64,000 nt of DNA, taken from the IMG/VR virus record IMGVR_UViG_3300017963_000190, positions 1-64,000 of that record, one strand, 5' to 3'. Position numbers and translations under genes: made by a program. The stretch's first letter is position 1, and each line of letters begins with the position of its first letter. This document shows positions 1 through 64,000 of this stretch, piece by piece. The notes beneath the pieces are model-generated. The model saw nothing but the letters and a program-made list of their open reading frames with translations. It made no database searches and was not told the origin of the DNA.

Positions 1-164
1 CTAGTGTAGAAGTGCTTGCACTCAACACAGACAAGTGGCAGCTCAATAACAGGTTTGTAGACTTTGACTACTTTTCCACACTTGGGGCAGGCGACCGGTA
101 CCAACTCTCTCTTCCCGAGATGAAGTTCGGCTGTGTGTCCGAGTGTTTTGATTCCGTATTTCAT
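1..164 (-). CDS. hypothetical Zn-finger protein (runs off window)
   Basis: ATG at 164 overlaps upstream TGA (ATGA); reads MKYGIKTL..CPKC..CVEC and stays open to the window edge. Confidence 0.65.
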   Translation of the reverse strand, partial: MKYGIKTLGHTAELHLGKRELVPVACPKCGKVVKVYKPVIELPLVCVECKHFYT

Positions 165-439
165 GTGTGTTCTCTTTCAAAAAAGCAATCGTGTCCAACA
201 AAACCATAGCTGTCTGGAATCTCTTCGCGCTCTCCTTGCGAGTAGGGCACATAATGCGCATGCAGAGCTCCAGTAGGATCCCTAAAAATCAAGAAGACGC
301 GTTTCTCATTGGAAGGGACGACTTCCAGATCAAGTTCGTGGTCCTTAACCAGAAGAAACTGCAGGCCACATGTTGGGCACTTCTCCATTTTATTGGAGAG
401 TGCATCCCAACTTTTCGCTATGCGTAGCAGCTCCCTCAT
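161..439 (-). CDS. hypothetical protein
   Basis: ORF coupled to both neighbours by 4-bp overlaps. Confidence 0.7.
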   Translation of the reverse strand: MRELLRIAKSWDALSNKMEKCPTCGLQFLLVKDHELDLEVVPSNEKRVFLIFRDPTGALHAHYVPYSQGEREEIPDSYGFVGHDCFFEREHT

Positions 440-1050
440 ACTTTCTTATCCAGAATCTTAAGCACTTCAGCAGCGGCCTCTCCATGGCTGGTTTCGTTTG
501 CCCATTTTGCTATCTGCCGGATCTTGATCCATTCTTGTACATGATCGGACAACACAGGCGCCACAGTCTCTGCCGCTTGAAGGAGCTCTTTTGCCGCGCC
601 CATAAGCTTGTCGGCAACCAATGAATTACGACGCACGGCTTCCCGTAGAGCCTGATCCTTGGTGACAAGTAGCGGCGTAAAGTGTCCTGTCCCATCGCAG
701 ACAGGATCGGCATCTGGGAACGACCACCCTTCGTAGTCTAGGCGACGTAGGGTGTTTGCATTGGTGGCTTTGTACGCCTTGTGCTTTTGTATCCACAGAT
801 CCATGACTTTGAGGTCGTTACGGAATAGCGCGTAGGCGCCTTCATTCTCTACACGTCTCTGCTCATCCTCACTCCAACGATTTTCGATGGGGCCTTTACT
901 GTGTTTTCGTTTTCTGTCGTCGTAACCACACAGCAGGCAGTAATGCCCATACCCATTGCTTCGGGTAACGGAGGAATGGAGAACTTCTTGGAGAGTTCCC
1001 CAGCTAAATTCCCTGCCGCAGTAGGGACACTTGAACTGGTGGTACTCCAT
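436..1050 (-). CDS. hypothetical protein, N-terminal Zn ribbon
   Basis: 204 aa; CPYC..CLLC. Confidence 0.75.
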   Translation of the reverse strand: MEYHQFKCPYCGREFSWGTLQEVLHSSVTRSNGYGHYCLLCGYDDRKRKHSKGPIENRWSEDEQRRVENEGAYALFRNDLKVMDLWIQKHKAYKATNANTLRRLDYEGWSFPDADPVCDGTGHFTPLLVTKDQALREAVRRNSLVADKLMGAAKELLQAAETVAPVLSDHVQEWIKIRQIAKWANETSHGEAAAEVLKILDKKV

Positions 1051-1052
1051 GC

Positions 1053-1586
1053 CTACTTCCCTTTCTCCTGCTCTAGCAGTTTGCGCACCTTATTGAGCTC
1101 ATCCTTGGTGTGCACGACACCCCCATCGTTGAGTTCCAGGTACCACTGAAGAACCTGCACTCTGGTGGCCAGCTTGTTGACGTGGAACTTGGTGGCAATG
1201 TGTATCAAGTTCCCCTTGTATTCTGAGCGTAGCTGGCCAAATGCAGGGATCTCATCGGTCAGAAACCTGGTGATGGCTTGCACCCGCTGCTTCCCATCGA
1301 CCAGCACCATTGGGCCGCGAAAGTCTCCCATCCATCCTGGGCAATTCCAGTGAAGAATATTGCCAGACTGTCCCGCGCGCAGGCAGAATTCCACGTAAGC
1401 GATCTGCTGCTTCTCTGTCCAAACATGCGCTCTCTGAAAGTCCGGATCCAGCTGCGCCTCGTGTTCGGTAATGTAACGGTCCAGGTGTTTCAGGAAATGC
1501 CCCCACGAAACATCAACCAGGTAACCGCTCCATGGCGTAAAAGACGGTATGTCAAAAAAGCTTTTATATTTCTTCTGGGAGGGCAT
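1053..1586 (-). CDS. DUF262 (GmrSD N-terminal/ParB-like) domain protein
   Basis: motifs PDFQRAHVW and VDGKQR typical of DUF262. Confidence 0.8.
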   Translation of the reverse strand: MPSQKKYKSFFDIPSFTPWSGYLVDVSWGHFLKHLDRYITEHEAQLDPDFQRAHVWTEKQQIAYVEFCLRAGQSGNILHWNCPGWMGDFRGPMVLVDGKQRVQAITRFLTDEIPAFGQLRSEYKGNLIHIATKFHVNKLATRVQVLQWYLELNDGGVVHTKDELNKVRKLLEQEKGK

Positions 1587-1935
1587 CTTTTTCCTCTAGG
1601 AGTTTCCCTTCTCCCTTTTGCTCGAAGACTAAAGCATGGCCCAGGACCTGCAGACGATAGCGCTTTGCTGGAACAGGGCTGCCACTTTCGTGAGCAACTT
1701 CTACTTCCTCTGCCTGCCCATCATGCAGCTCGGCTACACTGTCGACGATTTGACGAAGGTACTTGACCACGTAATAGTCCACACAGTACAGATCCGCCCA
1801 CAAACCAATGGCCTCGTTAAGCATCTTTTTTGTGGGCATCGTCTGGTAAAATTGAAAGGTGTACTTGCACGTTGGGTTATCCAGGCAAGTGACGACAACT
1901 CGCGGCTGCATCGAGCAGCGTACCCATTTAGGCAT
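1564..1935 (-). CDS. hypothetical protein
   Basis: start moved to ATG 1935 behind AGGAGG. Confidence 0.7.
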   Translation of the reverse strand: MPKWVRCSMQPRVVVTCLDNPTCKYTFQFYQTMPTKKMLNEAIGLWADLYCVDYYVVKYLRQIVDSVAELHDGQAEEVEVAHESGSPVPAKRYRLQVLGHALVFEQKGEGKLLEEKDALPEEI

Positions 1936-1981
1936 AGTACTCAACCTCCTGCGGGAATTATAACCAGGCTGCTTGACGACG

Positions 1982-2323
1982 TCAAGGTTTACCGCCACAA
2001 TCCCACGGGTGCATGCGGCGGAACGTTTCCCAGAAGAGAATACGGTACACGTCTCGGCCAAGGTCCGTGAAGCGCACACGCACCCACGAACGCTTCTCTA
2101 GCAAGCCGTGACGTAGAAGCACTTTTATAGTGTTCTTGCTTGGCTTCTCTTGGAAGTGATCGCCTTGGGGGTCAAACCACTGCCGAAGACTTTCTGGGAT
2201 CGTGCGGAAAGCGAGGCAATGCCCCATACCGCCGTACATGAAAATAGTGCGGCGCTGCCTGGCATTGAGCTGTCCGAGGATTTTGTAGGGTTCGAAGACG
2301 GAGTGGGTAATGTTGCTGGGCAT
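1982..2323 (-). CDS. hypothetical protein (possible winged helix)
   Basis: LLRHGLLE..VRFTDLG C-terminal pattern. Confidence 0.65.
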   Translation of the reverse strand: MPSNITHSVFEPYKILGQLNARQRRTIFMYGGMGHCLAFRTIPESLRQWFDPQGDHFQEKPSKNTIKVLLRHGLLEKRSWVRVRFTDLGRDVYRILFWETFRRMHPWDCGGKP

Positions 2324-2342
2324 GGGATGCCTTCGGGAGCAG

Positions 2343-2534
2343 TTATTCTTGAAGTAGCTCCCTCTTCAGACTTTTGTGGAACCTGATGCACACCTTACAG
2401 ACTTGTTCTTCTGATTGGCTATACCTAGGGTTGCATATATCATAGTACACCTTAGTTAACTGCACGGCCGAACGTAGAACATCAGCTTCAGTAAGCTCAC
2501 CTTTGCGTCGGCCAGAGCTCGGTTTGTTTTCCAT
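2343..2534 (-). CDS. hypothetical protein
   Basis: 63 aa ORF in operon. Confidence 0.6.
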   Translation of the reverse strand: MENKPSSGRRKGELTEADVLRSAVQLTKVYYDICNPRYSQSEEQVCKVCIRFHKSLKRELLQE

Positions 2535-3138
2535 CTGGTTTCCTTTCCTCCCTGATCTTTATTTCCCATCCCTCTCTTTTCGCGAGCCTGCGTCGAGCGT
2601 GGAAGTGCGCGTTCAGCCACGGGCTTTCGTCCACGAAGTCGCGTACCACAGGAGGTCTTTTTGGAGGAGGCGGTGTGGGTGGAATAATGAGGCGCGTTCT
2701 ACCAAGCCAACTCGTCCTGTTCGGCGTCAGCATGTACAGCGCATCAAAGGCCCCAACGAACTTCCGAGAGTAGAGGTACACGTCGATGGCCTTGGAAGCA
2801 AGCAAAATTTGCTGCTCCCCCTTCCCGATCTTCGTGAAGATGTCTGCCCGCTGTGCCTCCTTGGTGCGGCCATCCAAGATATCGATGTCGCTGGATCCGA
2901 GGTGCGTTCGTATCGCACGTAGGTATGAGAGCCGGTCGCTGACGCAAAGAACCTTGCGCCCTTGTTCGAGATCCCCCTTGATTAAGGAGGCAATAAAACG
3001 AGCGCGTTCATCGCAACCCACTACCTTCCTAAGCAGCTCATTCCAACGGTAGTGAGACGGCCAGCTTTGCGGTAGCTCTTGAAAAGTGCAGCCCGTGTTA
3101 ATGAACGTGACCTCTGGAGTAGTTTTACTTTCTGTCAT
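2497..3138 (-). CDS. SF2 helicase C-terminal-like domain protein (degenerate)
   Basis: ER..FIA..I, KVLCVSDR, LDGRTKEAQR, V.DFVD pattern; no Walker A/DEAD half. Confidence 0.6.
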   Translation of the reverse strand: MTESKTTPEVTFINTGCTFQELPQSWPSHYRWNELLRKVVGCDERARFIASLIKGDLEQGRKVLCVSDRLSYLRAIRTHLGSSDIDILDGRTKEAQRADIFTKIGKGEQQILLASKAIDVYLYSRKFVGAFDALYMLTPNRTSWLGRTRLIIPPTPPPPKRPPVVRDFVDESPWLNAHFHARRRLAKREGWEIKIREERKPDGKQTELWPTQR

Positions 3139-3334
3139 CGATCTCTATCTTCATGGGCTCCCAAATAGAGCCGGTACTGTCCCATGTAAAGGTGCGTCCA
3201 CAAAAACACTTATGGTAGCGTTTCACAGGAGGAAGCCCAGATCCGCATAAGCATTTCATCTGACCCGCCGCTATGATGGCGTTGGACATCATCATAGCAA
3301 ACTTGTAGACACTGTCTTCATCTTCGCGGGACAT
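3125..3334 (-). CDS. small Cys-rich hypothetical protein
   Basis: CLCGSG..CFCG. Confidence 0.6.
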   Translation of the reverse strand: MSREDEDSVYKFAMMMSNAIIAAGQMKCLCGSGLPPVKRYHKCFCGRTFTWDSTGSIWEPMKIEIDDRK

Positions 3335-3343
3335 GGACTCTTC

Positions 3344-4009
3344 CTATGGTGAGCTAGTGAGCCCAAGTCTACGTATACACACTCTACGGGCAGCGTTTAT
3401 TTCGTGCGTGTCTGTATCTGCGTCCAACGTAAAGTAAGACTTGTGCATGTCTCGTTTACATTCACCGGCTAACGTTGCGCGTTTTACTGAAGTGTTGGCA
3501 GCTTTGCTTTTATCGAGAATCATTCCAAACATGTAGTAGTAGGATTTTCTCGTCTCACGCGCATTTCCTGGACCGATGATGTAGCTAGCATGACAAGCCT
3601 CCAGGGCTAGCTTAACGCTGCAGCTGCGCGTTTTTGTTACAGCTAAAATTGATTTAACTGATGAAACGGTGGCGGTGGCCTTTATGAGGCAGTACGCAGC
3701 AGCACTTCGTGCACCTGCTGTACTAGATCGTGCTGTGGATACATCTTTTACCATAGACAACATGACGTTACATGATCCCAAAATCGAGGCGGTTTTGCGT
3801 GCCGCTTTCAATTTCTCTAGGTGCAGGCTCATACTATGGTACCACAACAAACTCTTACCTCTGAATGCTTCGCCGCTCTTTGGATGTGTAGCAGAACATC
3901 GCAGAACGTTGAGGGCTTTGTAGCAAGTTTTTGGGTACGTCGCTTCAGCAGTCGGGGCGGCGAAGCAAAGCGCAAGAAAGATTAGTACGGCGGTCAACGT
4001 GGTTTTCAT
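3344..4009 (-). CDS. putative secreted Cys-rich protein
   Basis: signal-peptide-like MKTTLTAVLIFLALCFAAPTAEA. Confidence 0.7.
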   Translation of the reverse strand: MKTTLTAVLIFLALCFAAPTAEATYPKTCYKALNVLRCSATHPKSGEAFRGKSLLWYHSMSLHLEKLKAARKTASILGSCNVMLSMVKDVSTARSSTAGARSAAAYCLIKATATVSSVKSILAVTKTRSCSVKLALEACHASYIIGPGNARETRKSYYYMFGMILDKSKAANTSVKRATLAGECKRDMHKSYFTLDADTDTHEINAARRVCIRRLGLTSSP

Positions 4010-4287
4010 TACGTTCCTCCTCCATCAGAAAGCAAGCCGCTTATCTGCAGCCGCTTCTCTAGCTTCTTTTGTTGCATCCCAGACTTTTCTTCAGCCAGGT
4101 AGCGATCGGCGAGGAGCTCGCAGATTTTTGTGGCATTCAATCCCATAGCCAGCGGTCCGAGGGTGTCGGCGATCACCTCTACTATTTTCGCGCACTCTGC
4201 TCGGCTCACGTTGCATTGAATACCATCCGCTGCTTCGGTGCGCAGGTAATCGTAGGCGTAGGTAAATGGGTATCTGCTGTCACTCAT
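4009..4287 (-). CDS. hypothetical protein
   Basis: AAGGAG RBS, follows promoter at 4310-4337. Confidence 0.75.
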   Translation of the reverse strand: MSDSRYPFTYAYDYLRTEAADGIQCNVSRAECAKIVEVIADTLGPLAMGLNATKICELLADRYLAEEKSGMQQKKLEKRLQISGLLSDGGGT

Positions 4288-4309
4288 ACTAATCGTTCTC
4301 CTTGCCTCA

Positions 4310-4337
4310 AGTATAAACGGCTAGCTTGCGATGTCAA
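4310..4337 (-). promoter_or_regulatory. sigma70-type promoter
   Basis: TTGACA-N16-TATACT. Confidence 0.75.
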
Positions 4338-4354
4338 GGTACACAGAATTTTCG

Positions 4355-4984
4355 TTATTCTACAGTAATGACCTGTGGTTCCGCTCCTCCGTGAGCGGGC
4401 TCCAAATTAAATACCTCATCGAAAGCATCTTGAGGTTCGTCAAAAATGCAGATCGTGTGGACAGGTACATTGAAGCCCTCGCCTACGTGCTCAGCATCTG
4501 CCCACACATAAGACCGCAGATGGCCACGAACGCGGTAATCATCTTTCGCCGCCTCCACGCACACCCGGAAATAATCGCGCAACAGGAACACGCGACCGTC
4601 TACTAAGGATTTAAAGGGATATCCTTTACGCAGAACTAGATCTCCGGTTGGCGGTCGACGGCGTATCAACGTCAACACCACCTTCGCACGCGCTCCTGAT
4701 GGATTCGGGCCTTTGTTCTTCTCCACCTCAAAGTGCGTGTAAAGTGGCTCTGATGTATTATTGTCGAGCAGCTTCAGCTCCGCGCGCTTTTCAGCTTCCG
4801 GTTGATACCAAGGCTGTTTTTGTTTTGGGAAATGCCTTTGCAGCAGATCAGTAATCATTTGCGCAGGCACCCGGACTGGCTCCCATCCACTAGAATAAAA
4901 ATCCTTGTACATGGCATTCCTACTCCAGGGCAATCCAGTGAGAGGGGTGCTGCGCAAGAGATCTCGCAGAAACATCGCCGGCAC
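4355..4984 (-). CDS. hypothetical protein (possibly the 3' part of a gene starting at 5176 with an in-frame TGA)
   Basis: 209 aa ORF; see finding. Confidence 0.65.
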   Translation of the reverse strand: MPAMFLRDLLRSTPLTGLPWSRNAMYKDFYSSGWEPVRVPAQMITDLLQRHFPKQKQPWYQPEAEKRAELKLLDNNTSEPLYTHFEVEKNKGPNPSGARAKVVLTLIRRRPPTGDLVLRKGYPFKSLVDGRVFLLRDYFRVCVEAAKDDYRVRGHLRSYVWADAEHVGEGFNVPVHTICIFDEPQDAFDEVFNLEPAHGGAEPQVITVE

Positions 4985-5162
4985 TTTGACCGTTCGATCC
5001 TCATGCAGGCTGCGTCGACTGTACTTCCTTTCACTGCGATCCGCGCTGGCAACGATTCACTGGCAACGCAGAAGAAGCTTGTCAAGATCGACAGTCTCCA
5101 AAGGACCGCCCTCCCGAAGCCTTCCTCGCCAAACGCACGTTCCTGCGTTGGTTACTATGTGG

Positions 5163-5534
5163 CTATTCTTGCTCATCGTCTTCTACCTCTTCTGGATTCT
5201 TCTGGTAGGCCAAAACAAAAGCTCTGCGCAGCGCAGCGTTCTCTTCTTTGATCGCGGCCACCTCGTCAACCTTTGGGTCCCCGCGGCCCAAAAACTTGCA
5301 TGTGAGGCAATCAGCTAGCCCCTCGCGGGCGAGAAGGAGCTGATCCTCTAAGGAGAGTTTTTGCTCGCTAAGCGCCTTCCATGCTTGTGTAGGAACAGGT
5401 GGCATTGGACAATCATGCAGGTTGATGCAGCTAACGACATCGTTCATTGGGACTTCCCAAGGACCTCCACATAGAGGGCACACATGCTTTTCTGTGATCT
5501 TTGCGATCACACCCATTCTCTTGTCAGTCATCAT
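5163..5534 (-). CDS. hypothetical Zn-finger protein
   Basis: CPLCG..C..C; coupled. Confidence 0.7.
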   Translation of the reverse strand: MMTDKRMGVIAKITEKHVCPLCGGPWEVPMNDVVSCINLHDCPMPPVPTQAWKALSEQKLSLEDQLLLAREGLADCLTCKFLGRGDPKVDEVAAIKEENAALRRAFVLAYQKNPEEVEDDEQE

Positions 5535-5718
5535 CCAGCTCGCTTTCTATTTTGTCCCATTTTTTAGTGCCCCGATTAGTTTTCCACTGCTCCAAGCCGT
5601 CGCTACCAGACATGACCCCAACAGCAGTAAAGGCAAGAATTATCCGGATGCGAAAATAGCCGACCACAATCACAACTATAGACAGAACGAAGTATAGAAG
5701 GAAAGTTCCAAAGCTCAT
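5524..5718 (-). CDS. small membrane protein
   Basis: hydrophobic N-terminus. Confidence 0.65.
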   Translation of the reverse strand: MSFGTFLLYFVLSIVVIVVGYFRIRIILAFTAVGVMSGSDGLEQWKTNRGTKKWDKIESELDDD

Positions 5719-5720
5719 AA

Positions 5721-5993
5721 CTACCCCCTAAAAGCCCACCAGGCAATTTGTCTAATGCGTGCGTACTGTGATTTCCACCGAGCTATTACATCAGGCCCAT
5801 CGCACGCTCCGCAGATCAATGCATTGAATGCGCCTGTGGTGTCGTCGCTGTTCATGTAGAGGAACCTCCAGCGGTCGCCTACTTGGAACTTGTGGCCGCA
5901 TAAGTAGCAGCGGAAGTTTTTGGGATCACCGCTCCACCGTCGTTTGAGGTCCTCTTCGGTAGCAATCCGTGGTTTACCATCTACGAAGGACAT
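5721..5993 (-). CDS. hypothetical Zn-finger protein
   Basis: start at MSFVDGK; CYLCG..CGAC. Confidence 0.7.
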   Translation of the reverse strand: MSFVDGKPRIATEEDLKRRWSGDPKNFRCYLCGHKFQVGDRWRFLYMNSDDTTGAFNALICGACDGPDVIARWKSQYARIRQIAWWAFRG

Positions 5994-6001
5994 ACGCTCT
6001 C

Positions 6002-6337
6002 TCACTCTTGCCCAAGGATGCGAGTCTTCACAGCCTTGAACGCTTCGCGGCAAATGTCTTTCCTCGTTCCTTCCGGCAACTGTTCCATCAACGCGTGCGC
6101 CCACGTGCTCCAGATTTGGAATTGCTGCTCTGGTGTGAGGTCCCCTCCGGTGAATCCATCGAGCGAGACAATAACAGTACTTAAACCACCAGGGCCACCT
6201 GGACGTCCTATGATGGATGCCACGACAATGCAATCGCATCCACCTACCCGACGTTCTGCGAGCTCTTCCTTGGTGATCCCATTTTCAGGAAGTTCCACCT
6301 GGTAGGCAATTTTATATCGGTGTTCTTCGTCTGGCAT
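6002..6337 (-). CDS. hypothetical protein
   Basis: TAATG coupling. Confidence 0.7.
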   Translation of the reverse strand: MPDEEHRYKIAYQVELPENGITKEELAERRVGGCDCIVVASIIGRPGGPGGLSTVIVSLDGFTGGDLTPEQQFQIWSTWAHALMEQLPEGTRKDICREAFKAVKTRILGQE

Positions 6338-6588
6338 TACATGTCGTCCTTTCTTGCGTAGGTTGCATTACCGTACCTACGCTCGTTCTCCTCTTCGATC
6401 TGCTCAACAGGCTTTCCATCCAAGACTTGTAGGAGATCGGACGCACAGCCATCGATAGCCCACTCCTCTTCAGCAGAGAAGTTGTCGGCTGCATCTGCGG
6501 ATTGGTTACGCCAGTATTCCACCAGCTGCCGCAGTTGAGATCGAAGCGCTTTCAAATCGCCTTCGTGGTCTGGTATTACCTTTGCCAT
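6337..6588 (-). CDS. hypothetical protein
   Basis: coupled ORF. Confidence 0.7.
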   Translation of the reverse strand: MAKVIPDHEGDLKALRSQLRQLVEYWRNQSADAADNFSAEEEWAIDGCASDLLQVLDGKPVEQIEEENERRYGNATYARKDDM

Positions 6589-6821
6589 GGGAGGGGAGCT
6601 CCTTCTAATTGCTCCTCGATAGCCATCTGCCTATGAGGAGCGGCTTCCTTGTTCATTGGTCGGCAGCCCTCGGGAAGCTTATCGACGTAGCGGATGCACA
6701 GAAAACCTGGTACCGCCTTATGCTCCCCCGCAATGAGCCACCTTCCTCGGGGCTTGTCAACCCGGAAGACCTCCGCCTGGAAATCAGGTTCTTCTTTGGG
6801 TCTCCAGATATACGCAGCCAT
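6576..6821 (-). CDS. hypothetical protein
   Basis: GGAGG RBS. Confidence 0.7.
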   Translation of the reverse strand: MAAYIWRPKEEPDFQAEVFRVDKPRGRWLIAGEHKAVPGFLCIRYVDKLPEGCRPMNKEAAPHRQMAIEEQLEGAPLPWQR

Positions 6822-6830
6822 TTATGCCTC

Positions 6831-7049
6831 CTAGCTGTTCATAAGGATGAACAGGATAAGTATGATGATGTTGACGCTCGACAGCGCAATGCTCACCCAG
6901 AAGATGTGCTTAGCGCGGTGCGCGAGCAGCAGTACCTCGTTCATACGCTGTGCTGTTGGACGCTCACACTCGTAGAATTCCCGTACGCCGTCACGTACTG
7001 CCAGGTGTTCCACATTTCCATAGTGATTGATTCGCTCCACGTATTTCAT
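6831..7049 (-). CDS. small membrane protein
   Basis: ATGA overlap; C-terminal TM helix. Confidence 0.65.
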   Translation of the reverse strand: MKYVERINHYGNVEHLAVRDGVREFYECERPTAQRMNEVLLLAHRAKHIFWVSIALSSVNIIILILFILMNS

Positions 7050-7537
7050 ACGCCACCTTTCTTGGGCCAACCTTCCACCGTCCACTTGAAGGTGGGTACC
7101 CAGTTTCCGAGCTCCTTGTCCTCAATATATTTCCGGCCGTCTAGGTACTGTTTCTCGAAACGCTTCTGCGCTATCTTTGGGTACGGTGTAAAGTCAACGG
7201 TGGCAAGCGGAGTTTCCACACCAGGCACGTGAACCTCCCACCACTTTTTGATGCGATCTGTACCGAAAGGAACTTGGACAAACGTCTCCCGATAGATGAG
7301 CAGGAGGTTTACCTCTTCTGTAGGAAGCTTCTTAATCGCCGCGTCCTTCAAAGGAGCCTTCTGTACGTGCCCCTCAATCTCGTACCCGTTCTGCATGAGG
7401 ATAGGGCTGAAGTAGATGCGCGCACCATTGTCCAGCTCCAAGCTCTGTACCGCGTACACCTGACGCTTCAGCTCATCTGTCACACGTTCTTGGTGAACAG
7501 CTACTATCCGTTTTCCTACGACGTCACGCGATCTCAT
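7046..7537 (-). CDS. hypothetical protein
   Basis: ATGA coupling. Confidence 0.7.
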   Translation of the reverse strand: MRSRDVVGKRIVAVHQERVTDELKRQVYAVQSLELDNGARIYFSPILMQNGYEIEGHVQKAPLKDAAIKKLPTEEVNLLLIYRETFVQVPFGTDRIKKWWEVHVPGVETPLATVDFTPYPKIAQKRFEKQYLDGRKYIEDKELGNWVPTFKWTVEGWPKKGGV

Positions 7538-7824
7538 TGCGTCTCCCCTACCTTTGGCATAGGCATGGCATCCAGCAATTCCTGATTTTCTGCTTCGAGC
7601 TCTTCTATACTTCGTTCTAGTGCACTAATGTGGTTCTGTAGTTCTTCTACCTCTGCATCGCGAGAGCTGTATCCCTCTTCCTTCCCTTCCTCAAAGGCCC
7701 GGTCCATGCATTGACTGCAGGGATCGACTGTGATCTCAACGCCCTCCACACTGGTCTGTGTGCACAAACCCTCTCCACACTCACACCAGATCTCGAATTT
7801 CACAGCGGCGTCTAATGTTGGCAT
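7534..7824 (-). CDS. hypothetical coiled-coil/Zn protein
   Basis: CECG..C..C plus coiled coil. Confidence 0.7.
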   Translation of the reverse strand: MPTLDAAVKFEIWCECGEGLCTQTSVEGVEITVDPCSQCMDRAFEEGKEEGYSSRDAEVEELQNHISALERSIEELEAENQELLDAMPMPKVGETQ

Positions 7825-8423
7825 TCCTTCGGCTCCAGGATTACCTGTGTTTTTACGGTCACCTTAGAAATCGGAATCCCCTCAACGTAGGTATGTGCGA
7901 GCGTAGACCCGCGCATTACCCGCATAGCTTCTTCTGACAGGCTCACATGTGAGACACGGTTCCTTTCTATGCGATCCTGCGACTCGTGTTTACGCGGGCA
8001 CCAAAACTTTCCCCAGTGCTTTGGATGCGGATAAAGCAGGGCGTGAACAAGATTGTCCTGGAGACAGTGCGCGCACAAATGATCGGTATCGATACGCGTA
8101 GCGGTATAGTGGGCGTCATGGCCAAATACGACCCTGCATTTGGGACACACCGCAATGGCCCCTCCCTTCGACATCTCGAAGGAATTTTCTATTAGCCACA
8201 CGTAATCCATTCTGTAGAAGTGTAGAGAATCCATGTAAGGCCCCTTACGACAATTGGGGCACTTTGCGTACAATGAGACGGCCTCTTCGGGGGCAATTCT
8301 CGGCAAGAACGACTTCACCTCCTTGTGCAAGCTAGGAGGAAGTTGATCATGCACGGCAGCCAGCATCTTGTACGTGTGCTGCTTGATGATCTGCGGCATC
8401 TCTATCTTCGCTGGTTTAGGCAT
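7812..8423 (-). CDS. hypothetical Zn-finger protein
   Basis: three CxxC motifs. Confidence 0.7.
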   Translation of the reverse strand: MPKPAKIEMPQIIKQHTYKMLAAVHDQLPPSLHKEVKSFLPRIAPEEAVSLYAKCPNCRKGPYMDSLHFYRMDYVWLIENSFEMSKGGAIAVCPKCRVVFGHDAHYTATRIDTDHLCAHCLQDNLVHALLYPHPKHWGKFWCPRKHESQDRIERNRVSHVSLSEEAMRVMRGSTLAHTYVEGIPISKVTVKTQVILEPKECQH

Positions 8424-9252
8424 CGTCCTTCTCCGTTGCGCGGTAGACGCCCTTTCGAACCAACTCCACCATGTCCTTTTGAACGCAGCGATACAAAAAA
8501 CTGGTAACCGCCGATCGTGACAGTTCAGGGAAACCAGCGTATTCCATACCCTTAGCCAAGCTCTGCCAAGAAAACGGTTTCCTAGCTAGCATGGTTTTTC
8601 CTCGCACGGACATCCAGGCGGTAGCTGCTTCCGTCCATTTACCGGTACGTGCCCATGCGTACCATCCCCTACGTACGCGGTGGAGCCTTCCTTGCTTCAT
8701 CTGCGCCCAAAGGAACTTGGACACTTGCTTGCGGTTCTTGATCTCGAAGTTGTCTTTGCCAGTCAGCAAAAGGAAGAGATCTTCCGATCGACGTCCGCTC
8801 CCGTAGGCTTCCTCTAAATACTGAAGTGCGCGTACCTGCCATTCAGATAGAGTATTGTCTAGGTAGGCAGCCTCTTCATCTGCACTCAGCTTGTCCTTTA
8901 CTTTCTTCTCCTTTTCAGGAGCTGGCGGAGCGGAAGCTTTCTCCAACAAAACATCGATCTCGTGGTCGTCTTGAACCATCAACGCTTCCATTGCATCGTT
9001 GTGCTTTTTCGCAAGTAGATCGGCAGACAATTCGCTTCCCAATGGCTTAATAGGAGGAGCCGTGTACGATTCCCGCAATGCCAGGAGCATGCGCAGCTCT
9101 GCCTGGCAGATATCGATTTGCCGCTCTTCTCGATGCAGCAGACTCTGCGCATCCTCGATCTGCTTCCGTATGCGCTTGGCTGTATCGGAGGACTCTTTCA
9201 ACCGTGCGAGCGTGGAGTTCACCAGCTCTTGTAGTAGGGCTCTCTGGGACAT
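8416..9252 (-). CDS. coiled-coil protein with two winged-helix-like repeats
   Basis: repeats RLHRVRRGWY and VELVRKGVY. Confidence 0.7.
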   Translation of the reverse strand: MSQRALLQELVNSTLARLKESSDTAKRIRKQIEDAQSLLHREERQIDICQAELRMLLALRESYTAPPIKPLGSELSADLLAKKHNDAMEALMVQDDHEIDVLLEKASAPPAPEKEKKVKDKLSADEEAAYLDNTLSEWQVRALQYLEEAYGSGRRSEDLFLLLTGKDNFEIKNRKQVSKFLWAQMKQGRLHRVRRGWYAWARTGKWTEAATAWMSVRGKTMLARKPFSWQSLAKGMEYAGFPELSRSAVTSFLYRCVQKDMVELVRKGVYRATEKDDA

Positions 9253-9785
9253 TATGTCTCCTTTTCTGTACGGAATTCTTTGAATGCTGTTCCAGCTTTG
9301 TCTGCGAACTCAAGGGCCTTTTGCCATATCGTGTAGCTATACTCTTTGAGTTTTTTGTTTTCGTGTCTGAGGCGACGGATCATTGCTGGGAAATCCCCAG
9401 GCGTAATTTGAGGGGTGCCAAGTGCCTCGGCGATTGCTAGCAGCACGTTGTGCTTCTGCACGTTCTGCTCTCGGAGGTAAGGAATCATGAGCGCGTGGTT
9501 AGAGGGGATGTCTTTTACTTGAGCCTCGATGACGTAGTTCCCATCAGTAGGTTTCGTGGTGAACACTTCATGTTCTCCAACGGCTGATTCTCGCAGCCAC
9601 ACAGACATAAGCATCTCCGCTGGACTGGGAGGATTTTCCAACTGCTCTGTAAGGTCCTCCACCTGCTTTTCAAGCCGCTCTATTGTCGCCTCGTGCTCCT
9701 GGACACTCTTGTACAAGACGTCTCTGTCGGCGATGAGCCGTTTTAGTTCCAACTCAATGTTGGTCCGCCCTTCGGAATTATTCAT
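9252..9785 (-). CDS. hypothetical coiled-coil protein
   Basis: coupled ORF. Confidence 0.7.
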   Translation of the reverse strand: MNNSEGRTNIELELKRLIADRDVLYKSVQEHEATIERLEKQVEDLTEQLENPPSPAEMLMSVWLRESAVGEHEVFTTKPTDGNYVIEAQVKDIPSNHALMIPYLREQNVQKHNVLLAIAEALGTPQITPGDFPAMIRRLRHENKKLKEYSYTIWQKALEFADKAGTAFKEFRTEKET

Positions 9786-10543
9786 TTGCGCCCCTCGTCG
9801 AGATGTCTACGATCAGTGTCCACCGAGCCCATGAAATAGCTGATCACAATGAACCACACCATAGCAAATATAGCGGTCCAGTGGTAGCCATCTTCTGGCT
9901 TAAACACGAACGGAATCCAGATACCTGGCAGAACTAGCAGCATCAGCACGGCACGAAGAATCCTGAACCTGCGTTGTAGTATACCCCGACGCTGCTTGCG
10001 TGACTCTATTTGAACCATGACTCCCAGCGATGTTTCCGGCTCTGTCTGTTCCTGCTCCACCAAACTCTCGGGTTTCTCCACCACGCGGAATTCTGATTCA
10101 TGTCTGTGCCACGTACGCTCTCGATCTGGTTTTTCGTCCACACTGCGCATAAGCACTAGATGGTCCCCAATGGCGGTAATCACGAAGCGTTCCCAATTAC
10201 CATCTTCGTAGTAGTCTTCGTGTTCAATAATAGTACCAACTGTGAGTCCGTGCTCATCAGCTGTCTGTCTTTGGGTTTTTATTGCCATGCTTTTGCTTTC
10301 CTTGTAACGTTGCGAGCAATCCATCTTGTGCCCACTACGTTGGCGGCACTCAGGGCATCTCGTGTGGCGTCCCTTCCAGTGATCTGGGAGCATATACTTT
10401 CTATAGTCCGGGCAGCCTTTAGTATTGCAGAAAAGACGCAGCTTGCTGTTTACCCACTGAGTAAACGGCTGCGCTTTGCAGTAGCGACATTTAACCGCAA
10501 ACGCATCCAAGTAGAGCTCTGGATCTTTCACACCACTAGACAC
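9782..10543 (-). CDS. Zn-finger membrane protein
   Basis: N-terminal CxxC motifs, two C-terminal TM helices. Confidence 0.65.
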   Translation of the reverse strand: MSSGVKDPELYLDAFAVKCRYCKAQPFTQWVNSKLRLFCNTKGCPDYRKYMLPDHWKGRHTRCPECRQRSGHKMDCSQRYKESKSMAIKTQRQTADEHGLTVGTIIEHEDYYEDGNWERFVITAIGDHLVLMRSVDEKPDRERTWHRHESEFRVVEKPESLVEQEQTEPETSLGVMVQIESRKQRRGILQRRFRILRAVLMLLVLPGIWIPFVFKPEDGYHWTAIFAMVWFIVISYFMGSVDTDRRHLDEGRK

Positions 10544-10726
10544 CTATTGCTCCTTCTTGATCCTCTTGTATGCTTTATAGCGAGCGTGGGTCATGTTCCC
10601 ACATTCCGGAAGCAGGTCCACCGACAGCTTCTTCAAGTAGCTTTTCATGGCAGGAGACCACCTACTGACCTCCGCTTCCATGCGCTCGATGCGGCGCCAG
10701 ATGTTACCGTTCTTTTGTTTGGGCAT
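10544..10726 (-). CDS. hypothetical protein
   Basis: 60 aa ORF. Confidence 0.6.
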   Translation of the reverse strand: MPKQKNGNIWRRIERMEAEVSRWSPAMKSYLKKLSVDLLPECGNMTHARYKAYKRIKKEQ

Positions 10727-11024
10727 CTTGTGCCTCTGAGAAAAAGCTGTGCAGCCCCGCTCGCTGCTTTTCTATCTCTTGGGCCTTAGCCACCGCTTCC
10801 GGAAAGAGCTCCCGATAATAATTGCGTTCCGTCTGCACCGCCAGAATATCATCGCCCGAGATGACTAGCTCATCTACGGCTAGATTCGCAGCCGCCACGG
10901 CATTGACTGCGACAAATCCCGCTTTGGGTCTAAGACTCAGTCTCTGGTGGTGCATCTCCAACGCAACCGCGGCGCCGTATGTCGCGATCCAAACAGCTTT
11001 TTCGTTTTCCGTTAGCTTCCGCAT
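10704..11024 (-). CDS. hypothetical protein
   Basis: GAGGA RBS. Confidence 0.7.
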   Translation of the reverse strand: MRKLTENEKAVWIATYGAAVALEMHHQRLSLRPKAGFVAVNAVAAANLAVDELVISGDDILAVQTERNYYRELFPEAVAKAQEIEKQRAGLHSFFSEAQDAQTKER

Positions 11025-11470
11025 TTCTTCCTCTTATCGTCCAGGGACTTGATCCCGATGATGGTCAGGGCCGCAATGCCTACCAGACCCTCCCGGTAAC
11101 CGCGGTTAAATTTGTAGACAAGGTCTGCCACGCGAATGCTGAGCTCTGTGTACCAATCAGGCTCATCCGCGCTCCACCTCTCTTTGTTGTCCTCGACGAT
11201 TTTGATATATGCTTTGACTACATCTCGCCAAATAGGCTCCAGCATCCTTTTTTGATTGACCAGCTGTTGTACAAGTTCGTGAGACTTCCGCGCCTTTCGT
11301 ACCGCATCGACACCCGTCTCAGCCTCCGTAAAAATGTACCAGGATTTATGTTGGCCACAGCTAGTGCAGACATGATCTGTCTCGCGCCTGCGGAACTGCT
11401 GCTCATCGATTTCCTCTGTAGAGATGCCCTCGTCAGGCTTTTTTGTCACATGTACGCGCCAGTATTTCAT
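11012..11470 (-). CDS. hypothetical protein
   Basis: 152 aa ORF. Confidence 0.7.
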   Translation of the reverse strand: MKYWRVHVTKKPDEGISTEEIDEQQFRRRETDHVCTSCGQHKSWYIFTEAETGVDAVRKARKSHELVQQLVNQKRMLEPIWRDVVKAYIKIVEDNKERWSADEPDWYTELSIRVADLVYKFNRGYREGLVGIAALTIIGIKSLDDKRKKCGS

Positions 11471-11483
11471 TTATCACACCCAA

Positions 11484-11642
11484 CTACTCCATCGGATTTT
11501 CGTCGTCATCGTCGTCCAGCACCCATTCCAAAGCTGCTTGTACACCCTGCTCGTAGGTCATGCCATGAAACTTTGAGCGGCCCTCGTCGGTGTAGGGGTA
11601 GGTTTTTTCGAGCTCTTCCTGAATCTCTTTTTGGGATTTCAT
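11484..11642 (-). CDS. small hypothetical protein (not in ORF track)
   Basis: 52 aa MKSQKEIQEE..GMTYEQGVQAALEWVL; AAGGAG RBS; fills gap. Confidence 0.75.
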   Translation of the reverse strand: MKSQKEIQEELEKTYPYTDEGRSKFHGMTYEQGVQAALEWVLDDDDDENPME

Positions 11643-11644
11643 GA

Positions 11645-11857
11645 CTACTCCTTCCCTTCACTTACGACTTCGTTGTCGCCATCGTTCCAGAAAAAGATGC
11701 TGGTTTCTTTATCCTCTCCATCCCACAATACCCACCACCAACGATCTTGCCCGCGCAACTCGCACCGGGTAATGGTGCCAATCTTCTTGGAGGAGGCTAG
11801 GGACCTCACGCGAAATCCCTTAAAATCGGTGGTGTCTGGATAGTCACGTAGTTTCAT
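11645..11857 (-). CDS. hypothetical protein (SH3-like barrel?)
   Basis: GFRVR..GTI..VLWDG pattern. Confidence 0.65.
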   Translation of the reverse strand: MKLRDYPDTTDFKGFRVRSLASSKKIGTITRCELRGQDRWWWVLWDGEDKETSIFFWNDGDNEVVSEGKE

Positions 11858-12231
11858 GCTTCCTCAATTTCCTCTTGCTGATCGAGCTCAATTTCTTTTT
11901 GCACGAATTTGGCAGCGGCGGCTAAAGCGGCAGCGTTCTCCGCAGTCATCTGCACCGCAAATTCACACACGTCGCAGATCAAGTAATAAACTTCTGGTGC
12001 CCATTCGTCAAGCTTGTTCAGCTGGCCGCCTTCGCAGTTTGGGCATTTTAGCCGCAGTGGCTTGCGCACGGTGTATCTGGCAAACCTTGGAAGACGGGCG
12101 CAAGAAGCGCACAGATGCCAGTCTCCTTTGGCGCCAATGGACCACACCGCATCGTTGAGGCACCCAAAATGCCCTGATGTTCCTGCCGCACGGTTGTTCA
12201 CCGGATCCCACTCACAACGTTCTCTAGGCAT
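11854..12231 (-). CDS. hypothetical Zn-finger protein
   Basis: start at MPRERC behind GAGGAGG; multiple CxxC. Confidence 0.7.
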   Translation of the reverse strand: MPRERCEWDPVNNRAAGTSGHFGCLNDAVWSIGAKGDWHLCASCARLPRFARYTVRKPLRLKCPNCEGGQLNKLDEWAPEVYYLICDVCEFAVQMTAENAAALAAAAKFVQKEIELDQQEEIEEA

Positions 12232-12598
12232 CTGTATCCTCCTCAAGCAACGCCTGCAGCATCTCACGCACGTGGGAGCGGAAACCATCCTCGTACGCGC
12301 TGAGCTGCTTTCGGATCTCCGTGCGCTTCCGTTTTGCCATGTGTAGCTCTTCCTCCAAACGGGGAATGTCGTTGTCCAGCTGCTCCAGCAGGGTGAACTT
12401 ATCGCGAACGATGTTGAGGGTTCTCAGTAGAAATGGAATCTTCTCTCCCAACTCTACGCGTAGCGTTGTGATCAACTCATCGAGCTCGGTTTGCAAACTC
12501 CGTAGCGACTCTGAAAGTGGTTCTGGCTCGTAATCCTTATTGCGCTCAAGAGTCACCATGGAATGCTTCGTTGGTGTACTATGCAAAGGTGTTCCCAT
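12224..12598 (-). CDS. coiled-coil hypothetical protein
   Basis: heptad-rich. Confidence 0.7.
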   Translation of the reverse strand: MGTPLHSTPTKHSMVTLERNKDYEPEPLSESLRSLQTELDELITTLRVELGEKIPFLLRTLNIVRDKFTLLEQLDNDIPRLEEELHMAKRKRTEIRKQLSAYEDGFRSHVREMLQALLEEDTDA

Positions 12599-12602
12599 TT
12601 CC

Positions 12603-13184
12603 TTACTCCCCGTTCGTATTCCCGTAGGCGTTGGCTATGTCCCGGTATCGTTTTTCTTCTGTGCGATCGTAAAGCTCGGTGGCGATCGTAACGATTTTTG
12701 GTTTGATCTCCTCCGCCTCTTTAGCAATAGGCCCAGAGAAATTGTCTTGCTCAGGGCCAGGACTAAGCAGCTTGAGCTGACCTTCTAGCTTCTCCATATT
12801 CTCGTGTAAATCTTCAACAGACATACTACGGACGAAAGTTATGGTAAGCCTAGCCGTCGCGCCTGCGTTAAAGATCCTCTCTAAGCCTGCTTTCTTGATT
12901 GCCAGAAGCACCTCAAGGTCAGCCACGGTCAACTCGGTGGCGTCTGTCGAGGAGGCTGCATCTACTCGACGCTTCACGCATTTGAGGCATAAATCGCGCA
13001 TCCAGGCGACGCCTCTTTCATCGTAGCATCTGTCTACACACAGCCAATTGGCTCCGGTCAACACAGCAGCATGCTTTTCCTGCACATTACTACTAGCAAG
13101 TGGATCTTGATGAAAGGCTTCTTCCGAATATAAAGTGTCGCCACAATCATCGCAGGTGAAACAGATCACTTTTTTCCTACTCAT
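12603..13184 (-). CDS. hypothetical Zn-finger protein
   Basis: CDDCG..DLCLKC. Confidence 0.7.
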   Translation of the reverse strand: MSRKKVICFTCDDCGDTLYSEEAFHQDPLASSNVQEKHAAVLTGANWLCVDRCYDERGVAWMRDLCLKCVKRRVDAASSTDATELTVADLEVLLAIKKAGLERIFNAGATARLTITFVRSMSVEDLHENMEKLEGQLKLLSPGPEQDNFSGPIAKEAEEIKPKIVTIATELYDRTEEKRYRDIANAYGNTNGE

Positions 13185-13197
13185 AGGTGTATTTCCC

Positions 13198-13866
13198 TTA
13201 CAGCATGTCGTCTTCGATGATCAACTGCGCCAGGTATTTTTCTTTTTCGCCAGTGCGCAGACCCAAAGCGCAAACGATTTTGTTGATGGAGTTTCTCAAA
13301 GCAATACGCTGACGCTCGGTAGAGGGATCGGAGGCGTCGTGACGCTCCAGCAGCAAACGCATTTGCGTCTTTCGATCCTCTAAGGCATACTCAAGCTCAT
13401 GGTTGCCCAGCAGCTTGGTGTCCAAGTCGGGCCATTCTCCAGAGTTCTCAACCTTCTGGAGCTCTTCCACCTCTCGTCCGTAATCCTCCAGCTCTTCCTC
13501 TAACTCCTCGATTTCACTGTCTCTTTGGATCAGCGCACGCAGTAGGGTTTTTATAATGCTGCCGCGGATTGGCACGTGCAGCTGACGTAGAATTCCCTCA
13601 GCTTCGCGTAGATCACGTTTCAACGAGCTCACGGTGTACGAACCCTCGATGATTTGCCATGGACTAGCGCCCTCTGGTATCTTGCCCGCCTTCACCGCAT
13701 CGTGCCTTTCCAAGGTGGTGTCTACCATGGCACAGTCATAGAGTTCGTAAGCCGCACTAACTTTTTCGATGGCAGTACCCAGTTCCTCGAAAGAACATTT
13801 GAGCAAACAGTCAACAGCTGAGGCCAGGCGCCCAGCACGTTGGAGTAATTCTTTGTCCGTTAGCAT
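13198..13866 (-). CDS. hypothetical protein
   Basis: 222 aa, GGAG RBS. Confidence 0.75.
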   Translation of the reverse strand: MLTDKELLQRAGRLASAVDCLLKCSFEELGTAIEKVSAAYELYDCAMVDTTLERHDAVKAGKIPEGASPWQIIEGSYTVSSLKRDLREAEGILRQLHVPIRGSIIKTLLRALIQRDSEIEELEEELEDYGREVEELQKVENSGEWPDLDTKLLGNHELEYALEDRKTQMRLLLERHDASDPSTERQRIALRNSINKIVCALGLRTGEKEKYLAQLIIEDDML

Positions 13867-13867
13867 T

Positions 13868-14170
13868 TTATTCTCCGTATCTATGGGCCCAGTATTTCCG
13901 GCAACCCAGCCGGCGTTTGTACATCATTTTCTCGTACCGGGCGATCTTAGGAATCGGACCGTCTATGGTAGCAAGTGCGGAGTAGATAAAAGCATTTCGA
14001 TCTTCTATGTGCTCTCGTAGCTTGACGCATTCTTCATTGGACATATCATCTGGCAAAATGGACCACAAGTAGGATATGGCTCTCCTGCAGGTTTCACACA
14101 CCTGCGCATCGTCAAACTCACCAGTGGCTTTTTCTTTTCGACAAGCTACGCACTTCATGGCAAACCTCAC
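13868..14170 (-). CDS. hypothetical Zn-finger protein
   Basis: CVAC..CETC; start uncertain. Confidence 0.65.
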   Translation of the reverse strand: MRFAMKCVACRKEKATGEFDDAQVCETCRRAISYLWSILPDDMSNEECVKLREHIEDRNAFIYSALATIDGPIPKIARYEKMMYKRRLGCRKYWAHRYGE

Positions 14171-14505
14171 ACCAGAATAGAGTCCACCAATCCCTTCATC
14201 TTGATGGTAGCGTCGTTTAAGCGCTTGAGCTGCTCTGGGGACAACTCCTTATCCTCAAACGGACCACCTACCAGCTGCTGCCACAGATACCAAACCAAAA
14301 TGGATTTTTCGATCTGGTCCGCTAGGTCGTTGTGCGTCCGGCAGATGCGTTTCAAATCCAAGGTACCTGCCCCTTCCTTCTCAGCTTGGACTAGCGCTTC
14401 GCGTAGGGCCTGCAGCCTGCGTAGGTCCCCAGTCAAGCGCGTTATGTGGCGAGAGGCCAACTTGTCCGGATCGACCAGGATATCGAAAATGTGTTTGTCG
14501 AGCAT
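14167..14505 (-). CDS. hypothetical protein
   Basis: 112 aa ORF. Confidence 0.65.
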   Translation of the reverse strand: MLDKHIFDILVDPDKLASRHITRLTGDLRRLQALREALVQAEKEGAGTLDLKRICRTHNDLADQIEKSILVWYLWQQLVGGPFEDKELSPEQLKRLNDATIKMKGLVDSILV

Positions 14506-14520
14506 CGTTCTTCTAAGCCC

Positions 14521-14682
14521 CTATTTCTTGCCACTCTGTACTAGATAATGCATCGCTACAGCGAAGAGCTCGGAGAGATTCACCATTTTTGTGGCGTTGT
14601 TATCCTCCAGGTAGCGCAGAACGTCTTTGTCATATTCAAACGTTTCGGCTGGATTCTTCATGGCTTTTTTGGCTTTCGGCAT
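14521..14682 (-). CDS. small hypothetical protein (not in ORF track)
   Basis: 53 aa MPKAKKAMKNP..; GGAGG RBS. Confidence 0.65.
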   Translation of the reverse strand: MPKAKKAMKNPAETFEYDKDVLRYLEDNNATKMVNLSELFAVAMHYLVQSGKK

Positions 14683-14684
14683 TT

Positions 14685-14837
14685 CTAAAGTCCTCCCATT
14701 TGATTATCGGGGTAGTAAGGTGACAGCGCATATACCGCACAAGAGGTAGCTATTCCTAACCATGCGCTCCCTGTGTAGATACCCACACCGACTCCCGACA
14801 TAACGACCGGGACCAGCATAATGATCGCATGTGCCAT
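14685..14837 (-). CDS. small membrane protein
   Basis: MAHAIIMLV..; GAGGAGG RBS. Confidence 0.65.
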   Translation of the reverse strand: MAHAIIMLVPVVMSGVGVGIYTGSAWLGIATSCAVYALSPYYPDNQMGGL

Positions 14838-14839
14838 TT

Positions 14840-15844
14840 TTAATCCTCCTCGTGCGCAGTCATATAAATGAATTGCTGCGATCTGCAGCAACCCTCACAG
14901 TAGCCCCACACAAAAGGTCCGTGGCGCTCTGAGCGGCTGTACTTAATGTTGGCGCACCCGATACACTGGTAAGTGTAGGTGAAATCTGGGTTTTGTGGCA
15001 AAGGCTTGTGATGGGTTTCCACAAGCTCCTCGTCGTCGCAGCGCTCGCAATGAAGCAGCGTACCACCAGGTTTCAGCTCCTTCGCCGTTATTTGAGCAGA
15101 TTTACACTTGGAACACTCAGCGAGGTACACAAGGTTATTGGCGGTGCTCTCTTTCTTTTCCACGGGTTTAGGAGGCATGATTCCCAGCTCGGGGTTGAGC
15201 TCCCGGAACTTGTCCAGCAGTTGCTGCAGGTGCAAAGCTTTTCCTTCCAAGGTCCTCACCGAAGCTTCCGCGTGCTCTGCCGCCAGCTTCTTCTGGTTGG
15301 CTATCTCTTTTTGCTTTTTGATTTCCCCTTTGATCCGCTGCGCTTCTCCCTTGTACTCCCAGTAGAGCTCGCGGTAAGACTTCTCATCATCCCCCACCGG
15401 TGCAAGTACAGCATCCTCGGTCAAGGTAACTGGTACTCGACCATCTTCATTGGGCTTCCCAACTTCCGCTTCCACATCAACGCTTGGCTGAAAAGAAGTC
15501 AACCCTGTAGGCGGAGGCTCCGAAGACACGGTTCCTGTTCCAACAGGAGATCGGTAGTCCTCTTCCCAGGGGTCCTCTACTTCTTCCTCATTGCACTCGC
15601 GAAGGACGTCCACAAACGTTCCCACCTCTTGCTGCAGCTTTTCCGATTTCTCGATGAGGAACTTAAGCTTATTATTGGTCTGCGCCAGCAGGGTCAGCTT
15701 CCGCGAGAGAACCTGGAGGATCATGCTCCCGAAATCACCAGGACGCTCTTGATTAAATTCCACGATACCAGCAATGTCCAAGCCGCAGGATTCGCAATAG
15801 GCCAGCACGTTCTCAGGGACGGGCGTTTTATTGGTTTGCTGCAT
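14840..15844 (-). CDS. coiled-coil/Zn-ribbon protein (GLDx paralogue family)
   Basis: N-terminal CGLDI helix, four C-terminal CxxC. Confidence 0.75.
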   Translation of the reverse strand: MQQTNKTPVPENVLAYCESCGLDIAGIVEFNQERPGDFGSMILQVLSRKLTLLAQTNNKLKFLIEKSEKLQQEVGTFVDVLRECNEEEVEDPWEEDYRSPVGTGTVSSEPPPTGLTSFQPSVDVEAEVGKPNEDGRVPVTLTEDAVLAPVGDDEKSYRELYWEYKGEAQRIKGEIKKQKEIANQKKLAAEHAEASVRTLEGKALHLQQLLDKFRELNPELGIMPPKPVEKKESTANNLVYLAECSKCKSAQITAKELKPGGTLLHCERCDDEELVETHHKPLPQNPDFTYTYQCIGCANIKYSRSERHGPFVWGYCEGCCRSQQFIYMTAHEED

Positions 15845-15858
15845 ACTGGATACACCTT

Positions 15859-16203
15859 TTAATTCGAAGGGGGATCAGGATCATCGCTACTACCTGCGTC
15901 GTACATGTAGCAGGCACGCATGATTGCTTCCGTTTCTCTCGCGTCACTAAGAAAAGCCCTACACTTTTCCAGCTTAGCGGAGGTTTCCTCTGTAGCTTCT
16001 TTCTCTAGTTGGGCTTGGAGAGCTCGCTCCTCGTCTTCCGATTTCTTGATGAGTTCTTGCAGGAAGCGTAGCCGTTTGCCTAGCTGCTCCCTTAGCATTA
16101 AGGTGGCAGCATCAGGGTCGTGTTCTAGCTTATGAAGGAACTCCTGTAGATCGAGGCCGCACGCCACCACCATTCCAACAAGCTCTTTTGCGAAGACATC
16201 CAT
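15859..16203 (-). CDS. hypothetical protein (GLDx paralogue family)
   Basis: CGLDL N-terminus. Confidence 0.75.
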   Translation of the reverse strand: MDVFAKELVGMVVACGLDLQEFLHKLEHDPDAATLMLREQLGKRLRFLQELIKKSEDEERALQAQLEKEATEETSAKLEKCRAFLSDARETEAIMRACYMYDAGSSDDPDPPSN

Positions 16204-16217
16204 TTAGAAAATCCTTT

Positions 16218-17483
16218 TCATTTAACGTGCACAATAATAGGCCCGTACACTACTAGATCCCCATTCTCTGCGCCGCCCTCACGCACTATGGATTCCGTAG
16301 CGCCAGCTAACAACTCAGTTTTGTTGTCCACGACTCGCATTCCCACCCATACTTCAGACGGAAGAGCGCCCGATCGGTAAGAGTGCACTTCCTTTTCAAG
16401 TGTATCGTGCGCTTTTACAGCCGCTTTTACCGCGGTGTTCAGACGCCACTCTAGAGGAGAGTTGGGATCTTTTGGCTCCCATTTGTGTAACACAGGTATC
16501 ATATCGCCGATGAGGTCTAATAGAGCTACTGACCGATCTTCCGTGGCCGACCGTTGTTCCTGTGCAATGCGTAGGCTCCGTTTAAGACACCTATTCTTTT
16601 CCTGAAGAGCACGTATCTCTGCTTTTTGCTTTACCAGTTTTTTGGCTGCAGACTCCTTGTCGCCAAAGACCAAGTCGCTGGATTGTAGATGGAGAATCTT
16701 ATCCTTCACGTTTTTAGGAAGACTTCGGAAGTATTGGGCGCGAGGATTAAACACGGCGGCTAGATCGTAAAGCAGCGCCTCAGCAGCATCTCTATGCTCT
16801 TCCTCTCTCCGGAGGTCTTCCTCTAGCTCTTCTACGCATTTGGCTTCTTGAGGAGATAATGCAGCACGTTCGGTTTCGACTTCATCAAGAGTCTCTGCGA
16901 TCCACCATAGCTCATACTCTAAGCGCCGCTCAGCTACACCTACTCGTACACCCATTTTTGTTATACAACGCCCCAGCTCTTTTACCGCCTCTTGTCTATC
17001 CTCGGGCAACCCTGGAATATTGGTTGTTAGCCAGCCAAGCGGACCGACCACGTTGTAGGGGTCCTCCCAATCGGCCTCCTCATCCCAATCTGGATTGCAT
17101 TTGGGGCAACAGATGCTAAATGTGAACTCGTGCTCTTCTCCCCCCGTGTCCCAAGAAAAGGTGTTTTCGGGTACCGTACCACATTCTTTGCAGGGCACAA
17201 AGCGGCACAAAGCGCAAAGAGCTCTATATTCTGCGTACTCGTTTTCGTAGGAAAGCGCATCTTTATCTAGCCCTTCTTGCCGCACCACCCCTATCTTGCG
17301 CAGGTGCTCTGCCAAAGTAGCCTGCTCCTTTTGAATGGATTCGGCCGCTTTAGACAACGAGCTAAGGTTATCCAGTAAGCGTTCGCTAAGCTCTTCCTGG
17401 CTTAAACCAGCTACGTCTTTCGTGAAGAAGGTTCGGAGCTGCACGTTGCGCAAACTACGAAGTCGGATATTACGGTCTCCCAT
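16218..17483 (-). CDS. coiled-coil/Zn-finger protein
   Basis: 421 aa. Confidence 0.75.
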   Translation of the reverse strand: MGDRNIRLRSLRNVQLRTFFTKDVAGLSQEELSERLLDNLSSLSKAAESIQKEQATLAEHLRKIGVVRQEGLDKDALSYENEYAEYRALCALCRFVPCKECGTVPENTFSWDTGGEEHEFTFSICCPKCNPDWDEEADWEDPYNVVGPLGWLTTNIPGLPEDRQEAVKELGRCITKMGVRVGVAERRLEYELWWIAETLDEVETERAALSPQEAKCVEELEEDLRREEEHRDAAEALLYDLAAVFNPRAQYFRSLPKNVKDKILHLQSSDLVFGDKESAAKKLVKQKAEIRALQEKNRCLKRSLRIAQEQRSATEDRSVALLDLIGDMIPVLHKWEPKDPNSPLEWRLNTAVKAAVKAHDTLEKEVHSYRSGALPSEVWVGMRVVDNKTELLAGATESIVREGGAENGDLVVYGPIIVHVK

Positions 17484-17496
17484 CTAAAAATCCTTT

Positions 17497-18228
17497 TCAT
17501 TTTGGCGCAAGAGAAAAACGAGACCCTTCCACAGGGAGATGGAGAGTACCCACACCTTCAAGGTTACAGCTCACACACGTAGCGTAGATACCCTTAGAGG
17601 TATTGTGCGAAGCAGCTACGGTAGAACCACACCCTACACAGCGGTAGACAAAGAGATGGTCCTTATCCACAGGGATAAAGGAATGGACACACGTGTTCTC
17701 ACATTGTCTACACTTCCACCCAGTCACCCGACCGATCAGACGTTCTCTATCCTCGGCATCCATAAGGATGTTGGACGTTACGCCACCACATTCCTCACAC
17801 ATGAGGACGTCCACTAGCCTAGGTGCCTCCTCTTCGTCATCGTCCTCTTCATCTTCACCATCTATTAGCCGCTCTCTATTCTCTAGCTCCCTCTCCTCCT
17901 CAGCATTGAGATCGATGCCCCACTCACATAAGAGTTGTTTGTCCCTACTGGTGATGTGGGTACGCTGGCACCCTTGATGACAGTCCTTGAGGATCTGTAA
18001 GAAGCAGTTGAGGTCCTCTCGGCTTTTATCCAGAGCTTTTTTCCTGTGCTCCAAATCCTCTTCTCGGTATTTGATACTCTCCATTTCTGAGGAAATCATT
18101 TTCAGAAGGTAGAGGAGTAGATACTCAGGAGCTCGGTAGGTGGACTCGGTGAAACTGCGAAGGTCTAGCCCCGAGGCTTTTACCGCGTCGAGTATTTCGT
18201 CTGATATTTTATCTGATGGTCGCGTCAT
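17497..18228 (-). CDS. Zn-ribbon protein (GLDx paralogue family)
   Basis: SGLDL N-terminus, four CxxC. Confidence 0.75.
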   Translation of the reverse strand: MTRPSDKISDEILDAVKASGLDLRSFTESTYRAPEYLLLYLLKMISSEMESIKYREEDLEHRKKALDKSREDLNCFLQILKDCHQGCQRTHITSRDKQLLCEWGIDLNAEEERELENRERLIDGEDEEDDDEEEAPRLVDVLMCEECGGVTSNILMDAEDRERLIGRVTGWKCRQCENTCVHSFIPVDKDHLFVYRCVGCGSTVAASHNTSKGIYATCVSCNLEGVGTLHLPVEGSRFSLAPK

Positions 18229-18231
18229 TAT

Positions 18232-18693
18232 TTACCGAGCCTCCTTTACCCTGGCTGGCTTCCAATTAAACCACAGGTCCGTGATGAGCTCAGGTTGCCG
18301 TACCCAATCGTCTAGTAGCTCTAAGGGGAACCTGAGGTGACCAAGCGTCCTGACGTAGGGTATCTGCCTGGCATTGACCTTCCGCCTGATGGTCTTCTCT
18401 GAGACCCCGAATTTCTCGGCTACCTGCCCGATGGTGACGTAGCGATAGCGGTACTTGGCTCTTGTTGGCATCCCTAGTAGATGGAGGACCTCGTTGAGAT
18501 GATCCGTTAGTCGGTCCCGTTGGGAGACCAGGTCATCTATTTGGTTCTCTAGCTTGTCCTCTTCTTCCTGTAATATGCGAGCGCATAATGCTAGACCTCT
18601 CGTGGACCTTTGCTGTAGCTGTTGCTGGAGGATGTTCGTCCTAATCCCCAGCTTGTCTAATACGTCCAAGGTCTCTTTTGAGAGAAGCATCAC
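18232..18693 (-). CDS. excisionase/MerR-type HTH DNA-binding protein
   Basis: TIGQVAEKFGVSEKTIRR..IPYVR..LRF. Confidence 0.8.
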   Translation of the reverse strand: MMLLSKETLDVLDKLGIRTNILQQQLQQRSTRGLALCARILQEEEDKLENQIDDLVSQRDRLTDHLNEVLHLLGMPTRAKYRYRYVTIGQVAEKFGVSEKTIRRKVNARQIPYVRTLGHLRFPLELLDDWVRQPELITDLWFNWKPARVKEAR

Positions 18694-18765
18694 TTGCCGA
18701 CTCCTTGCTGCGTCTCGAATAATTCTTTGGTCAGCCCATCGAGTAATTGGGTTTCATTGTGGCTA

Positions 18766-18794
18766 ATATTAAGCGGCCTGTATGACGATGTCAA
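18766..18794 (-). promoter_or_regulatory. sigma70-type promoter heading the 18.7-kb operon
   Basis: TTGACA-N17-TAATAT. Confidence 0.7.
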
Positions 18795-19243
18795 GCACAC
18801 ATAGAAAATACTTCCACGCCGCGCTGCTGAACGTCGCTTATTGGTCCCGTGAATTTCTGGAGTCTGTACTCCTGGTGATCTGCACCTGGGATAGTGCCTG
18901 GTTAATTGAATCGATGTAATGTCGCTGGAAGTATTTTACAAGATTAGGTGTGGATTCACTACAACTGATTTTTGCTTTCTTGGTGAGTGAAGTGGTGAAG
19001 GGATTACGTGTGATGTTGTCGTATATGGTGTGAGTCCCGCTGAAGTTGTGCCTCAGAAACCCGGTTCCGCTCTATACAAAATCGGCTTTTTGCGCAGGAA
19101 TGATGTGGGCTGCTGGAGCTCGAACCCTTACAGCACGTAGGTGAACGGTCCACACAAAGCTGGAGTCGGGATGATGGATGAGATTACTTGGTCCTGAGGT
19201 GCCTTGGGTTCCACCGAAGCTCTGTCATTATGCCCCAGAGCCT

Positions 19244-19350
19244 GGATCCCCTATGGATCCCCAAAATAGGCCCTTTTTGGCCATATATAGCCCTTTTACC
19301 CCCTATATAGGGGATCCATAGCGTGTTTGGGGCCTATTTGGGGATCAGAT
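19244..19350. repeat. nested inverted repeats / GGATCC cluster
   Basis: GATCCCCAAAATAGGCCC ... GGGCCTATTTGGGGATC; palindrome CCCCTATATAGGGG at 19300-19313. Confidence 0.75.
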
Positions 19351-19491
19351 CCCCTTTTATACCCCTAAAAAGGTCGGTGTTTAAGTGTGAAAATGGTGCT
19401 ACACTGTGCATATGGATCCCCAATGGAGTAGATCCGTGTACCGATACTGCACCGTTTGTGCGCAAGATTCATTCCATTCACTGGATCCCAT

Positions 19492-19571
19492 GTGACAGCA
19501 ATGTTACAGATGAGTGAATTGTGCGTAACATGGTTGTCACACTTGTAACCTAAGCGTCACACTCCTGTCAC
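19492..19571. repeat. helically phased GTNAC array
   Basis: GTNAC at 19492, 19503, 19525, 19536, 19545, 19556, 19567 and GTGAA at 19514. Confidence 0.6.
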
Positions 19572-20039
19572 ATTACACAACGAGTGAAGCACGACACAGG
19601 GAGTGAACCGTGTCAGTAACGTGTAGTGTACACTTACAGTGACCCCACACGCACACACGTATTACCTTGCAGGTCGCATGCCAACTAGGATCCCCTCGGA
19701 GGCTTCGTGTGCTGGCATGTGTGCGTGTCTATTCTTACACGCTTCACAGTTACCTCGGCTCCGGCCGGGCAGCTACGCCGGAGCCTGCGAGCTAGCAGCC
19801 ATGTGTCACGAACGGACACGGTGTGCGACAAGTAGATCTTGATATTCCTCATGCCCTCATGATACTGATGTGGAGTTACGTGTCAAATTCCGTGCACGTT
19901 CACATAAATTGCAATTAAATTCATTTCGGCTATTGACTCCGGAGCAATGATGGTAACGCGTGAGGGTTTAACCGTGTGCACGCAACGCGGAACGGATCCC
20001 CAATCATTAGGGATCCGTTCGCTGGGGATCGTGGCGGGA

Positions 20040-20339
20040 TTACTTGCGGATCAATTTGGGTGCTTGCACGTTGGTGAACCAACAATCGGGATCGTCGGGG
20101 TTGATCATGTGGCCGAAGTAACCATGGCCCCAGTAGGAATCATCCGCTTCCTGGGCCGTCATGAAAACGGTTTCGTCCGCGGCCTCGCACAGCGCGTCCA
20201 CACCCAGGCCACCGGCCTTCAAGAGCTCACGCACGCGACGCTTGTTGTGCGTGCGGCGTGCCTTGCGGCGCATGTAGCGCTGGTTGCCGTTGGTGTCGCT
20301 GTGACCGAGGCAGGGAGTCTTGCGGTACGAGCGGGCCAT
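20040..20339 (-). CDS. small basic protein
   Basis: start MARSYRKTP behind CCGGAGG. Confidence 0.8.
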   Translation of the reverse strand: MARSYRKTPCLGHSDTNGNQRYMRRKARRTHNKRRVRELLKAGGLGVDALCEAADETVFMTAQEADDSYWGHGYFGHMINPDDPDCWFTNVQAPKLIRK

Positions 20340-20560
20340 TTTATCCTCCGGGGGCGGGGTGGTTAGTATCTCCGCCCGTAGATATAAGGTAAGCATCATT
20401 GATACGTTGTCAATATGTGTGCACGAAAAAGAAAAAGAAATTAAATGCGCTTTGCCTATTGCCTTTTCGGGAAAGATGGTAACGCGTGAGGGTTTAACCC
20501 TGTGCACGTGCACGAAAAAGCCCCGAGCGTTTCCACCCGGGGCTTGCAGGAATCTCGGGG

Positions 20561-20845
20561 CTAGAAGGGGATGCCGTCCCACTTGTCCTTTTCGTACGCG
20601 TCTACGTGCGCGTCATACTCCGTGGTCTCGTAATAATACTTGGTGGCGACGTGAGCATCCTGTTCCAGCCACGCCTCTGAGAAGGCATCCACGGCGGCCT
20701 CGTAAGCCAGGGCATGCGGGCAGTCGAGGTCGTTATGGCGGAAGACGCTAGGGAACCACGCGTTATCTTCATAACACGTGCACGCGTTGTTAAGCGCGTC
20801 TAACTCAGCATCCAGCTTGGCGTTGGCGATTGCATAAGCCGTCAT
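20561..20845 (-). CDS. hypothetical protein
   Basis: CCGGAGGTAA RBS, own promoter and terminator. Confidence 0.8.
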   Translation of the reverse strand: MTAYAIANAKLDAELDALNNACTCYEDNAWFPSVFRHNDLDCPHALAYEAAVDAFSEAWLEQDAHVATKYYYETTEYDAHVDAYEKDKWDGIPF

Positions 20846-21022
20846 CTTGTTACCTCCGGTGGTTTGTGGTATCGTGGCCATGACTAGAACATAAGTCGCC
20901 TTGTTACGATGTCAAGCGCTTCGCAGAAACAAAGAAAAATAATTTTGTGGGTTGACCACAGCGATTTAATGGTAACGCGTGAGGGTTTAACCCTGCCCCT
21001 TAGGGGCGCTTGGCCCCCGGGC

Positions 21023-21217
21023 TTACTCGCCGATATCCAGCATGCCCATGATCATGGCTTGCTCGGCGCCGAGCACGTTGCTACCGCCGCACGAAGGGCA
21101 ATCGTACCCTTCCGCGTCGGGCTCCGTTCCATCGCGCGTGAACTCCGCGCAGTCGGGACAGAAGCCCACATAGTTATAGGTTGCTTCGCGATACTCGATT
21201 TCACTTACTTGCGTCAT
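21023..21217 (-). CDS. small Zn-ribbon protein
   Basis: GFCPDC..EPDAEGYDCPSCG. Confidence 0.8.
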   Translation of the reverse strand: MTQVSEIEYREATYNYVGFCPDCAEFTRDGTEPDAEGYDCPSCGGSNVLGAEQAMIMGMLDIGE

Positions 21218-21227
21218 GGCTTTCCTC

Positions 21228-21668
21228 CTAAAGGGCACCAAGGGTTGCCAGGGATACGTAGTTGCCTCCCTGGGCTGTGATGATATGGTCTAGCACGGGA
21301 ACCCCGAGGAGATCCCCGCATTGCTTCAGACGCGCAGTGAGCTCGATATCATCCCTGCTAGGGGCCGTGTCCCCACTGGGATGGTTGTGCGCGAGGATAA
21401 CGGCGGCGGCCCCAGCGATGACCGCCCCACGGAATACTTCGCGGGGATGTATCTCGACACTGCCCAGCGAGCCCATAGCCACCGTTTGAACGGCCAGGCA
21501 TTGGTGCTTGGTATTGAGATACATCACAACGAAAGTCTCTTGAGCCCGGCTGTGAAGGCCGTAGGCGTCAAGTATTTCGTTGGCGTGCTCTGCCGTACTG
21601 ATCTTGCGCTGGGCATCAATCCTGCGCCCAGTGTAGGTCACTTCCGCTTCTCTTAGAATCATGCCCAT
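21228..21668 (-). CDS. radC: RadC-like JAB domain protein
   Basis: E..V.YLNTK, HPREVF, AHNHPSGD..PS..D, VLDHII. Confidence 0.92.
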   Translation of the reverse strand: MGMILREAEVTYTGRRIDAQRKISTAEHANEILDAYGLHSRAQETFVVMYLNTKHQCLAVQTVAMGSLGSVEIHPREVFRGAVIAGAAAVILAHNHPSGDTAPSRDDIELTARLKQCGDLLGVPVLDHIITAQGGNYVSLATLGAL

Positions 21669-21847
21669 GGTCTTACCTCCGGTAGCATCTAAGATAAGCA
21701 CTATTGACAGCGTAACAAGGGCAAAAGAAAATAAAACTATTTACACTTTGGGGGTTGCGCAAAGTGAAAAGATGGTAACGCGTGAGGGTTTAACCCTGCC
21801 CAGCTACGGAAACGGCGGATCCCCGTTTGGAGATCCGCCTGATGGAT

Positions 21848-23227
21848 CTAGTCCATCAGCCAATCGGTGCCGGCCATCTCAGCCATGATCCCAAAGACGT
21901 CTTCCCACATGGTCTCCTCAGCCGACCGGTGGGAAAGGGATCCATCGCGCCCCTTGTCGTGGGCCAACTCGTGGATCATGGTCCCGAGCAACCGTTGCAG
22001 CTTGCCCGTCACCTGGCGATTGATCCGGATCTCTTTGCTCCCGTGAGAGTAGGTCCCGAGGGGGGCGTCGGGTGCCGTGAATCCGAAACACCGAATCCCA
22101 TCCAGGCGATCCCTATCGGCGACGTCGGCCAGATCCAGGAGATTGATCGCCTTGTTCCAGTTGACGCGTTCCTGGGGATCCAGGTCGGCGACGGCCACGT
22201 AGTCTCCGCTGGAATCGATCGCCTTGTTTAGGATCTCCTCGATCGTCCCGAATTTGTTGGCCAGGACCTTGCCCATGCCGTCGGGAACCACGATACCCTG
22301 CAGACCGTAGAAGGACACCTTGGTGGCTTCGTCTTCGTTGGCCACCGGCACAGCCTTGTCACCGTAGGTATCGGCGAAGGTTGCGGAGATCTGCTCACCC
22401 ACTTCCTTATTAGAGTAGCGGCAGCAACCGGCCAGACGCTTCACGTCGGGCATGTCGGATTCGAGCATACCCCAGACATTGGAGATCCAGTCTTCGTCTT
22501 CGTTGTGCGCGCAAAGGGACGTCCAGAGTTGGGCCGCGGCATAGCCGAGATCATAGTCGTCGACCATGCGGCGATCCCGATCCAGATCCAACCCACTGGC
22601 GAAATCGTAGCCCACCGCCAGCTCGGGTTTGGTGCAGACGTAGATCCCTTTGCAGTAGATGCGCCCCTTCATGTTCTGGCCAAACAGGATGGATCCCGAG
22701 TAGCCAACGCGCTGGATCTCGTGATCGGGGATCTCGATGCACCGCAGGAAACGATCCTTGTAGTCGTTCCACTGCCGTTTGGAGATCTTGATCCGCACAG
22801 TGAAATCGGACGTCGGGCGATCCCCGTAGTAATCCTGGCGACGCTTGCGCACCTTGACAGCCAGGACATCCACGCCAGCGTAATTCTTGGACGCTTCAAT
22901 GGCCGGTGTCCAGATCTCATCCCCATTCAGGAATTTGACTTCGATCCCCTGGCGCAGTAGGGCCAGCACACCCACCTTGAGACCATCGCCATGCTGGCCA
23001 CGCAAGGCGTCGTTGTCGCGCTTGGTTGACTTCCCGAGCAACCACACAGACGTGTCCAGGACACAGTCTCTGTTGGTCACTTCAAGCCATCCGTTGTCGT
23101 GGTTGTAATACGCGGGGTAGCCTTCGTCATGGCTATCCAGGGCATTTTGCATGACTTCCCGCAGTCCTTCCCATACGCTCCAATCGGGGGCGTATTCTGC
23201 GGTGATACTGAGCTCGAAACGTGCCAT
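21848..23227 (-). CDS. GHKL/HATPase-like ATPase with C-terminal HExxH metallopeptidase-like motif
   Basis: LREVMQNALD, GQHGDGLKVG; IHELAH; start moved to MARFEL because the ORF-track start runs through the promoter. Confidence 0.75.
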   Translation of the reverse strand: MARFELSITAEYAPDWSVWEGLREVMQNALDSHDEGYPAYYNHDNGWLEVTNRDCVLDTSVWLLGKSTKRDNDALRGQHGDGLKVGVLALLRQGIEVKFLNGDEIWTPAIEASKNYAGVDVLAVKVRKRRQDYYGDRPTSDFTVRIKISKRQWNDYKDRFLRCIEIPDHEIQRVGYSGSILFGQNMKGRIYCKGIYVCTKPELAVGYDFASGLDLDRDRRMVDDYDLGYAAAQLWTSLCAHNEDEDWISNVWGMLESDMPDVKRLAGCCRYSNKEVGEQISATFADTYGDKAVPVANEDEATKVSFYGLQGIVVPDGMGKVLANKFGTIEEILNKAIDSSGDYVAVADLDPQERVNWNKAINLLDLADVADRDRLDGIRCFGFTAPDAPLGTYSHGSKEIRINRQVTGKLQRLLGTMIHELAHDKGRDGSLSHRSAEETMWEDVFGIMAEMAGTDWLMD

Positions 23228-23451
23228 GTTTTGTCTCCGGTTTGTTGGTTCTCGGTCCGTGCAAATAAGATAAGCACTATTGACAGCGACACAAGGACCA
23301 CTTTGCATTTTCTCAATCTTTTTTCGGCACGGAGTTTGCAACGCGCGCACCTTATATACTGGCAGGGTTAAACCCTCACGCGTTACCATCATATTGACGA
23401 TGTCAAGTATTACAGGCAAGAAAAGCGATTTTTCTTTTTTCGCACAAAAGC

Positions 23452-23479
23452 TTGACTCTGAAACAAGGCTGCTTATATT
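23452..23479 (+). promoter_or_regulatory. plus-strand promoter of the inverted cassette
   Basis: TTGACT-N16-TATATT; RBS CCGGAGGTAA at 23511-23520. Confidence 0.75.
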
Positions 23480-23525
23480 CTATGTACGGCGCCGCAAGTT
23501 AGGGGCCGCACCGGAGGTAAAAGTG

Positions 23526-23561
23526 ATGCGAGATTGGATGTGGACCTGGCTAGGTCGGTAA
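23526..23561 (+). CDS. 11-aa Trp-rich mini-ORF MRDWMWTWLGR
   Basis: consensus phage promoter and RBS directly upstream. Confidence 0.5.
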   Translation: MRDWMWTWLGR

Positions 23562-23858
23562 ACTGGCTCACGGTGTTTACGCTAGGGCAGCGGCCACCGT
23601 GCTACTTAACCGGCAGCGTAGGGATCCAACGCGTAAAGGGATCCCGCGGTACCAGCGCTGAGACCGGCAACGTCAAAGCCCCCAACCTATTAACGCCAGG
23701 ACGCTAGCCACCTGGAGCATTCCGCTCCCGTTTCCCTTTAGGGGTGTAGGTTAAACCCTCACGCGTTACCACGAAAATTACGTTGTCAAGTATTACAGGC
23801 AAAAATAAAGGGCGCCCTTTCAGACGCCCTCAAATGCCCCGTGTTAGGAGCAAGGGTG

Positions 23859-24218
23859 CTAGGCACCCATGAGCCGTTCATAGTAAGCCTCGCGCTCCCA
23901 GGCCGCTTGCTCCCGCTCCTGGGCCACGATTTGATCGTGCAGCTTGGGGTCCTGGTTTTTCAGCGCGGACCAGTCGATACAGTGGACCTTGCCCGTGCCC
24001 TTGCAATGGGGACACGCGCGATCATAGCGACCGGCCATGTAGTCCTCCTGGAAATCGGGATCTTCCTGGGCCCACTCGCTAGCGGTCCAGGAGCCCATGT
24101 GCGCGGACGTGCGCCCGTCCCCTTCGCAGTCGTCACAGATGCGCCACTTACCAGGCAGCGTCACCTCGTAGCTGTCCCCGTCTTCGTCATAGACCGTGTA
24201 TTCGATATCCTTGGGCAT
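23859..24218 (-). CDS. DnaJ-type Zn-finger (CxxCxGxG) protein
   Basis: CDDCEGDG, CPHCKGTG. Confidence 0.75.
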   Translation of the reverse strand: MPKDIEYTVYDEDGDSYEVTLPGKWRICDDCEGDGRTSAHMGSWTASEWAQEDPDFQEDYMAGRYDRACPHCKGTGKVHCIDWSALKNQDPKLHDQIVAQEREQAAWEREAYYERLMGA

Positions 24219-24375
24219 GGTTTTTCTCCGGTGGTTGGGTTGTAGCCAGAATATAATCACTATTGACAGCGAAACAAGGGCAAAAGAAAAATAATTTTGT
24301 GGGTTGACTTCCGAGCTGGAATGGTAACGCGTGAGGGTTTAACCCTGGGAGAAGGCGGGCGCGTGCCCGCGTCTG

Positions 24376-24624
24376 CTATAGAACGCTCCACCTCCCTTTT
24401 TCGTAGAATTCGATCTCCGTGCACCCGAGCCCAGGCATCCCATAATCGTCCAAGGGCTCGAATTCCGTTTCGGGAGTGCAGACACCGGAGACGTAAACTG
24501 CGCCGTCGTCATCGCGCATACGGAAGCGCAGCGGGGCCGTGAGCCCTTCGCGCCAATTGCGGGATGCTACTCCCACACTATCCAGCGCACAGGCCATGTG
24601 CGCTTTGGTGATCTTCCAAGCCAT
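24376..24624 (-). CDS. hypothetical protein
   Basis: FRMRDDDG.VY..G..PLDDYG; GGAGGTAA RBS. Confidence 0.8.
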   Translation of the reverse strand: MAWKITKAHMACALDSVGVASRNWREGLTAPLRFRMRDDDGAVYVSGVCTPETEFEPLDDYGMPGLGCTEIEFYEKGRWSVL

Positions 24625-24636
24625 GGCATTACCTCC

Positions 24637-24921
24637 CTAGCAAAGGTCCTGGTTTAGTGCGATGCGCACGTCGCGCGCCACCTTCCGCTTCAAACGGGTA
24701 GCCGACAGGTTGTCTGCCACCCATCCCCACTCACGCACCGTATTCGCAGCCGCGTCCACCCACGCCTTGTGAGCAGGGATGCAACCGGTGGCAATGAAGA
24801 TCTCCGCCGCGGGTCGGCAGACAGCGCAAAGCTGCGCCCCTGACACGTTAAACCGCGTACGGGCGATCTCCGCCCACTGCCGCCACTCGGAACGTGCTTT
24901 GGTGATCTCGGTCGTGGTCAT
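24637..24921 (-). CDS. hypothetical protein
   Basis: CCGGAG RBS, structured leader. Confidence 0.75.
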   Translation of the reverse strand: MTTTEITKARSEWRQWAEIARTRFNVSGAQLCAVCRPAAEIFIATGCIPAHKAWVDAAANTVREWGWVADNLSATRLKRKVARDVRIALNQDLC

Positions 24922-25143
24922 GGTACTATCTCCGGTTTGATTTTGGGCGCACCTATCCCCCCAAAGGGGCTAAGGTGCGAGCCGGGAGTATTTCTCCCGC
25001 CGTAGGTAAAATATAAGTCGCCTTGTTACGAAGTCAATATAAAAAGAAAAATAATTTTGTGGGTTGCCTTTTCTCGAATCGTGGTAACGCGTGAGGGTTT
25101 AACCTATGCTCGTAGGGGATCCGAGTTGGATCCCATCTTTGGT

Positions 25144-25314
25144 TCACAGATAGAAGCGATACTCGATTGTGGGTTGGAACGATGCCCCTTTGTGGCGCAC
25201 CCTGCGTCCGTAGGAGCATTCCACTCGGCGGACTAGATCAGCGAGATCCGCATCACTGTAGAAAACCTCGCGCATCTTCCCTTGCACGAATACTCTGATC
25301 CTAATCTTGCACAT
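25144..25314 (-). CDS. small hypothetical protein (not in ORF track)
   Basis: 56 aa MCKIRIRV..; AGGAG RBS. Confidence 0.6.
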   Translation of the reverse strand: MCKIRIRVFVQGKMREVFYSDADLADLVRRVECSYGRRVRHKGASFQPTIEYRFYL

Positions 25315-25322
25315 TGGATCTC

Positions 25323-25562
25323 CTAACGGGGGTTGATCCCCATCCGATGGTTGAGATTATCCACGCGGGATTCGAGGATCCCCAGGAATACCTCTGCCGC
25401 TTCACTGTCCGCACGGTAGCCAGCTTGGCACAGCGCAGCAATGGCAGCGGATTCGTCAAGCACGGCCACGGAGTAACCGTACAACTCTTTGACTAGGGGA
25501 TCCGATACCACTGGCAAGGGCATCGTTTCCGCGAGTCGCTCTGCTTTGGGGTAGGTCGTCAT
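25323..25562 (-). CDS. hypothetical protein, probably leaderless
   Basis: ATG lies about 6 nt after the -10 box. Confidence 0.7.
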   Translation of the reverse strand: MTTYPKAERLAETMPLPVVSDPLVKELYGYSVAVLDESAAIAALCQAGYRADSEAAEVFLGILESRVDNLNHRMGINPR

Positions 25563-25709
25563 GCGTATAAGATAAGTCGCGTTGATACAATGTCAATAGA
25601 TGTAAGAAAAATAATTTTGTCTGTTGACTTTCCCGCAGCCGTTGCTACGCGTGAGGGTTTAACCGTACCTGGTAGGACGCACGCCCCCGGTTTCCCAGGG
25701 GCTACGCTG

Positions 25710-26366
25710 CTAAACAGCGCTGCGATTGATGTAATAGACGTCGTAACCGTAGTTGCGCCGTTCGTCCGCATCATTGCGCACGCCTTTACCCTGGCACCGG
25801 AAGCAAATCCCACCGGGGCCTGTGGGCTTCCCGTTCAACATGCCCGTAGTGAACGCACCCGAGCCCGCACAGCGGCGACAAGTGAAGGTCACGTTACGCG
25901 CGGCCCACACCCACTGCTTAGCCGTAGGCTCGGTCACGCCCTTGGTGCCCAGGAGATCGCGACAAGCGGCCTGGAACGCCTTTTTACTCGGCGCGTGGCT
26001 CCGGCCCTGCACTAGCGCGAACTCCCGCCGCAGGTCATCTGTGGACATCTCAGACAATTTTTTCTGCGGCTTCGCTTTGCGACGCGGGGCGGCCTCAGGC
26101 ATGGGCACGCGGTAGCCTTCGCGCTGCATATCACGCGCCGTTTCCCGCGCGTCCGCAAGCTCAGGCCCCAACTCGCGACGCTCGCGCGAGTAGACGTAAC
26201 CCTCGTGACACCCTTTCCAGTATTCAGCGTCCGCGGCAGCATCGCCCGAGGGCTTGCAATTCGCGTGATACTCGCGACCGTCGATCTTGACGACCTCGGG
26301 CGTACGCACGCCATGGTTAAAGGGCACCTTACATCCGTTGCAGTATCCTTCGCGATCGTTGGCCAT
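25710..26366 (-). CDS. Zn-finger protein (CxxCxGxG)
   Basis: CRRCAGSG..CFRCQGKG; start MANDRE. Confidence 0.8.
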   Translation of the reverse strand: MANDREGYCNGCKVPFNHGVRTPEVVKIDGREYHANCKPSGDAAADAEYWKGCHEGYVYSRERRELGPELADARETARDMQREGYRVPMPEAAPRRKAKPQKKLSEMSTDDLRREFALVQGRSHAPSKKAFQAACRDLLGTKGVTEPTAKQWVWAARNVTFTCRRCAGSGAFTTGMLNGKPTGPGGICFRCQGKGVRNDADERRNYGYDVYYINRSAV

Positions 26367-26551
26367 TTTCTTACCTCCGGTTGGTTGCCCGTAAAAGATA
26401 AGTCGCCTTGTTACGATGTCAAGCATTTTTCTTGCGGGCATCGCACGCGCGCCACCGCACAGCCCATGGTTAAACCTTCGCGCGTTACCACGAAAGCCCC
26501 CGCGTCAAGGGGATCCGTGGCGTTTTTCTGTTTTTATTTCGGATCCCCTTT

Positions 26552-26692
26552 TCAGATCCGAGACGCTGCAAAAATGGTTCCTCCCATGAAAGCCAGGAAA
26601 CGGATCCCATTTCCTGTGTGAGTCCACAAGTAGACCGCGCAGAATACCAGCGCAATCGCGAGCACAAGACGGACAACCCTATTGGTACGCAT
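26552..26692 (-). CDS. small membrane protein
   Basis: two TM segments. Confidence 0.6.
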   Translation of the reverse strand: MRTNRVVRLVLAIALVFCAVYLWTHTGNGIRFLAFMGGTIFAASRI

Positions 26693-26855
26693 GACGTTTG
26701 CCTCCGAGGATGCGCGCGGCCAAGTAGCCATTGAAAGCCACGAAGCCAACGACCCGATACCATGCCTGCACCGGATTGGAGATCCAGACGCAAAGCACAA
26801 CGACGATCAGAACGATCAGCCAAATGGCGATCAGCTTTTTGATCCACTCCCACAT
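26679..26855 (-). CDS. small membrane protein
   Basis: MWEWIKKLIAIW.. Confidence 0.65.
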   Translation of the reverse strand: MWEWIKKLIAIWLIVLIVVVLCVWISNPVQAWYRVVGFVAFNGYLAARILGGKRHAYQ

Positions 26856-26862
26856 GACGGAT

Positions 26863-27177
26863 CTACTCCCCAATGGATCCGCTAGCGGTGGCGAAGTCGG
26901 GCACCGTCGGATCCGCAAGGTCCACCGAATAGATCCCACCCATCAAATGGTGCGCGTAGGCTTTGGAGATCGGCCGGAGGATATCCTCTGCCTCCCAGCG
27001 TCCGATCTCTTCGTGATACCAGCGACCACTAGTGGAGCACAGCAGGGTGGACCCGTCACCCAAGGGGACGATAAAATCCACCGTGATCAACTCGCGGGGA
27101 TCCGTGGCGGACATGGGCGCTCCTGTCGGGATCAACTCAAGGGATCCGATGATTTCTTGCTCTGTCTGTAACATCAT
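26863..27177 (-). CDS. hypothetical protein
   Basis: GAGGTG RBS. Confidence 0.7.
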   Translation of the reverse strand: MMLQTEQEIIGSLELIPTGAPMSATDPRELITVDFIVPLGDGSTLLCSTSGRWYHEEIGRWEAEDILRPISKAYAHHLMGGIYSVDLADPTVPDFATASGSIGE

Positions 27178-27180
27178 AAC

Positions 27181-27405
27181 TCACCTCGCAATGATGGCAA
27201 CCACGCGATCCGTTCTGTAAACCGCGCGGTTCCGGTCGGATGTCCAGGAGCTTTTGCCGTAGGTGTTACCGTCCAACGTGACAGCGCTGGGCAACGTACT
27301 GTAAGCCTGGTAGCTATCACAGTACGTTTCGAGATACTTCGCGCTCCTGTCGGGGAATTCCCCGTGGCAGGTGACTGTAACCGCGTTGAGTGCCTGAGCT
27401 TTCAT
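27181..27405 (-). CDS. hypothetical protein
   Basis: start MKAQAL behind GGAGG. Confidence 0.75.
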   Translation of the reverse strand: MKAQALNAVTVTCHGEFPDRSAKYLETYCDSYQAYSTLPSAVTLDGNTYGKSSWTSDRNRAVYRTDRVVAIIAR

Positions 27406-27627
27406 AGTGTGCCTCCGATGCATAGAATATAAGTCGCTTTGATACGGAGTCAATAGGGCAGTGTCAATTTTTACGCGGAAGAAAAATCGAGAAAACACAT
27501 TCGGCGGGGTTGACTTCCGCGCAGGGATGGTAACGCGTGAGGGTTAAACCCTGTCTGAAAATAAAAAGCGGACCGGTGGTTACCTCCAAGGCCACCGGTC
27601 CGAGTTATGTTGCATTGCCCGCGGTAA

Positions 27628-27945
27628 TTATCGCATCACGAGGGCAACGCGGGGAGTAGCGCGCACCCGAGAAGCACGGGCAGCCTTGCGCGCGTTTATA
27701 CGCGCCAGATCGGCCACCGCCTGCGCTCTGTTGTGCGCGTCCGCCTGCCGTGTCCACTGGACCGCGCAAGCGTCGCGCGAAGCCTGCGGGGCGCTGGCGA
27801 ACTCTGGGGAGCACATGAGCTTAACCACGTCCTCAGCCTGCGCGGGAGTGACGGCGCTCATGAGCGCCACCGCGACTTTGCTGCTGAGAAGCATGCTGAT
27901 CAGGAATTGAACGGCTACGTCGTGGGTGGTCGGGTTGGTTGTCAT
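27628..27945 (-). CDS. hypothetical protein
   Basis: start MTTNPT behind CCGGAGG. Confidence 0.75.
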   Translation of the reverse strand: MTTNPTTHDVAVQFLISMLLSSKVAVALMSAVTPAQAEDVVKLMCSPEFASAPQASRDACAVQWTRQADAHNRAQAVADLARINARKAARASRVRATPRVALVMR

Positions 27946-28175
27946 GGCTTTTCCTCCGGTTAGTAGCGGGGTGGTTTGTCTCCCGCTGTGAAACAAATAT
28001 AAGTCGCCCTGTTACGAAGTCAATATTTTCTCGCAAAATAATTTATTTTTCTTTTTCGCGCTTGCGGGGTTGACTTTCGCGCGGGAATGGTAACGCGTGA
28101 CGGTTTAACCCAGGGGACAAAAGGGCAAATGGGGGCACCGCGTAGGCGCTCCCATTTGCGTTGTGCTGGCCGTTT

Positions 28176-28466
28176 TTAGAACGCGTCCGGTTCATACCAC
28201 CGGCTGGCATCCTCGCGACACATGAGGCTATAGGTATTCCAGCGGTGCAGACGGGGCTTGCCCGAGCAGATCCGCACGTTGGACATGTCCGAGCGCCGCC
28301 GTGCGTTGGCCGCTACGGTCTCCGCTTCCCGGTGATCGTCGCAGGGAAGGATCACCCGGTTGTCTTTGCCTTCCGACTGGCCCCACCCCGACAGGAAGGT
28401 ATCAGTGGCGGTCACGTAGAATTTGGCCTTGGGGATCTCGCGCTGGCTTTCGATCATGGTTGACAT
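28176..28466 (-). CDS. hypothetical protein
   Basis: YVTATDTFLSGWG motif. Confidence 0.8.
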   Translation of the reverse strand: MSTMIESQREIPKAKFYVTATDTFLSGWGQSEGKDNRVILPCDDHREAETVAANARRRSDMSNVRICSGKPRLHRWNTYSLMCREDASRWYEPDAF

Positions 28467-28751
28467 TGGCTTTTCCTCCGGTTGCTGGTTTCTGTCCGCT
28501 GCTAGATAAAACATAAGTCGCCTTGTTACGAAGTCAATAGAACAGTGTCGATTTTTACGAACAAAAATAAATCACTTTTCTTGCGCAAAGGGGTTGACCG
28601 CGGCGAAAAGATGGTAACGCGTGAGGGTTAAACCCTAGGGGCGAGGAGAGGAGATCCCCCCGCGGATCCTAATCCTGTTAACTGGGGATCCGAAAGGGGA
28701 TCAAGAGGGGATCTGGCTAGGGATCTGCTTTTGTATAGAGACCTTTTCCTC

Positions 28752-29318
28752 CTATTCCTGGGCTTCTGTGGATCCGATAATCATGGGATCCGTTGGATCG
28801 GGTGCGCCCAGCTCGATTACCTCGAAACCAACGTGATCCTTAAAGGCTTCGTGGCGCGCGTGGTAGCGATCCACGGATTCGCGGGAGCATTCACACTTGC
28901 GCCGGGATCCCAAGCGGCCACAAGGGCAGCTGGGGGCGCCTGCGATAAGATAAAAGTCTGTGTGATCTTCCTTGTCCCCTGCCCGCAGGATCCGCTTGTT
29001 CACGAAACCGTGGCCCACCATTTCGAGCAAGGGCCGTCTGAACTCCGGCATATCGTCAAGGTACAACGTGCCCCCGTTGGCCAGGTGGACTTCGCCGGGG
29101 TATTTCTTGCTCCCCAGCATGCCCGGATTGCTCACGGTATGGTGAGGGGCGCGCAGTGGTCCACCCCTTAGCATGGCCAGCATACGGCCAAAGCGGAGCT
29201 TACCACAGCCCACAGGGCCAACTAGCAGGATAGGCTTGCCTGCGGCCATGGCATTAAGCGCGGCCGTGAGAACGCGCACAGAGACCTTGAGACCGTTGAT
29301 TGTGGTAGTAGGGGCCAT
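28752..29318 (-). CDS. Mg-chelatase-related (ComM/YifB-like) AAA+ ATPase fragment
   Basis: GPVGCGK, PLRAPHHT, PGEVHLANGGTLYLDD.PEF, CPCG. Confidence 0.85.
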   Translation of the reverse strand: MAPTTTINGLKVSVRVLTAALNAMAAGKPILLVGPVGCGKLRFGRMLAMLRGGPLRAPHHTVSNPGMLGSKKYPGEVHLANGGTLYLDDMPEFRRPLLEMVGHGFVNKRILRAGDKEDHTDFYLIAGAPSCPCGRLGSRRKCECSRESVDRYHARHEAFKDHVGFEVIELGAPDPTDPMIIGSTEAQE

Positions 29319-29653
29319 TGCTTTACCTCCGGGTTAGTGCGGGGTGGTTAGCTTCGCTGGGTTTCTCCCGCCGCAAACAAAACATAAGCACTATTGACAG
29401 CGAAACAAGGCGAAAAAGAAAAATAATTAAATGCGCTTTAGGGGTTGACCGCGGCGAAAAGATGGTAACGCGTGAGGGTTTAACCCTTGACGTCCCGCGG
29501 GGCGAGGGGGCGCGGCCGGATCCCCTGGGCCTAATCCTGGTAATCGGGTAGGGTTAACGGATCCCCTTTGGTGTTAGTCCTAGTATCTCATTTTGTATAG
29601 AGGGTGGATCCCCAATGGGGATCCAGGCAGGTTTTGTATAGAGGCCCTTTGGC

Positions 29654-29821
29654 CTATCGGGCAGCTGAGGGCATGATCACCAGGTCGTCGGGCAGGTGAT
29701 CCCCGTAGGGATCCATGAGACGGAGCGCTTGTTTCACCGCCTGGCGCTGTCGCTGCTTGAAACGTCGCCGGGCCTTACCCTTCCCGTTGCCATTGTACTC
29801 TTTTCGATTCGTGCGGGCCAT
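29654..29821 (-). CDS. small basic protein (not in ORF track)
   Basis: 55 aa MARTNRKEY..; CCGGAGGTAAG RBS; resembles 20040-20339. Confidence 0.7.
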   Translation of the reverse strand: MARTNRKEYNGNGKGKARRRFKQRQRQAVKQALRLMDPYGDHLPDDLVIMPSAAR

Positions 29822-29847
29822 TTTCTTACCTCCGGTTGGTTGTTTGG

Positions 29848-30033
29848 TTATTTACGGAGCCCTTCTAGCCATTCCCGATCCAGCTCGTCACGGGCCACGG
29901 CCATTTCCAGGAAATCCCGGAAAGCGTCCGGCGCACCTTGGTTGTCGATGTATTCCAGGGCCAGCGCTAGCGCATCCTCACAGGATAACCCATGGTATTC
30001 TGTGTATTGATCCATGATCATTTCGGCGCTCAT
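29848..30033 (-). CDS. hypothetical protein
   Basis: AAGGAG RBS. Confidence 0.7.
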   Translation of the reverse strand: MSAEMIMDQYTEYHGLSCEDALALALEYIDNQGAPDAFRDFLEMAVARDELDREWLEGLRK

Positions 30034-30038
30034 AGCCT

Positions 30039-30299
30039 TTACTCCTTATCCACCGTTAGTGCCAGCGCCACTTCGCGGCCGTAGCCGGTGAGCCGCATCT
30101 TGATCGGGCCAAAGCTGCCCTCTTTGCGGTGGGCCAGGCCGTTGTTCACCAGGAAATCCGCCTGGTACTCTGCCAGCTCGTGGTGCGAGTAGAAAAACGC
30201 GGGCTTGCACGCGCGCTCATACTCGCCCATTTCCCGCAGGACCTTTGCCGCCGCGGTATTGCAGATCTCGTTGGCCAGTTTCGTTGCTGCCTTGCTCAT
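30039..30299 (-). CDS. hypothetical protein (possible winged helix)
   Basis: LVNNGL..LTGYG. Confidence 0.75.
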   Translation of the reverse strand: MSKAATKLANEICNTAAAKVLREMGEYERACKPAFFYSHHELAEYQADFLVNNGLAHRKEGSFGPIKMRLTGYGREVALALTVDKE

Positions 30300-30360
30300 T
30301 TGCTTTGCCTCCGGTTGAACGTACCAAGAATATAATCACCCTTGATACGTTGTCAATGGG

Positions 30361-30735
30361 CTAGTAGGGCGTATTCTCGAAAACCTCGGGGCCGCCGTCC
30401 GAATCCAAGCTGATGGCCCCTGGAGCCACCGCCCGCGCCAGGGCGAGAATGGAGACCACGACGGCATCGTAGGGGCGATAGGCTGTCTTGCAGAACGAGA
30501 ATCCCGACCCCTCACGTTCCAGGCAGAACGTCTCGTAATCGTCATCCTCTGCCCCGTTGAGCCAGATCTTGTCTTTGGATACCTCCGGCTTGGATCCACT
30601 ATTGGCCAAGCCATCGGCCAGCTTGATCCTGTCATTCCCGGCGGCCTCGATGACATACTTGGCGCCGTCCATGATGCGCGTCCACTGCTTTTCGGTGAAA
30701 GGCTTGCTCTGTTCCCAGTAATGTGTGTAACCCAT
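30361..30735 (-). CDS. conserved phage protein (MGYTHYW family)
   Basis: MGYTHYW..FCKT..PYD..SDG. Confidence 0.8.
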   Translation of the reverse strand: MGYTHYWEQSKPFTEKQWTRIMDGAKYVIEAAGNDRIKLADGLANSGSKPEVSKDKIWLNGAEDDDYETFCLEREGSGFSFCKTAYRPYDAVVVSILALARAVAPGAISLDSDGGPEVFENTPY

Positions 30736-30900
30736 TTGCTTGTCTCCGGTTGGTTAGGGTTTCTTGCTTCGTGTGTAAAAGATAAGTCGCTTTGTTACGA
30801 TGTCAATATAGACAAGCGCAAAAAGAAAAACAAATAAAACGCACGCAGGAGGTTGACCGAGCTCGAAAGATGGTAACGCGTGAGGGTTAAACCTAGGTAG

Positions 30901-30996
30901 GAAAGTGAGCAGCCGAGCAAGCGACCTTCCCGGTATGCCCTAGGCTGTGCACCGCTAAGGGCTGCGTGGGGTCGGCGGATTGCTCGGTCTACTCTA
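30901..30996 (-). ncRNA. putative rod-like small RNA
   Basis: own promoter at 31003-31030, no ORF or RBS, terminal stem GAGTAGACCGAGCAA / TTGCTCGGCTGCTC. Confidence 0.55.
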
Positions 30997-31033
30997 ACCG
31001 TTATGATAAGCGGTTATTATACGTTGTCAAGTT

Positions 31034-31453
31034 TTACAGATACCCCAGGGCACGCCCCCACCGCTTCACACCGTGGTGCTCCGCCTTGGGAATGCAGTCG
31101 GCGATAGCTTCGGCGATGGCCATACCGCGATCCTGGGCGACCTTGACGCGCTCGTTATCGTACCCGTCGCTTTCCGCGTCCAAGTAGAACGTGGCGCTAA
31201 AGGGCATACACTGATGTTCACCCCGAGGGGAACACAGGAAAGCAGCCAGACGCCACGCGTAATAGATGAGCCCTTGACGGTTGCGCTTGTCCTTGGCCAC
31301 CTTGTAGGGCTGCTTAGGGCTGGACGCGCGCAGACGGCCCTTGTTCTTCCCACGGGATACCAAAGCCCCCTGGGCAATGAAGAAATCCTCGGCGCTCAGC
31401 TTGGCCCTGAGGGCTTCCACGTTGACCATTGGCATTTGACTGGTGAAATACAT
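31034..31453 (-). CDS. hypothetical protein
   Basis: CCGGAGGTAG RBS. Confidence 0.8.
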   Translation of the reverse strand: MYFTSQMPMVNVEALRAKLSAEDFFIAQGALVSRGKNKGRLRASSPKQPYKVAKDKRNRQGLIYYAWRLAAFLCSPRGEHQCMPFSATFYLDAESDGYDNERVKVAQDRGMAIAEAIADCIPKAEHHGVKRWGRALGYL

Positions 31454-31633
31454 CTGGCTACCTCCGGTTTAGCGGGGTTGGTTTAGTTTCTCCCGCTGTG
31501 AAAACAAATATAAGCACGCTTGATACGGTGTCAATATGGACAAGCGAAAAAGAAAAAAGAAATAAAGCGCACGATGCCCCTTGCCAAATTCGTTTTCGTG
31601 GTAACGCGTGAAGGTTAAACCCTACCCGCAGAC

Positions 31634-31706
31634 AAAAACGGACCGGCTAGCGTAACTGCCACGGGGCAAGGAATAGGACCCCGCTTGAAACCGCTAGCCG
31701 GTCCGT
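31634..31706 (-). terminator. intrinsic terminator with large structured loop
   Basis: 15-bp stem ACGGACCGGCTAGCG plus U-tract. Confidence 0.65.
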
Positions 31707-31715
31707 GCGCGCTTT

Positions 31716-31979
31716 TTAGAGCGCCTTGGCTGTGGCGCTTTCCAGCTCCACCAAGTCTGCCATGACGGCTTCCGAGTCGCCCCCGAAACCGGAGATGGTA
31801 ACCCAGCCACCCTTGCCCCGGAGCACCCAGCACCCGTTACGGGTTACCTCGGGCGTGCCCCCGTGGTATCTGTCATTGGGCCGCAAGAGGGCGTCGATCA
31901 GCTCCCGCTTGGCCTGGACCTTCACGGCCGTGTCCGAGATAACGGTGAATTTGACTTCGTTGGTTGTCGTGGTGGCCAT
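31716..31979 (-). CDS. hypothetical protein
   Basis: CCGGAGGTAAG RBS. Confidence 0.8.
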   Translation of the reverse strand: MATTTTNEVKFTVISDTAVKVQAKRELIDALLRPNDRYHGGTPEVTRNGCWVLRGKGGWVTISGFGGDSEAVMADLVELESATAKAL

Positions 31980-32165
31980 TGTCTTACCTCCGGCGGGGCT
32001 GGTTGGTTTATTTTCTCCCGCGTTAGATACAAGATAAACACTATTGACAACGTAACAAGGGGCAAAAGGAAGAAAATCGAAAATAGTTTTTACGAAAAAG
32101 TGACCTGTAAGACTTGACGCGATGGATTTAATGGTAACGCGTGAGGGTTTAACCCTTTATGGGGT

Positions 32166-32285
32166 GGGCTCGCGGGGTGCGCGGATCCCCTTCTACGGTG
32201 TTAGTCCTGTAAGAGCGTGGATTAGGGATCCGTTGGGGTGGATCTAGTAACGGATCCCCATTTTGTATAGAGCCGGGGTGGCCCT
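32166..32285. repeat. ~120-bp GGATCC-rich intergenic element, copy 1
   Basis: ends near-identical to 35005-35123. Confidence 0.8.
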
Positions 32286-32296
32286 AGTAGAGCGGA

Positions 32297-32944
32297 TTAA
32301 AGCTCCGACAAGGGGGGATCTTCGTCGGGGTTGTCCTTTTCCCACTGCTCGCGCGCCATTTGGGATCTATGTTGCGCCATGACGTGGTGCTCCCCCTTGG
32401 AGATCAGATAGCGACGCAGCCGTTCTGTCCTGCAATCCAAGCAATCGCAGTCAATCTCTTCCCATAAGCTGAATTCCTCACTGTAGCGATCCAGCTCCCC
32501 TTGTTCCAGCGTTAGGGAGTTGAGGGGGATTGAGGTATCAGCGTAATAGGCTGAGAAAAACAGGTATTGCTTCGTGACACACAGCCGGGGCATTTCGGTC
32601 CTGATGTTTTCGTCGCCAGTGCATGCTTCGGTGATGGCATTGTACAGTTTGGGATCCTCATCTTGATCTACAACGAAGGTCTCGTGCTCCAAGAGGGCAT
32701 CCATTAGACGCTCCGGGATACTACCGGCCATTGGGTGAAACCACATGGCCTCTGTGTCGACCAATTCGATCAGCTGGATCCCCGGCGCCGCTTCCTGGGC
32801 GCGCTCGAAAGCTCCCAGGGCTTCCTGCAATCGGTTGGCGATGATGGGATCCCAGCGGATCACACAGGCTAGGGGATCTGCAGCGTCGCCTTGACCCAGC
32901 TCGTTAGCGTAGATCACCAGGTACTTGTTCATAGTGGCGGTCAT
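32297..32944 (-). CDS. hypothetical protein (paralogue of 46723-47199)
   Basis: NKYLV.YA.ELG..PLACV..MP.L..T..SAYY. Confidence 0.8.
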   Translation of the reverse strand: MTATMNKYLVIYANELGQGDAADPLACVIRWDPIIANRLQEALGAFERAQEAAPGIQLIELVDTEAMWFHPMAGSIPERLMDALLEHETFVVDQDEDPKLYNAITEACTGDENIRTEMPRLCVTKQYLFFSAYYADTSIPLNSLTLEQGELDRYSEEFSLWEEIDCDCLDCRTERLRRYLISKGEHHVMAQHRSQMAREQWEKDNPDEDPPLSEL

Positions 32945-32954
32945 GGTTGATCTC

Positions 32955-33473
32955 CTAGGCGGCTTTGGCCGGTTTCCATTTCTTGGGGATGCGCCCCTCG
33001 AAAATCATTTTGTCCTGGGGCTTCGTGGTGAGCTTATCCCAGAGCTTGCGGTTTTCGGTAGTGTCCCCAGGGGTCTCGTAGGCTTCAACGGCGCCGTCGC
33101 GGATCACATAGGCATATGCAATATCCGCATTGATCCAGGGGTGGATACAGAATCCCAGAAAATCGTTGCCGTTGGTATCGAAGATCTGCTTAATGTAGGT
33201 GCTCTTGGGCATGCTTGGATTGTTCTCTTCGTAGGCCCGCTCTTTTTCCGCGTAGGCCAGGCGATCCTCTGCAGCTCTTTGCACCAGGAACACTAGCAGC
33301 TGGGCGGCGTAATGACCGATGTCAAAATAGCCGCGGCGCTCCCGATACAGCTTGGAGAACTCGGCGATCAGTGGCACCATTTCCTCAGGGTAGCCGTCGC
33401 TGTGGATGTACAGATACACAGGGGTATCCAAGGACATGGTCTCTTCAATGATGATGTTGGCTCGCGTACCCAT
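32955..33473 (-). CDS. conserved phage protein (HxDGYP family)
   Basis: MGTRANI..YIHSDGYP. Confidence 0.8.
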   Translation of the reverse strand: MGTRANIIIEETMSLDTPVYLYIHSDGYPEEMVPLIAEFSKLYRERRGYFDIGHYAAQLLVFLVQRAAEDRLAYAEKERAYEENNPSMPKSTYIKQIFDTNGNDFLGFCIHPWINADIAYAYVIRDGAVEAYETPGDTTENRKLWDKLTTKPQDKMIFEGRIPKKWKPAKAA

Positions 33474-33571
33474 GGCTTCTACCTCCGGTTGCTTGCGGGG
33501 TGGTTTGTGTCCCGCGTTAGATACAAGATAAGTCGCTTTGATACGCTGTCAAGTTTGACGCGCAACAAAAA

Positions 33572-34309
33572 TCATTTTTCTCGGTTACTGTAGCAACGCG
33601 GGCAGTGCCAGCCTTCCTTGTGAGGGGTAAAGGTATGGTTGTCTCCTGTGGTCCCGCAGGTATCGCACGTAAGCGTTGCCAGCTCCCGCCACTCGTGATA
33701 GCATATCTCGCATGCTACGGTGACTGTGCCGTACTCTCGGGGCCTATCAGACAGCATACAGTCATGTTCTGCGCCGCACTTGGGGCAGTTGACTTGTGGG
33801 TCCTTGGTAAGCTCCGCCGCTTCCATGATATGGGTAAGGAGTCGGGAGTTAATTGGACCGGCTACCATACGCTTACCTGATTTGTGGGTGGCGGTGTAGG
33901 CTATGCGCCCCAAGAGTAAAGTGTGGGAGACTTCTACTGCGTAGCTCTCCATGGATATCACAGCGCCACCGGCTTTAATGCGCACTTGGCTTTGCGCGAG
34001 GATATGCTTGCCCTCGGGGGTGTTGGGATCAATTTCCACGGGGCCGTCAAGGTCCGTAACGGATTTAACGATGGGTTTTACCCCTGGCACGTTTTCATCT
34101 AGGGAGTAGAGATCAATCCACGTCGCCCAATTGTCGGTAAACACCAAACGTTCTAGGGAATGGTGCTCGTGTAGTGAGCTGTGCAGAAAAGAGATCCGCT
34201 CTAGCAGCTCGTGTGCATACTTCGGCACCATATGAACTAGCACCGCTGGTCCGTATTGCAGCCCGTAATAGTCACCAGGCAGTAGTAGGATCGTGGTGGG
34301 GTCAGGCAT
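33572..34309 (-). CDS. hypothetical protein with C-terminal Zn module
   Basis: N-terminus similar to 34302-34817, C-terminus similar to 37899-38504. Confidence 0.8.
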   Translation of the reverse strand: MPDPTTILLLPGDYYGLQYGPAVLVHMVPKYAHELLERISFLHSSLHEHHSLERLVFTDNWATWIDLYSLDENVPGVKPIVKSVTDLDGPVEIDPNTPEGKHILAQSQVRIKAGGAVISMESYAVEVSHTLLLGRIAYTATHKSGKRMVAGPINSRLLTHIMEAAELTKDPQVNCPKCGAEHDCMLSDRPREYGTVTVACEICYHEWRELATLTCDTCGTTGDNHTFTPHKEGWHCPRCYSNREK

Positions 34310-34817
34310 CGCTCTTATCTCCGGTAGCAGTGGCTTGCTCTAGCAGCCACGCGGGCCGTAGGGCTTCGGTCTCCAGGTGCCTATCGCCCAAGTTTGCGCT
34401 GTAATACACGTAACCAGGGGAAATAGGGCTAGCGTAGACCTTCGCGCGGTTACCGTCTGCTTTTAACGCAGCTCCCCCGTGGTCTGTGCGCTCCCGGCTT
34501 TGCTTGATGACGTGTTCGCCTGCGGTAGTGGTGGGGTCTACGCGTACACAGTAGTCGCGGTCGCCCTCTGGGTCCATGTCCACAACCCCCGGGATGTTAT
34601 AGTCCAGGGAGTTAAGGTCAACCCATACCCCTTGATTCTCGTAGTAGGCCATACTCGATAGACCATTGTCCTCTAAACTGCGGAAGATATCCACGCGGTT
34701 TAGCAGCTGCTTTGCATACTCCGAGTCAAATTCGAGGAGCAATGCAGGGGACTCGTTGCCAGTGTTGGGAGTAACGCTCGCATGCACTAGCAGATAGGTG
34801 GTTTTCTTGCGTGGCAT
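34302..34817 (-). CDS. hypothetical protein
   Basis: paralogue of neighbour (W.DL.SLD.N.PGV). Confidence 0.8.
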   Translation of the reverse strand: MPRKKTTYLLVHASVTPNTGNESPALLLEFDSEYAKQLLNRVDIFRSLEDNGLSSMAYYENQGVWVDLNSLDYNIPGVVDMDPEGDRDYCVRVDPTTTAGEHVIKQSRERTDHGGAALKADGNRAKVYASPISPGYVYYSANLGDRHLETEALRPAWLLEQATATGDKSDA

Positions 34818-35004
34818 TCTTACCTCCGGTTGCGGCGATTAGTTTCTCCCGCCGTGCAAATAGTTTAAGCACTATTGACAGCGAGTCAAGGCGGCTTAGC
34901 AAGAAAATCGAAAAAGAATCGAAAGAAAATACGTAAAAATAGACGCCAGGGGTTGACGGGGACGAAAAGATGGTAACACGTGGGGTTAAACCCTTCAGGA
35001 CCAG

Positions 35005-35123
35005 GGGCTCGCGGGGTGCGCGGATCCCCTTCCACGGTGTTAGTCCTGTAAACGGATCTAGTGGCGGGCTAGGGGATCCATTTTAGCTCGGATCCCCATT
35101 TTGTATAGAGCCGGGGTGGCCCT
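35005..35123. repeat. ~120-bp GGATCC-rich intergenic element, copy 2
   Basis: see 32166-32285. Confidence 0.8.
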
Positions 35124-35129
35124 TGGGGA

Positions 35130-35531
35130 TCAATAGCTAGTGCCGTAAGCAGCGAAATCCTCACAGTCCAGCTTTTCGCCACGTAGGATCTGCTCTAGCA
35201 CCTCGATTATGCGTTTCTCGTCATCACTGTAGCCCGCAATACCCTGGCTAAGCTTAGCCATGATCTTGTAGTACCGCAGATTGTTGACCAGCGTGGCCAT
35301 GATATCGTCCGAGCACGCTTTCATCAGCTCGTTGGTACGCTCGAAGTGCTCCAGCTCGTTCTGCAAGGGCCGTAGGCGTTCTACCACGTCACTTACGCCC
35401 GCGTGATAGCCCTTATCGAGGTAGCGACTGTGCTTTTCGGTGCTAGGGAACAAGGAACGGCCTCGCTTGTAGCAGCCCCTAACCACGTCCCGGAGTTGCT
35501 CAGTCAATGATTTCTCGTTGTCGGTTGTCAT
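35130..35531 (-). CDS. hypothetical protein (tandem paralogue)
   Basis: EHFERT..ACSDDI.ATLVNNL shared with next gene. Confidence 0.8.
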   Translation of the reverse strand: MTTDNEKSLTEQLRDVVRGCYKRGRSLFPSTEKHSRYLDKGYHAGVSDVVERLRPLQNELEHFERTNELMKACSDDIMATLVNNLRYYKIMAKLSQGIAGYSDDEKRIIEVLEQILRGEKLDCEDFAAYGTSY

Positions 35532-35541
35532 GATGGATCTC

Positions 35542-35928
35542 CTAAAGCCTAAACTCGTATTTCTCGCCCTTCAAACAATCCTCAAGGGCTTTGATAGCAC
35601 AGTCGGTGCCGTAGGTGGGCTCACCTTCACAGCTGAGGACCGAGCGAGTGTTGCGGTACACCTTCAGATTGTTGACCAGGGTGGCCACGATATCATCCGA
35701 GCAGGCCGCTAGCACGTTGTCTGTGCGCTCGAAATGCTCCACGTCTTGACGTAGGGGCAGGAGCTTATCCGCCACGTGACGCACGCCGCACATAAAGCCC
35801 AGCTTGTACTCCCGGCTAGCGGTTTCCAGGCCGCCGCCGTTGAAGGTGCGGGCGAGTTGGTTAGCGTACTGAATAACGCCTAGGAGACGAGCGGACAGGG
35901 AATCGGGTTTGCGTTGTGTGTTGGCCAT
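35542..35928 (-). CDS. hypothetical protein (tandem paralogue)
   Basis: same motif as 35130-35531. Confidence 0.8.
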   Translation of the reverse strand: MANTQRKPDSLSARLLGVIQYANQLARTFNGGGLETASREYKLGFMCGVRHVADKLLPLRQDVEHFERTDNVLAACSDDIVATLVNNLKVYRNTRSVLSCEGEPTYGTDCAIKALEDCLKGEKYEFRL

Positions 35929-35944
35929 TGATCTTTCCTCCGGT

Positions 35945-36175
35945 TTAGGCGAGCACTGCCATAGCAGCGTTTACACCGTCCACATAGGGATCACTATCCA
36001 CGTCAATTCCGGCGCAGGCGTGAGCCAGGATCATGGACACAACGGCTTCCACGCCTTCGTTGTGTCGCGAGATATCGAGCACCTTGGGCAGCTTCACAGA
36101 TCCAGCCCCGGTGTCCGTGTCGGCTTCCACGATGATATCGCCGAAGGGCGTGGAAATTATCATTGTCTTTTGCAT
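35945..36175 (-). CDS. hypothetical protein
   Basis: ILAHACAGIDV motif; consensus RBS. Confidence 0.8.
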   Translation of the reverse strand: MQKTMIISTPFGDIIVEADTDTGAGSVKLPKVLDISRHNEGVEAVVSMILAHACAGIDVDSDPYVDGVNAAMAVLA

Positions 36176-36268
36176 GGCTTGTTACCTCCGGTTGCGGCGG
36201 GGTGGTTTATCTCGCTTTCGCGGCCCGCTGTGCAACAAACATAAGTCGCTTTGATACGGTGTCAAGTC

Positions 36269-36865
36269 TTACGCGCAAGAAAAAGCGAAATGGGTTTGGG
36301 GATCCGAAAGCTCCGCCTCTTCCATGGCTTCCTTGACTACCTCTGGATCTACTTCGCCGTAGAATCCCCAGCAGGAGTCAACGATCTCGCCGTCGCGTTC
36401 GATCTGGTAGCCGTAGACGTTCCCTTGCAGGTAATCGTCCAGGAGCTTGACGGTGGATCTCATGATCTCTTCTAGGAAGCGCCTACGCTTGGCGCTGATT
36501 TTTTCCCACTGATAGATTTGACGCGCTTCCCTACAGGTAATGAAGATCCACCCGATCTGGCCGCTATCCCAAGGGCAACCGAAACCCGTGGTATTAACGG
36601 ACAAGCCGGAGTGATCTATCATGTAGATCGGCAACCGGACCACGGGGTGGGATTTACAGTAATCCTCGAAGTCATGGGGAGTAGCGAAGTCGTTGCAATT
36701 TCCGAAGTCATAGCCACGATGCCACATAACCACGCGCACGTCGTGATCCCATTCCTGGATCGGGTTTTCCGCATAGCCTGGATCGTCCAGCATGAATTTG
36801 ATTGTGGCTCCACAGTGAGTGAAGGGCTTGAAGGGATTCGCTAAGATTGCTTCCATCGTATTCAT
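36269..36865 (-). CDS. conserved phage protein
   Basis: LPIYMIDHSG..WDSGQIG..DSCWGFYG. Confidence 0.85.
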   Translation of the reverse strand: MNTMEAILANPFKPFTHCGATIKFMLDDPGYAENPIQEWDHDVRVVMWHRGYDFGNCNDFATPHDFEDYCKSHPVVRLPIYMIDHSGLSVNTTGFGCPWDSGQIGWIFITCREARQIYQWEKISAKRRRFLEEIMRSTVKLLDDYLQGNVYGYQIERDGEIVDSCWGFYGEVDPEVVKEAMEEAELSDPQTHFAFSCA

Positions 36866-36881
36866 GATTGTTACCTCCGGC

Positions 36882-37088
36882 TTAGTCTTCGTTGCGGCTG
36901 TTCATAGCGCCCAGAATAGCGCCCATGACGCCTTCGGGATCCTCGGCCCATTCCTGGGAATCCCAGTAGGCCACCTCGCCCACAATTGGATCCACAATGC
37001 GCACGTAAGCACACGGTTCTGGATACGACGGGCACCGCAGTTCTGCACCCGTTTCGAGGGGGATCTTGGTTTCGTTGCTACTTGGCAT
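36882..37088 (-). CDS. hypothetical protein
   Basis: EVAYWDSQEWAEDP; consensus RBS. Confidence 0.8.
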   Translation of the reverse strand: MPSSNETKIPLETGAELRCPSYPEPCAYVRIVDPIVGEVAYWDSQEWAEDPEGVMGAILGAMNSRNED

Positions 37089-37271
37089 GGCTCTTACCTC
37101 CGGTTAGCGGGGGTTGGTTTCTCCCGCCGTGCAACTAACATAAGCACTATTGACAGCGTAACAAGGGGCGCAACGAAAATAAATAAAAATAGTTTAGGGG
37201 TTGACGGCCCGCGGATCGTGGTAACGCGTGACGGTTTAACCGTGGCCGGAGCGGGGCCGTAGCCCCAGGGC

Positions 37272-37574
37272 TTACCAGTCGAACACGGGGAGCTGCACAG
37301 CCTGGGGCACCGTTGCGTCAAAACGGACAAACGAGCACCCTTCGTCGAAGGCTAGACCGATGATCTCACAAAATGAATCGCTGAACCCAGCGCTGCGCAG
37401 ATCTGCTAAGCGCTCAGCAATGCTCTGCCCCGGGCAGTTGATCTGTACCAGCCACCCCGCGCGTTCGATAGGATAGACCAGCACCCACCCTTTCAACTCC
37501 TGCATTAACTGTTGATCTTCCCGGGTGTGGTGCGATGGGGACACTCGCATAGTGGTTTCTATTCGTGGGAACAT
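37272..37574 (-). CDS. hypothetical protein
   Basis: paralogue of the C-terminus of 37899-38504. Confidence 0.75.
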   Translation of the reverse strand: MFPRIETTMRVSPSHHTREDQQLMQELKGWVLVYPIERAGWLVQINCPGQSIAERLADLRSAGFSDSFCEIIGLAFDEGCSFVRFDATVPQAVQLPVFDW

Positions 37575-37587
37575 AGATCACCTCCGA

Positions 37588-37809
37588 CTAGGGCTTGAAA
37601 GCTGTGTCGTTGGCTTCTAGCCACTTCAGGAATTCCGGTGGATACTCCAGGCCACCCGAGCCTATCTCAGCGTCCCGCACCGCCGCCTGGATACGCCCCA
37701 AGTATTTGAAGGGCAAGCGGTAAGTGTAGTAATTGGAAGGCGCTTTGGAGCGCTTGAGTTTCCACACGCCGGTCTGGGGCGTGAAGTACAGGTGCTCGTT
37801 TTTAGACAT
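37588..37809 (-). CDS. hypothetical protein
   Basis: start MSKNEH behind consensus RBS. Confidence 0.75.
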   Translation of the reverse strand: MSKNEHLYFTPQTGVWKLKRSKAPSNYYTYRLPFKYLGRIQAAVRDAEIGSGGLEYPPEFLKWLEANDTAFKP

Positions 37810-37898
37810 TGGCTTTACCTCCGGTTGGCGTTGGTTTTCTTGCGCCGTTAGATACAAGGTAATCATCCTTGTTACGGTGTCAATAGGCAGATTGACTT

Positions 37899-38504
37899 TT
37901 ACCAGTTATACGTGGGGAATCCGTCAAGCACGGTGGCGTCGCAGTCGAAACGAACGTGCGTACACTGGTTTTTGTGCGCCGCTTCCAGGATGTTGCGAAA
38001 GGCTTTGCTGAAACCGTAGTGTTTAAGGGTCTCCAGGTATTCGTCCAAACCCACCTGGGGCACGTAGACAATGTGCCCCTCACCCAGAAACGTTGCCACG
38101 TCCGGGTTATCGTCCATCAGCTCGTTGTCCAGCTCGCTATGGTGGGCGGTGGAAATGGTGAGTACCCGGGTAATGCAGTCCTGGATCGTGGACCCTTCGG
38201 GCTTGTAGGGCTTGTTACGCTTGGAGTAGCAGCATTCACCGTACCATTGGCCATCGTGGGGAGTAGCGGAGTGAGTAGGCGCCGGCTTACCACAACGGCA
38301 ACAGGTGATCTCCAAGGGCTCTTTCCACTCGTGATGGCAGATCTCACAATCTAGCACGATGTAATCCTTGCCCACAAAACCATCCCACAGGATACACTCG
38401 TATTCCACCCCGCACTTGGGGCAGTTGGCTTGGGGATCCATCATTTCCAGCTCGTCTTCGATCTCCTGGATTACTTCCTGCGTGGTCTTTTGATCGGTCG
38501 TCAT
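37899..38504 (-). CDS. Zn-module fusion protein
   Basis: start MTTDQK; LTISTAH..VRFDCDA. Confidence 0.8.
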   Translation of the reverse strand: MTTDQKTTQEVIQEIEDELEMMDPQANCPKCGVEYECILWDGFVGKDYIVLDCEICHHEWKEPLEITCCRCGKPAPTHSATPHDGQWYGECCYSKRNKPYKPEGSTIQDCITRVLTISTAHHSELDNELMDDNPDVATFLGEGHIVYVPQVGLDEYLETLKHYGFSKAFRNILEAAHKNQCTHVRFDCDATVLDGFPTYNW

Positions 38505-38675
38505 TGGCTTTACCTCCGGTTGGCGTTGGTTTCTTCCGCCGTGCAAATAAGATAAGTCGCTTTGATACGGTGTCAAGTCTTACGCGCAGAAAATAAAAAC
38601 AAATAAAAGCACGGTGGCCCCTTGACCGAGCTCGGATCGTGGTAACGCGTGAGGGTTTAACCCATGGTGCGGAAG

Positions 38676-38730
38676 AAAAAGCCCCCGGTGACCTTTGCAG
38701 CGGGTAACCACTCCCGCTAGTCACCGGGGG
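38676..38730 (-). terminator. intrinsic terminator with branched loop
   Basis: 11-bp stem CCCCCGGTGAC plus U-tract. Confidence 0.65.
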
Positions 38731-38745
38731 ACCGGAGATTACTTG

Positions 38746-39015
38746 TTAACCGTCGTCGCTAACGCGACAGAGTATCAGCTCGTCTAGCCTACCCTCGGCT
38801 TCCATCGCATCCATAAGCGCCCAGGGTACTTGTTTGTAGTGACCGCAAGGGCCGCGTTTAGGCGTGAGCCATACGATACCGTGCCAAAGGTGCGGCCGAG
38901 CACAGCAGCCGTTGTAACCGTACTTGCCCATGGGCTGCAAGTCTTCGCGCATATCCGCGATCGGTAGGAAGTGGATACACGTTGGGCAGTGCTTGTCAAT
39001 CTTGACGCTAGGCAT
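38746..39015 (-). CDS. Cys-rich hypothetical protein
   Basis: CPTCIHF..GCC..C. Confidence 0.7.
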   Translation of the reverse strand: MPSVKIDKHCPTCIHFLPIADMREDLQPMGKYGYNGCCARPHLWHGIVWLTPKRGPCGHYKQVPWALMDAMEAEGRLDELILCRVSDDG

Positions 39016-39739
39016 CGCAGCCATCCTCCCGCACCATTGCGTCAACCTTGCGTTTCTGCGGACCGTGAGCCGGGAAAGCGATGATCACGTTGCGCTTGCC
39101 CCGAGCACAAGCCTTGCACTGCTCACAGGTGAGGCCGCGCGTTACCGCGGGGCAGACGATAACCTTGCGGCCCGCGGGGGTTGTGGTGGCTTTGGTGACG
39201 TCCGAGGGCACAATGGCGACCACTGGCCCGATATCCAGCTCCGCGAGTTGATCGGCGTGGTGGAGATTGTCACCCGACAAATTCACAGTGAATCCGTTGG
39301 TGTTCATAGCGGCGATCACTTCCGCGTTATGTTTGGCCACAGTAGGCGTCACTCCCGCCGTGGGCAGCGGGGAGTAATGCGTGTAGGTGAACCCACCCCT
39401 GTTAGCCCCGCCGTCCCTATTGGCTTCCACGAGCCCCATGCAGCGGGTTTTATTAAGGCGATTCTTGAACCCGGGGAGATCCCCGGACTCGTTGTGTCGC
39501 CAGATCTTCGTGTTCTCAGGCAAAGCCTTAACGTTGGCCAGGAAGTCACCCCAGGGGGTACCGATGTCCCCTCTGTCCAGCTTGTTCCACGTCCAGGACA
39601 TATGGCCGTAGGCTGAATAGCAGCCGTCCCTAAGGGGACAGGAAGGGGGACAGGTGCCCCGGTGAGACATACTCACGGGGATCGGGCCGGTTTTCTTGTT
39701 ACCGCTTTTTGGGGTGACTGTGTAATGCGGCGTTAGCAT
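39008..39739 (-). CDS. conserved phage protein (possible metal/Fe-S enzyme)
   Basis: SGNKKTGPIPVS, TCPPSC..CY, WRHNESGDL, CPA..TCEQCKAC..FPAHG. Confidence 0.8.
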   Translation of the reverse strand: MLTPHYTVTPKSGNKKTGPIPVSMSHRGTCPPSCPLRDGCYSAYGHMSWTWNKLDRGDIGTPWGDFLANVKALPENTKIWRHNESGDLPGFKNRLNKTRCMGLVEANRDGGANRGGFTYTHYSPLPTAGVTPTVAKHNAEVIAAMNTNGFTVNLSGDNLHHADQLAELDIGPVVAIVPSDVTKATTTPAGRKVIVCPAVTRGLTCEQCKACARGKRNVIIAFPAHGPQKRKVDAMVREDGCDA

Positions 39740-40019
39740 GGCTTTACCTCCGGTTGGCGGGGGGTTGGTTAGTTTTTCTCCCGCCGTGTGAAAAAGATAA
39801 GCACGCTTGACAGCGACACAAGGCCAATTGAGCAAAAAAGTGAAAATAGTTTTTCGGCGCCTATCATTTTCGATTTATTTTCGCTTTGTGGGTTGACCGC
39901 GGCGAAAAGATGGTAACGCGTGAGGGTTAAACCCTACCCCGCGAGGGGCGCTCAGGGCTCCCGAGGGGTCACCCTGAGCGTTAGTCCTCTAATATTCTAT
40001 ATTAGAGTGCGCCGCAGTG

Positions 40020-40274
40020 CTATTTGGTAGGCTTATCTGATTTTGTATAGAGGTCCTTTGGGGTTTGATGTAGGGCCGCTTGTCCAGTATCGCGCAGCGT
40101 TTCAGCAGCCATAAGCACCTGTTCATAGATTGCTAGCGCGTCCGAGGTTTCCGCGTACTTAAACCCCTTTATTACGTCAATTGCATGGATCAGCTGGGCT
40201 CGCCAGTCTTCAATGGCTTCCTGCATAGCCTTGTAGCCGGCTTCCCAGTTGGGGTTATCGTGCTCGGTTGCCAT
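40020..40274 (-). CDS. hypothetical protein
   Basis: AAGGAG RBS. Confidence 0.7.
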   Translation of the reverse strand: MATEHDNPNWEAGYKAMQEAIEDWRAQLIHAIDVIKGFKYAETSDALAIYEQVLMAAETLRDTGQAALHQTPKDLYTKSDKPTK

Positions 40275-40286
40275 CGTGGTCACTCC

Positions 40287-41177
40287 TTAGGCTGCTAACT
40301 CAGTTGCCAGCTCCGCTTCTGTTGTGGCTACCTCCCGCAGGTCCCGCACCCCGAAAAATTCCTTGGCCTTTTTGCGCACGGTAGCGTCTACGTATTGGAC
40401 CGCTTGTCGACTGCAGCCGGTGAGATCTGCTACCTCTTGAAGGGTGAGGGGATCATCGGAAAGTACCCGTAGGTCTAACACGATCCGTTGCTTTGGGGAA
40501 AGGGTCTGGGCGAACTCGTTGAACATCTGGCGCAGCTCTGATTTCCATTCCACGCGGCGGTAGACTTGCTCAGGGGTGGGGATGTTGCCTTGTAGAGTAT
40601 CGCCAAAGGTGACTCTATGCTCTCGCCTGGAGTAGGATGCGGTAGATACCTCATTTTTACCGCGCAATCGAACAAGCATAGCCTTGACGGTGGGGATGTC
40701 TACGTCAAGCGCTTTGGCTAAGCGCTCCGGGGTTGCTTCGATACCCTGGGCTTCTAGGGCAGCTTGCGTCTTAGACAGACCCCACAGACATTTACGCTGG
40801 CCTCCCGTGGTACCCGTGCGCACAATAAACAGGTTATCTCGAAAGGCTTCGAGCACGCGAGCCCTAACCCACTGCATAGCGTATGTGGTAAACCGCGTGC
40901 CCTTGTCTGTGTCGAATCTGTCGATGGATTCCATGAGGCCCACGTTGCCCGCTTGGATCAGGTCTAGCAGGGTTTCCTTGCAGCCGTTGCTATACCGCTT
41001 GGCTACCTTCACGACCAGGCGTAGGTTGTGCTCCGCGAGCCGTTGCCTAGCGCGTTGGTTGCCGTCGGTGGCCCGCTCTAGCAGCGCCCTTTCATCCTCG
41101 GCGGATAGCAAGGGGAATTTGCCCGCGGCTTGCATGTAAAAATTGAGAGTATCGAGATCGGTTGAAGTATTGGCCAT
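40287..41177 (-). CDS. RNA polymerase sigma factor, sigma-70 family (RpoH/sigma32-like)
   Basis: PLLSAEDE, HNLRLVVKVA, DLIQAGNVGL, RFTTYA.QW, RpoH-box-like IVRTGTTGGQRK, TLQEVA region 4. Confidence 0.92.
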   Translation of the reverse strand: MANTSTDLDTLNFYMQAAGKFPLLSAEDERALLERATDGNQRARQRLAEHNLRLVVKVAKRYSNGCKETLLDLIQAGNVGLMESIDRFDTDKGTRFTTYAMQWVRARVLEAFRDNLFIVRTGTTGGQRKCLWGLSKTQAALEAQGIEATPERLAKALDVDIPTVKAMLVRLRGKNEVSTASYSRREHRVTFGDTLQGNIPTPEQVYRRVEWKSELRQMFNEFAQTLSPKQRIVLDLRVLSDDPLTLQEVADLTGCSRQAVQYVDATVRKKAKEFFGVRDLREVATTEAELATELAA

Positions 41178-41565
41178 TTTTACCTCCGGTTGTTAGCGCG
41201 CTTTTCTTGCCCGCTCGATATAGGTTAATCACGCCTTGCTACGGAGTCAATAGAAAAAACACAACCGAGTGTCGATTTTTTCGCAGGCGGGCGCCGGACG
41301 GCAGGGTTAAACCGTCACGCGTTACCATTCCCCTTTACGTTGTCAAGGTAGCAAAGCGAAAAAATCGGATTATACTGGGGTCGGAAGGTTTCACGGGCTG
41401 GAAAAACGATCGGTCTAGTAGGAGATCTGCGCGCGGCGGGGGCCGCCCGCCACTTTTGCTCTAAGAACGTCTGGAAGGGGAGCTGCTGTAAGGGTTTTGA
41501 GCTCAGGCCAGATTTTGTATAGAGAGGGGATTGCGTATTTTGTATAGAGGGGAGGGGCTGAAATT

Positions 41566-42063
41566 CTAGCGTCTTCTCAGCTTTTCCGCTATGCGCGTAG
41601 CCCAGCAGCTATCGAAAGCCTGACACGACGTCCTATGGCCACAGGATCGGGATAGGTTATTAAGCTCGGACCAGGTTTCTTTGCAGCTGCGCAGACAATC
41701 CTCGTGGCTCTTGATCCAGCGCTCGTTTACGTACGATTGGTAGCCAAGGGGGCCGCAGCTTTTGGTCATCTTGCAGGTGTTCTCACACTTCGCAGCCACG
41801 ATGCCCTTTGAAGAGCTCGTCTTAGATGCGCTGCCACAGCTAGTCGCCTTCCATACCACAAATACTAGTGCAATAACCAACACGATTCCCACCACGCCGC
41901 CAATAGTCATCCACATATCGTCGGGCTCCTCTTGTTCAGTAGAGGCTGAAGGGTCGTCGAATGGGAAAACGTGGCAACGGGGGCAGTAAAGTTTGTTGTG
42001 TTCAGGGATGAATTCTACATCACTGTTACAGTGCGGGCATCTTAGTGGCTGCTTGTCTGTCAT
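41566..42063 (-). CDS. membrane protein with Zn ribbon and Cys-rich C-terminal domain
   Basis: CPHC..CPRC, one TM, eight or more C-terminal Cys. Confidence 0.75.
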   Translation of the reverse strand: MTDKQPLRCPHCNSDVEFIPEHNKLYCPRCHVFPFDDPSASTEQEEPDDMWMTIGGVVGIVLVIALVFVVWKATSCGSASKTSSSKGIVAAKCENTCKMTKSCGPLGYQSYVNERWIKSHEDCLRSCKETWSELNNLSRSCGHRTSCQAFDSCWATRIAEKLRRR

Positions 42064-42129
42064 TTTGCGTAAACCTCCAAATAAATAGCACCCAGATTAT
42101 AAACGGCTGTGCTTCGGTGTCAAGCTCGG

Positions 42130-42206
42130 AGAAATAAAAATGGCCCCTAGGCGGGGGATGTGCCTAGGGGCCCCACATGGGTGGAAGCACAAGTGCCTCC
42201 ATTGTC
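42130..42206 (-). ncRNA. putative ~75-nt transcript (sRNA or leaderless 14-aa ORF)
   Basis: promoter at 42213-42242, two hairpins, U-tract. Confidence 0.4.
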
Positions 42207-42252
42207 ATTCAGAGTATAACCAGGAGCTCTGGTCCTTGTCAAGTTGGTAGGG

Positions 42253-42440
42253 AAAATAAAATGAGCCCCCAAGCGGCCAAACTTGAGGGCTCCCGGAGGT
42301 AAGAACGATACTCGAAGTGGGCACTCGAAGGCTAGGTGCGGGGCAAGTGGAGAATCGGGCTCCCTTGCGCGCTACCCAAGGAGGCCTCCCGTTATGCGTA
42401 ACCTTGGGGCCTGAGTCGCTGGCTTCTTTCTCGTTCAGCC
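42253..42440 (-). ncRNA. putative structured sRNA with anti-RBS segment UUCUUACCUCCGG
   Basis: promoter at 42447-42474, three hairpins, terminator GAGCCCTCAAG/CTTGGGGGCTC plus U-tract; no credible ORF. Confidence 0.6.
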
Positions 42441-42479
42441 AAGTAGAGTATAACCAGCAAAGCTCCGTTGTCAAGTCAC

Positions 42480-42728
42480 CTAGACGTTTTCGTAGGTGCA
42501 GAGAAACTTACCGATGCTTACCGTGAAGATCTTCCCCACCTCGTCTGGGTTGGCCTCGTCTTCCACGACTTCGCAGCGCACCGGGATAGGTCTGGGCCGC
42601 GCGATCACACGCACCAGCTGTCCAGTTTTACACTCTCGGTAGACCTTCCCTACCTCGACGCGGTTTAGGATCTCCCTAGCTTCTTCAACGTCGATGGCTT
42701 TCGGGATACGTTTGGGTGCGAGTGGCAT
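42480..42728 (-). CDS. hypothetical protein
   Basis: AAGGAG RBS. Confidence 0.7.
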   Translation of the reverse strand: MPLAPKRIPKAIDVEEAREILNRVEVGKVYRECKTGQLVRVIARPRPIPVRCEVVEDEANPDEVGKIFTVSIGKFLCTYENV

Positions 42729-42731
42729 TAG

Positions 42732-43367
42732 TTACTCCTTTTTGTTCTTGGACGGAAAAGGTGAAAGGTGCGTAGCAGCGTATTTTACGCCTTCCTCTAT
42801 TTTCTCTTGGAACGTAGGCGTTCCCTTCTTGTCTTGCGTTGCTGGAGGTTCGTTCTTTTCGATCTTGGCGATCAACTGCTCGCTGACGTGCAGGGACTTG
42901 AGGACAGCGCGCAGGTTATCGAGAGCTTGCTTGGCCTCGTGCATCTCTGTGATTTTTACGCTGGCCTCCTCCAACTCCTCGGTCAGGTCCGTTTCTTGCT
43001 GAAGCGCTATGGAAAGCTCCATCTCTGCAGAGTTACGGCGTTCATTCTCCAGGCGCAGCGCCTGCCGCAGCTTGTAGGTTTCCCTTTGCGCTTCGTCGCG
43101 CGCCTCTTCCATAGCCCTCGCTCGTAGCTCGTGGCGCTGCATCTCCTTGAGAAGGGTATTGACCTCTTGCTCAAGTTGGGTGACCTTGTTTGTGGGCGCG
43201 TAGTGCTTGTAGGCTTCGTCGAAGCATCTACTTGCAGCGTCGAAGAGGGCAGACCTCTCCATGGAATACTGCCCTTTAATGTTAACGCGGTCGTACAGCT
43301 TGCGCTTCAGGAGGTCTAGGAACAGCTTTTTCAGCTCGGCCTGCTGGTTGCCTTTGGTATCGGACAT
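42732..43367 (-). CDS. coiled-coil protein
   Basis: 211 aa, promoter upstream. Confidence 0.75.
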   Translation of the reverse strand: MSDTKGNQQAELKKLFLDLLKRKLYDRVNIKGQYSMERSALFDAASRCFDEAYKHYAPTNKVTQLEQEVNTLLKEMQRHELRARAMEEARDEAQRETYKLRQALRLENERRNSAEMELSIALQQETDLTEELEEASVKITEMHEAKQALDNLRAVLKSLHVSEQLIAKIEKNEPPATQDKKGTPTFQEKIEEGVKYAATHLSPFPSKNKKE

Positions 43368-43436
43368 GATATACTGTCTCCGTAGTGATCAGAGGCAGTA
43401 TAATCGGTGGGATTTACGCTGTCAAGGTTGCCGTGA

Positions 43437-43604
43437 TCAATCGTCTCGGATAACGCGTCCTCGGCAGGCTTTACGGGAGCGCTCTTTGCGCTGGTCAGTG
43501 TGCCTGCCAGCTCCCGAGCGGAGCCGGGCAGCCGTGGCGTAGGGATTACGGGGCTTCACTTCACCCTTTTCAATCACGAAGCTATTCTTTTTGCGCTTGC
43601 TCAT
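43437..43604 (-). CDS. small basic protein (not in ORF track)
   Basis: 55 aa MSKRKK..PRNPYA..AGRH; ATGA overlap. Confidence 0.7.
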   Translation of the reverse strand: MSKRKKNSFVIEKGEVKPRNPYATAARLRSGAGRHTDQRKERSRKACRGRVIRDD

Positions 43605-43795
43605 GGGTTTTGTCTCCGGTTTTTGTTGGCTGGGTTGTCCTTTGTAGTTGGGTGTTCGTTTTTACGCTCCAACTCGGTGCACACTTTACATTCATGCTCC
43701 CAGTAACCGTTGAAGTCCAGCTTACCCCAACCGTGGGTGAAGCCCTCGTGCACACCCCACGAGGTTTTACAGTCTGGGTTGCCGCAGGGCTTCAT
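43601..43795 (-). CDS. small Cys-rich protein
   Basis: CGNPDC..CKVC. Confidence 0.7.
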   Translation of the reverse strand: MKPCGNPDCKTSWGVHEGFTHGWGKLDFNGYWEHECKVCTELERKNEHPTTKDNPANKNRRQNP

Positions 43796-44130
43796 TCGTC
43801 ACCGTCCCCGAGATCCAGATCCTTCGCGCTCCACATTGCGCTCAAGGTCTCCTGGTCAATCTCCCGTACTAGTTTGGACGACAACCAGAAGTGCTCCCTT
43901 TCCTTGAAAGTAGGGTTTTCGCTCCACACCACGCACACCTTTACCATAGGGTGGCCATAATCCGGTCCACCGTCGCCTACATCGTAGAGCTCCTTAGGGT
44001 TTTCTGCATCCATTACACAGCGATCGATCACTACCCCTGAGACATCCCGGCCGCCGATAAATACCATGTCTCCGGCTTTGAAAGGCTGCCCTTTTTCTTT
44101 ATCTATCTTTGGTTTCTTCGCTTTAGCCAT
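43792..44130 (-). CDS. hypothetical protein
   Basis: coupled ORF. Confidence 0.7.
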   Translation of the reverse strand: MAKAKKPKIDKEKGQPFKAGDMVFIGGRDVSGVVIDRCVMDAENPKELYDVGDGGPDYGHPMVKVCVVWSENPTFKEREHFWLSSKLVREIDQETLSAMWSAKDLDLGDGDE

Positions 44131-44134
44131 GGCG

Positions 44135-44560
44135 TTACCCCCAAGTAATGTGCTCGCCCTTCTCCTGGGCGTAGGTAATCAGCTCCCGAAAGGCCGTCAG
44201 TTGCCGCAGGAGTCGCGCATCAGAGCGTCCGCAGTCAATCACCCGGCCGTTCTGGTACGCGTCCAGAACGTAAGGAGCGCGGGCTGACAGCTGGTTTATG
44301 AATCGCATCAGCTTTTGCTGGATACGTGGGTACTCTGTGATCTTGATCATGCCGCCGTGGTCGAATTCGATGTCCAGCATTTCCAGCAGCGCCCGCGCGT
44401 TGACGTTGGCTAGGTTCACCGAAGGGGTGAGGCACACGTCGTTCATGCCGTCGCAGTAATGCGAGACACCTTCACCCTCGGTGCGGTACCGGCACGGCGT
44501 GCAGAACTCGCAGGGGCGCTTCTCTACGATGAAATTGGCGACGTCAAACGTGATAGACAT
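44135..44560 (-). CDS. hypothetical protein
   Basis: AACGGAGGTAAA RBS. Confidence 0.8.
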   Translation of the reverse strand: MSITFDVANFIVEKRPCEFCTPCRYRTEGEGVSHYCDGMNDVCLTPSVNLANVNARALLEMLDIEFDHGGMIKITEYPRIQQKLMRFINQLSARAPYVLDAYQNGRVIDCGRSDARLLRQLTAFRELITYAQEKGEHITWG

Positions 44561-44609
44561 TGGCTTTACCTCCGTTGTTGGTGACAGTGTAACCAGGAAG
44601 CAGAGCGTG

Positions 44610-45059
44610 TCAAGTTTTACGTCGTACTTTTGCGGTTGCTACTCGAAGAGTGCTGCCGCGTTGCTCTTTTCTGCAGGGGCACCGCTCACTTTGTAGGATC
44701 CGCTCCAGCTTTCCCTGCATCGTCCAGTTGCTGAGCCATGACCTGAGGATTCCTAGGGAAACCTTCTTGTCCTGTTCTTGCACTTTAGGCAAAATCTCTG
44801 CAGCTCTAGCGCCTGGATTTTCAGCGATGAACTGCAGAGCCTTGTTCTTGGTGCGGTTTGAGTAACGTCTCCTCTTCTTTTTCTTCGCCTTTTCGTTCTC
44901 TGGAGAGCTGCTTTGCTTAGGTACAGGCAATCGCGCCTTTCTGCTCTTCTCTCCCTTCAGCATGTCGACATCTCTTCTGAGGGATGTCAGGATTTTTGTG
45001 AGGCGCTTGATCTCGCTCTCTAGGATCTGTACTCCAGGACTGGGGTGATGGGTTGACAT
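44610..45059 (-). CDS. basic protein, possible winged HTH
   Basis: ALQFIAENPG.RAAEI. Confidence 0.7.
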   Translation of the reverse strand: MSTHHPSPGVQILESEIKRLTKILTSLRRDVDMLKGEKSRKARLPVPKQSSSPENEKAKKKKRRRYSNRTKNKALQFIAENPGARAAEILPKVQEQDKKVSLGILRSWLSNWTMQGKLERILQSERCPCRKEQRGSTLRVATAKVRRKT

Positions 45060-45075
45060 GTTTGCTTCCTTTTTA

Positions 45076-45312
45076 CTACGCCTTTTCTGGTAGTCTATCT
45101 TCGTTGTCCTCGATGAATTCGCGGATCGTGTCCGCCATTGCCAGGAGCTTGCGCCACTGGCTCTTGTAGAGCGTTACGGGGTAGCGTTGGATTCCGTAGA
45201 CGGACACGCCGCCCTTGGCGCTTACTCGCAGGGTGGTACCTTGCTTCTGAAACTCTGCTAGCAGGGCTCGGGTTGCTTCCAATTCTCTTCGCAGTTGATC
45301 TTCGTTGGCCAT
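45076..45312 (-). CDS. conserved hypothetical protein
   Basis: VSAKGGVSVYG..RYPVTLY..QW. Confidence 0.8.
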   Translation of the reverse strand: MANEDQLRRELEATRALLAEFQKQGTTLRVSAKGGVSVYGIQRYPVTLYKSQWRKLLAMADTIREFIEDNEDRLPEKA

Positions 45313-45446
45313 GGTGTACCTCCGTTCTTGTTACGTGCACAGCGTAATCAGAGGTATTGACTGCGTCAAGTTTATCGCTTATTAAAATGGGGCGCAGCCG
45401 CTTATCTCTCGTAGGGACACGTGGTCTTTGGCAGCTGCGCCCCCGG

Positions 45447-45842
45447 CTAATTCGATTCGTCCAATGAAATCCCCAACGCGTGGGCTGCTGATTCCGCGTC
45501 GCATACTACGGACGATTGCATAATACCCCATTCTTTGACTTTTGGTAGCCACTCGACGACTTGCGCGTCTGTGAGCCCCACTGTTTCACCCATGCCATCG
45601 TTGGCCGCGATGAACATATTGCCGAAGATAGGCTGCGAGTAGCCGTAGTCTGTCGTTACCTGTCGGTTAGGCTCGCATGCGTAGAAGCCCTCGTCGTTGG
45701 CCCACAGGTCCACGCCGGGTACAAGGTGCAGGCAGGTAATAAGCCCTCCAACGATCTCTTGCATGGCGTCGAGGGTGTTTTCCATTTCTTCAACGCAAGG
45801 CGGCTCACCCATGCGCAGGGTGATAATCTTGATCTTAGCCAT
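45447..45842 (-). CDS. DUF3846-like protein
   Basis: LDAMQEIVGGLI..NDEG..PNR..I.G. Confidence 0.75.
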   Translation of the reverse strand: MAKIKIITLRMGEPPCVEEMENTLDAMQEIVGGLITCLHLVPGVDLWANDEGFYACEPNRQVTTDYGYSQPIFGNMFIAANDGMGETVGLTDAQVVEWLPKVKEWGIMQSSVVCDAESAAHALGISLDESN

Positions 45843-46041
45843 CGGCTTCCTCTTCAACAGAGTTAAGGAACGCTACAGCTTCCACCAATCCCATCCCGGT
45901 AGTTCTTCTGATGTACAGAATCACCGCAGGTTTGTTGCGCGTCGACAGCTGCCGCAGCAAAGGAAGCTCCAGGTCCATGCCGTCGTTGTAGGCCATTTCC
46001 AGAAAACTTCCGACGATGGTTTTCTTCTCGTAATCGCTCAT
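45835..46041 (-). CDS. small protein with ribosomal bL12-CTD-like motif
   Basis: NKPAVILYIRRTTGMGLVEA. Confidence 0.6.
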   Translation of the reverse strand: MSDYEKKTIVGSFLEMAYNDGMDLELPLLRQLSTRNKPAVILYIRRTTGMGLVEAVAFLNSVEEEADG

Positions 46042-46156
46042 GGTAGCTAAACCATCCTTGAAATAGGAAGGAGCAGCCCAGTCACTGGTTTGGATACTGG
46101 GTTTTCTCGGTGAGATAACCGGGCTGCTCCTTCGATAGGAATTAACTAGCGGTTTG

Positions 46157-46414
46157 TCACTTCGCTCGTGGGTAGACCACGTAGCCCATACCAAGAGTTT
46201 CCCACTGGCAGGGTACCTTGGTACAGCCCAGAGCGTCCTGCACGTCGTCGACGGACACAGCCGGGCCTTCCCAGAACCATCGACCCTTATAGTGCATCAA
46301 TTCTCCAGCACAGGAATCCTGCATATCGCGGACGAACCGCTGGTGGTCTGGGTGCGTGTAGTCTTCTGGGCGTACACCACGAGCTTCGTCATCATCAAAA
46401 GCGTTGTCCGTCAT
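46157..46414 (-). CDS. hypothetical protein
   Basis: HYKGRWFWEGPAV..GMGYVVYP. Confidence 0.8.
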   Translation of the reverse strand: MTDNAFDDDEARGVRPEDYTHPDHQRFVRDMQDSCAGELMHYKGRWFWEGPAVSVDDVQDALGCTKVPCQWETLGMGYVVYPRAK

Positions 46415-46440
46415 CTTGTTACCTCCATTTAGCCGAGAGC

Positions 46441-46662
46441 TTATTGGAGCTCGATCGTCCCATTCGCGATCATCGTGGCCGTCTCCACCATTTGAGCGAA
46501 CACCCTGGCCAGCTCTGGTGTCATATCCGCAGTGGCCGAAGCATTTACGTAGCGCTTTCCCATTGATGCTTTGTGTACTGTAACCCGGATATTCGAGTTA
46601 AGGTTTTCCAGGGACAAGACTGCTACCTCGTCGATGAGATTTGATTTCTTGATCGTAAACAT
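46441..46662 (-). CDS. hypothetical protein
   Basis: consensus RBS and promoter. Confidence 0.75.
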   Translation of the reverse strand: MFTIKKSNLIDEVAVLSLENLNSNIRVTVHKASMGKRYVNASATADMTPELARVFAQMVETATMIANGTIELQ

Positions 46663-46722
46663 GGCTCTTACCTCCGTTCGTTGATGGTATCAGTATAAGC
46701 GGCATTGTTACGCTGTCAAGTC

Positions 46723-47199
46723 TTACACGCGTTCCAGGAGCGCCTCGATTTCCCGCTGGTTGATGGGGATAGAGTTGAGCAAGCAAAAGGTGTTTTCGTA
46801 ATAGGCAGACCAGAATGCACCGTGCCGGGTAATGGTGAGCTTGGGCATGTCAACCTTCACGCTGTGTTCCATCGCTTCCAAGAGGCTCTTGTGCAGCTCT
46901 GGCTGCTCTTCCATATTCACCAGGGCAGACTCCTCTTCCATCCATTCGGTGAGGAATTCACCATTGCCATCTACGTTGGTTGGATCGATCCACACTGCAT
47001 TGCTGTCGGTGAACTCGATCGCCTCTACAGAGCGATCGTAACCAACAGCCGTGTGGAATACGAGGAGCTTATCCAGCAACCGGTTCACTAACTGACCGGT
47101 GCATGGTAGCACGCATGCGAGCGGCACGTTTGGGCTTTCTTCGTCAAAGCCTGAGCCTAGCTCCATCGCGTACAACACCAAATATTTATTGTGGGTCAT
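46723..47199 (-). CDS. hypothetical protein (paralogue of 32297-32944)
   Basis: shared motifs. Confidence 0.8.
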   Translation of the reverse strand: MTHNKYLVLYAMELGSGFDEESPNVPLACVLPCTGQLVNRLLDKLLVFHTAVGYDRSVEAIEFTDSNAVWIDPTNVDGNGEFLTEWMEEESALVNMEEQPELHKSLLEAMEHSVKVDMPKLTITRHGAFWSAYYENTFCLLNSIPINQREIEALLERV

Positions 47200-47319
47200 T
47201 ACGTTACCTCCATGTACATGCCCAGTTTAATCAGCTATGCTACGTAGTCAAGTTGGATGGAAATAAAAATGGGGCCACGCAGCAGAACGTGACCCCCAGG
47301 AGGAAAGCGATGCCAGTAA

Positions 47320-47727
47320 CTACTCAGCGTCGCGCGGATAGTCTTGTGGGTTGAGGCCGATGCCTTTGATGGACTGGAGCAGCAGATCGTAGTTGTGCTC
47401 GATGCGGCTCCCGAAGCGCCGGACGAACGATCCCAACGGCTCCATGTGCGTCTCTGCCTCGCTCATAACGGCGGCGACATAGACGGTGGCAGTGCATGAT
47501 GGCATCATATACATGCCGCCATCGTTTTTGCAGCAGTCGATTTCGCATTGGTCTACCCCAGAACCGAATTTGTAGTGCACCGCCTCGTTGTCCACCACCA
47601 GAATACCGTCGGGGCCTTCCAAGATGGCCCAGCTGGCGTCGGTTCCATAGGCGGTGAGGTTGCGATCATCGCAGTTGTCTTCGATGAACTTGGCCACGTT
47701 GTAGACTTTGACCTGTTTCATTGGCAT
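47320..47727 (-). CDS. hypothetical protein
   Basis: start MPMKQ behind AACGGAGGTAA. Confidence 0.75.
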   Translation of the reverse strand: MPMKQVKVYNVAKFIEDNCDDRNLTAYGTDASWAILEGPDGILVVDNEAVHYKFGSGVDQCEIDCCKNDGGMYMMPSCTATVYVAAVMSEAETHMEPLGSFVRRFGSRIEHNYDLLLQSIKGIGLNPQDYPRDAE

Positions 47728-47796
47728 TTTTGTTACCTCCGTTCGTTGTTGCACCTAGTATAATCGGCTTTGTTGCACTGTCAAGCCTTTACTAGG

Positions 47797-48408
47797 CTAG
47801 TAGTACCGGCATACCGGGCGCTTCCATACGCATCCAGCAACGGTATCTCGGAAGAGCTTTTTTAGGTTGGCCTTGACGAACCCCTCCTTGAGGGAATACT
47901 TGTTTCCATCGTAATCCTCTGCGAGGTAATAAAATTGGCCATTAGTGTCCTGCATCTGCTTGAGAACGCGGAGGTTTATACAACCGTTCACGTCAAATAC
48001 AGCTAGATCGCCTGGCCACAGCATGAAGAGAGAAGGCAGCGGCCCCGCATCCTGGCATGCCTTGCCGAAATCCTCCGAGAAGTAATCCTGGAGATTATCC
48101 TGAATGCACTTTTTGAGCTGGGCCTCCGATTCTCTGTAAACAGGCTGCAGCTTCGGGTGCTCAAAGCACACGACCGCCCTTTCACAGTCGTTTTCGTACC
48201 AGAGACGGCCACTGTAATGCTGCCCAATGTACTGAGCTTGCAACGAAAGATTCTGCTCCGCCCACTTGTAGGTTACCGCGAGACCTCCATCGCCGTCCTC
48301 GGTATCGTACTGGACCACCCCCGGGAAAATATGGACCGCGTAGTCGGCCCTTCCCCATGGGGTTTGTGTTCCTTTCTTAGGCTCGAAGCTTTTCACCTTC
48401 ACGTTCAT
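47797..48408 (-). CDS. conserved MGE protein (TPWG..WYExDC motif)
   Basis: motifs; consensus RBS. Confidence 0.8.
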   Translation of the reverse strand: MNVKVKSFEPKKGTQTPWGRADYAVHIFPGVVQYDTEDGDGGLAVTYKWAEQNLSLQAQYIGQHYSGRLWYENDCERAVVCFEHPKLQPVYRESEAQLKKCIQDNLQDYFSEDFGKACQDAGPLPSLFMLWPGDLAVFDVNGCINLRVLKQMQDTNGQFYYLAEDYDGNKYSLKEGFVKANLKKLFRDTVAGCVWKRPVCRYY

Positions 48409-48461
48409 GGCTGTTACCTCCGTTCGTTTTTGTTCTTACATTATCAGTATAAGCAGCTTTG

Positions 48462-48668
48462 TTACGCTGTCAAGCCAAGCTCCTCAGGAGTCTTAGTTGG
48501 TTTTCTGCCGCTCCAGTGCGTTGTCTCTGTCCCACATTTTTTGTGCCGTTGCTGGACCCACTGCCTTTTCTCCTCGCAGTAGTAAGCCTCCCAGCACTGG
48601 CGCCGGGGTACCCAGCGCCTGCACTCAGGGCACCAGAAGTGATCGTCGTAGCCAACGTATGGTTCCAT
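48462..48668 (-). CDS. small Cys-rich protein
   Basis: GGAGG RBS. Confidence 0.65.
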   Translation of the reverse strand: MEPYVGYDDHFWCPECRRWVPRRQCWEAYYCEEKRQWVQQRHKKCGTETTHWSGRKPTKTPEELGLTA

Positions 48669-48669
48669 G

Positions 48670-49020
48670 CTAGCATCCTCCTGCGCACGTGCACACACGG
48701 CAGCCGTTTTCGTCGTAGCTCTCAGGCATGTGGACACTGACGCCCAGTTTCTTTTTCAGCAGTGCCAGAAGCGCGGCACCGTCGGCTTCATTGACGTGCA
48801 TCTTTTCCATGATGTATCCAATATCGACAGTTTGGTACGCACGAACGGCCATCACGGTGCCTCCGCTTCCGCCGTTGCGCATCCACGCGATCATGCTGCC
48901 GAAGTCGCAGTCGTCCTCAAAGCTCACCTTGTCAGAAAGGATGCAGCCGTACCGCGTCCCATTACCGGGCTCCCAGATGACAAAGCGCGTAGACTCTCCT
49001 TCAATAAATCGTGTAGGCAT
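48670..49020 (-). CDS. hypothetical protein
   Basis: EPGNGTRY motif. Confidence 0.75.
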   Translation of the reverse strand: MPTRFIEGESTRFVIWEPGNGTRYGCILSDKVSFEDDCDFGSMIAWMRNGGSGGTVMAVRAYQTVDIGYIMEKMHVNEADGAALLALLKKKLGVSVHMPESYDENGCRVCTCAGGC

Positions 49021-49032
49021 CCTCTTACCTCC

Positions 49033-49665
49033 TTAGAACTGGCCGCTGTCTTTCATGGCCTGGTCAAGCTGCTCTACGAGCTGGATAACTTGCTGCTCCA
49101 GTCGCAGCCATGGGGCAATCGTGCGCGTCTTGAACCGCTTGGGGCGATCGTAATAATCAGAAGAGGACCCCACGTAACCGCCGTCTAGTTTTTCAGCTGC
49201 AGCATGCACCCGCAACGACAACTGGCGCCGTTTAACTGCCAGCTCCCCACGTCCCATCATTGGGATATCCTTAACATGGGGAGCCTCTGGCTTTACATCG
49301 TCCCACACGAGCCGCGCTTGGACGATCTTACATTCGGTACCCGTGAATACGTAGCGCCACCGCTCCCCTTCCTCCCCAGCCATCTCGATGAAGGAGCCCG
49401 CTTCCACGAAAGGCCCTAGGGCCTTAAAAAAAGCGTCGTCATCTACAGATGCTTTTTCGCCAGCGAAACCGATGTCCTCGATGTTCCCCTCGGCGTCGGT
49501 GGAGTACACCTCCCATCCCATCTCGAACAAGATGTCATCGAAAGACGCGCGTTTGCTGGGGTTGCCTGTCTGCCACTCCATGTTGATGAGGGCCTGGCGC
49601 GCGGGCTCGATCTTCTCGGCTCTCATGAAAAAGCTAGTCGCGATGCAGTTGATTCCGTATCCCAT
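49033..49665 (-). CDS. hypothetical protein
   Basis: LGPFV..GSFIEM.GEEGERWR. Confidence 0.8.
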   Translation of the reverse strand: MGYGINCIATSFFMRAEKIEPARQALINMEWQTGNPSKRASFDDILFEMGWEVYSTDAEGNIEDIGFAGEKASVDDDAFFKALGPFVEAGSFIEMAGEEGERWRYVFTGTECKIVQARLVWDDVKPEAPHVKDIPMMGRGELAVKRRQLSLRVHAAAEKLDGGYVGSSSDYYDRPKRFKTRTIAPWLRLEQQVIQLVEQLDQAMKDSGQF

Positions 49666-49934
49666 GGCTTACCTCCGTTTGTTTCATCCGGCCACAGGAT
49701 AATCAGACGGGCAGCGTGCGTCAAGTTTGACAGGTGCCTCAGAGAAAATAAGACAAAATGCATTTTCGGGGTTGCGCTAGCCAGAATAATGGTAACGCGT
49801 GAGGGTTTAACCCTTTATGGGGAGGGTGTGGGGTGCCCTCGGCGAGGACGATTAAGATAATAAGTTTCTAAGAGCGACGATTTGTTGGCGCGTAGAGTTT
49901 GACAGGGAGCCAGGCGGGTTTTGTATAGAGGGGG

Positions 49935-50609
49935 TTAGTCCTTTTTTACGGAGCTCTCCAGGAGGTCAGCCAGCTTTTCCGCGGTCTCTAGCTTCATTGC
50001 GAGCTGGGTATGCCAGGCGTAGCAGTATTCGGCGTCACCAAGGAAAGCATCCAGCCGGTTTTTTACATTTTTCAGCCGACGCATCCGCTCCATTGCTTCT
50101 TGTTCATCTTTTTCCGCGTCTTGCTTCAGCTTGCGCACACGCGCAAGCGCATCCTTGCGCCGAAGGTACCCTGGTCCATCGGGATCTTGGAGGAGTTTGA
50201 CATGTTGTTGCAGTGCTGCAACTATGCCGTTGTCCGCATCGGATGTGGACAGTTGCGCCAGGGTTGTCTTCGGTGCTTGGTCGTGATAGACAGATATGCC
50301 GTGTGGTCGGTACGCGTCCAATATTTGATCGATGAGGCTTAGGGTCTCGTTGCGCAGAGGTATCACAACTTGCCGCTCCCGATTACTATGCATGTGGTTG
50401 TAGCTTCCTCCGGATGCGCGTACGCTAGGGCCAAAGCGCCGCGTGAAGCTACGTTCCATCTCAAAAACCAATACCACTGTTGTGGGGGTATCCACGCGCC
50501 GCACCACTGGGATCTGGCATCCACAATACGTGGAGCTATGGCTACTATAATCCAGCCTGTAATAGGGCGGGATCTTTGGGAGCATATACTTCGGCGCGAC
50601 CTTAGTCAT
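49935..50609 (-). CDS. hypothetical protein
   Basis: 224 aa, AGGAG RBS. Confidence 0.75.
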   Translation of the reverse strand: MTKVAPKYMLPKIPPYYRLDYSSHSSTYCGCQIPVVRRVDTPTTVVLVFEMERSFTRRFGPSVRASGGSYNHMHSNRERQVVIPLRNETLSLIDQILDAYRPHGISVYHDQAPKTTLAQLSTSDADNGIVAALQQHVKLLQDPDGPGYLRRKDALARVRKLKQDAEKDEQEAMERMRRLKNVKNRLDAFLGDAEYCYAWHTQLAMKLETAEKLADLLESSVKKD

Positions 50610-50618
50610 GGAATTCTC

Positions 50619-50837
50619 CTAGTTCTCCTTTTGGGGGATCCACTCTGTTTTACCTAGGTGTCGTACCCACGCTTGCTTGACCACATCGTTGACCGTCAGC
50701 ACAGCCATCGTGTACGTGCGCTCCCGTGCTTTAAGCTCTGTCTTCACTTCATCGAGGTTGCGCAGCTCTAAGAGTTTCGGTGGAAGAATATCCGTTTCCA
50801 GATCTCGAAAGTGAAGTTGCATTGTAGGGGGAAGCAT
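50619..50837 (-). CDS. hypothetical protein
   Basis: start MLPPT behind ACGGAGG. Confidence 0.7.
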   Translation of the reverse strand: MLPPTMQLHFRDLETDILPPKLLELRNLDEVKTELKARERTYTMAVLTVNDVVKQAWVRHLGKTEWIPQKEN

Positions 50838-50883
50838 GTTGTAATCCTCCGTGATTAGTGCTGGCACAGTATAAGCAGATATG

Positions 50884-51150
50884 CTACCGCGTCAAGTTCA
50901 GCTTCCCGGTTACCAGCAGCTCCTTGTCAGGTTTATGTAACCGCTTGATGCGGTACTCCAGCTTGCAAGCAGCACTGCGCGTAGGCTGCTTCATAAACCA
51001 GGCCAGCGAAACAGGACGCCTCCCCCTGGTATACTTGGCTCCCTTGTCGCTGGAGTTGTGCTCGTCTAGGCGTCTAGGTAGGTCGATGGTAACTCCGCAG
51101 TACAGAGAGTCGTCTGCGCAGCGTAGGAGGTACACGTACCACGGTTTCAT
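50884..51150 (-). CDS. GIY-YIG nuclease (UPF0213/YhbQ-like)
   Basis: WYVYLLRC.D.SLY.G.T.D..RRL.EHN..GAKYT..E..IK. Confidence 0.9.
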   Translation of the reverse strand: MKPWYVYLLRCADDSLYCGVTIDLPRRLDEHNSSDKGAKYTRGRRPVSLAWFMKQPTRSAACKLEYRIKRLHKPDKELLVTGKLNLTR

Positions 51151-51857
51151 GCAGCAGCTCGAAGCGATGCTCTTTCATAGCCGTGTCGGAGGCGTCGGTA
51201 GTGTGGGCCTAGGAACTCGATCTTTCCTCCGCAGCGCGCATGCATTTTTACGAGGAACTTGTAGAAGCGTCGGTCATACCCTGCTGGTGTGTACGGTAAC
51301 GACTGGCAGATAAATACCTGATCGTAGACACGAGCCAAATCATCCTGCTTAAGGCTGGACCATTGGCCCACCCACCGCATGGAGATCTCTTTGTGTTCTT
51401 CAGCAAAGCTACACCAACAGCCGCAGTGAAGGAAATGCCAAGGGTTTACTTTCCCATCGATCAGTTTGGGCTCGAACGGAGAGTCAAGCCAGTGGGCTTC
51501 GCGGTCCTCGTGCGCATCGATATTCAACACGTGGCAGTTTCTTGAAAGCACCGGCCAGATGTCTGCGTGGCACTCTGCTACAGATACGGGAGCTCCTTTT
51601 TTGATTTGGAGCTCCCGTAAGAAATCCACAGGGCTAGACGTTGACCCCTGTAGGTATTCTCCTGCATCCAATTGGTGTAGCATTCTTGATGGAGCTGTAA
51701 CCCTGCTAATTAGGGGTCGAGGGTGGTCTCTGAAGAGATTTCCTCCATCGCAGTACACGTCCAACCAGGAGCACGGGACGCAAGATCCAGCTATGTCTCC
51801 TGCGCCATCGAAGAAAAAGTCCCAGTCGATGCTAAGAACGTTGGCGTTATTCTTCAT
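51147..51857 (-). CDS. putative metal-dependent hydrolase (arginase/UPF0489-like)
   Basis: LSIDWDFF, ECH, NIDAHED. Confidence 0.6.
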   Translation of the reverse strand: MKNNANVLSIDWDFFFDGAGDIAGSCVPCSWLDVYCDGGNLFRDHPRPLISRVTAPSRMLHQLDAGEYLQGSTSSPVDFLRELQIKKGAPVSVAECHADIWPVLSRNCHVLNIDAHEDREAHWLDSPFEPKLIDGKVNPWHFLHCGCWCSFAEEHKEISMRWVGQWSSLKQDDLARVYDQVFICQSLPYTPAGYDRRFYKFLVKMHARCGGKIEFLGPHYRRLRHGYERASLRAAA

Positions 51858-52090
51858 CAGTCTTCTGTGGATTCCAGCTTCTTGTGCCCGGCGCGCATGA
51901 CAGCTCGCAGGTGCGCTGCTACCCCCCGACAGACCCGAGCGTATTCTTCCTCATCGGACCGCGCGGCTTCCTCCGCTTCACCGAGCTCTTGCTTTTCCCA
52001 CTGCGCCAGCAGTTGCATCATCTCCAGATAGCCAGCTTTCCAGTTGGTTGCGGTGGTCAGGATCTTTCTGGTGTGTGGCGGGGTAGGCAT
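51857..52090 (-). CDS. hypothetical protein
   Basis: TGATG coupling. Confidence 0.65.
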   Translation of the reverse strand: MPTPPHTRKILTTATNWKAGYLEMMQLLAQWEKQELGEAEEAARSDEEEYARVCRGVAAHLRAVMRAGHKKLESTED

Positions 52091-52094
52091 CGTT

Positions 52095-52388
52095 TTAGTT
52101 TACCGTGGTGTGCTCTTCGTTGTAGATCTGGTCCCAGAATTTCTGCTCTTTCTCTCGTGCCTCGTCCCAGTTATTGACCGCCTGCTGGACCGTGGTGGCG
52201 GAATCCCCGTAGATGTCACAGCAGGTGCACCCAACGCGGAACCGCTTGCCATCGACGTGGCGGTCAACCACCACATCGGTCTTGTCGCCGCAGTCGGAGC
52301 AAGGGAATGTCCCGATCTTGAAACGCCGCGTCAGCTTTGGGTCTGCCTTCCATTCTTGCACGTAGTCATCTGTTGTGTCGTTGTACAT
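52095..52388 (-). CDS. Lar-like (restriction alleviation) Zn-ribbon protein
   Basis: PCSDCG..V.CTCC..AVNNW. Confidence 0.6.
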   Translation of the reverse strand: MYNDTTDDYVQEWKADPKLTRRFKIGTFPCSDCGDKTDVVVDRHVDGKRFRVGCTCCDIYGDSATTVQQAVNNWDEAREKEQKFWDQIYNEEHTTVN

Positions 52389-52442
52389 TGCCGAAAACCT
52401 CCGTTTGTTGATGGCTAGAGTATAATCAGCGATGTTACATTG

Positions 52443-52793
52443 TCAAGGTGGAAGGATTAAATCCACAATGGCGCCCACGTTAACCGTATCGTCCTTGCGG
52501 ATACGGAAGCAGTGCGTACTTCCTATATCTGGATCGGCGAACTTCACCGTGAAGTTTCGCGGTTTGTCTGATCTCCAGCTCACGATCGTAGGGCCACACC
52601 GCAGCTCGAATACATCCCAAGCCTTTGAGCCGCGTCTCTCAAAGCCCTGCTGGATAAAAATGGAGCTGTCCGACACACCTTTGCTATGCAGCAGCTTTTT
52701 AATGCCATCAACAACCGATTGCAGATCAATGACTGGGTTGTAGACCACCGCCTTAACCAATCTAGGTGGCTTTTTGCGAGCGGCTTTTACCAT
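52443..52793 (-). CDS. hypothetical protein
   Basis: 116 aa. Confidence 0.65.
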   Translation of the reverse strand: MVKAARKKPPRLVKAVVYNPVIDLQSVVDGIKKLLHSKGVSDSSIFIQQGFERRGSKAWDVFELRCGPTIVSWRSDKPRNFTVKFADPDIGSTHCFRIRKDDTVNVGAIVDLILPP

Positions 52794-53008
52794 TGATCTG
52801 GATCCTCATCTGGCGAGAGCTCCGGTTGATTGTCTTGCTTGCGTCCGACGCTGCTGAAGTCTTTTGCGGTGCCCTCGTACCCACAGCCGCGGCAGCTCAT
52901 CGGCAACTTTTCTACGTTCTTACCCTTAGCGTTCAGAAACGCATTCGGGTCTACGTTGAACATTCGACCGTTGCATTGTGGGCAGGAATAGTTTTTCAGG
53001 CTCAACAT
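52787..53008 (-). CDS. small Zn-ribbon protein
   Basis: CPQC..CRGC. Confidence 0.7.
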   Translation of the reverse strand: MLSLKNYSCPQCNGRMFNVDPNAFLNAKGKNVEKLPMSCRGCGYEGTAKDFSSVGRKQDNQPELSPDEDPDQW

Positions 53009-53009
53009 C

Positions 53010-53447
53010 TCAGCCTCCTAGCTCTTGTGGGGAACCAATGTCCGCATTCGCGCCTGCCGCAACGAGATTCCTGTGCATGATTTGGAGCTGCGCGTTCGAC
53101 AGGTGTATCATAGATGAGATCTCGGCGATGGAATCCACCACCCGTATCGGTGCTGAGTCCACCAGTAGCTTGGCTTCCTTTAAACCAAGCCCTGTTGCTT
53201 CCCGCATCACCTTGATCACCTGGATCTTTTTGTCACCAACGCGACGCAGAAGGATCTCCAGTTTCATCTCTGCGAGACGAGCACGTTGTGTAATCGGGGC
53301 AGTTGCCGCCTCCACCACCATCTTTGCGATCCCATCTACAGCACTCTGCCCGCTGTCCTGCTGGATATGGTGCATGACTAGCATGACTTCGGGCATGGTC
53401 ATGGCTTGTAGATCTCTGGCCAACCGCCGTGCTCTAGCTCTGTTCAT
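53010..53447 (-). CDS. ribosomal protein bL12 (L7/L12) C-terminal domain protein
   Basis: GDKKIQVIKVMREATGLGLKEAKLLVDSAP..L..AGA. Confidence 0.85.
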   Translation of the reverse strand: MNRARARRLARDLQAMTMPEVMLVMHHIQQDSGQSAVDGIAKMVVEAATAPITQRARLAEMKLEILLRRVGDKKIQVIKVMREATGLGLKEAKLLVDSAPIRVVDSIAEISSMIHLSNAQLQIMHRNLVAAGANADIGSPQELGG

Positions 53448-53731
53448 TGTCTGTGTCCTTTCTTTTGTTGATCTGCCGCGGCCTGCATCTCAGCCAAGGT
53501 GCTGAATACCTCTGCAAACTCCTCAGGAGCATCAGGTGACATAATGTGCACCTTGTCTATTTCATCTCGATAGGCGACCGTGCGCACCACTGTAGGTGTT
53601 TTCGACGGCGGTATTTGGTGCATGGCATACAGCGCATCACGGAACTCTATGAATGGATGGTCGATGGCTAGCTGAAGCTGCCCAAGCTTACCGCCTTTTC
53701 CGATATCGCCACGGCACAGTATGTAGTACAT
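53444..53731 (-). CDS. hypothetical protein
   Basis: TAATG coupling. Confidence 0.65.
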   Translation of the reverse strand: MYYILCRGDIGKGGKLGQLQLAIDHPFIEFRDALYAMHQIPPSKTPTVVRTVAYRDEIDKVHIMSPDAPEEFAEVFSTLAEMQAAADQQKKGHRQ

Positions 53732-54129
53732 TATCGTTGGAGCTCCAAAACTTCTGCGTTGTCCATTGCCTTCTCGATGTGATCCCACAGGTCGGGAGAC
53801 TCAGACAGCCATCCTACCAAGTGGTCAAGGTGCCTGCGGGGCCACCCGTACTTGGTGTACGCTACGATGGAGTAGGAGAAGCTCCTAAGCAGGAACTCCT
53901 GCACATGCTCTGGAAGCTCTTCCCACTTTTCTGTTTCCTTGAGCATCTGTTGTTGCATGCCCACTCGTGTACATAGTACAACATCCCCAGCAAGAATTCG
54001 CCGCATACGTCGTTGTTGTAGCCAAGGCTGAATCCATCGGTTGACGTGCCCAAGCGTGCGCCCGATGACCACGTAGGCTAAGCCAACCGCGAGGATGATT
54101 AGGACGTAAAAGAAAATGGAGTTGTTCAT
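53731..54129 (-). CDS. membrane-anchored hypothetical protein
   Basis: N-terminal TM. Confidence 0.75.
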   Translation of the reverse strand: MNNSIFFYVLIILAVGLAYVVIGRTLGHVNRWIQPWLQQRRMRRILAGDVVLCTRVGMQQQMLKETEKWEELPEHVQEFLLRSFSYSIVAYTKYGWPRRHLDHLVGWLSESPDLWDHIEKAMDNAEVLELQR

Positions 54130-54202
54130 GTCGTCTCCTCGCGCTCAATCCTTCTGGGTTTAGCATAAGCTGGCTTGATGTCACCGTCAAGTTCGCTGGC
54201 AA

Positions 54203-54760
54203 CTAGTTTGCGTCCGAGGGGTCTGGTTTGGGAAGGGTTGAAGAGAGACCAAGCCCGCTGTTGAGCAGCGTGGCGAAATCCAATGGGTTGCCTAATAGCT
54301 CACCGTCTAGCATATCCTTGAGCGGCATTTTAGTCGGCCCCTTCGCCATAACTTCCAGCAAGGAGCCAAGTGGAATGCGTAGGGGTTTCGTGTCCGAGGC
54401 GATCCGTCCACGAAGGTTTTCGTAGATCAGAACTCGCGCCAGCAGTGCAGGCTCTTCGCCTTCCATTGAGTGAGTTATCAAGGTCAAGACGTATGCGTTA
54501 GTAGCGCTGAGCAGCTCACAAAACGCTTCCGCTTCGTCTTGGTCAAGTGGGAACATGCACACCACGGCATCCTGATCACGGACGAGCGCCATGTGCCCTG
54601 GCTGTTCCGAGTCTACTACCTGGAGACGTTCTGGTGCGAAGGACGCCACCTCGGCGATGCTTAGCTTTGAGGGTGGGAATATCACGGTAATGGCGGGGTA
54701 TTCCACGCCACCGAAGGCGTGAACGTTGAGTTGTAGGCTCGCGTCTGTTGGTATTTCCAT
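54203..54760 (-). CDS. hypothetical protein
   Basis: own promoter, ACGGAG RBS. Confidence 0.75.
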   Translation of the reverse strand: MEIPTDASLQLNVHAFGGVEYPAITVIFPPSKLSIAEVASFAPERLQVVDSEQPGHMALVRDQDAVVCMFPLDQDEAEAFCELLSATNAYVLTLITHSMEGEEPALLARVLIYENLRGRIASDTKPLRIPLGSLLEVMAKGPTKMPLKDMLDGELLGNPLDFATLLNSGLGLSSTLPKPDPSDAN

Positions 54761-54820
54761 GTGGGCGCTCCGTTTCTGTAGTTTGCTTACGTTAATAGTG
54801 TAATCAGCGCCCTATCTGTG

Positions 54821-55138
54821 TCAAGCCTGCCCTCTTTCTACTCTGTAGAGCTCGCTGCGGAGCAGGAATACGTCACGTAGCATGTCGAACCGTTCTTTGT
54901 AGGGGATCATTCGGAGAAAAGCCAGGAGCTCTTTTTTGTAGGGCAGTACGATTCCGAAGGTCATGAACTCCCGGCCATCTTCTGTTTCAATCACAGGAAC
55001 CACTTGCCCCATCTGACCGACGTGGGCAAACTTTGTGATGTGCCCAACCGAGATCGGTTGATCCTCATTGGACACAATCATCACCTTTCCTTTTAGTAGG
55101 TCTGTACAGTATGTGTGGATTTCGTCTACCGGGATCAT
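54821..55138 (-). CDS. hypothetical protein
   Basis: GGAGG RBS. Confidence 0.75.
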   Translation of the reverse strand: MIPVDEIHTYCTDLLKGKVMIVSNEDQPISVGHITKFAHVGQMGQVVPVIETEDGREFMTFGIVLPYKKELLAFLRMIPYKERFDMLRDVFLLRSELYRVERGQA

Positions 55139-55196
55139 GGTTCCCCTCCCCGCCTGAGATGGAGCAGTGGGGGATTTACCTCACTGCTCCTGTTTT

Positions 55197-56054
55197 TCAG
55201 TCGATGAGCAGGAAAGGGCTATCGCCGTTCTCCGTGGCAGTCAGGTAACTCGGCAACTCCTCCCCTTCCTCATCAGCGGCATCCTCCAGCAGGATACCAG
55301 CTCCCCGTTCCTCTGCATGCGCTTCCATCAACCGACGCTGCAGCAGCTCATTGTCAACGTCGTCCAGCTGCGAGCCGGGCTCCATCAGTGCGAAGCGCGC
55401 GAAGTCGATGCTGGAGGTGTTCATACGGTCCTGTACCTGCTTGAGGTCCTCTCCGTGCTTCTCCAGGCTTTTACGTACGTCGATAGCCTGAGCCTTGGCA
55501 TTTGCCACCGCGCGCTGCAGGAAGTCTGCCGCGTCTTCTGGCAACACCATATCGTAACCTCTGAGTCTGGTCACGACGCTGCGGATGCTTTTGTAGTCAG
55601 CGTTTTTGACTGCCACTTTCAGCTCGTCCACCAAGCCGCGCAGATCCACCAGCATATCCTGTAGCACTTCCTCGTTTTCACCTTCCACCTTCCAGCGCGC
55701 CACGCGAAAACGAATTACAGAGTGCTGGGCTTCCTGGTTGAACTTGTCAATTTTTACGGTCCATTTGCGCACCGCTTTATCGATCTCCCTGCGCGAGTCG
55801 CGGGTGCAGAAAATACCCAGATCCCCAGGGACACCCAGATTAGCGATGGCTCGTTTGATACGGTTGCGCAGCGCTTGAGCTTTGTTGTACTCGGCTCGGT
55901 TCTGGATCACCCGGTCTGTGGTCCAGGTGGCCTCCTCCCGCTCGTCTTCTGTGACGACGTCTTCATCCGACCGCCTGTAGGTAAGCCCGCCGTGCACGCT
56001 GCAGCGCACGTTCAGCAGGTAGCATGGTTTCATTTTCTTATAGGTGGTTGGCAT
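55197..56054 (-). CDS. helical hypothetical protein next to AAA ATPase
   Basis: 285 aa, AACGGAGGTAA RBS. Confidence 0.8.
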   Translation of the reverse strand: MPTTYKKMKPCYLLNVRCSVHGGLTYRRSDEDVVTEDEREEATWTTDRVIQNRAEYNKAQALRNRIKRAIANLGVPGDLGIFCTRDSRREIDKAVRKWTVKIDKFNQEAQHSVIRFRVARWKVEGENEEVLQDMLVDLRGLVDELKVAVKNADYKSIRSVVTRLRGYDMVLPEDAADFLQRAVANAKAQAIDVRKSLEKHGEDLKQVQDRMNTSSIDFARFALMEPGSQLDDVDNELLQRRLMEAHAEERGAGILLEDAADEEGEELPSYLTATENGDSPFLLID

Positions 56055-56154
56055 TGGTTACCTCCGTTCACTGTGGTCTGTTTTGCCTGTGTCCTGTACA
56101 GAGTATAAACAGCGGGAGCGTCCGTGTAAAGTTTGACGCTCCCGCTATGGTGAT

Positions 56155-57810
56155 TTAGTTGGCGTCGGTGGGAACGAAGACTTGGCGGTAGTCGTCCACA
56201 TCGATGTTGGAGGCTTCTGGATCGTTGGGATCGTTGGCTTTGCGCTGCTTAGCACCCCACTGGCGCACACGTTCCAGGGTGCCGTCTCCCTGCCAACCTT
56301 CGAGGACTGGACGGATCAGCTTGGAAGCATTGACGACGTCTTCCTCGGTCAAGGCCCGGTCTTCGTAGTTGGCAAGCATGAGAGCATCCGTCACAGCCTG
56401 CTCAACCTCAGCTGGGGTGTATCCAGCAAGCTGTTTGGCGACCTGTCCAAAGTCCAGCTCCAGCTCAGAGACGAGCTTGTCTGCGGCTACTGAGCGCCAC
56501 TTTTTGGAGATGACACTAAGAACCTTCACTCGATCCGCGGTGTTAGGTACATCGATCCAGAATTTGGTGTCGAAGCGGCCGGCGCGGAAGAACTCCGCGG
56601 GTACCTTCAACGGATCATTGGCGGTACCGATGATGTAGATGGGTTTGTCAACTTCTGCCAACCAAGTCAGAAAATCATTACCAACGCGCGCCGTCGTGCC
56701 GCCGTCCGTCTCCGATGCACCCCCGCCGAATCCCTGCAGGCCCTTCTCGATCTCATCGATCCACAGGATGCAGGGAGCCAGCGCTTCCACCACCTGGCGG
56801 GCCTGGCGCCAGTTACTCTCAGATTGCCCCTGGAATTTTCCAAAGAGCGCGCCAATGTTCAGCCGGATGACCGGCAGCTTCCAGGCAATGCCTACGCATT
56901 TTGCGGTGAGGCTCTTGCCCACGCCAGGAGGTCCGGCGAAAAGGGCGCCACGTGGGCGTGGGGTCTTCGTTTCGCGCTGTGAGAGCACGAAAGAGGAGTG
57001 GGCGATGATCAGGTAGTCCTTGAGCAGGTCAAGGCCACCGATGTCATCCATACCCGAAAGCAGGGGCTCAATCCATTCTAGCGCTTCGCTCTTGAGGAGT
57101 GCGCGCTTTGACTTCAAGAGCACCTCAGGCTCCACCGTGCCTACCTCAGCCAGCGAAACAGCTAGGGCCTGCTGCGCCTGCTGGTCTTCCAGACCAACCA
57201 ACGCGTCCAGCACCTGGTCCATTTTACCCTCTGCCTCGATTGCCTTTTGGATACGGTCACCCGCTTCGCCAGGAATAGATTCCACCATACCGGTGACAGT
57301 GCGCCGCAGCTCCTCTCGGTTTGGCAATGCCAGCTCCACCTCAATGAATTCCTGTGGCGCCGCTTCTTTGTCCACCACCACTACCTGCACCCAGTCCTGT
57401 GGCTTAGATGAGCGTGCCTGCTTGGCCAGGTCTTTGAGCAGCCGGGCAGCCTGGAGTCGGTTGGGAGAGTTTTCAGCGATGTGGCCGGAGAGATCTTCCA
57501 TGATGACCATGATCGGCCCACCGCGTTTGAAGTCGATCAGGTACTCAAGGATGCCGTCGGCCTGCTGGTCCAGTGGACCGAAGGCTGGGTTTTTGCACAG
57601 CGTGGCCAGGTCCGTACGCGGCTTCGTGTCTTTACCAACCTCCAGGAGGCCAGTGGACGACTTCCAAATAAACACACTCCGGAACTTCAGTGCGGCTGCC
57701 GCTCCAATGAGGTGCCCCTCAGCTCGCTTTTCTTCGTTGGTGCGCGCCCAGATAAGGCCGGAGCGGGCGCGGATGAGCATCTGAACTGTGTTGGAGAATT
57801 TCTTACACAT
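56155..57810 (-). CDS. AAA+ ATPase (Ycf46/SpoVK-like)
   Basis: GPPGVGKS, WIDEIEKG, TANDP..PAEFFRAGRFD. Confidence 0.9.
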   Translation of the reverse strand: MCKKFSNTVQMLIRARSGLIWARTNEEKRAEGHLIGAAAALKFRSVFIWKSSTGLLEVGKDTKPRTDLATLCKNPAFGPLDQQADGILEYLIDFKRGGPIMVIMEDLSGHIAENSPNRLQAARLLKDLAKQARSSKPQDWVQVVVVDKEAAPQEFIEVELALPNREELRRTVTGMVESIPGEAGDRIQKAIEAEGKMDQVLDALVGLEDQQAQQALAVSLAEVGTVEPEVLLKSKRALLKSEALEWIEPLLSGMDDIGGLDLLKDYLIIAHSSFVLSQRETKTPRPRGALFAGPPGVGKSLTAKCVGIAWKLPVIRLNIGALFGKFQGQSESNWRQARQVVEALAPCILWIDEIEKGLQGFGGGASETDGGTTARVGNDFLTWLAEVDKPIYIIGTANDPLKVPAEFFRAGRFDTKFWIDVPNTADRVKVLSVISKKWRSVAADKLVSELELDFGQVAKQLAGYTPAEVEQAVTDALMLANYEDRALTEEDVVNASKLIRPVLEGWQGDGTLERVRQWGAKQRKANDPNDPEASNIDVDDYRQVFVPTDAN

Positions 57811-57887
57811 CGTCGTTACCTCCGTTGGCGTTAACTTCTAGGCAAACTATAATCGGAGGTATTGACCGCGTCAAGTTTGACGTCGTA

Positions 57888-58190
57888 TTATTTTTGATGC
57901 ATCGCGTTGTGCATGTGCACGAAGTTAGTGCCCTGCATTTGGGCCTGCTGCACTGCGCGCCGAAAAGCAGGGTGGTTACGTTCCTGTAGAGCTGCCATCA
58001 CGCAGACATCCTTCATCCCATTGGGAAGGGCAGCGCCCACCAGGCGTACTGCGCCATTGGGCATTTTTACGACGCGGGCTGTGCCTTGGGCTAAAGCTTC
58101 CTCGATTTTGGCGAGCGCTTTGCGCCTAGCAGCTTCCTCGCACCGACGTTGCGCTGCTTGCATTTCTTGTAGTCTTCTGTCACACGGCAT
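57888..58190 (-). CDS. hypothetical protein
   Basis: AAGGAGGT RBS. Confidence 0.75.
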   Translation of the reverse strand: MPCDRRLQEMQAAQRRCEEAARRKALAKIEEALAQGTARVVKMPNGAVRLVGAALPNGMKDVCVMAALQERNHPAFRRAVQQAQMQGTNFVHMHNAMHQK

Positions 58191-58371
58191 GTCGTACCTC
58201 CTTCATCACGCAAAGGATAATCTGGTAGCCATGTGGTGTCAAGCCTGTGTGCGGACGTACTAGGGGTATTAGGGGGTAGGGTTACACCCTTTAAGGTAAT
58301 AGATTTACAAAGAGGGCGGGGATGGCCAGCAGGAAAGCCAACCGACTGGAAATGGATTTTGTGTAGAGAGG

Positions 58372-58713
58372 CTACATGCCTCCCATACCCTTGTGCCCCA
58401 CGATGGTGTTGGCCTGATCCAGCAGTTCTGTTGCTTGCTCTTTGATCTCTTCCGCAAACTTCGGCGCATTGGTCACCAGCGTCTGCAAAATAGATACTGC
58501 CTTGGTGGCCATTTGCGGGTTCTCGGCCAGAAGAGCTTGGTGTGCCTGAGTGAGCGTCTTGTCGATGATCTTTACCGCTTCTGTCATGCTACGCCGTAGC
58601 TTGTCAGAGTCAGTTTCATACGCTTGTAAAAACTGCTGCAGCTGCGCAGTCTTGGTTTGCTTCCGGTACAGGACTCCACCAACACGAATGGCGTCTGCAG
58701 GTTTGTCTGCCAT
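58372..58713 (-). CDS. hypothetical protein
   Basis: 113 aa helical. Confidence 0.7.
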   Translation of the reverse strand: MADKPADAIRVGGVLYRKQTKTAQLQQFLQAYETDSDKLRRSMTEAVKIIDKTLTQAHQALLAENPQMATKAVSILQTLVTNAPKFAEEIKEQATELLDQANTIVGHKGMGGM

Positions 58714-58819
58714 GGCTAAATCCTTCCTGATAGTCGTCTGGATTATCCGACGAACGGTTCACGTTGTTTTGGGATGATCAGTATATAGTAATCAGGAAGT
58801 GAAGAGACGCAGGAATGAA

Positions 58820-59218
58820 TCAGGCAGCTTTTTCTTCGGCACGCAGCTCCTTACGCACGCGAGCATGGATTTCTTTTGCAGATTTCTTACCCAGCTCATG
58901 CAGGGATATCAGCGATACCGCCCACAAGATGAAGCGCGTATGCGGAATCATCATGCGCTTCGCGGCGGCTTGGGTGAGCTCCAGATCTTGCGGGTACATG
59001 GTGATGGTGACCATCTTGCGGTCCCGCTCGTCCGGCTCGAACCATTCCGGAAGAAGTTTGAGGGACTTTCCGGAGTTGAAAATACCATTGGCTGCCTCTG
59101 TTGCGCAGGAGGCTATGAACTGGGCCCGTGACATCTGGGTGCGGTTGCAGGCTGCAGTGATGATCTCTCTCATCTGTCTGGGAACACGGATTGACAGTGT
59201 GGTTACGCTATCGGACAT
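58820..59218 (-). CDS. tandem ribbon-helix-helix DNA-binding protein
   Basis: LSIRVP..I..AC..MSRAQFI and a second repeat VTITM..RFI. Confidence 0.65.
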   Translation of the reverse strand: MSDSVTTLSIRVPRQMREIITAACNRTQMSRAQFIASCATEAANGIFNSGKSLKLLPEWFEPDERDRKMVTITMYPQDLELTQAAAKRMMIPHTRFILWAVSLISLHELGKKSAKEIHARVRKELRAEEKAA

Positions 59219-59291
59219 GCTTTCTCTCCTAATCAGTACTAGGACTAGCATAATCATTGGACATTACAGCGTCAAGTTATTTTATTGGATT

Positions 59292-59537
59292 TCAAGGTTC
59301 GGAGAGGAGACGGTCGTCGGATTTGATGCGAACAGTGGCGACATCGCCTGTAGTATTGGTGAGATAGACCTCAGTCTCTCCCCACCAGTAGCGGCAGTCT
59401 TCGAGCTCCGAGTCGATCCTGCCGCAGGCTCTCCGCACCACGTTCAGGTCGGCTTGGTTGCCTCGCGTGATGAAGTGCGCCGGGCGAAAGGTTTTCTTGT
59501 TGACGATCTCGATACGGCGATTAGGGACGGGGCGCAC
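59292..59537 (-). CDS. hypothetical protein
   Basis: fills gap; weak start. Confidence 0.5.
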   Translation of the reverse strand: MRPVPNRRIEIVNKKTFRPAHFITRGNQADLNVVRRACGRIDSELEDCRYWWGETEVYLTNTTGDVATVRIKSDDRLLSEP

Positions 59538-59566
59538 AGTAACTGCTGCCCCGTCCCTGGTGTCTG

Positions 59567-60616
59567 CTACTCGTCGTCGAACAGACTCGCCATCGCCGAA
59601 GGGACCGCGGCGTCAACCTCCTGCTCATCGTCTGGGTCCTCATCCATGACGTCGTCATCGTCCACCATTTGCTCCTCAGGCGCTTCCGTTTCCACCGCCT
59701 GTGTCTCCACAGGCTCCTCGGTTTCCTCAACCCCAGAAGTTTCCTGCACCTCCTCAGCGTCATCTGCGGGGCGCCGCAGTTTCAGCTGCTCAGCGCATGC
59801 AGTCAGGAGCGCATCGCGGTCGGATTCCCCTGTCGCATAGCTCAGCGCCAGCATGACCAGCTCCCGAGCAGTGTACACATCGACGGTGTCCTCTTCCACC
59901 TCCTTGGTGGATAGTGCTGCCACTACCTTGCGCAGCTCCTTCTTGCCAGGGCGCACTGCTGTTCCAGTGATACCTGATGCCGCCTTGGTAGTCTTGGACT
60001 TCTTGCCGCCGGCAGCCTCGATGACACGCTGGACAGCTCGGGGCTGCGCAGCCTCTTTCTTCTTGCGGGCGATCATCAGCGCCGCACTAATAGTGATTTT
60101 GTTACCGTCGACTGCCTGGAGGACTGCCTTCGCGGCACCCGCCAGAGTAATCATTTGGTCTACCCAACCGGGACTGCGGTGGAAGCACTCACCGATTTCT
60201 TTGGAGTCCAGCCCACGTTGCTGATACCGCTGCACCAGGCCGATCTTCTCTGCATAGGTGAGGTCATCCTTGTCCAAGAAGGACTTGGTCATCATGTCCT
60301 CGGCCTGTTCCTCGTTCACATGGAACACGCGCAAAGGAATGGAGATCTTCGCGTTCGGGTCCTTCTCGAAAACCTTGCGCAGGGCTCGGATCCGGCGCTC
60401 ACCGTCGATCAGGATGAAGGGCTGCTCTTTGTTCGCACGGTCCGGCCGCACCCACAGCGCATCGTACAGGCCGTTCTCGGCAATGTCCTCGGCGAGCTCT
60501 GCGATGCGTCGGAACCGCTTGCGTGCGTTGAATCCTTTGCGCACCTGGACCAGTCCGGGGTGATCGATTGAGTAACCGCGGCTGCGATGCACGCCTTCAG
60601 GTAGTTTCTGTCCCAT
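59567..60616 (-). CDS. ParB/Srx N-terminal domain DNA-binding protein with acidic tail
   Basis: FNAR..ELAEDIAENG..LIDGERRIRA; HTH KEIGECFHRS..WV. Confidence 0.85.
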   Translation of the reverse strand: MGQKLPEGVHRSRGYSIDHPGLVQVRKGFNARKRFRRIAELAEDIAENGLYDALWVRPDRANKEQPFILIDGERRIRALRKVFEKDPNAKISIPLRVFHVNEEQAEDMMTKSFLDKDDLTYAEKIGLVQRYQQRGLDSKEIGECFHRSPGWVDQMITLAGAAKAVLQAVDGNKITISAALMIARKKKEAAQPRAVQRVIEAAGGKKSKTTKAASGITGTAVRPGKKELRKVVAALSTKEVEEDTVDVYTARELVMLALSYATGESDRDALLTACAEQLKLRRPADDAEEVQETSGVEETEEPVETQAVETEAPEEQMVDDDDVMDEDPDDEQEVDAAVPSAMASLFDDE

Positions 60617-60718
60617 AAGTAATCCTCCGTTCGTAATTGGGTCGCTGTGCGACCGTTTTTGTTTTCACGTTTTGAGCTTAACCAGCTCGGTTGCGCGTGT
60701 AAAGGTAGCCGGTCAAAT

Positions 60719-60964
60719 TTATTTTGCCGGCAGCTCCAGACGCCCCTCGGCGAAAGCGATGGCGGTTTCGAGCATCAGGATCAACTCCTTGGTCTTCTCA
60801 ACCGTCATGGTTCCAGTGCCTGACACGTTGACGCCATTGAACGCGCGCCTTCCCGGCCGTTCAGGGACTCTTTGTACGGCTACCTGAATCTCCACGTTGC
60901 CTGTGTTATCGGTGGCCAGCGTTACTAGCTCATCGTTGAATGTGTTGGTTCTGATTTCTGCCAT
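60719..60964 (-). CDS. hypothetical protein
   Basis: AGGAGGT RBS, promoter. Confidence 0.75.
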   Translation of the reverse strand: MAEIRTNTFNDELVTLATDNTGNVEIQVAVQRVPERPGRRAFNGVNVSGTGTMTVEKTKELILMLETAIAFAEGRLELPAK

Positions 60965-61031
60965 AACACACCTCCTGTGTGTTTAGTATAAGCCGCTCTG
61001 ATACGCTGTCAATATTGAAAGGCAAATTTTT

Positions 61032-61238
61032 TTACATCCCGAAGAATGTGCTGAGGTGGTCATCCATGCGTCGCCTGAGCTCAGCCTCCATCGTTGGGAT
61101 CGTCTCTGGTGAGAATGAAACGACACCAGTCTGAGACAGATCCTGCATCGTTCTGATCGTGTCCACGAGCTCCGCATCAGTCATCGTTTTGAAGTAGCCC
61201 CGTACTGTCGTTGCATATTTAATTTGATCGTGATTCAT
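61032..61238 (-). CDS. hypothetical protein
   Basis: ACGGAG RBS. Confidence 0.7.
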   Translation of the reverse strand: MNHDQIKYATTVRGYFKTMTDAELVDTIRTMQDLSQTGVVSFSPETIPTMEAELRRRMDDHLSTFFGM

Positions 61239-61264
61239 CGTAATTTCTCCGTTGTCAGTTAAAA

Positions 61265-61390
61265 TGGGAGCGCCGGGAGTCGAACCCAGATCAGAAGAGC
61301 TTGATGAACGGAGGTAAATCGATAACCAAGCCGCGAAGCTCCACGTGTCGGTCGAGGAGTGGTGCTTTTCCGATAGACCACCTCGCTCCT
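61265..61390 (-). ncRNA. tRNA-like RNA (126 nt) with anti-RBS loop
   Basis: acceptor AGGAGCG/CGCTCCC-A, T-arm CTGGG-TTCGACT-CCCGG, D-like arm, own promoter at 61397-61425; no canonical anticodon loop. Confidence 0.7.
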
Positions 61391-61421
61391 GGGCAAAGGA
61401 TAAGCAGATGATACTACAGCG

Positions 61422-61883
61422 TCAAGCTCCGACAGCTGCTTTCTTTTTCCTAGGAGCCTTTTTGGTTTTCTTTGGGGCCGCTTTCTTCTTGGGAGCCTTG
61501 GCAGTTTTACTAGATGCTTTCTTCTTGGGAGCCTTACTAGACTTAGCAGACTTAGCAGACTTTGCAGTTCTCTTCACCGTCCTCTTGGGTTTCGCGAAGG
61601 CGAGCTCCCACGGAGCTCGCGTGGGGAAGGCGTTGTAGATATACTTGGCGGTCTCCTCGTCGATCTGCTTGGTGAGCACGTGGCCACCAGGGCACGAGGC
61701 TACAAGGAAGTACATGGAGGTATTATGTCGCCGTCGCAGCCAAAAAACAGAGTGCATTCCTGCATCTGCTGCTAGGTCCATCCACTTCTTGTTGTCCGCT
61801 CCTACCCAAGGCTTTCCGTCAAGGGGGATGTGCACCTTGCTGGTGGGAACCTCTACATCCGGATTGGATTTTTTTGATGGCAC
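61422..61883 (-). CDS. protein with histone H1-like K/A-rich tail
   Basis: repeated APKKKA/SAK C-terminus. Confidence 0.75.
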   Translation of the reverse strand: MPSKKSNPDVEVPTSKVHIPLDGKPWVGADNKKWMDLAADAGMHSVFWLRRRHNTSMYFLVASCPGGHVLTKQIDEETAKYIYNAFPTRAPWELAFAKPKRTVKRTAKSAKSAKSSKAPKKKASSKTAKAPKKKAAPKKTKKAPRKKKAAVGA

Positions 61884-61963
61884 TGTAATAACTCCTACGA
61901 TAGTAGTAAGGGAACGTCAGCTTTGACAAGCAGGTAAGCGAGCTCGGGAGGAGGCATTGTGGC

Positions 61964-62416
61964 TTATCGAGGTACGCCGAGCCGCTGCGCGTTCTTGTAC
62001 CACTCGGTGAAGGGCTTCCACTCACCTCCGTTGGGCCCACTCAGACGAAATCCCTTGACGAGCACATTAATGTACCTGCCTTCGTCTTTCGCTTTGAGTA
62101 CCATACCATCCAGCTTGGCGTTGTAGTGCGCTCGTAGGCGATCCTCAATCGCCAGGATGGTAGCCAGCCGGGGGTTTTGTAGGACGAAAGTACTGAGATA
62201 CGAATGCGTACGCTTGTTTTCCAGTCCAGTGACCTCGCTTTTGCAGTCTTCGCTAAGACCCTCGGTGAGGAGCTTTTTCACACGGGCTGTTATTCGAGCG
62301 GTAATGCTCTCCCAGTTGAAGTCACCGCGTTTGTATTTTGCGTCTTTTGCCACCGCTAGCTTCTTGGGATGTGGCCTTACCGTGAAATCGATCACGACGA
62401 ACGTTGGTTGTGGCAT
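61964..62416 (-). CDS. hypothetical protein
   Basis: GGAGG RBS. Confidence 0.75.
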   Translation of the reverse strand: MPQPTFVVIDFTVRPHPKKLAVAKDAKYKRGDFNWESITARITARVKKLLTEGLSEDCKSEVTGLENKRTHSYLSTFVLQNPRLATILAIEDRLRAHYNAKLDGMVLKAKDEGRYINVLVKGFRLSGPNGGEWKPFTEWYKNAQRLGVPR

Positions 62417-62472
62417 CTTGGCCTCCGATTGCTGGTTCTGTGTACCTGTATTTTACAATACACGCTCACGAA

Positions 62473-62778
62473 TCAGTCGGTAAGGCCAATCTCTCGCATC
62501 ATCTCTTCTCGCCACGTGCTTCTGTCCTCACCTTTCTTCGCGGCTTTTTTCTTTGCCGTACCTTTTTTCTTGCTCTTGGTGGCGGCATGCCTCCCCCACA
62601 AAAGTTCCCCTCGCTGTTTTGCTTGCGTGTACACCCGGCAAGCTTCTGCCACCGAGATGCGATCTGCTGATCCATTCGTTTTGACGAGGTAATATTCGTC
62701 CTGCGCTTTTGTGGTAGATAGTGTTAGGCCACGCCCAGCCTTTGCCAATGGAGTAAATCCTTCTGATCTCTTACCCAT
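62473..62778 (-). CDS. basic hypothetical protein
   Basis: start MGKRSE, coupled. Confidence 0.7.
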   Translation of the reverse strand: MGKRSEGFTPLAKAGRGLTLSTTKAQDEYYLVKTNGSADRISVAEACRVYTQAKQRGELLWGRHAATKSKKKGTAKKKAAKKGEDRSTWREEMMREIGLTD

Positions 62779-63034
62779 CTTTTTTATCCCCGTTCTTGTC
62801 AATCCCGTCGCTTCGTTTGAACCTGGCCATAAGGGCTTCCCTGTTCTTCCGCAGGTGGCTCCCCTCTTCACGCCAGCGCAAATCCACTTCGTGTTTCTTG
62901 TAAGGCTGCCAGGTATAAAGAGGGCATCCAGTTACTTGGCAGTCAATTCTGCCATCCACCATGTCTCCGCAGCAAATGAAGCACATGGCGCGCATGGCCT
63001 CTTTGCGTCCAGGTTTGTTTGTCTTGGTGCTCAA
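62771..63034 (-). CDS. small Cys-rich protein
   Basis: AMRAMCFICCG..DC...CPLY. Confidence 0.75.
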   Translation of the reverse strand: MSTKTNKPGRKEAMRAMCFICCGDMVDGRIDCQVTGCPLYTWQPYKKHEVDLRWREEGSHLRKNREALMARFKRSDGIDKNGDKKDG

Positions 63035-63279
63035 TGCCCAAGTCCTCCGTTCACTTCCTGTGCACGTCTGCGGCCATTGCGGTCACAGAAGACGCGGATC
63101 TCCGCAACGAAGTCTTCCTCTGAAACGTCTTCGTGCAGCTCTAGTGCGATGACCTGCACGCGTGTTTCTTTTTTACCGTTGCGCTTTTTGATCACGCGTG
63201 AGCCGTGGTGCTCCAGGTTGTAGAAGCTGCCTGGCTCCAGTTGGTTTCCGTTAATAATTTCCATCCCTTTAAAAAGCAT
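63031..63279 (-). CDS. hypothetical protein
   Basis: AAGGAG RBS. Confidence 0.7.
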   Translation of the reverse strand: MLFKGMEIINGNQLEPGSFYNLEHHGSRVIKKRNGKKETRVQVIALELHEDVSEEDFVAEIRVFCDRNGRRRAQEVNGGLGH

Positions 63280-63287
63280 AGCTCTCC

Positions 63288-64000
63288 TTACGATACAGCA
63301 AGATGTGTTTTAGGTGTGATGATGAAGGGCGCAGCCTCGAACTCCCCTGGAGCCATCACTGCCAGCTGGGCGTTGACACGCTCTCTCAGCGTTGCCGCGG
63401 TCTGCGCCAGCCAGCGGACATCTTTCTGCTCGTAACGGTCGTGGGGGTAAAGTAGCTTGGCCAGCGCGGACGTGGTCTTCTCGATAGCAACCACATCCCG
63501 TCGGGTGGCCGCTGCAGGCATCTGCAGATCATTTATGAGATGTCGCCGGCTCCGGCCGCGTAGCTTCCCCAGCACCTGGCCAAGGTAGTCCACGATCAAC
63601 CCGTAACCGGAGCTAAGAGACCGTGGAGTGATCTTGGGGATCTCCCACCCAGGCAGGTAAGCGTGGATCCTGTCGAGAAGTGCGGTGTCCTGCACAACAG
63701 TTGGGAGCTCCTCGAAAAGATGTTTGTAGCGTGAAGCCGGGGAGCTCCCTTCGACTTCCAGGTTACCTGTCATGACCAGCGAGGCATCTGAGGAGTAGGT
63801 CTTTCCTCCGCGAGCAAATTGCCCACTCTCCAGGTAGTCCTTCAGCATGGAGATTGTCGTCACGCTATCGAATTGTGTATCCGCAATCTCATCAAGCACC
63901 ACTACCTTGAAGCTTCCGACAATGCCCAGCTCGCCGCTGGACACGTTGGCGAAAAGGGATGCGGCGGACACGTTGGCACCAGACGCAGTATAGACGCTAG
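63288..64000 (-). CDS. brxL: BrxL-like ATPase (BREX Lon-related), 5'-truncated by window, lacking the C-terminal Lon domain
   Basis: A.LF.N..G.VG..VVLDEIA, LKDYLESG.FARG, DTALLDRIHAYLPGWEIPK, YG.IVDY. Confidence 0.85.
   Translation of the reverse strand, partial: SVYTASGANVSAASLFANVSSGELGIVGSFKVVVLDEIADTQFDSVTTISMLKDYLESGQFARGGKTYSSDASLVMTGNLEVEGSSPASRYKHLFEELPTVVQDTALLDRIHAYLPGWEIPKITPRSLSSGYGLIVDYLGQVLGKLRGRSRRHLINDLQMPAAATRRDVVAIEKTTSALAKLLYPHDRYEQKDVRWLAQTAATLRERVNAQLAVMAPGEFEAAPFIITPKTHLAVS

What the first reader, a model, noticed from the sequence alone, without database searches (positions are those of the whole stretch)
61265..61425. Enlarged tRNA-like RNA displaying a 16S-3'-tail mimic
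Seen on the minus strand: AGGAGCG pairs with CGCTCCC (A1:C72 mismatch) with discriminator A; D-like arm GTGGT/ACCAC with a GG-containing loop; stem CTCCTCG/CGTGGAG with a 7-nt loop ACCGACA lacking U33; extra arm GCTTGGT/ATCAAGC whose loop contains GATTTACCTCCGTT; canonical T-arm TTCGACT. The predicted +1 of TTGACG-N17-TATCCT falls on nucleotide 1. The loop resembles the 16S rRNA 3' end GAUCACCUCCUU (established). At 126 nt it is too long for a tRNA and too short for tmRNA. Inference: a tRNA scaffold, stable and perhaps CCA-added or EF-Tu/ribosome-bound, repurposed to present an antisense guide.
Basis: partly seen in the sequence, partly recalled or inferred. Interest (0 to 1): 0.85.

Follow-up and report, generated by a model that had tools for sequence, protein, structure and literature searches.

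The report
tRNA-shaped phage RNA with anti-RBS loop
A giant phage encodes a small, previously undescribed RNA whose top half looks like a tRNA and whose open loop is complementary to the unusual ribosome-binding motif of the phage's own genes, so it probably controls which messages the ribosome can start on.

Summary
The 126-nt element is real (window 61390 to 61265, minus strand). ARAGORN and Rfam find nothing. Four more distinct homologues sit at the same place in related jumbo-phage contigs, between a basic-tailed protein gene and a ~65-aa ORF. A covariance model built from one homologue finds the others at E 1e-8 to 1e-40, and 12 of 35 base pairs show compensatory changes (0 of 500 shuffles).

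The conserved fold is not a cloverleaf. An invariant 6-bp acceptor stem and a T arm sit on a long helix (P2). P2 replaces the D and anticodon arms, as in the tRNA-like domain of tmRNA, and carries two hairpins. One hairpin has an open 14-19-nt loop that always contains CUCCGUU.

That loop is complementary over 9-12 nt to the extended ribosome-binding motif of the phage's own genes: (G)AAC(C)GGAGGTAA here, GAAACGGAGAAA in a relative. The motif includes a C before GGAG that the canonical 16S tail cannot pair with. Loop and motif change together between phages.

Best reading: a sigma70-promoter-driven, tRNA-scaffolded RNA that pairs with phage RBSs in trans, and with its own downstream ORF's RBS in cis. 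It probably controls initiation by occlusion. The direction of the effect, the 3' end, CCA addition and ribosome binding are untested.

The parts
61397..61425 (-). Sigma70-type promoter TTGACG-N17-TATCCT. The -35 hexamer overlaps the stop codon of the upstream gene, and +1 falls at or next to RNA nucleotide 1.
   Evidence: An equivalent promoter stands in front of all four homologues.
61265..61390 (-). The RNA, 126 nt. RNA position p corresponds to window coordinate 61391 - p.
   Evidence: 77.8 bits, E = 4e-18 with the family model R2.
61384..61389 (-). Acceptor stem, 5' strand GGAGCG (RNA 2-7). Nucleotide 1 (A) is unpaired here (A.C); in the relatives it is A.A or A:U.
   Evidence: helix 1: 6 pairs, invariant in all five sequences.
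61267..61272 (-). Acceptor stem, 3' strand CGCUCC (RNA 119-124), followed by C and A. No CCA is encoded.
61375..61383 (-). Single-stranded joiner AGGUGGUCU (RNA 8-16). It takes the place of the D arm. Its sequence and length vary among homologues.
61368..61374 (-). P2 helix, 5' strand AUCGGAA (RNA 17-23), pairs with RNA 95-101.
   Evidence: helix 2: 3 pairs with compensatory changes. P2 is worth 4-10 kcal/mol in the four relatives.
61290..61296 (-). P2 helix, 3' strand UUCUGAU (RNA 95-101), directly abutting the T arm.
61336..61367 (-). P3 (AAGC / GCUU, RNA 24-27 with 52-55) plus hairpin 1, whose loop carries the family-invariant CCGACA (RNA 40-45, window 61351-61346).
   Evidence: helices 3 and 4; loop unpaired probability 0.64-0.99. 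The function of this loop is unknown. No enriched complementary targets were found.
61298..61332 (-). Hairpin 2: an 8-bp stem (RNA 59-66 with 86-93) and a 19-nt open loop (RNA 67-85).
   Evidence: helix 5: 4 pairs with compensatory changes; the stem is completely re-written in L134.
61306..61317 (-). Anti-RBS tract UUACCUCCGUUC (RNA 74-85). The invariant core CUCCGUU is RNA 78-84. The tract is a perfect complement of GAACGGAGGTAA.
61273..61289 (-). T arm CUGGG-UUCGACU-CCCGG (RNA 102-118).
   Evidence: helix 6 (one compensatory pair). U54, G57 and A58 of the loop are invariant. Position 55 is G in two relatives.
61032..61253 (-). Co-transcribed downstream cistron: RBS AACGGAG at 61253-61247 and a 68-aa ORF at 61238-61032. 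There is no terminator between the RNA and the ORF.
   Evidence: The ORF family is conserved downstream of every homologue.
61422..61883 (-). Upstream gene: a 153-aa protein with a conserved beta-sheet/helix domain and a lysine-rich disordered tail. It is the syntenic anchor used to find the homologues.

Best explanation
This is a phage-encoded small RNA, transcribed as the 5' part of a short mRNA from a sigma70-type promoter, and it has two functional halves.

The first half is a tRNA-like top: an invariant 6-bp acceptor stem stacked on a T arm, joined by a single-stranded linker to a long helix P2. The layout matches the tRNA-like domain of tmRNA. I infer that this half gives the RNA a defined, stable, processable shape.

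The second half sits on P2 and consists of two hairpins. The open loop of one hairpin carries an extended anti-Shine-Dalgarno tract (UUACCUCCGUUC here). That tract base-pairs with the extended ribosome-binding motif shared by a large block of the phage's own genes, (G)AAC(C)GGAGGTAA. Those genes have the same promoter type as the RNA. The tract also pairs, more weakly, with the RBS of the ORF immediately downstream on the same transcript.

The most likely consequence is occlusion of those RBSs as the stable RNA accumulates. That would be a global, RNA-based brake or timer on translation of that gene class, analogous in logic to T4 RegA and in chemistry to the C-rich-loop sRNAs of Firmicutes.

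Shown here: the conserved fold, the open loop, the complementarity, and its co-variation with each phage's motif.
Inferred: that pairing happens in vivo, that it represses rather than helps, and that the tRNA-like half serves stability or processing.
For: - Family and fold. Five distinct homologues were found. Of the cells, 96.5% are paired. 12 of 35 pairs have double changes, against 2.9 in shuffles and 0-2 in slid controls. The same architecture is the unconstrained MFE in three relatives (L133, L132, L134); L004's unconstrained MFE replaces the T arm, and the architecture is its best fold once acceptor and T arm are enforced. P2 is worth 4-10 kcal/mol there.
- Loop accessibility. The unpaired probability of CUCCGUU is 0.59-0.91.
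- RBS motif. Conditioning only on GGAG plus ATG plus an ORF of at least 60 aa, the window's consensus is aAcCGGAGGtAa and the relative's is GAAACGGAGAAA. C stands at -1 in 54% and 58% of genes, where most other phage loci have A.
- Reciprocal specificity. Window genes pair better with the window loop (-11.6 kcal/mol) than with a canonical 16S tail (-10.0, p = 3e-5) or the relative's loop (-9.95). The relative's genes prefer their own loop (-12.7 vs -10.6 and -11.0; p = 0.008 and 0.005). Unrelated phages prefer the 16S tail.
- Permutation test. With the CUCC core fixed, the real flanks beat 490/500 and 492/500 shuffled flanks.
- A third phage. L134 has loop complement GAAACGGAGGUAAG and genes with (G)AAACGGAGG.
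- Trans rather than cis only. In the window, about 20 genes at 44-62 kb carry perfect 11-12-nt matches (-18 to -20 kcal/mol). The cis RBS ranks 37th of 90.
- Co-expression. The matched blocks (20-64 kb) are those with dense TTGACA-N16-TATACT promoters, the RNA's own type. The 0-19 kb block has neither feature.
- Precedent. Unpaired C-rich loops that bind SD sequences and block initiation are described in PMC2790875. T4 RegA represses about 30 early mRNAs at their initiation regions (PMC3014915).
Against: - No expression, end-mapping or binding data exist, and the phage is uncultured.
- Only five sequences are known. Only two phages have enough genes for RBS statistics, and the third has about 7 genes.
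- The structural alignment was fitted to the model (caveat).
- A repressor matched to most of a phage's own genes is harder to rationalise than an activator, because each gene would individually gain by escaping it.
- TAA after GGAGG may partly reflect stop codons of upstream genes rather than pairing.
- Close relatives without the RNA at this locus (L121, L123) still use some AACGGAGG sites.
- One MAG has a 16S end reading CCUCCGUUC, so a host with a matching 16S tail is not excluded.
- The invariant acceptor sequence and the invariant CCGACA loop are not explained by this model.
Confidence: 0.45

Rival explanations
1. Purely cis-acting leader. The structured 5' region regulates only the small ORF that follows it, by sequestering that ORF's Shine-Dalgarno sequence with the loop. 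The tRNA-like fold would be the sensor or processing site, for example for RNase P/Z or a tRNA-binding protein. The match to other genes is a by-product of all genes sharing one motif.
For: - RNA and small ORF are adjacent, co-oriented and without a terminator in all five phages.
- Every loop can pair with its own downstream RBS over 7-11 bp.
- In the window, additional loop nucleotides can pair with the spacer and start codon (-13.8 kcal/mol).
- In L134 the cis RBS is the best partner.
Against: - In the window and in L004 the cis site is a mediocre partner (rank 37 of 90 and 18 of 27), while the loop matches the genome-wide consensus perfectly.
- L121 keeps the small ORF directly behind the upstream gene with no leader at all, so the ORF does not need the leader.
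- This model does not explain why the phage-wide motif deviates from the canonical SD exactly where the loop does.
Confidence: 0.2
2. Positive adaptor. The RNA, alone or with a phage protein, associates with the ribosome or the 30S platform and supplies a private anti-SD in trans. Phage messages carrying the extended motif are then preferentially initiated, giving a natural orthogonal SD/anti-SD pair.
For: - Genome-wide matching of RBS flanks to the loop is most easily maintained if each gene benefits from pairing.
- The loop reads like a 16S tail with one inserted or substituted G, and the motif reads like a canonical extended SD with the compensating C.
- The tRNA-like top half is a shape that ribosomes and translation factors recognise.
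- The phage and its relatives also encode a bL12-like protein.
Against: - No known mechanism lets a free RNA substitute for the tethered 16S tail.
- The stack of P2, P3 and hairpin 1 is longer than a tRNA anticodon-D stack, so ordinary A/P/E-site binding is unlikely (inference).
- A 10-12-bp duplex with a free RNA would by itself block 30S binding.
- There is no aminoacylation identity (G3:C70, variable discriminator) and no encoded CCA.
Confidence: 0.12
3. True 16S-tail decoy. The host's 16S 3' end really reads ...CCUCCGUU. The phage RBS motif simply follows the host, and the loop copies the host tail to titrate something that binds or cuts that tail, or SD sequences in general.
For: - The window loop shares ACCUCCGUUC with the 16S end of one Pyrinomonadaceae MAG.
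Against: - Only 2 of 185,579 species genomes have G after CUCC in a recognisable 16S end, and one of those is a low-coverage contaminant-like contig.
- Three of five loops have UCUCC, which no known 16S tail has.
- The two phages' motifs differ from each other in step with their loops.
- Within one phage, a whole gene block uses ordinary AGGAG.
- There is no similarity to 16S beyond the core.
Confidence: 0.08
4. Miniature tmRNA-like or chargeable tRNA-like molecule that enters the ribosome as a tRNA mimic. Alternatively, a decaying tRNA gene with no function.
For: The architecture is acceptor / T arm / P2 with a single-stranded D-loop substitute, as in the tmRNA tRNA-like domain. The neighbouring gene encodes a small protein with a basic tail, superficially like SmpB.
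Against: - ARAGORN and Rfam find no tmRNA or tRNA.
- Position 3:70 is G:C, not G:U, in all five.
- There is no tag reading frame and no pseudoknots.
- The neighbour has no sequence or fold similarity to SmpB.
- Decay is excluded by compensatory changes, the conserved promoter and the invariant loops.
Confidence: 0.04

Closest known systems
tRNA-like domain of tmRNA (SsrA)
   Same: The 5' and 3' ends form the acceptor stem. A T arm directly abuts a long helix (P2) that replaces the anticodon and D arms. A single-stranded stretch replaces the D arm. The functional payload is carried inside P2.
   Different: It is 122-127 nt instead of ~350. It has no G3:U70, no pseudoknots, no tag ORF and no encoded CCA, and ARAGORN and Rfam do not detect it. 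The payload is an antisense loop, not a message.
C-rich-loop sRNAs that target Shine-Dalgarno sequences (S. aureus RsaE/RoxS, RNAIII hairpins)
   Same: An unpaired pyrimidine-rich motif in a hairpin loop is complementary to the SD of many mRNAs. Those sRNAs prevent formation of the initiation complex (PMC2790875).
   Different: Those are cellular, terminator-ended sRNAs with a 4-nt UCCC core. This one is phage-encoded, tRNA-scaffolded and lacks a terminator. It carries a 9-12-nt tract matched to a phage-specific extended motif.
Phage T4 RegA (and RegB) control of early-gene initiation regions
   Same: A phage-encoded, early-expressed factor that recognises the translation initiation regions of a few dozen of the phage's own mRNAs, including its own (PMC3014915).
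   Different: RegA and RegB are proteins. Here the recognising agent is an RNA acting by base pairing.
Engineered tRNA scaffolds for recombinant RNA (Ponchon and Dardel method)
   Same: A foreign RNA hairpin is inserted in place of the anticodon arm, so that the chimera is folded, processed and protected like a tRNA (PMC3753655).
   Different: That is a laboratory design keeping a full D arm. This is a natural molecule without a conserved D arm.
Engineered orthogonal ribosome-mRNA pairs (altered anti-SD in 16S with matching SD; own knowledge, not tested here)
   Same: A compensating change on both sides of the SD/anti-SD duplex creates a private pairing code.
   Different: In those systems the altered anti-SD is part of 16S rRNA. 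Here it sits on a separate small RNA, and no ribosome link is shown.
mascRNA / viral tRNA-like structures
   Same: tRNA-like acceptor/T-arm modules embedded in longer transcripts. The only weak Rfam similarity was to mascRNA-menRNA (14.3 bits against a threshold of 42.5, E = 7.4).
   Different: They are eukaryotic or plant-viral. There is no sequence relationship and no antisense loop.

Membership tests
tRNA | Recognised as a cloverleaf by ARAGORN or the Rfam tRNA model | tested here: not met
   0 genes found in the window and in loci L002-L004 and L121-L123. There is no RF00005 match even at E <= 10 or E <= 5 on L132/L133.
tRNA | 7-nt anticodon loop with U33 and purine 37 | tested here: not met
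   The window loop is ACCGACA (C33, C37). In the relatives the loop is the 6-nt CCGACA.
tRNA | Conserved D arm | tested here: not met
   A D-like hairpin is competitive only in the window copy (-38.6 vs -37.6 kcal/mol). Blocking P2 costs 4-10 kcal/mol in the other four, and no common D hairpin appears.
tRNA | Acceptor stem stacked on a 5-bp T arm with a T loop | tested here: met
   Helices 1 and 6 are 100% paired. The T loop is U-N-N-G-A-N-N with U54, G57 and A58 invariant. Position 55 is G in L132 and L134.
tRNA | 3' CCA and aminoacylation | not testable with these tools
   CCA is not encoded in any of the five. The discriminator varies (A, C, C, U, C).
tmRNA | tRNA-like domain: acceptor + T arm + P2 helix, D arm replaced by a single strand | tested here: met
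tmRNA | G3:U70 alanine identity pair | tested here: not met
   The pair at columns 3/138 is G:C in 5 of 5.
tmRNA | Tag reading frame with pseudoknots; detection by ARAGORN or Rfam | tested here: not met
   No detection. At 122-127 nt the interior is fully accounted for by two hairpins.
tmRNA | SmpB partner | tested here: not met
   The conserved neighbouring basic-tailed protein has no Pfam, PDB-sequence or fold match to SmpB. The rest of the 260-kb genome was not available.
Anti-SD (C-rich loop) regulatory sRNAs | Unpaired pyrimidine-rich motif complementary to SD sequences | tested here: met
   CUCCGUU lies in a 14-19-nt loop with unpaired probability 0.59-0.91.
Anti-SD (C-rich loop) regulatory sRNAs | Predicted pairing with the RBS of many target mRNAs | tested here: met
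Anti-SD (C-rich loop) regulatory sRNAs | Blocks formation of the initiation complex | not testable with these tools
   Needs toeprinting or reporter assays.
Anti-SD (C-rich loop) regulatory sRNAs | Independent transcription unit ending in an intrinsic terminator | tested here: not met
   No terminator-like site lies between the RNA and the next ORF. The 3' flanks of the homologues are unstructured.
Cis-acting SD-sequestering leader | Anti-SD upstream on the same transcript, complementary to the gene's own SD | tested here: met
   7-11 bp in all five.
Cis-acting SD-sequestering leader | Its own SD is the preferred partner | tested here: not met
   Rank 37 of 90 in the window and 18 of 27 in L004. 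It is the best partner only in L134 (n = 9).

The most novel reading that the evidence does not exclude
The RNA is the anti-SD half of a natural, phage-private SD/anti-SD code. Working on or with the ribosome, it recruits messages carrying the C-containing extended motif. The phage thereby redirects initiation to its own genes without changing the host's 16S rRNA.
Probability: 0.12. Interest if true: 0.97.

Novelty: new variant of a known kind. Interest (0 to 1): 0.8.

Why it matters
How large phages bias the host's translation apparatus towards their own messages is an open question. So far it has been approached mainly through phage-encoded ribosomal proteins such as bS21 (PMC7162821, PMC9723584).

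This finding is a compact and experimentally tractable candidate for that bias. It is a 126-nt RNA with a conserved fold. Its single-stranded loop and the phage's own ribosome-binding motif carry matching departures from the universal SD/anti-SD pair.

Whichever direction the effect takes, it would be a new kind of phage gene-expression control, and a natural counterpart of two laboratory inventions: tRNA scaffolds and orthogonal SD/anti-SD pairs. The possible directions are a global RNA brake on an expression class, a self-regulating leader, or a private initiation code.

The finding also adds an undescribed RNA family that standard annotation tools (ARAGORN, Rfam) miss.

Tried and rejected
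- Standard detectors. ARAGORN and Rfam (gathering and E-value modes) gave nothing.
- INPHARED phage records. No DNA match to the region.
- DNA pattern scans built from the first two sequences. Patterns requiring GGTTCGA, CAAGC, ATCGG or the acceptor found only the two already known contigs in IMG/VR and in JGI metagenomes, plus noise. The reason became clear later: two relatives have UGYGA T loops and a rewritten hairpin-2 stem.
- Later scans with family-wide invariants also added nothing in IMG/VR.
- Synteny through the AAA ATPase gene gave relatives without the RNA (L121-L129).
- What worked was a profile search with the protein encoded just upstream.
- Two further likely homologues are listed without DNA and could not be read: in GCA_024449895.1 there is a 164-nt gap after the P0122 gene, and in SRR11241200 a 211-nt gap.
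- MAFFT plus RNAalifold on the five sequences misaligned the 5' third and gave a poor consensus. The model-guided alignment was used instead, with its stated bias.
- Rejected ideas:
  - att-site or tRNA fragment: the 5' acceptor strand, promoter and covariation are all present.
  - Intron-containing tRNA: no D or anticodon arm.
  - Homology to the 16S 3' domain beyond the core: local alignment scores fall within shuffles.
  - Targets complementary to the CCGACA loop: no enrichment.
  - SmpB-like neighbour.
  - Y RNA / YrlA: no Rfam match, and the ends form the acceptor stem rather than a Ro-binding stem.
Full report
**1. What is there.**
The window is the first 64 kb of a 260-kb IMG/VR jumbo-phage contig (IMGVR_UViG_3300017963_000190). 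Nearly all genes lie on the minus strand.

All the listed pairings, loops and the promoter are present. ARAGORN finds no tRNA or tmRNA in the window. Rfam finds nothing at gathering thresholds. At E <= 10 Rfam gives only a 14-bit similarity of the T arm and acceptor to mascRNA. On its own the sequence does not fold better than shuffles (z = 0.0), so the case rests on comparison with relatives.

**2. Homologues.**
nhmmer found one relative in a 350-kb contig whose AAA ATPase is 53% identical (L004:2851-2977). Pattern scans of IMG/VR and of JGI metagenomes returned only these two phages.

ATPase relatives from the large protein collection gave contigs with the same gene order but no RNA (L121, L123, L124, L127).

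The gene just upstream of the RNA encodes a small protein with a conserved domain and a lysine-rich tail. A profile search with that family led to three more contigs (L132, L133, L134 = L135). Each has a 170-200-nt gap behind that gene, followed by a ~65-aa ORF.

A covariance model built from L004 alone scores these gaps at E = 5e-40, 2e-29 and 8e-19, and scores the window RNA at 9e-9. A five-sequence model finds no further true member in about 0.94 Mb of held loci or among later IMG/VR candidates. The family is therefore real but rare, with five distinct sequences.

All five have a sigma70-type promoter placing +1 at the first A of AGGAGCG. None has a terminator before the small ORF. The small ORF is itself a conserved family. 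In L121 it follows the upstream gene directly, with no RNA between them.

**3. Structure.**
On the model-guided alignment:
- 96.5% of cells form standard pairs.
- 12 of 35 pairs show changes on both sides, against 2.9 +/- 1.5 in shuffles (0 of 500 reach 12) and 0-2 in slid controls.

The alignment was fitted to the structure, which inflates such counts. However, the same architecture is the unconstrained minimum-energy fold of three relatives (L133, L132, L134); L004 adopts it once acceptor and T arm are enforced, its unconstrained MFE lacking the T arm.

The fold has these parts:
- A 6-bp acceptor stem, GGAGCG / CGCUCC, invariant in all five.
- A 7-12-nt single strand.
- Helix P2 (7-8 bp), whose 3' strand abuts the T arm.
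- P3 plus hairpin 1, with the invariant loop CCGACA.
- Hairpin 2, with a 14-19-nt open loop.
- The T arm.

P2 changes AU to CC with the matching change on the partner strand in L134. The hairpin-2 stem is completely rewritten there.

There the D-like hairpin and P2 are within 1 kcal/mol of each other. In the other four, blocking P2 costs 4-10 kcal/mol and no common D hairpin appears.

The topology is that of the tRNA-like domain of tmRNA, but several tmRNA features are missing:
- Position 3:70 is G:C.
- There is no tag frame.
- No CCA is encoded, and the discriminator varies.
- The neighbouring basic-tailed protein is not SmpB-like by sequence or by predicted fold (pLDDT 79; best PDB match E = 0.13).

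**4. The loop and the phage's ribosome-binding sites.**
The hairpin-2 loop always contains CUCCGUU. It is predicted to be open (unpaired probability 0.59-0.91).

I took every GGAG followed at 4-11 nt by an ATG that opens an ORF of at least 60 codons. This selection does not constrain the flanks. The resulting consensus motifs are:
- Window: aAcCGGAGGtAa (n = 90).
- L004 phage: GAAACGGAGAAA (n = 34).

C stands immediately before GGAG in 54% and 58% of sites. Most of the other phage loci held have A there (only L006, L013 and L019 also favour C, on 8-12 sites each), as expected for pairing with the canonical tail CCUCCUUU.

The loop complements are:
- Window: GAACGGAGGUAAA.
- L004: CGAAACGGAGAUG.
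- L134: GAAACGGAGGUAAG.

Each matches its own phage's motif over 9-12 nt. The match includes the C (paired by the loop's invariant G). It also includes the position after GGAG, which is G in the window and L134 (loop C) and mostly A in L004 (loop U).

Quantitatively:

| Gene set | Own loop | Canonical 16S tail | Other phage's loop |
|---|---|---|---|
| Window genes | -11.6 | -10.0 (p = 3e-5) | -9.95 (p = 6e-6) |
| L004-phage genes | -12.7 | -10.6 (p = 0.008) | -11.0 (p = 0.005) |

Values are mean duplex energies in kcal/mol. Unrelated phages bind the 16S tail best. With the CUCC core fixed, the true flanks beat 98% of shuffled flanks in both phages.

**5. A regulon-like pattern.**
Within the window the motif comes in blocks:
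- 44-62 kb, which includes the RNA: (G)AACGGAGGTAA, perfect 11-12-nt matches at -18 to -20 kcal/mol.
- 20-41 kb: AACCGGAGGTAA, 9-nt matches.
- 0-19 kb: ordinary AGGAG-type sites.

The first two blocks also have a TTGACA-N16-TATACT-type promoter, the RNA's own type, in front of almost every gene. The third block has almost none. So the RNA is co-expressed with its best predicted partners.

The RBS of the ORF just downstream can also pair with the loop, over 7 bp plus a second short helix (-13.8 kcal/mol). But it ranks only 37th of 90 in the window and 18th of 27 in L004. It is first of nine in L134.

**6. The host-16S rival.**
The motif would need no special explanation if the hosts' 16S tails read CCUCCG. 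A scan of one genome for each of 185,579 species looked for 16S ends with a recognisable helix 45 followed by GGAUNNNCUCCG. It found two. One is a Pyrinomonadaceae MAG reading GGAUCACCUCCGUUCU. The other is a 0.56x-coverage E. coli-like contig. I could not run the control count of canonical ends; that they are near-universal rests on established knowledge.

Several observations argue against this rival:
- The rarity of the variant tail.
- UCUCC in three of the five loops.
- The differences between the two phages' motifs.
- The ordinary block within the same phage.

It is not excluded.

**7. Mechanism.**
- Shown: a conserved, promoter-driven, structured RNA; a tRNA-like top half; an accessible loop; and complementarity to a phage-specific extended RBS that co-varies between phages.
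- Inferred: the loop pairs with those RBSs in vivo.

I consider trans pairing with occlusion of the RBS the most likely outcome (0.45). Unpaired C-rich loops that bind SD sequences and prevent initiation-complex formation are an established mechanism (PMC2790875). A phage factor that shuts down translation of its own co-expressed early genes has a precedent in T4 RegA (PMC3014915). A tRNA-shaped scaffold would let the RNA outlive the mRNAs, which is the principle of engineered tRNA scaffolds (PMC3753655).

The rivals and their confidences are:
- Cis-only leader: 0.20.
- Ribosome-linked positive adaptor: 0.12. This is attractive because genome-wide matching is easiest to maintain if each gene benefits from pairing.
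- True 16S-tail decoy: 0.08.
- tmRNA-like molecule or dead tRNA: 0.04.

The invariant acceptor sequence and the invariant CCGACA loop are unexplained by all of these. They suggest a protein partner. No enriched complementary targets for CCGACA were found.

**8. Distribution.**
The RNA is present in the window phage, the L004 phage, L132, L133 and L134. It is probably present in a contig of GCA_024449895.1, which has a 164-nt gap at the right place but no DNA available.

It is absent at the syntenic site in L121, L123 and L195. L121 and L123 are closer to the window phage by ATPase identity (65%) than L004 is. In L121 and L123 the C(-1) frequency is 20-34%.

L123 carries, behind an equivalent promoter, the string AGGAG-AACAA-CGCUCCCC. 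This looks like the two acceptor strands left after an internal deletion, but it is only suggestive.

**9. Novelty and literature.**
Full-text searches for phage-encoded tRNA-like RNAs with anti-SD function found nothing relevant. I class the finding as a new variant of a known kind: an SD-targeting regulatory RNA on a tRNA-like scaffold, matched to a private extended RBS. There is a minority chance that it is something categorically new, a trans-supplied anti-SD.

Noticed in passing
window 53010-53447 (-): A 145-aa protein with a ribosomal protein L7/L12 C-terminal domain (Pfam E = 1.6e-14). Similar genes lie downstream of the AAA ATPase in relatives L122 and L123. It is a second sign that this phage group touches the translation apparatus.
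   Followed up: partly
window 20000-64000 (-) versus 1-19000: Sigma70-like promoters (TTGACA-N16-TATACT at 42-62 kb; TTGACA-N16-TATNTT at 20-38 kb) stand before almost every gene. They are nearly absent from 0-19 kb. The RBS flavour changes at the same borders, and GC content rises from about 0.51 to about 0.56 near 20 kb.
   Followed up: partly
window 63288-63971 (-), running off the window end: A BrxL-like Lon-type ATPase (Pfam E = 8e-66). The gene order BrxL-like, small genes, basic-tailed protein, [RNA], small ORF, ParB-like, AAA ATPase is conserved in L121, L123 and L134. It therefore looks like a phage gene rather than part of a host BREX island.
   Followed up: partly
window 40287-41177 (-); 1053-1586 (-); 28752-29318 (-): A phage sigma-70 family factor, a GmrSD_N-domain protein, and a Mg-chelatase/ChlI-type ATPase fragment.
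   Followed up: no
window 61422-61883 (-) and family A6: The protein encoded just upstream of the RNA has a confidently predicted four-strand sheet plus helix domain (pLDDT > 90) and a disordered lysine-rich tail. It has no Pfam or PDB relative; there are weak WGR-domain-like fold hits only. It is a candidate nucleic-acid binder, possibly the RNA's partner.
   Followed up: partly
L123:3680-3740: Behind a TTGACA-N17-TATACT promoter, at the place where the RNA gene would be, the sequence reads AGGAG-AACAA-CGCTCCCC. This may be a deletion scar that kept only the two acceptor strands.
   Followed up: no
L055:5816-5949(-), L058:508-642(-), L065:4921-5046(+), L061:611-739(+), L062:1881-2009(+), L071:9508-9640(-), L054:387-519(+): Unrelated phage contigs carry other 125-140-nt RNAs with a GGAGCG/CGCTCC acceptor stem and a T arm but large, different interiors. 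None is recognised by ARAGORN or Rfam. L055 contains CUGAUCACCU twice, which resembles the 16S 3' end. Enlarged tRNA-like RNAs may be a wider phage phenomenon.
   Followed up: partly
L068:7547-7665 and 7672-7788 (-); L057:1723-1855 (-): tRNA genes with inserts of about 45-60 nt. The Rfam tRNA model matches across the insert, but ARAGORN in bacterial mode misses them.
   Followed up: no
L072, L078, L096, L104, L105, L120 (soil metagenome contigs): A conserved ~117-nt element that starts GGAGCGGTGGGATAAGGAGATCGGCGCTCC and ends GGTTCGATCCTCACCGCTCC recurs in several samples and has no Rfam match.
   Followed up: partly
L130:660-690: The 16S rRNA gene end of a Pyrinomonadaceae MAG reads GGATCACCTCCGTTCT instead of the canonical ...CCTCCTTTCT. 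It is the only credible case among 185,579 species genomes scanned.
   Followed up: no
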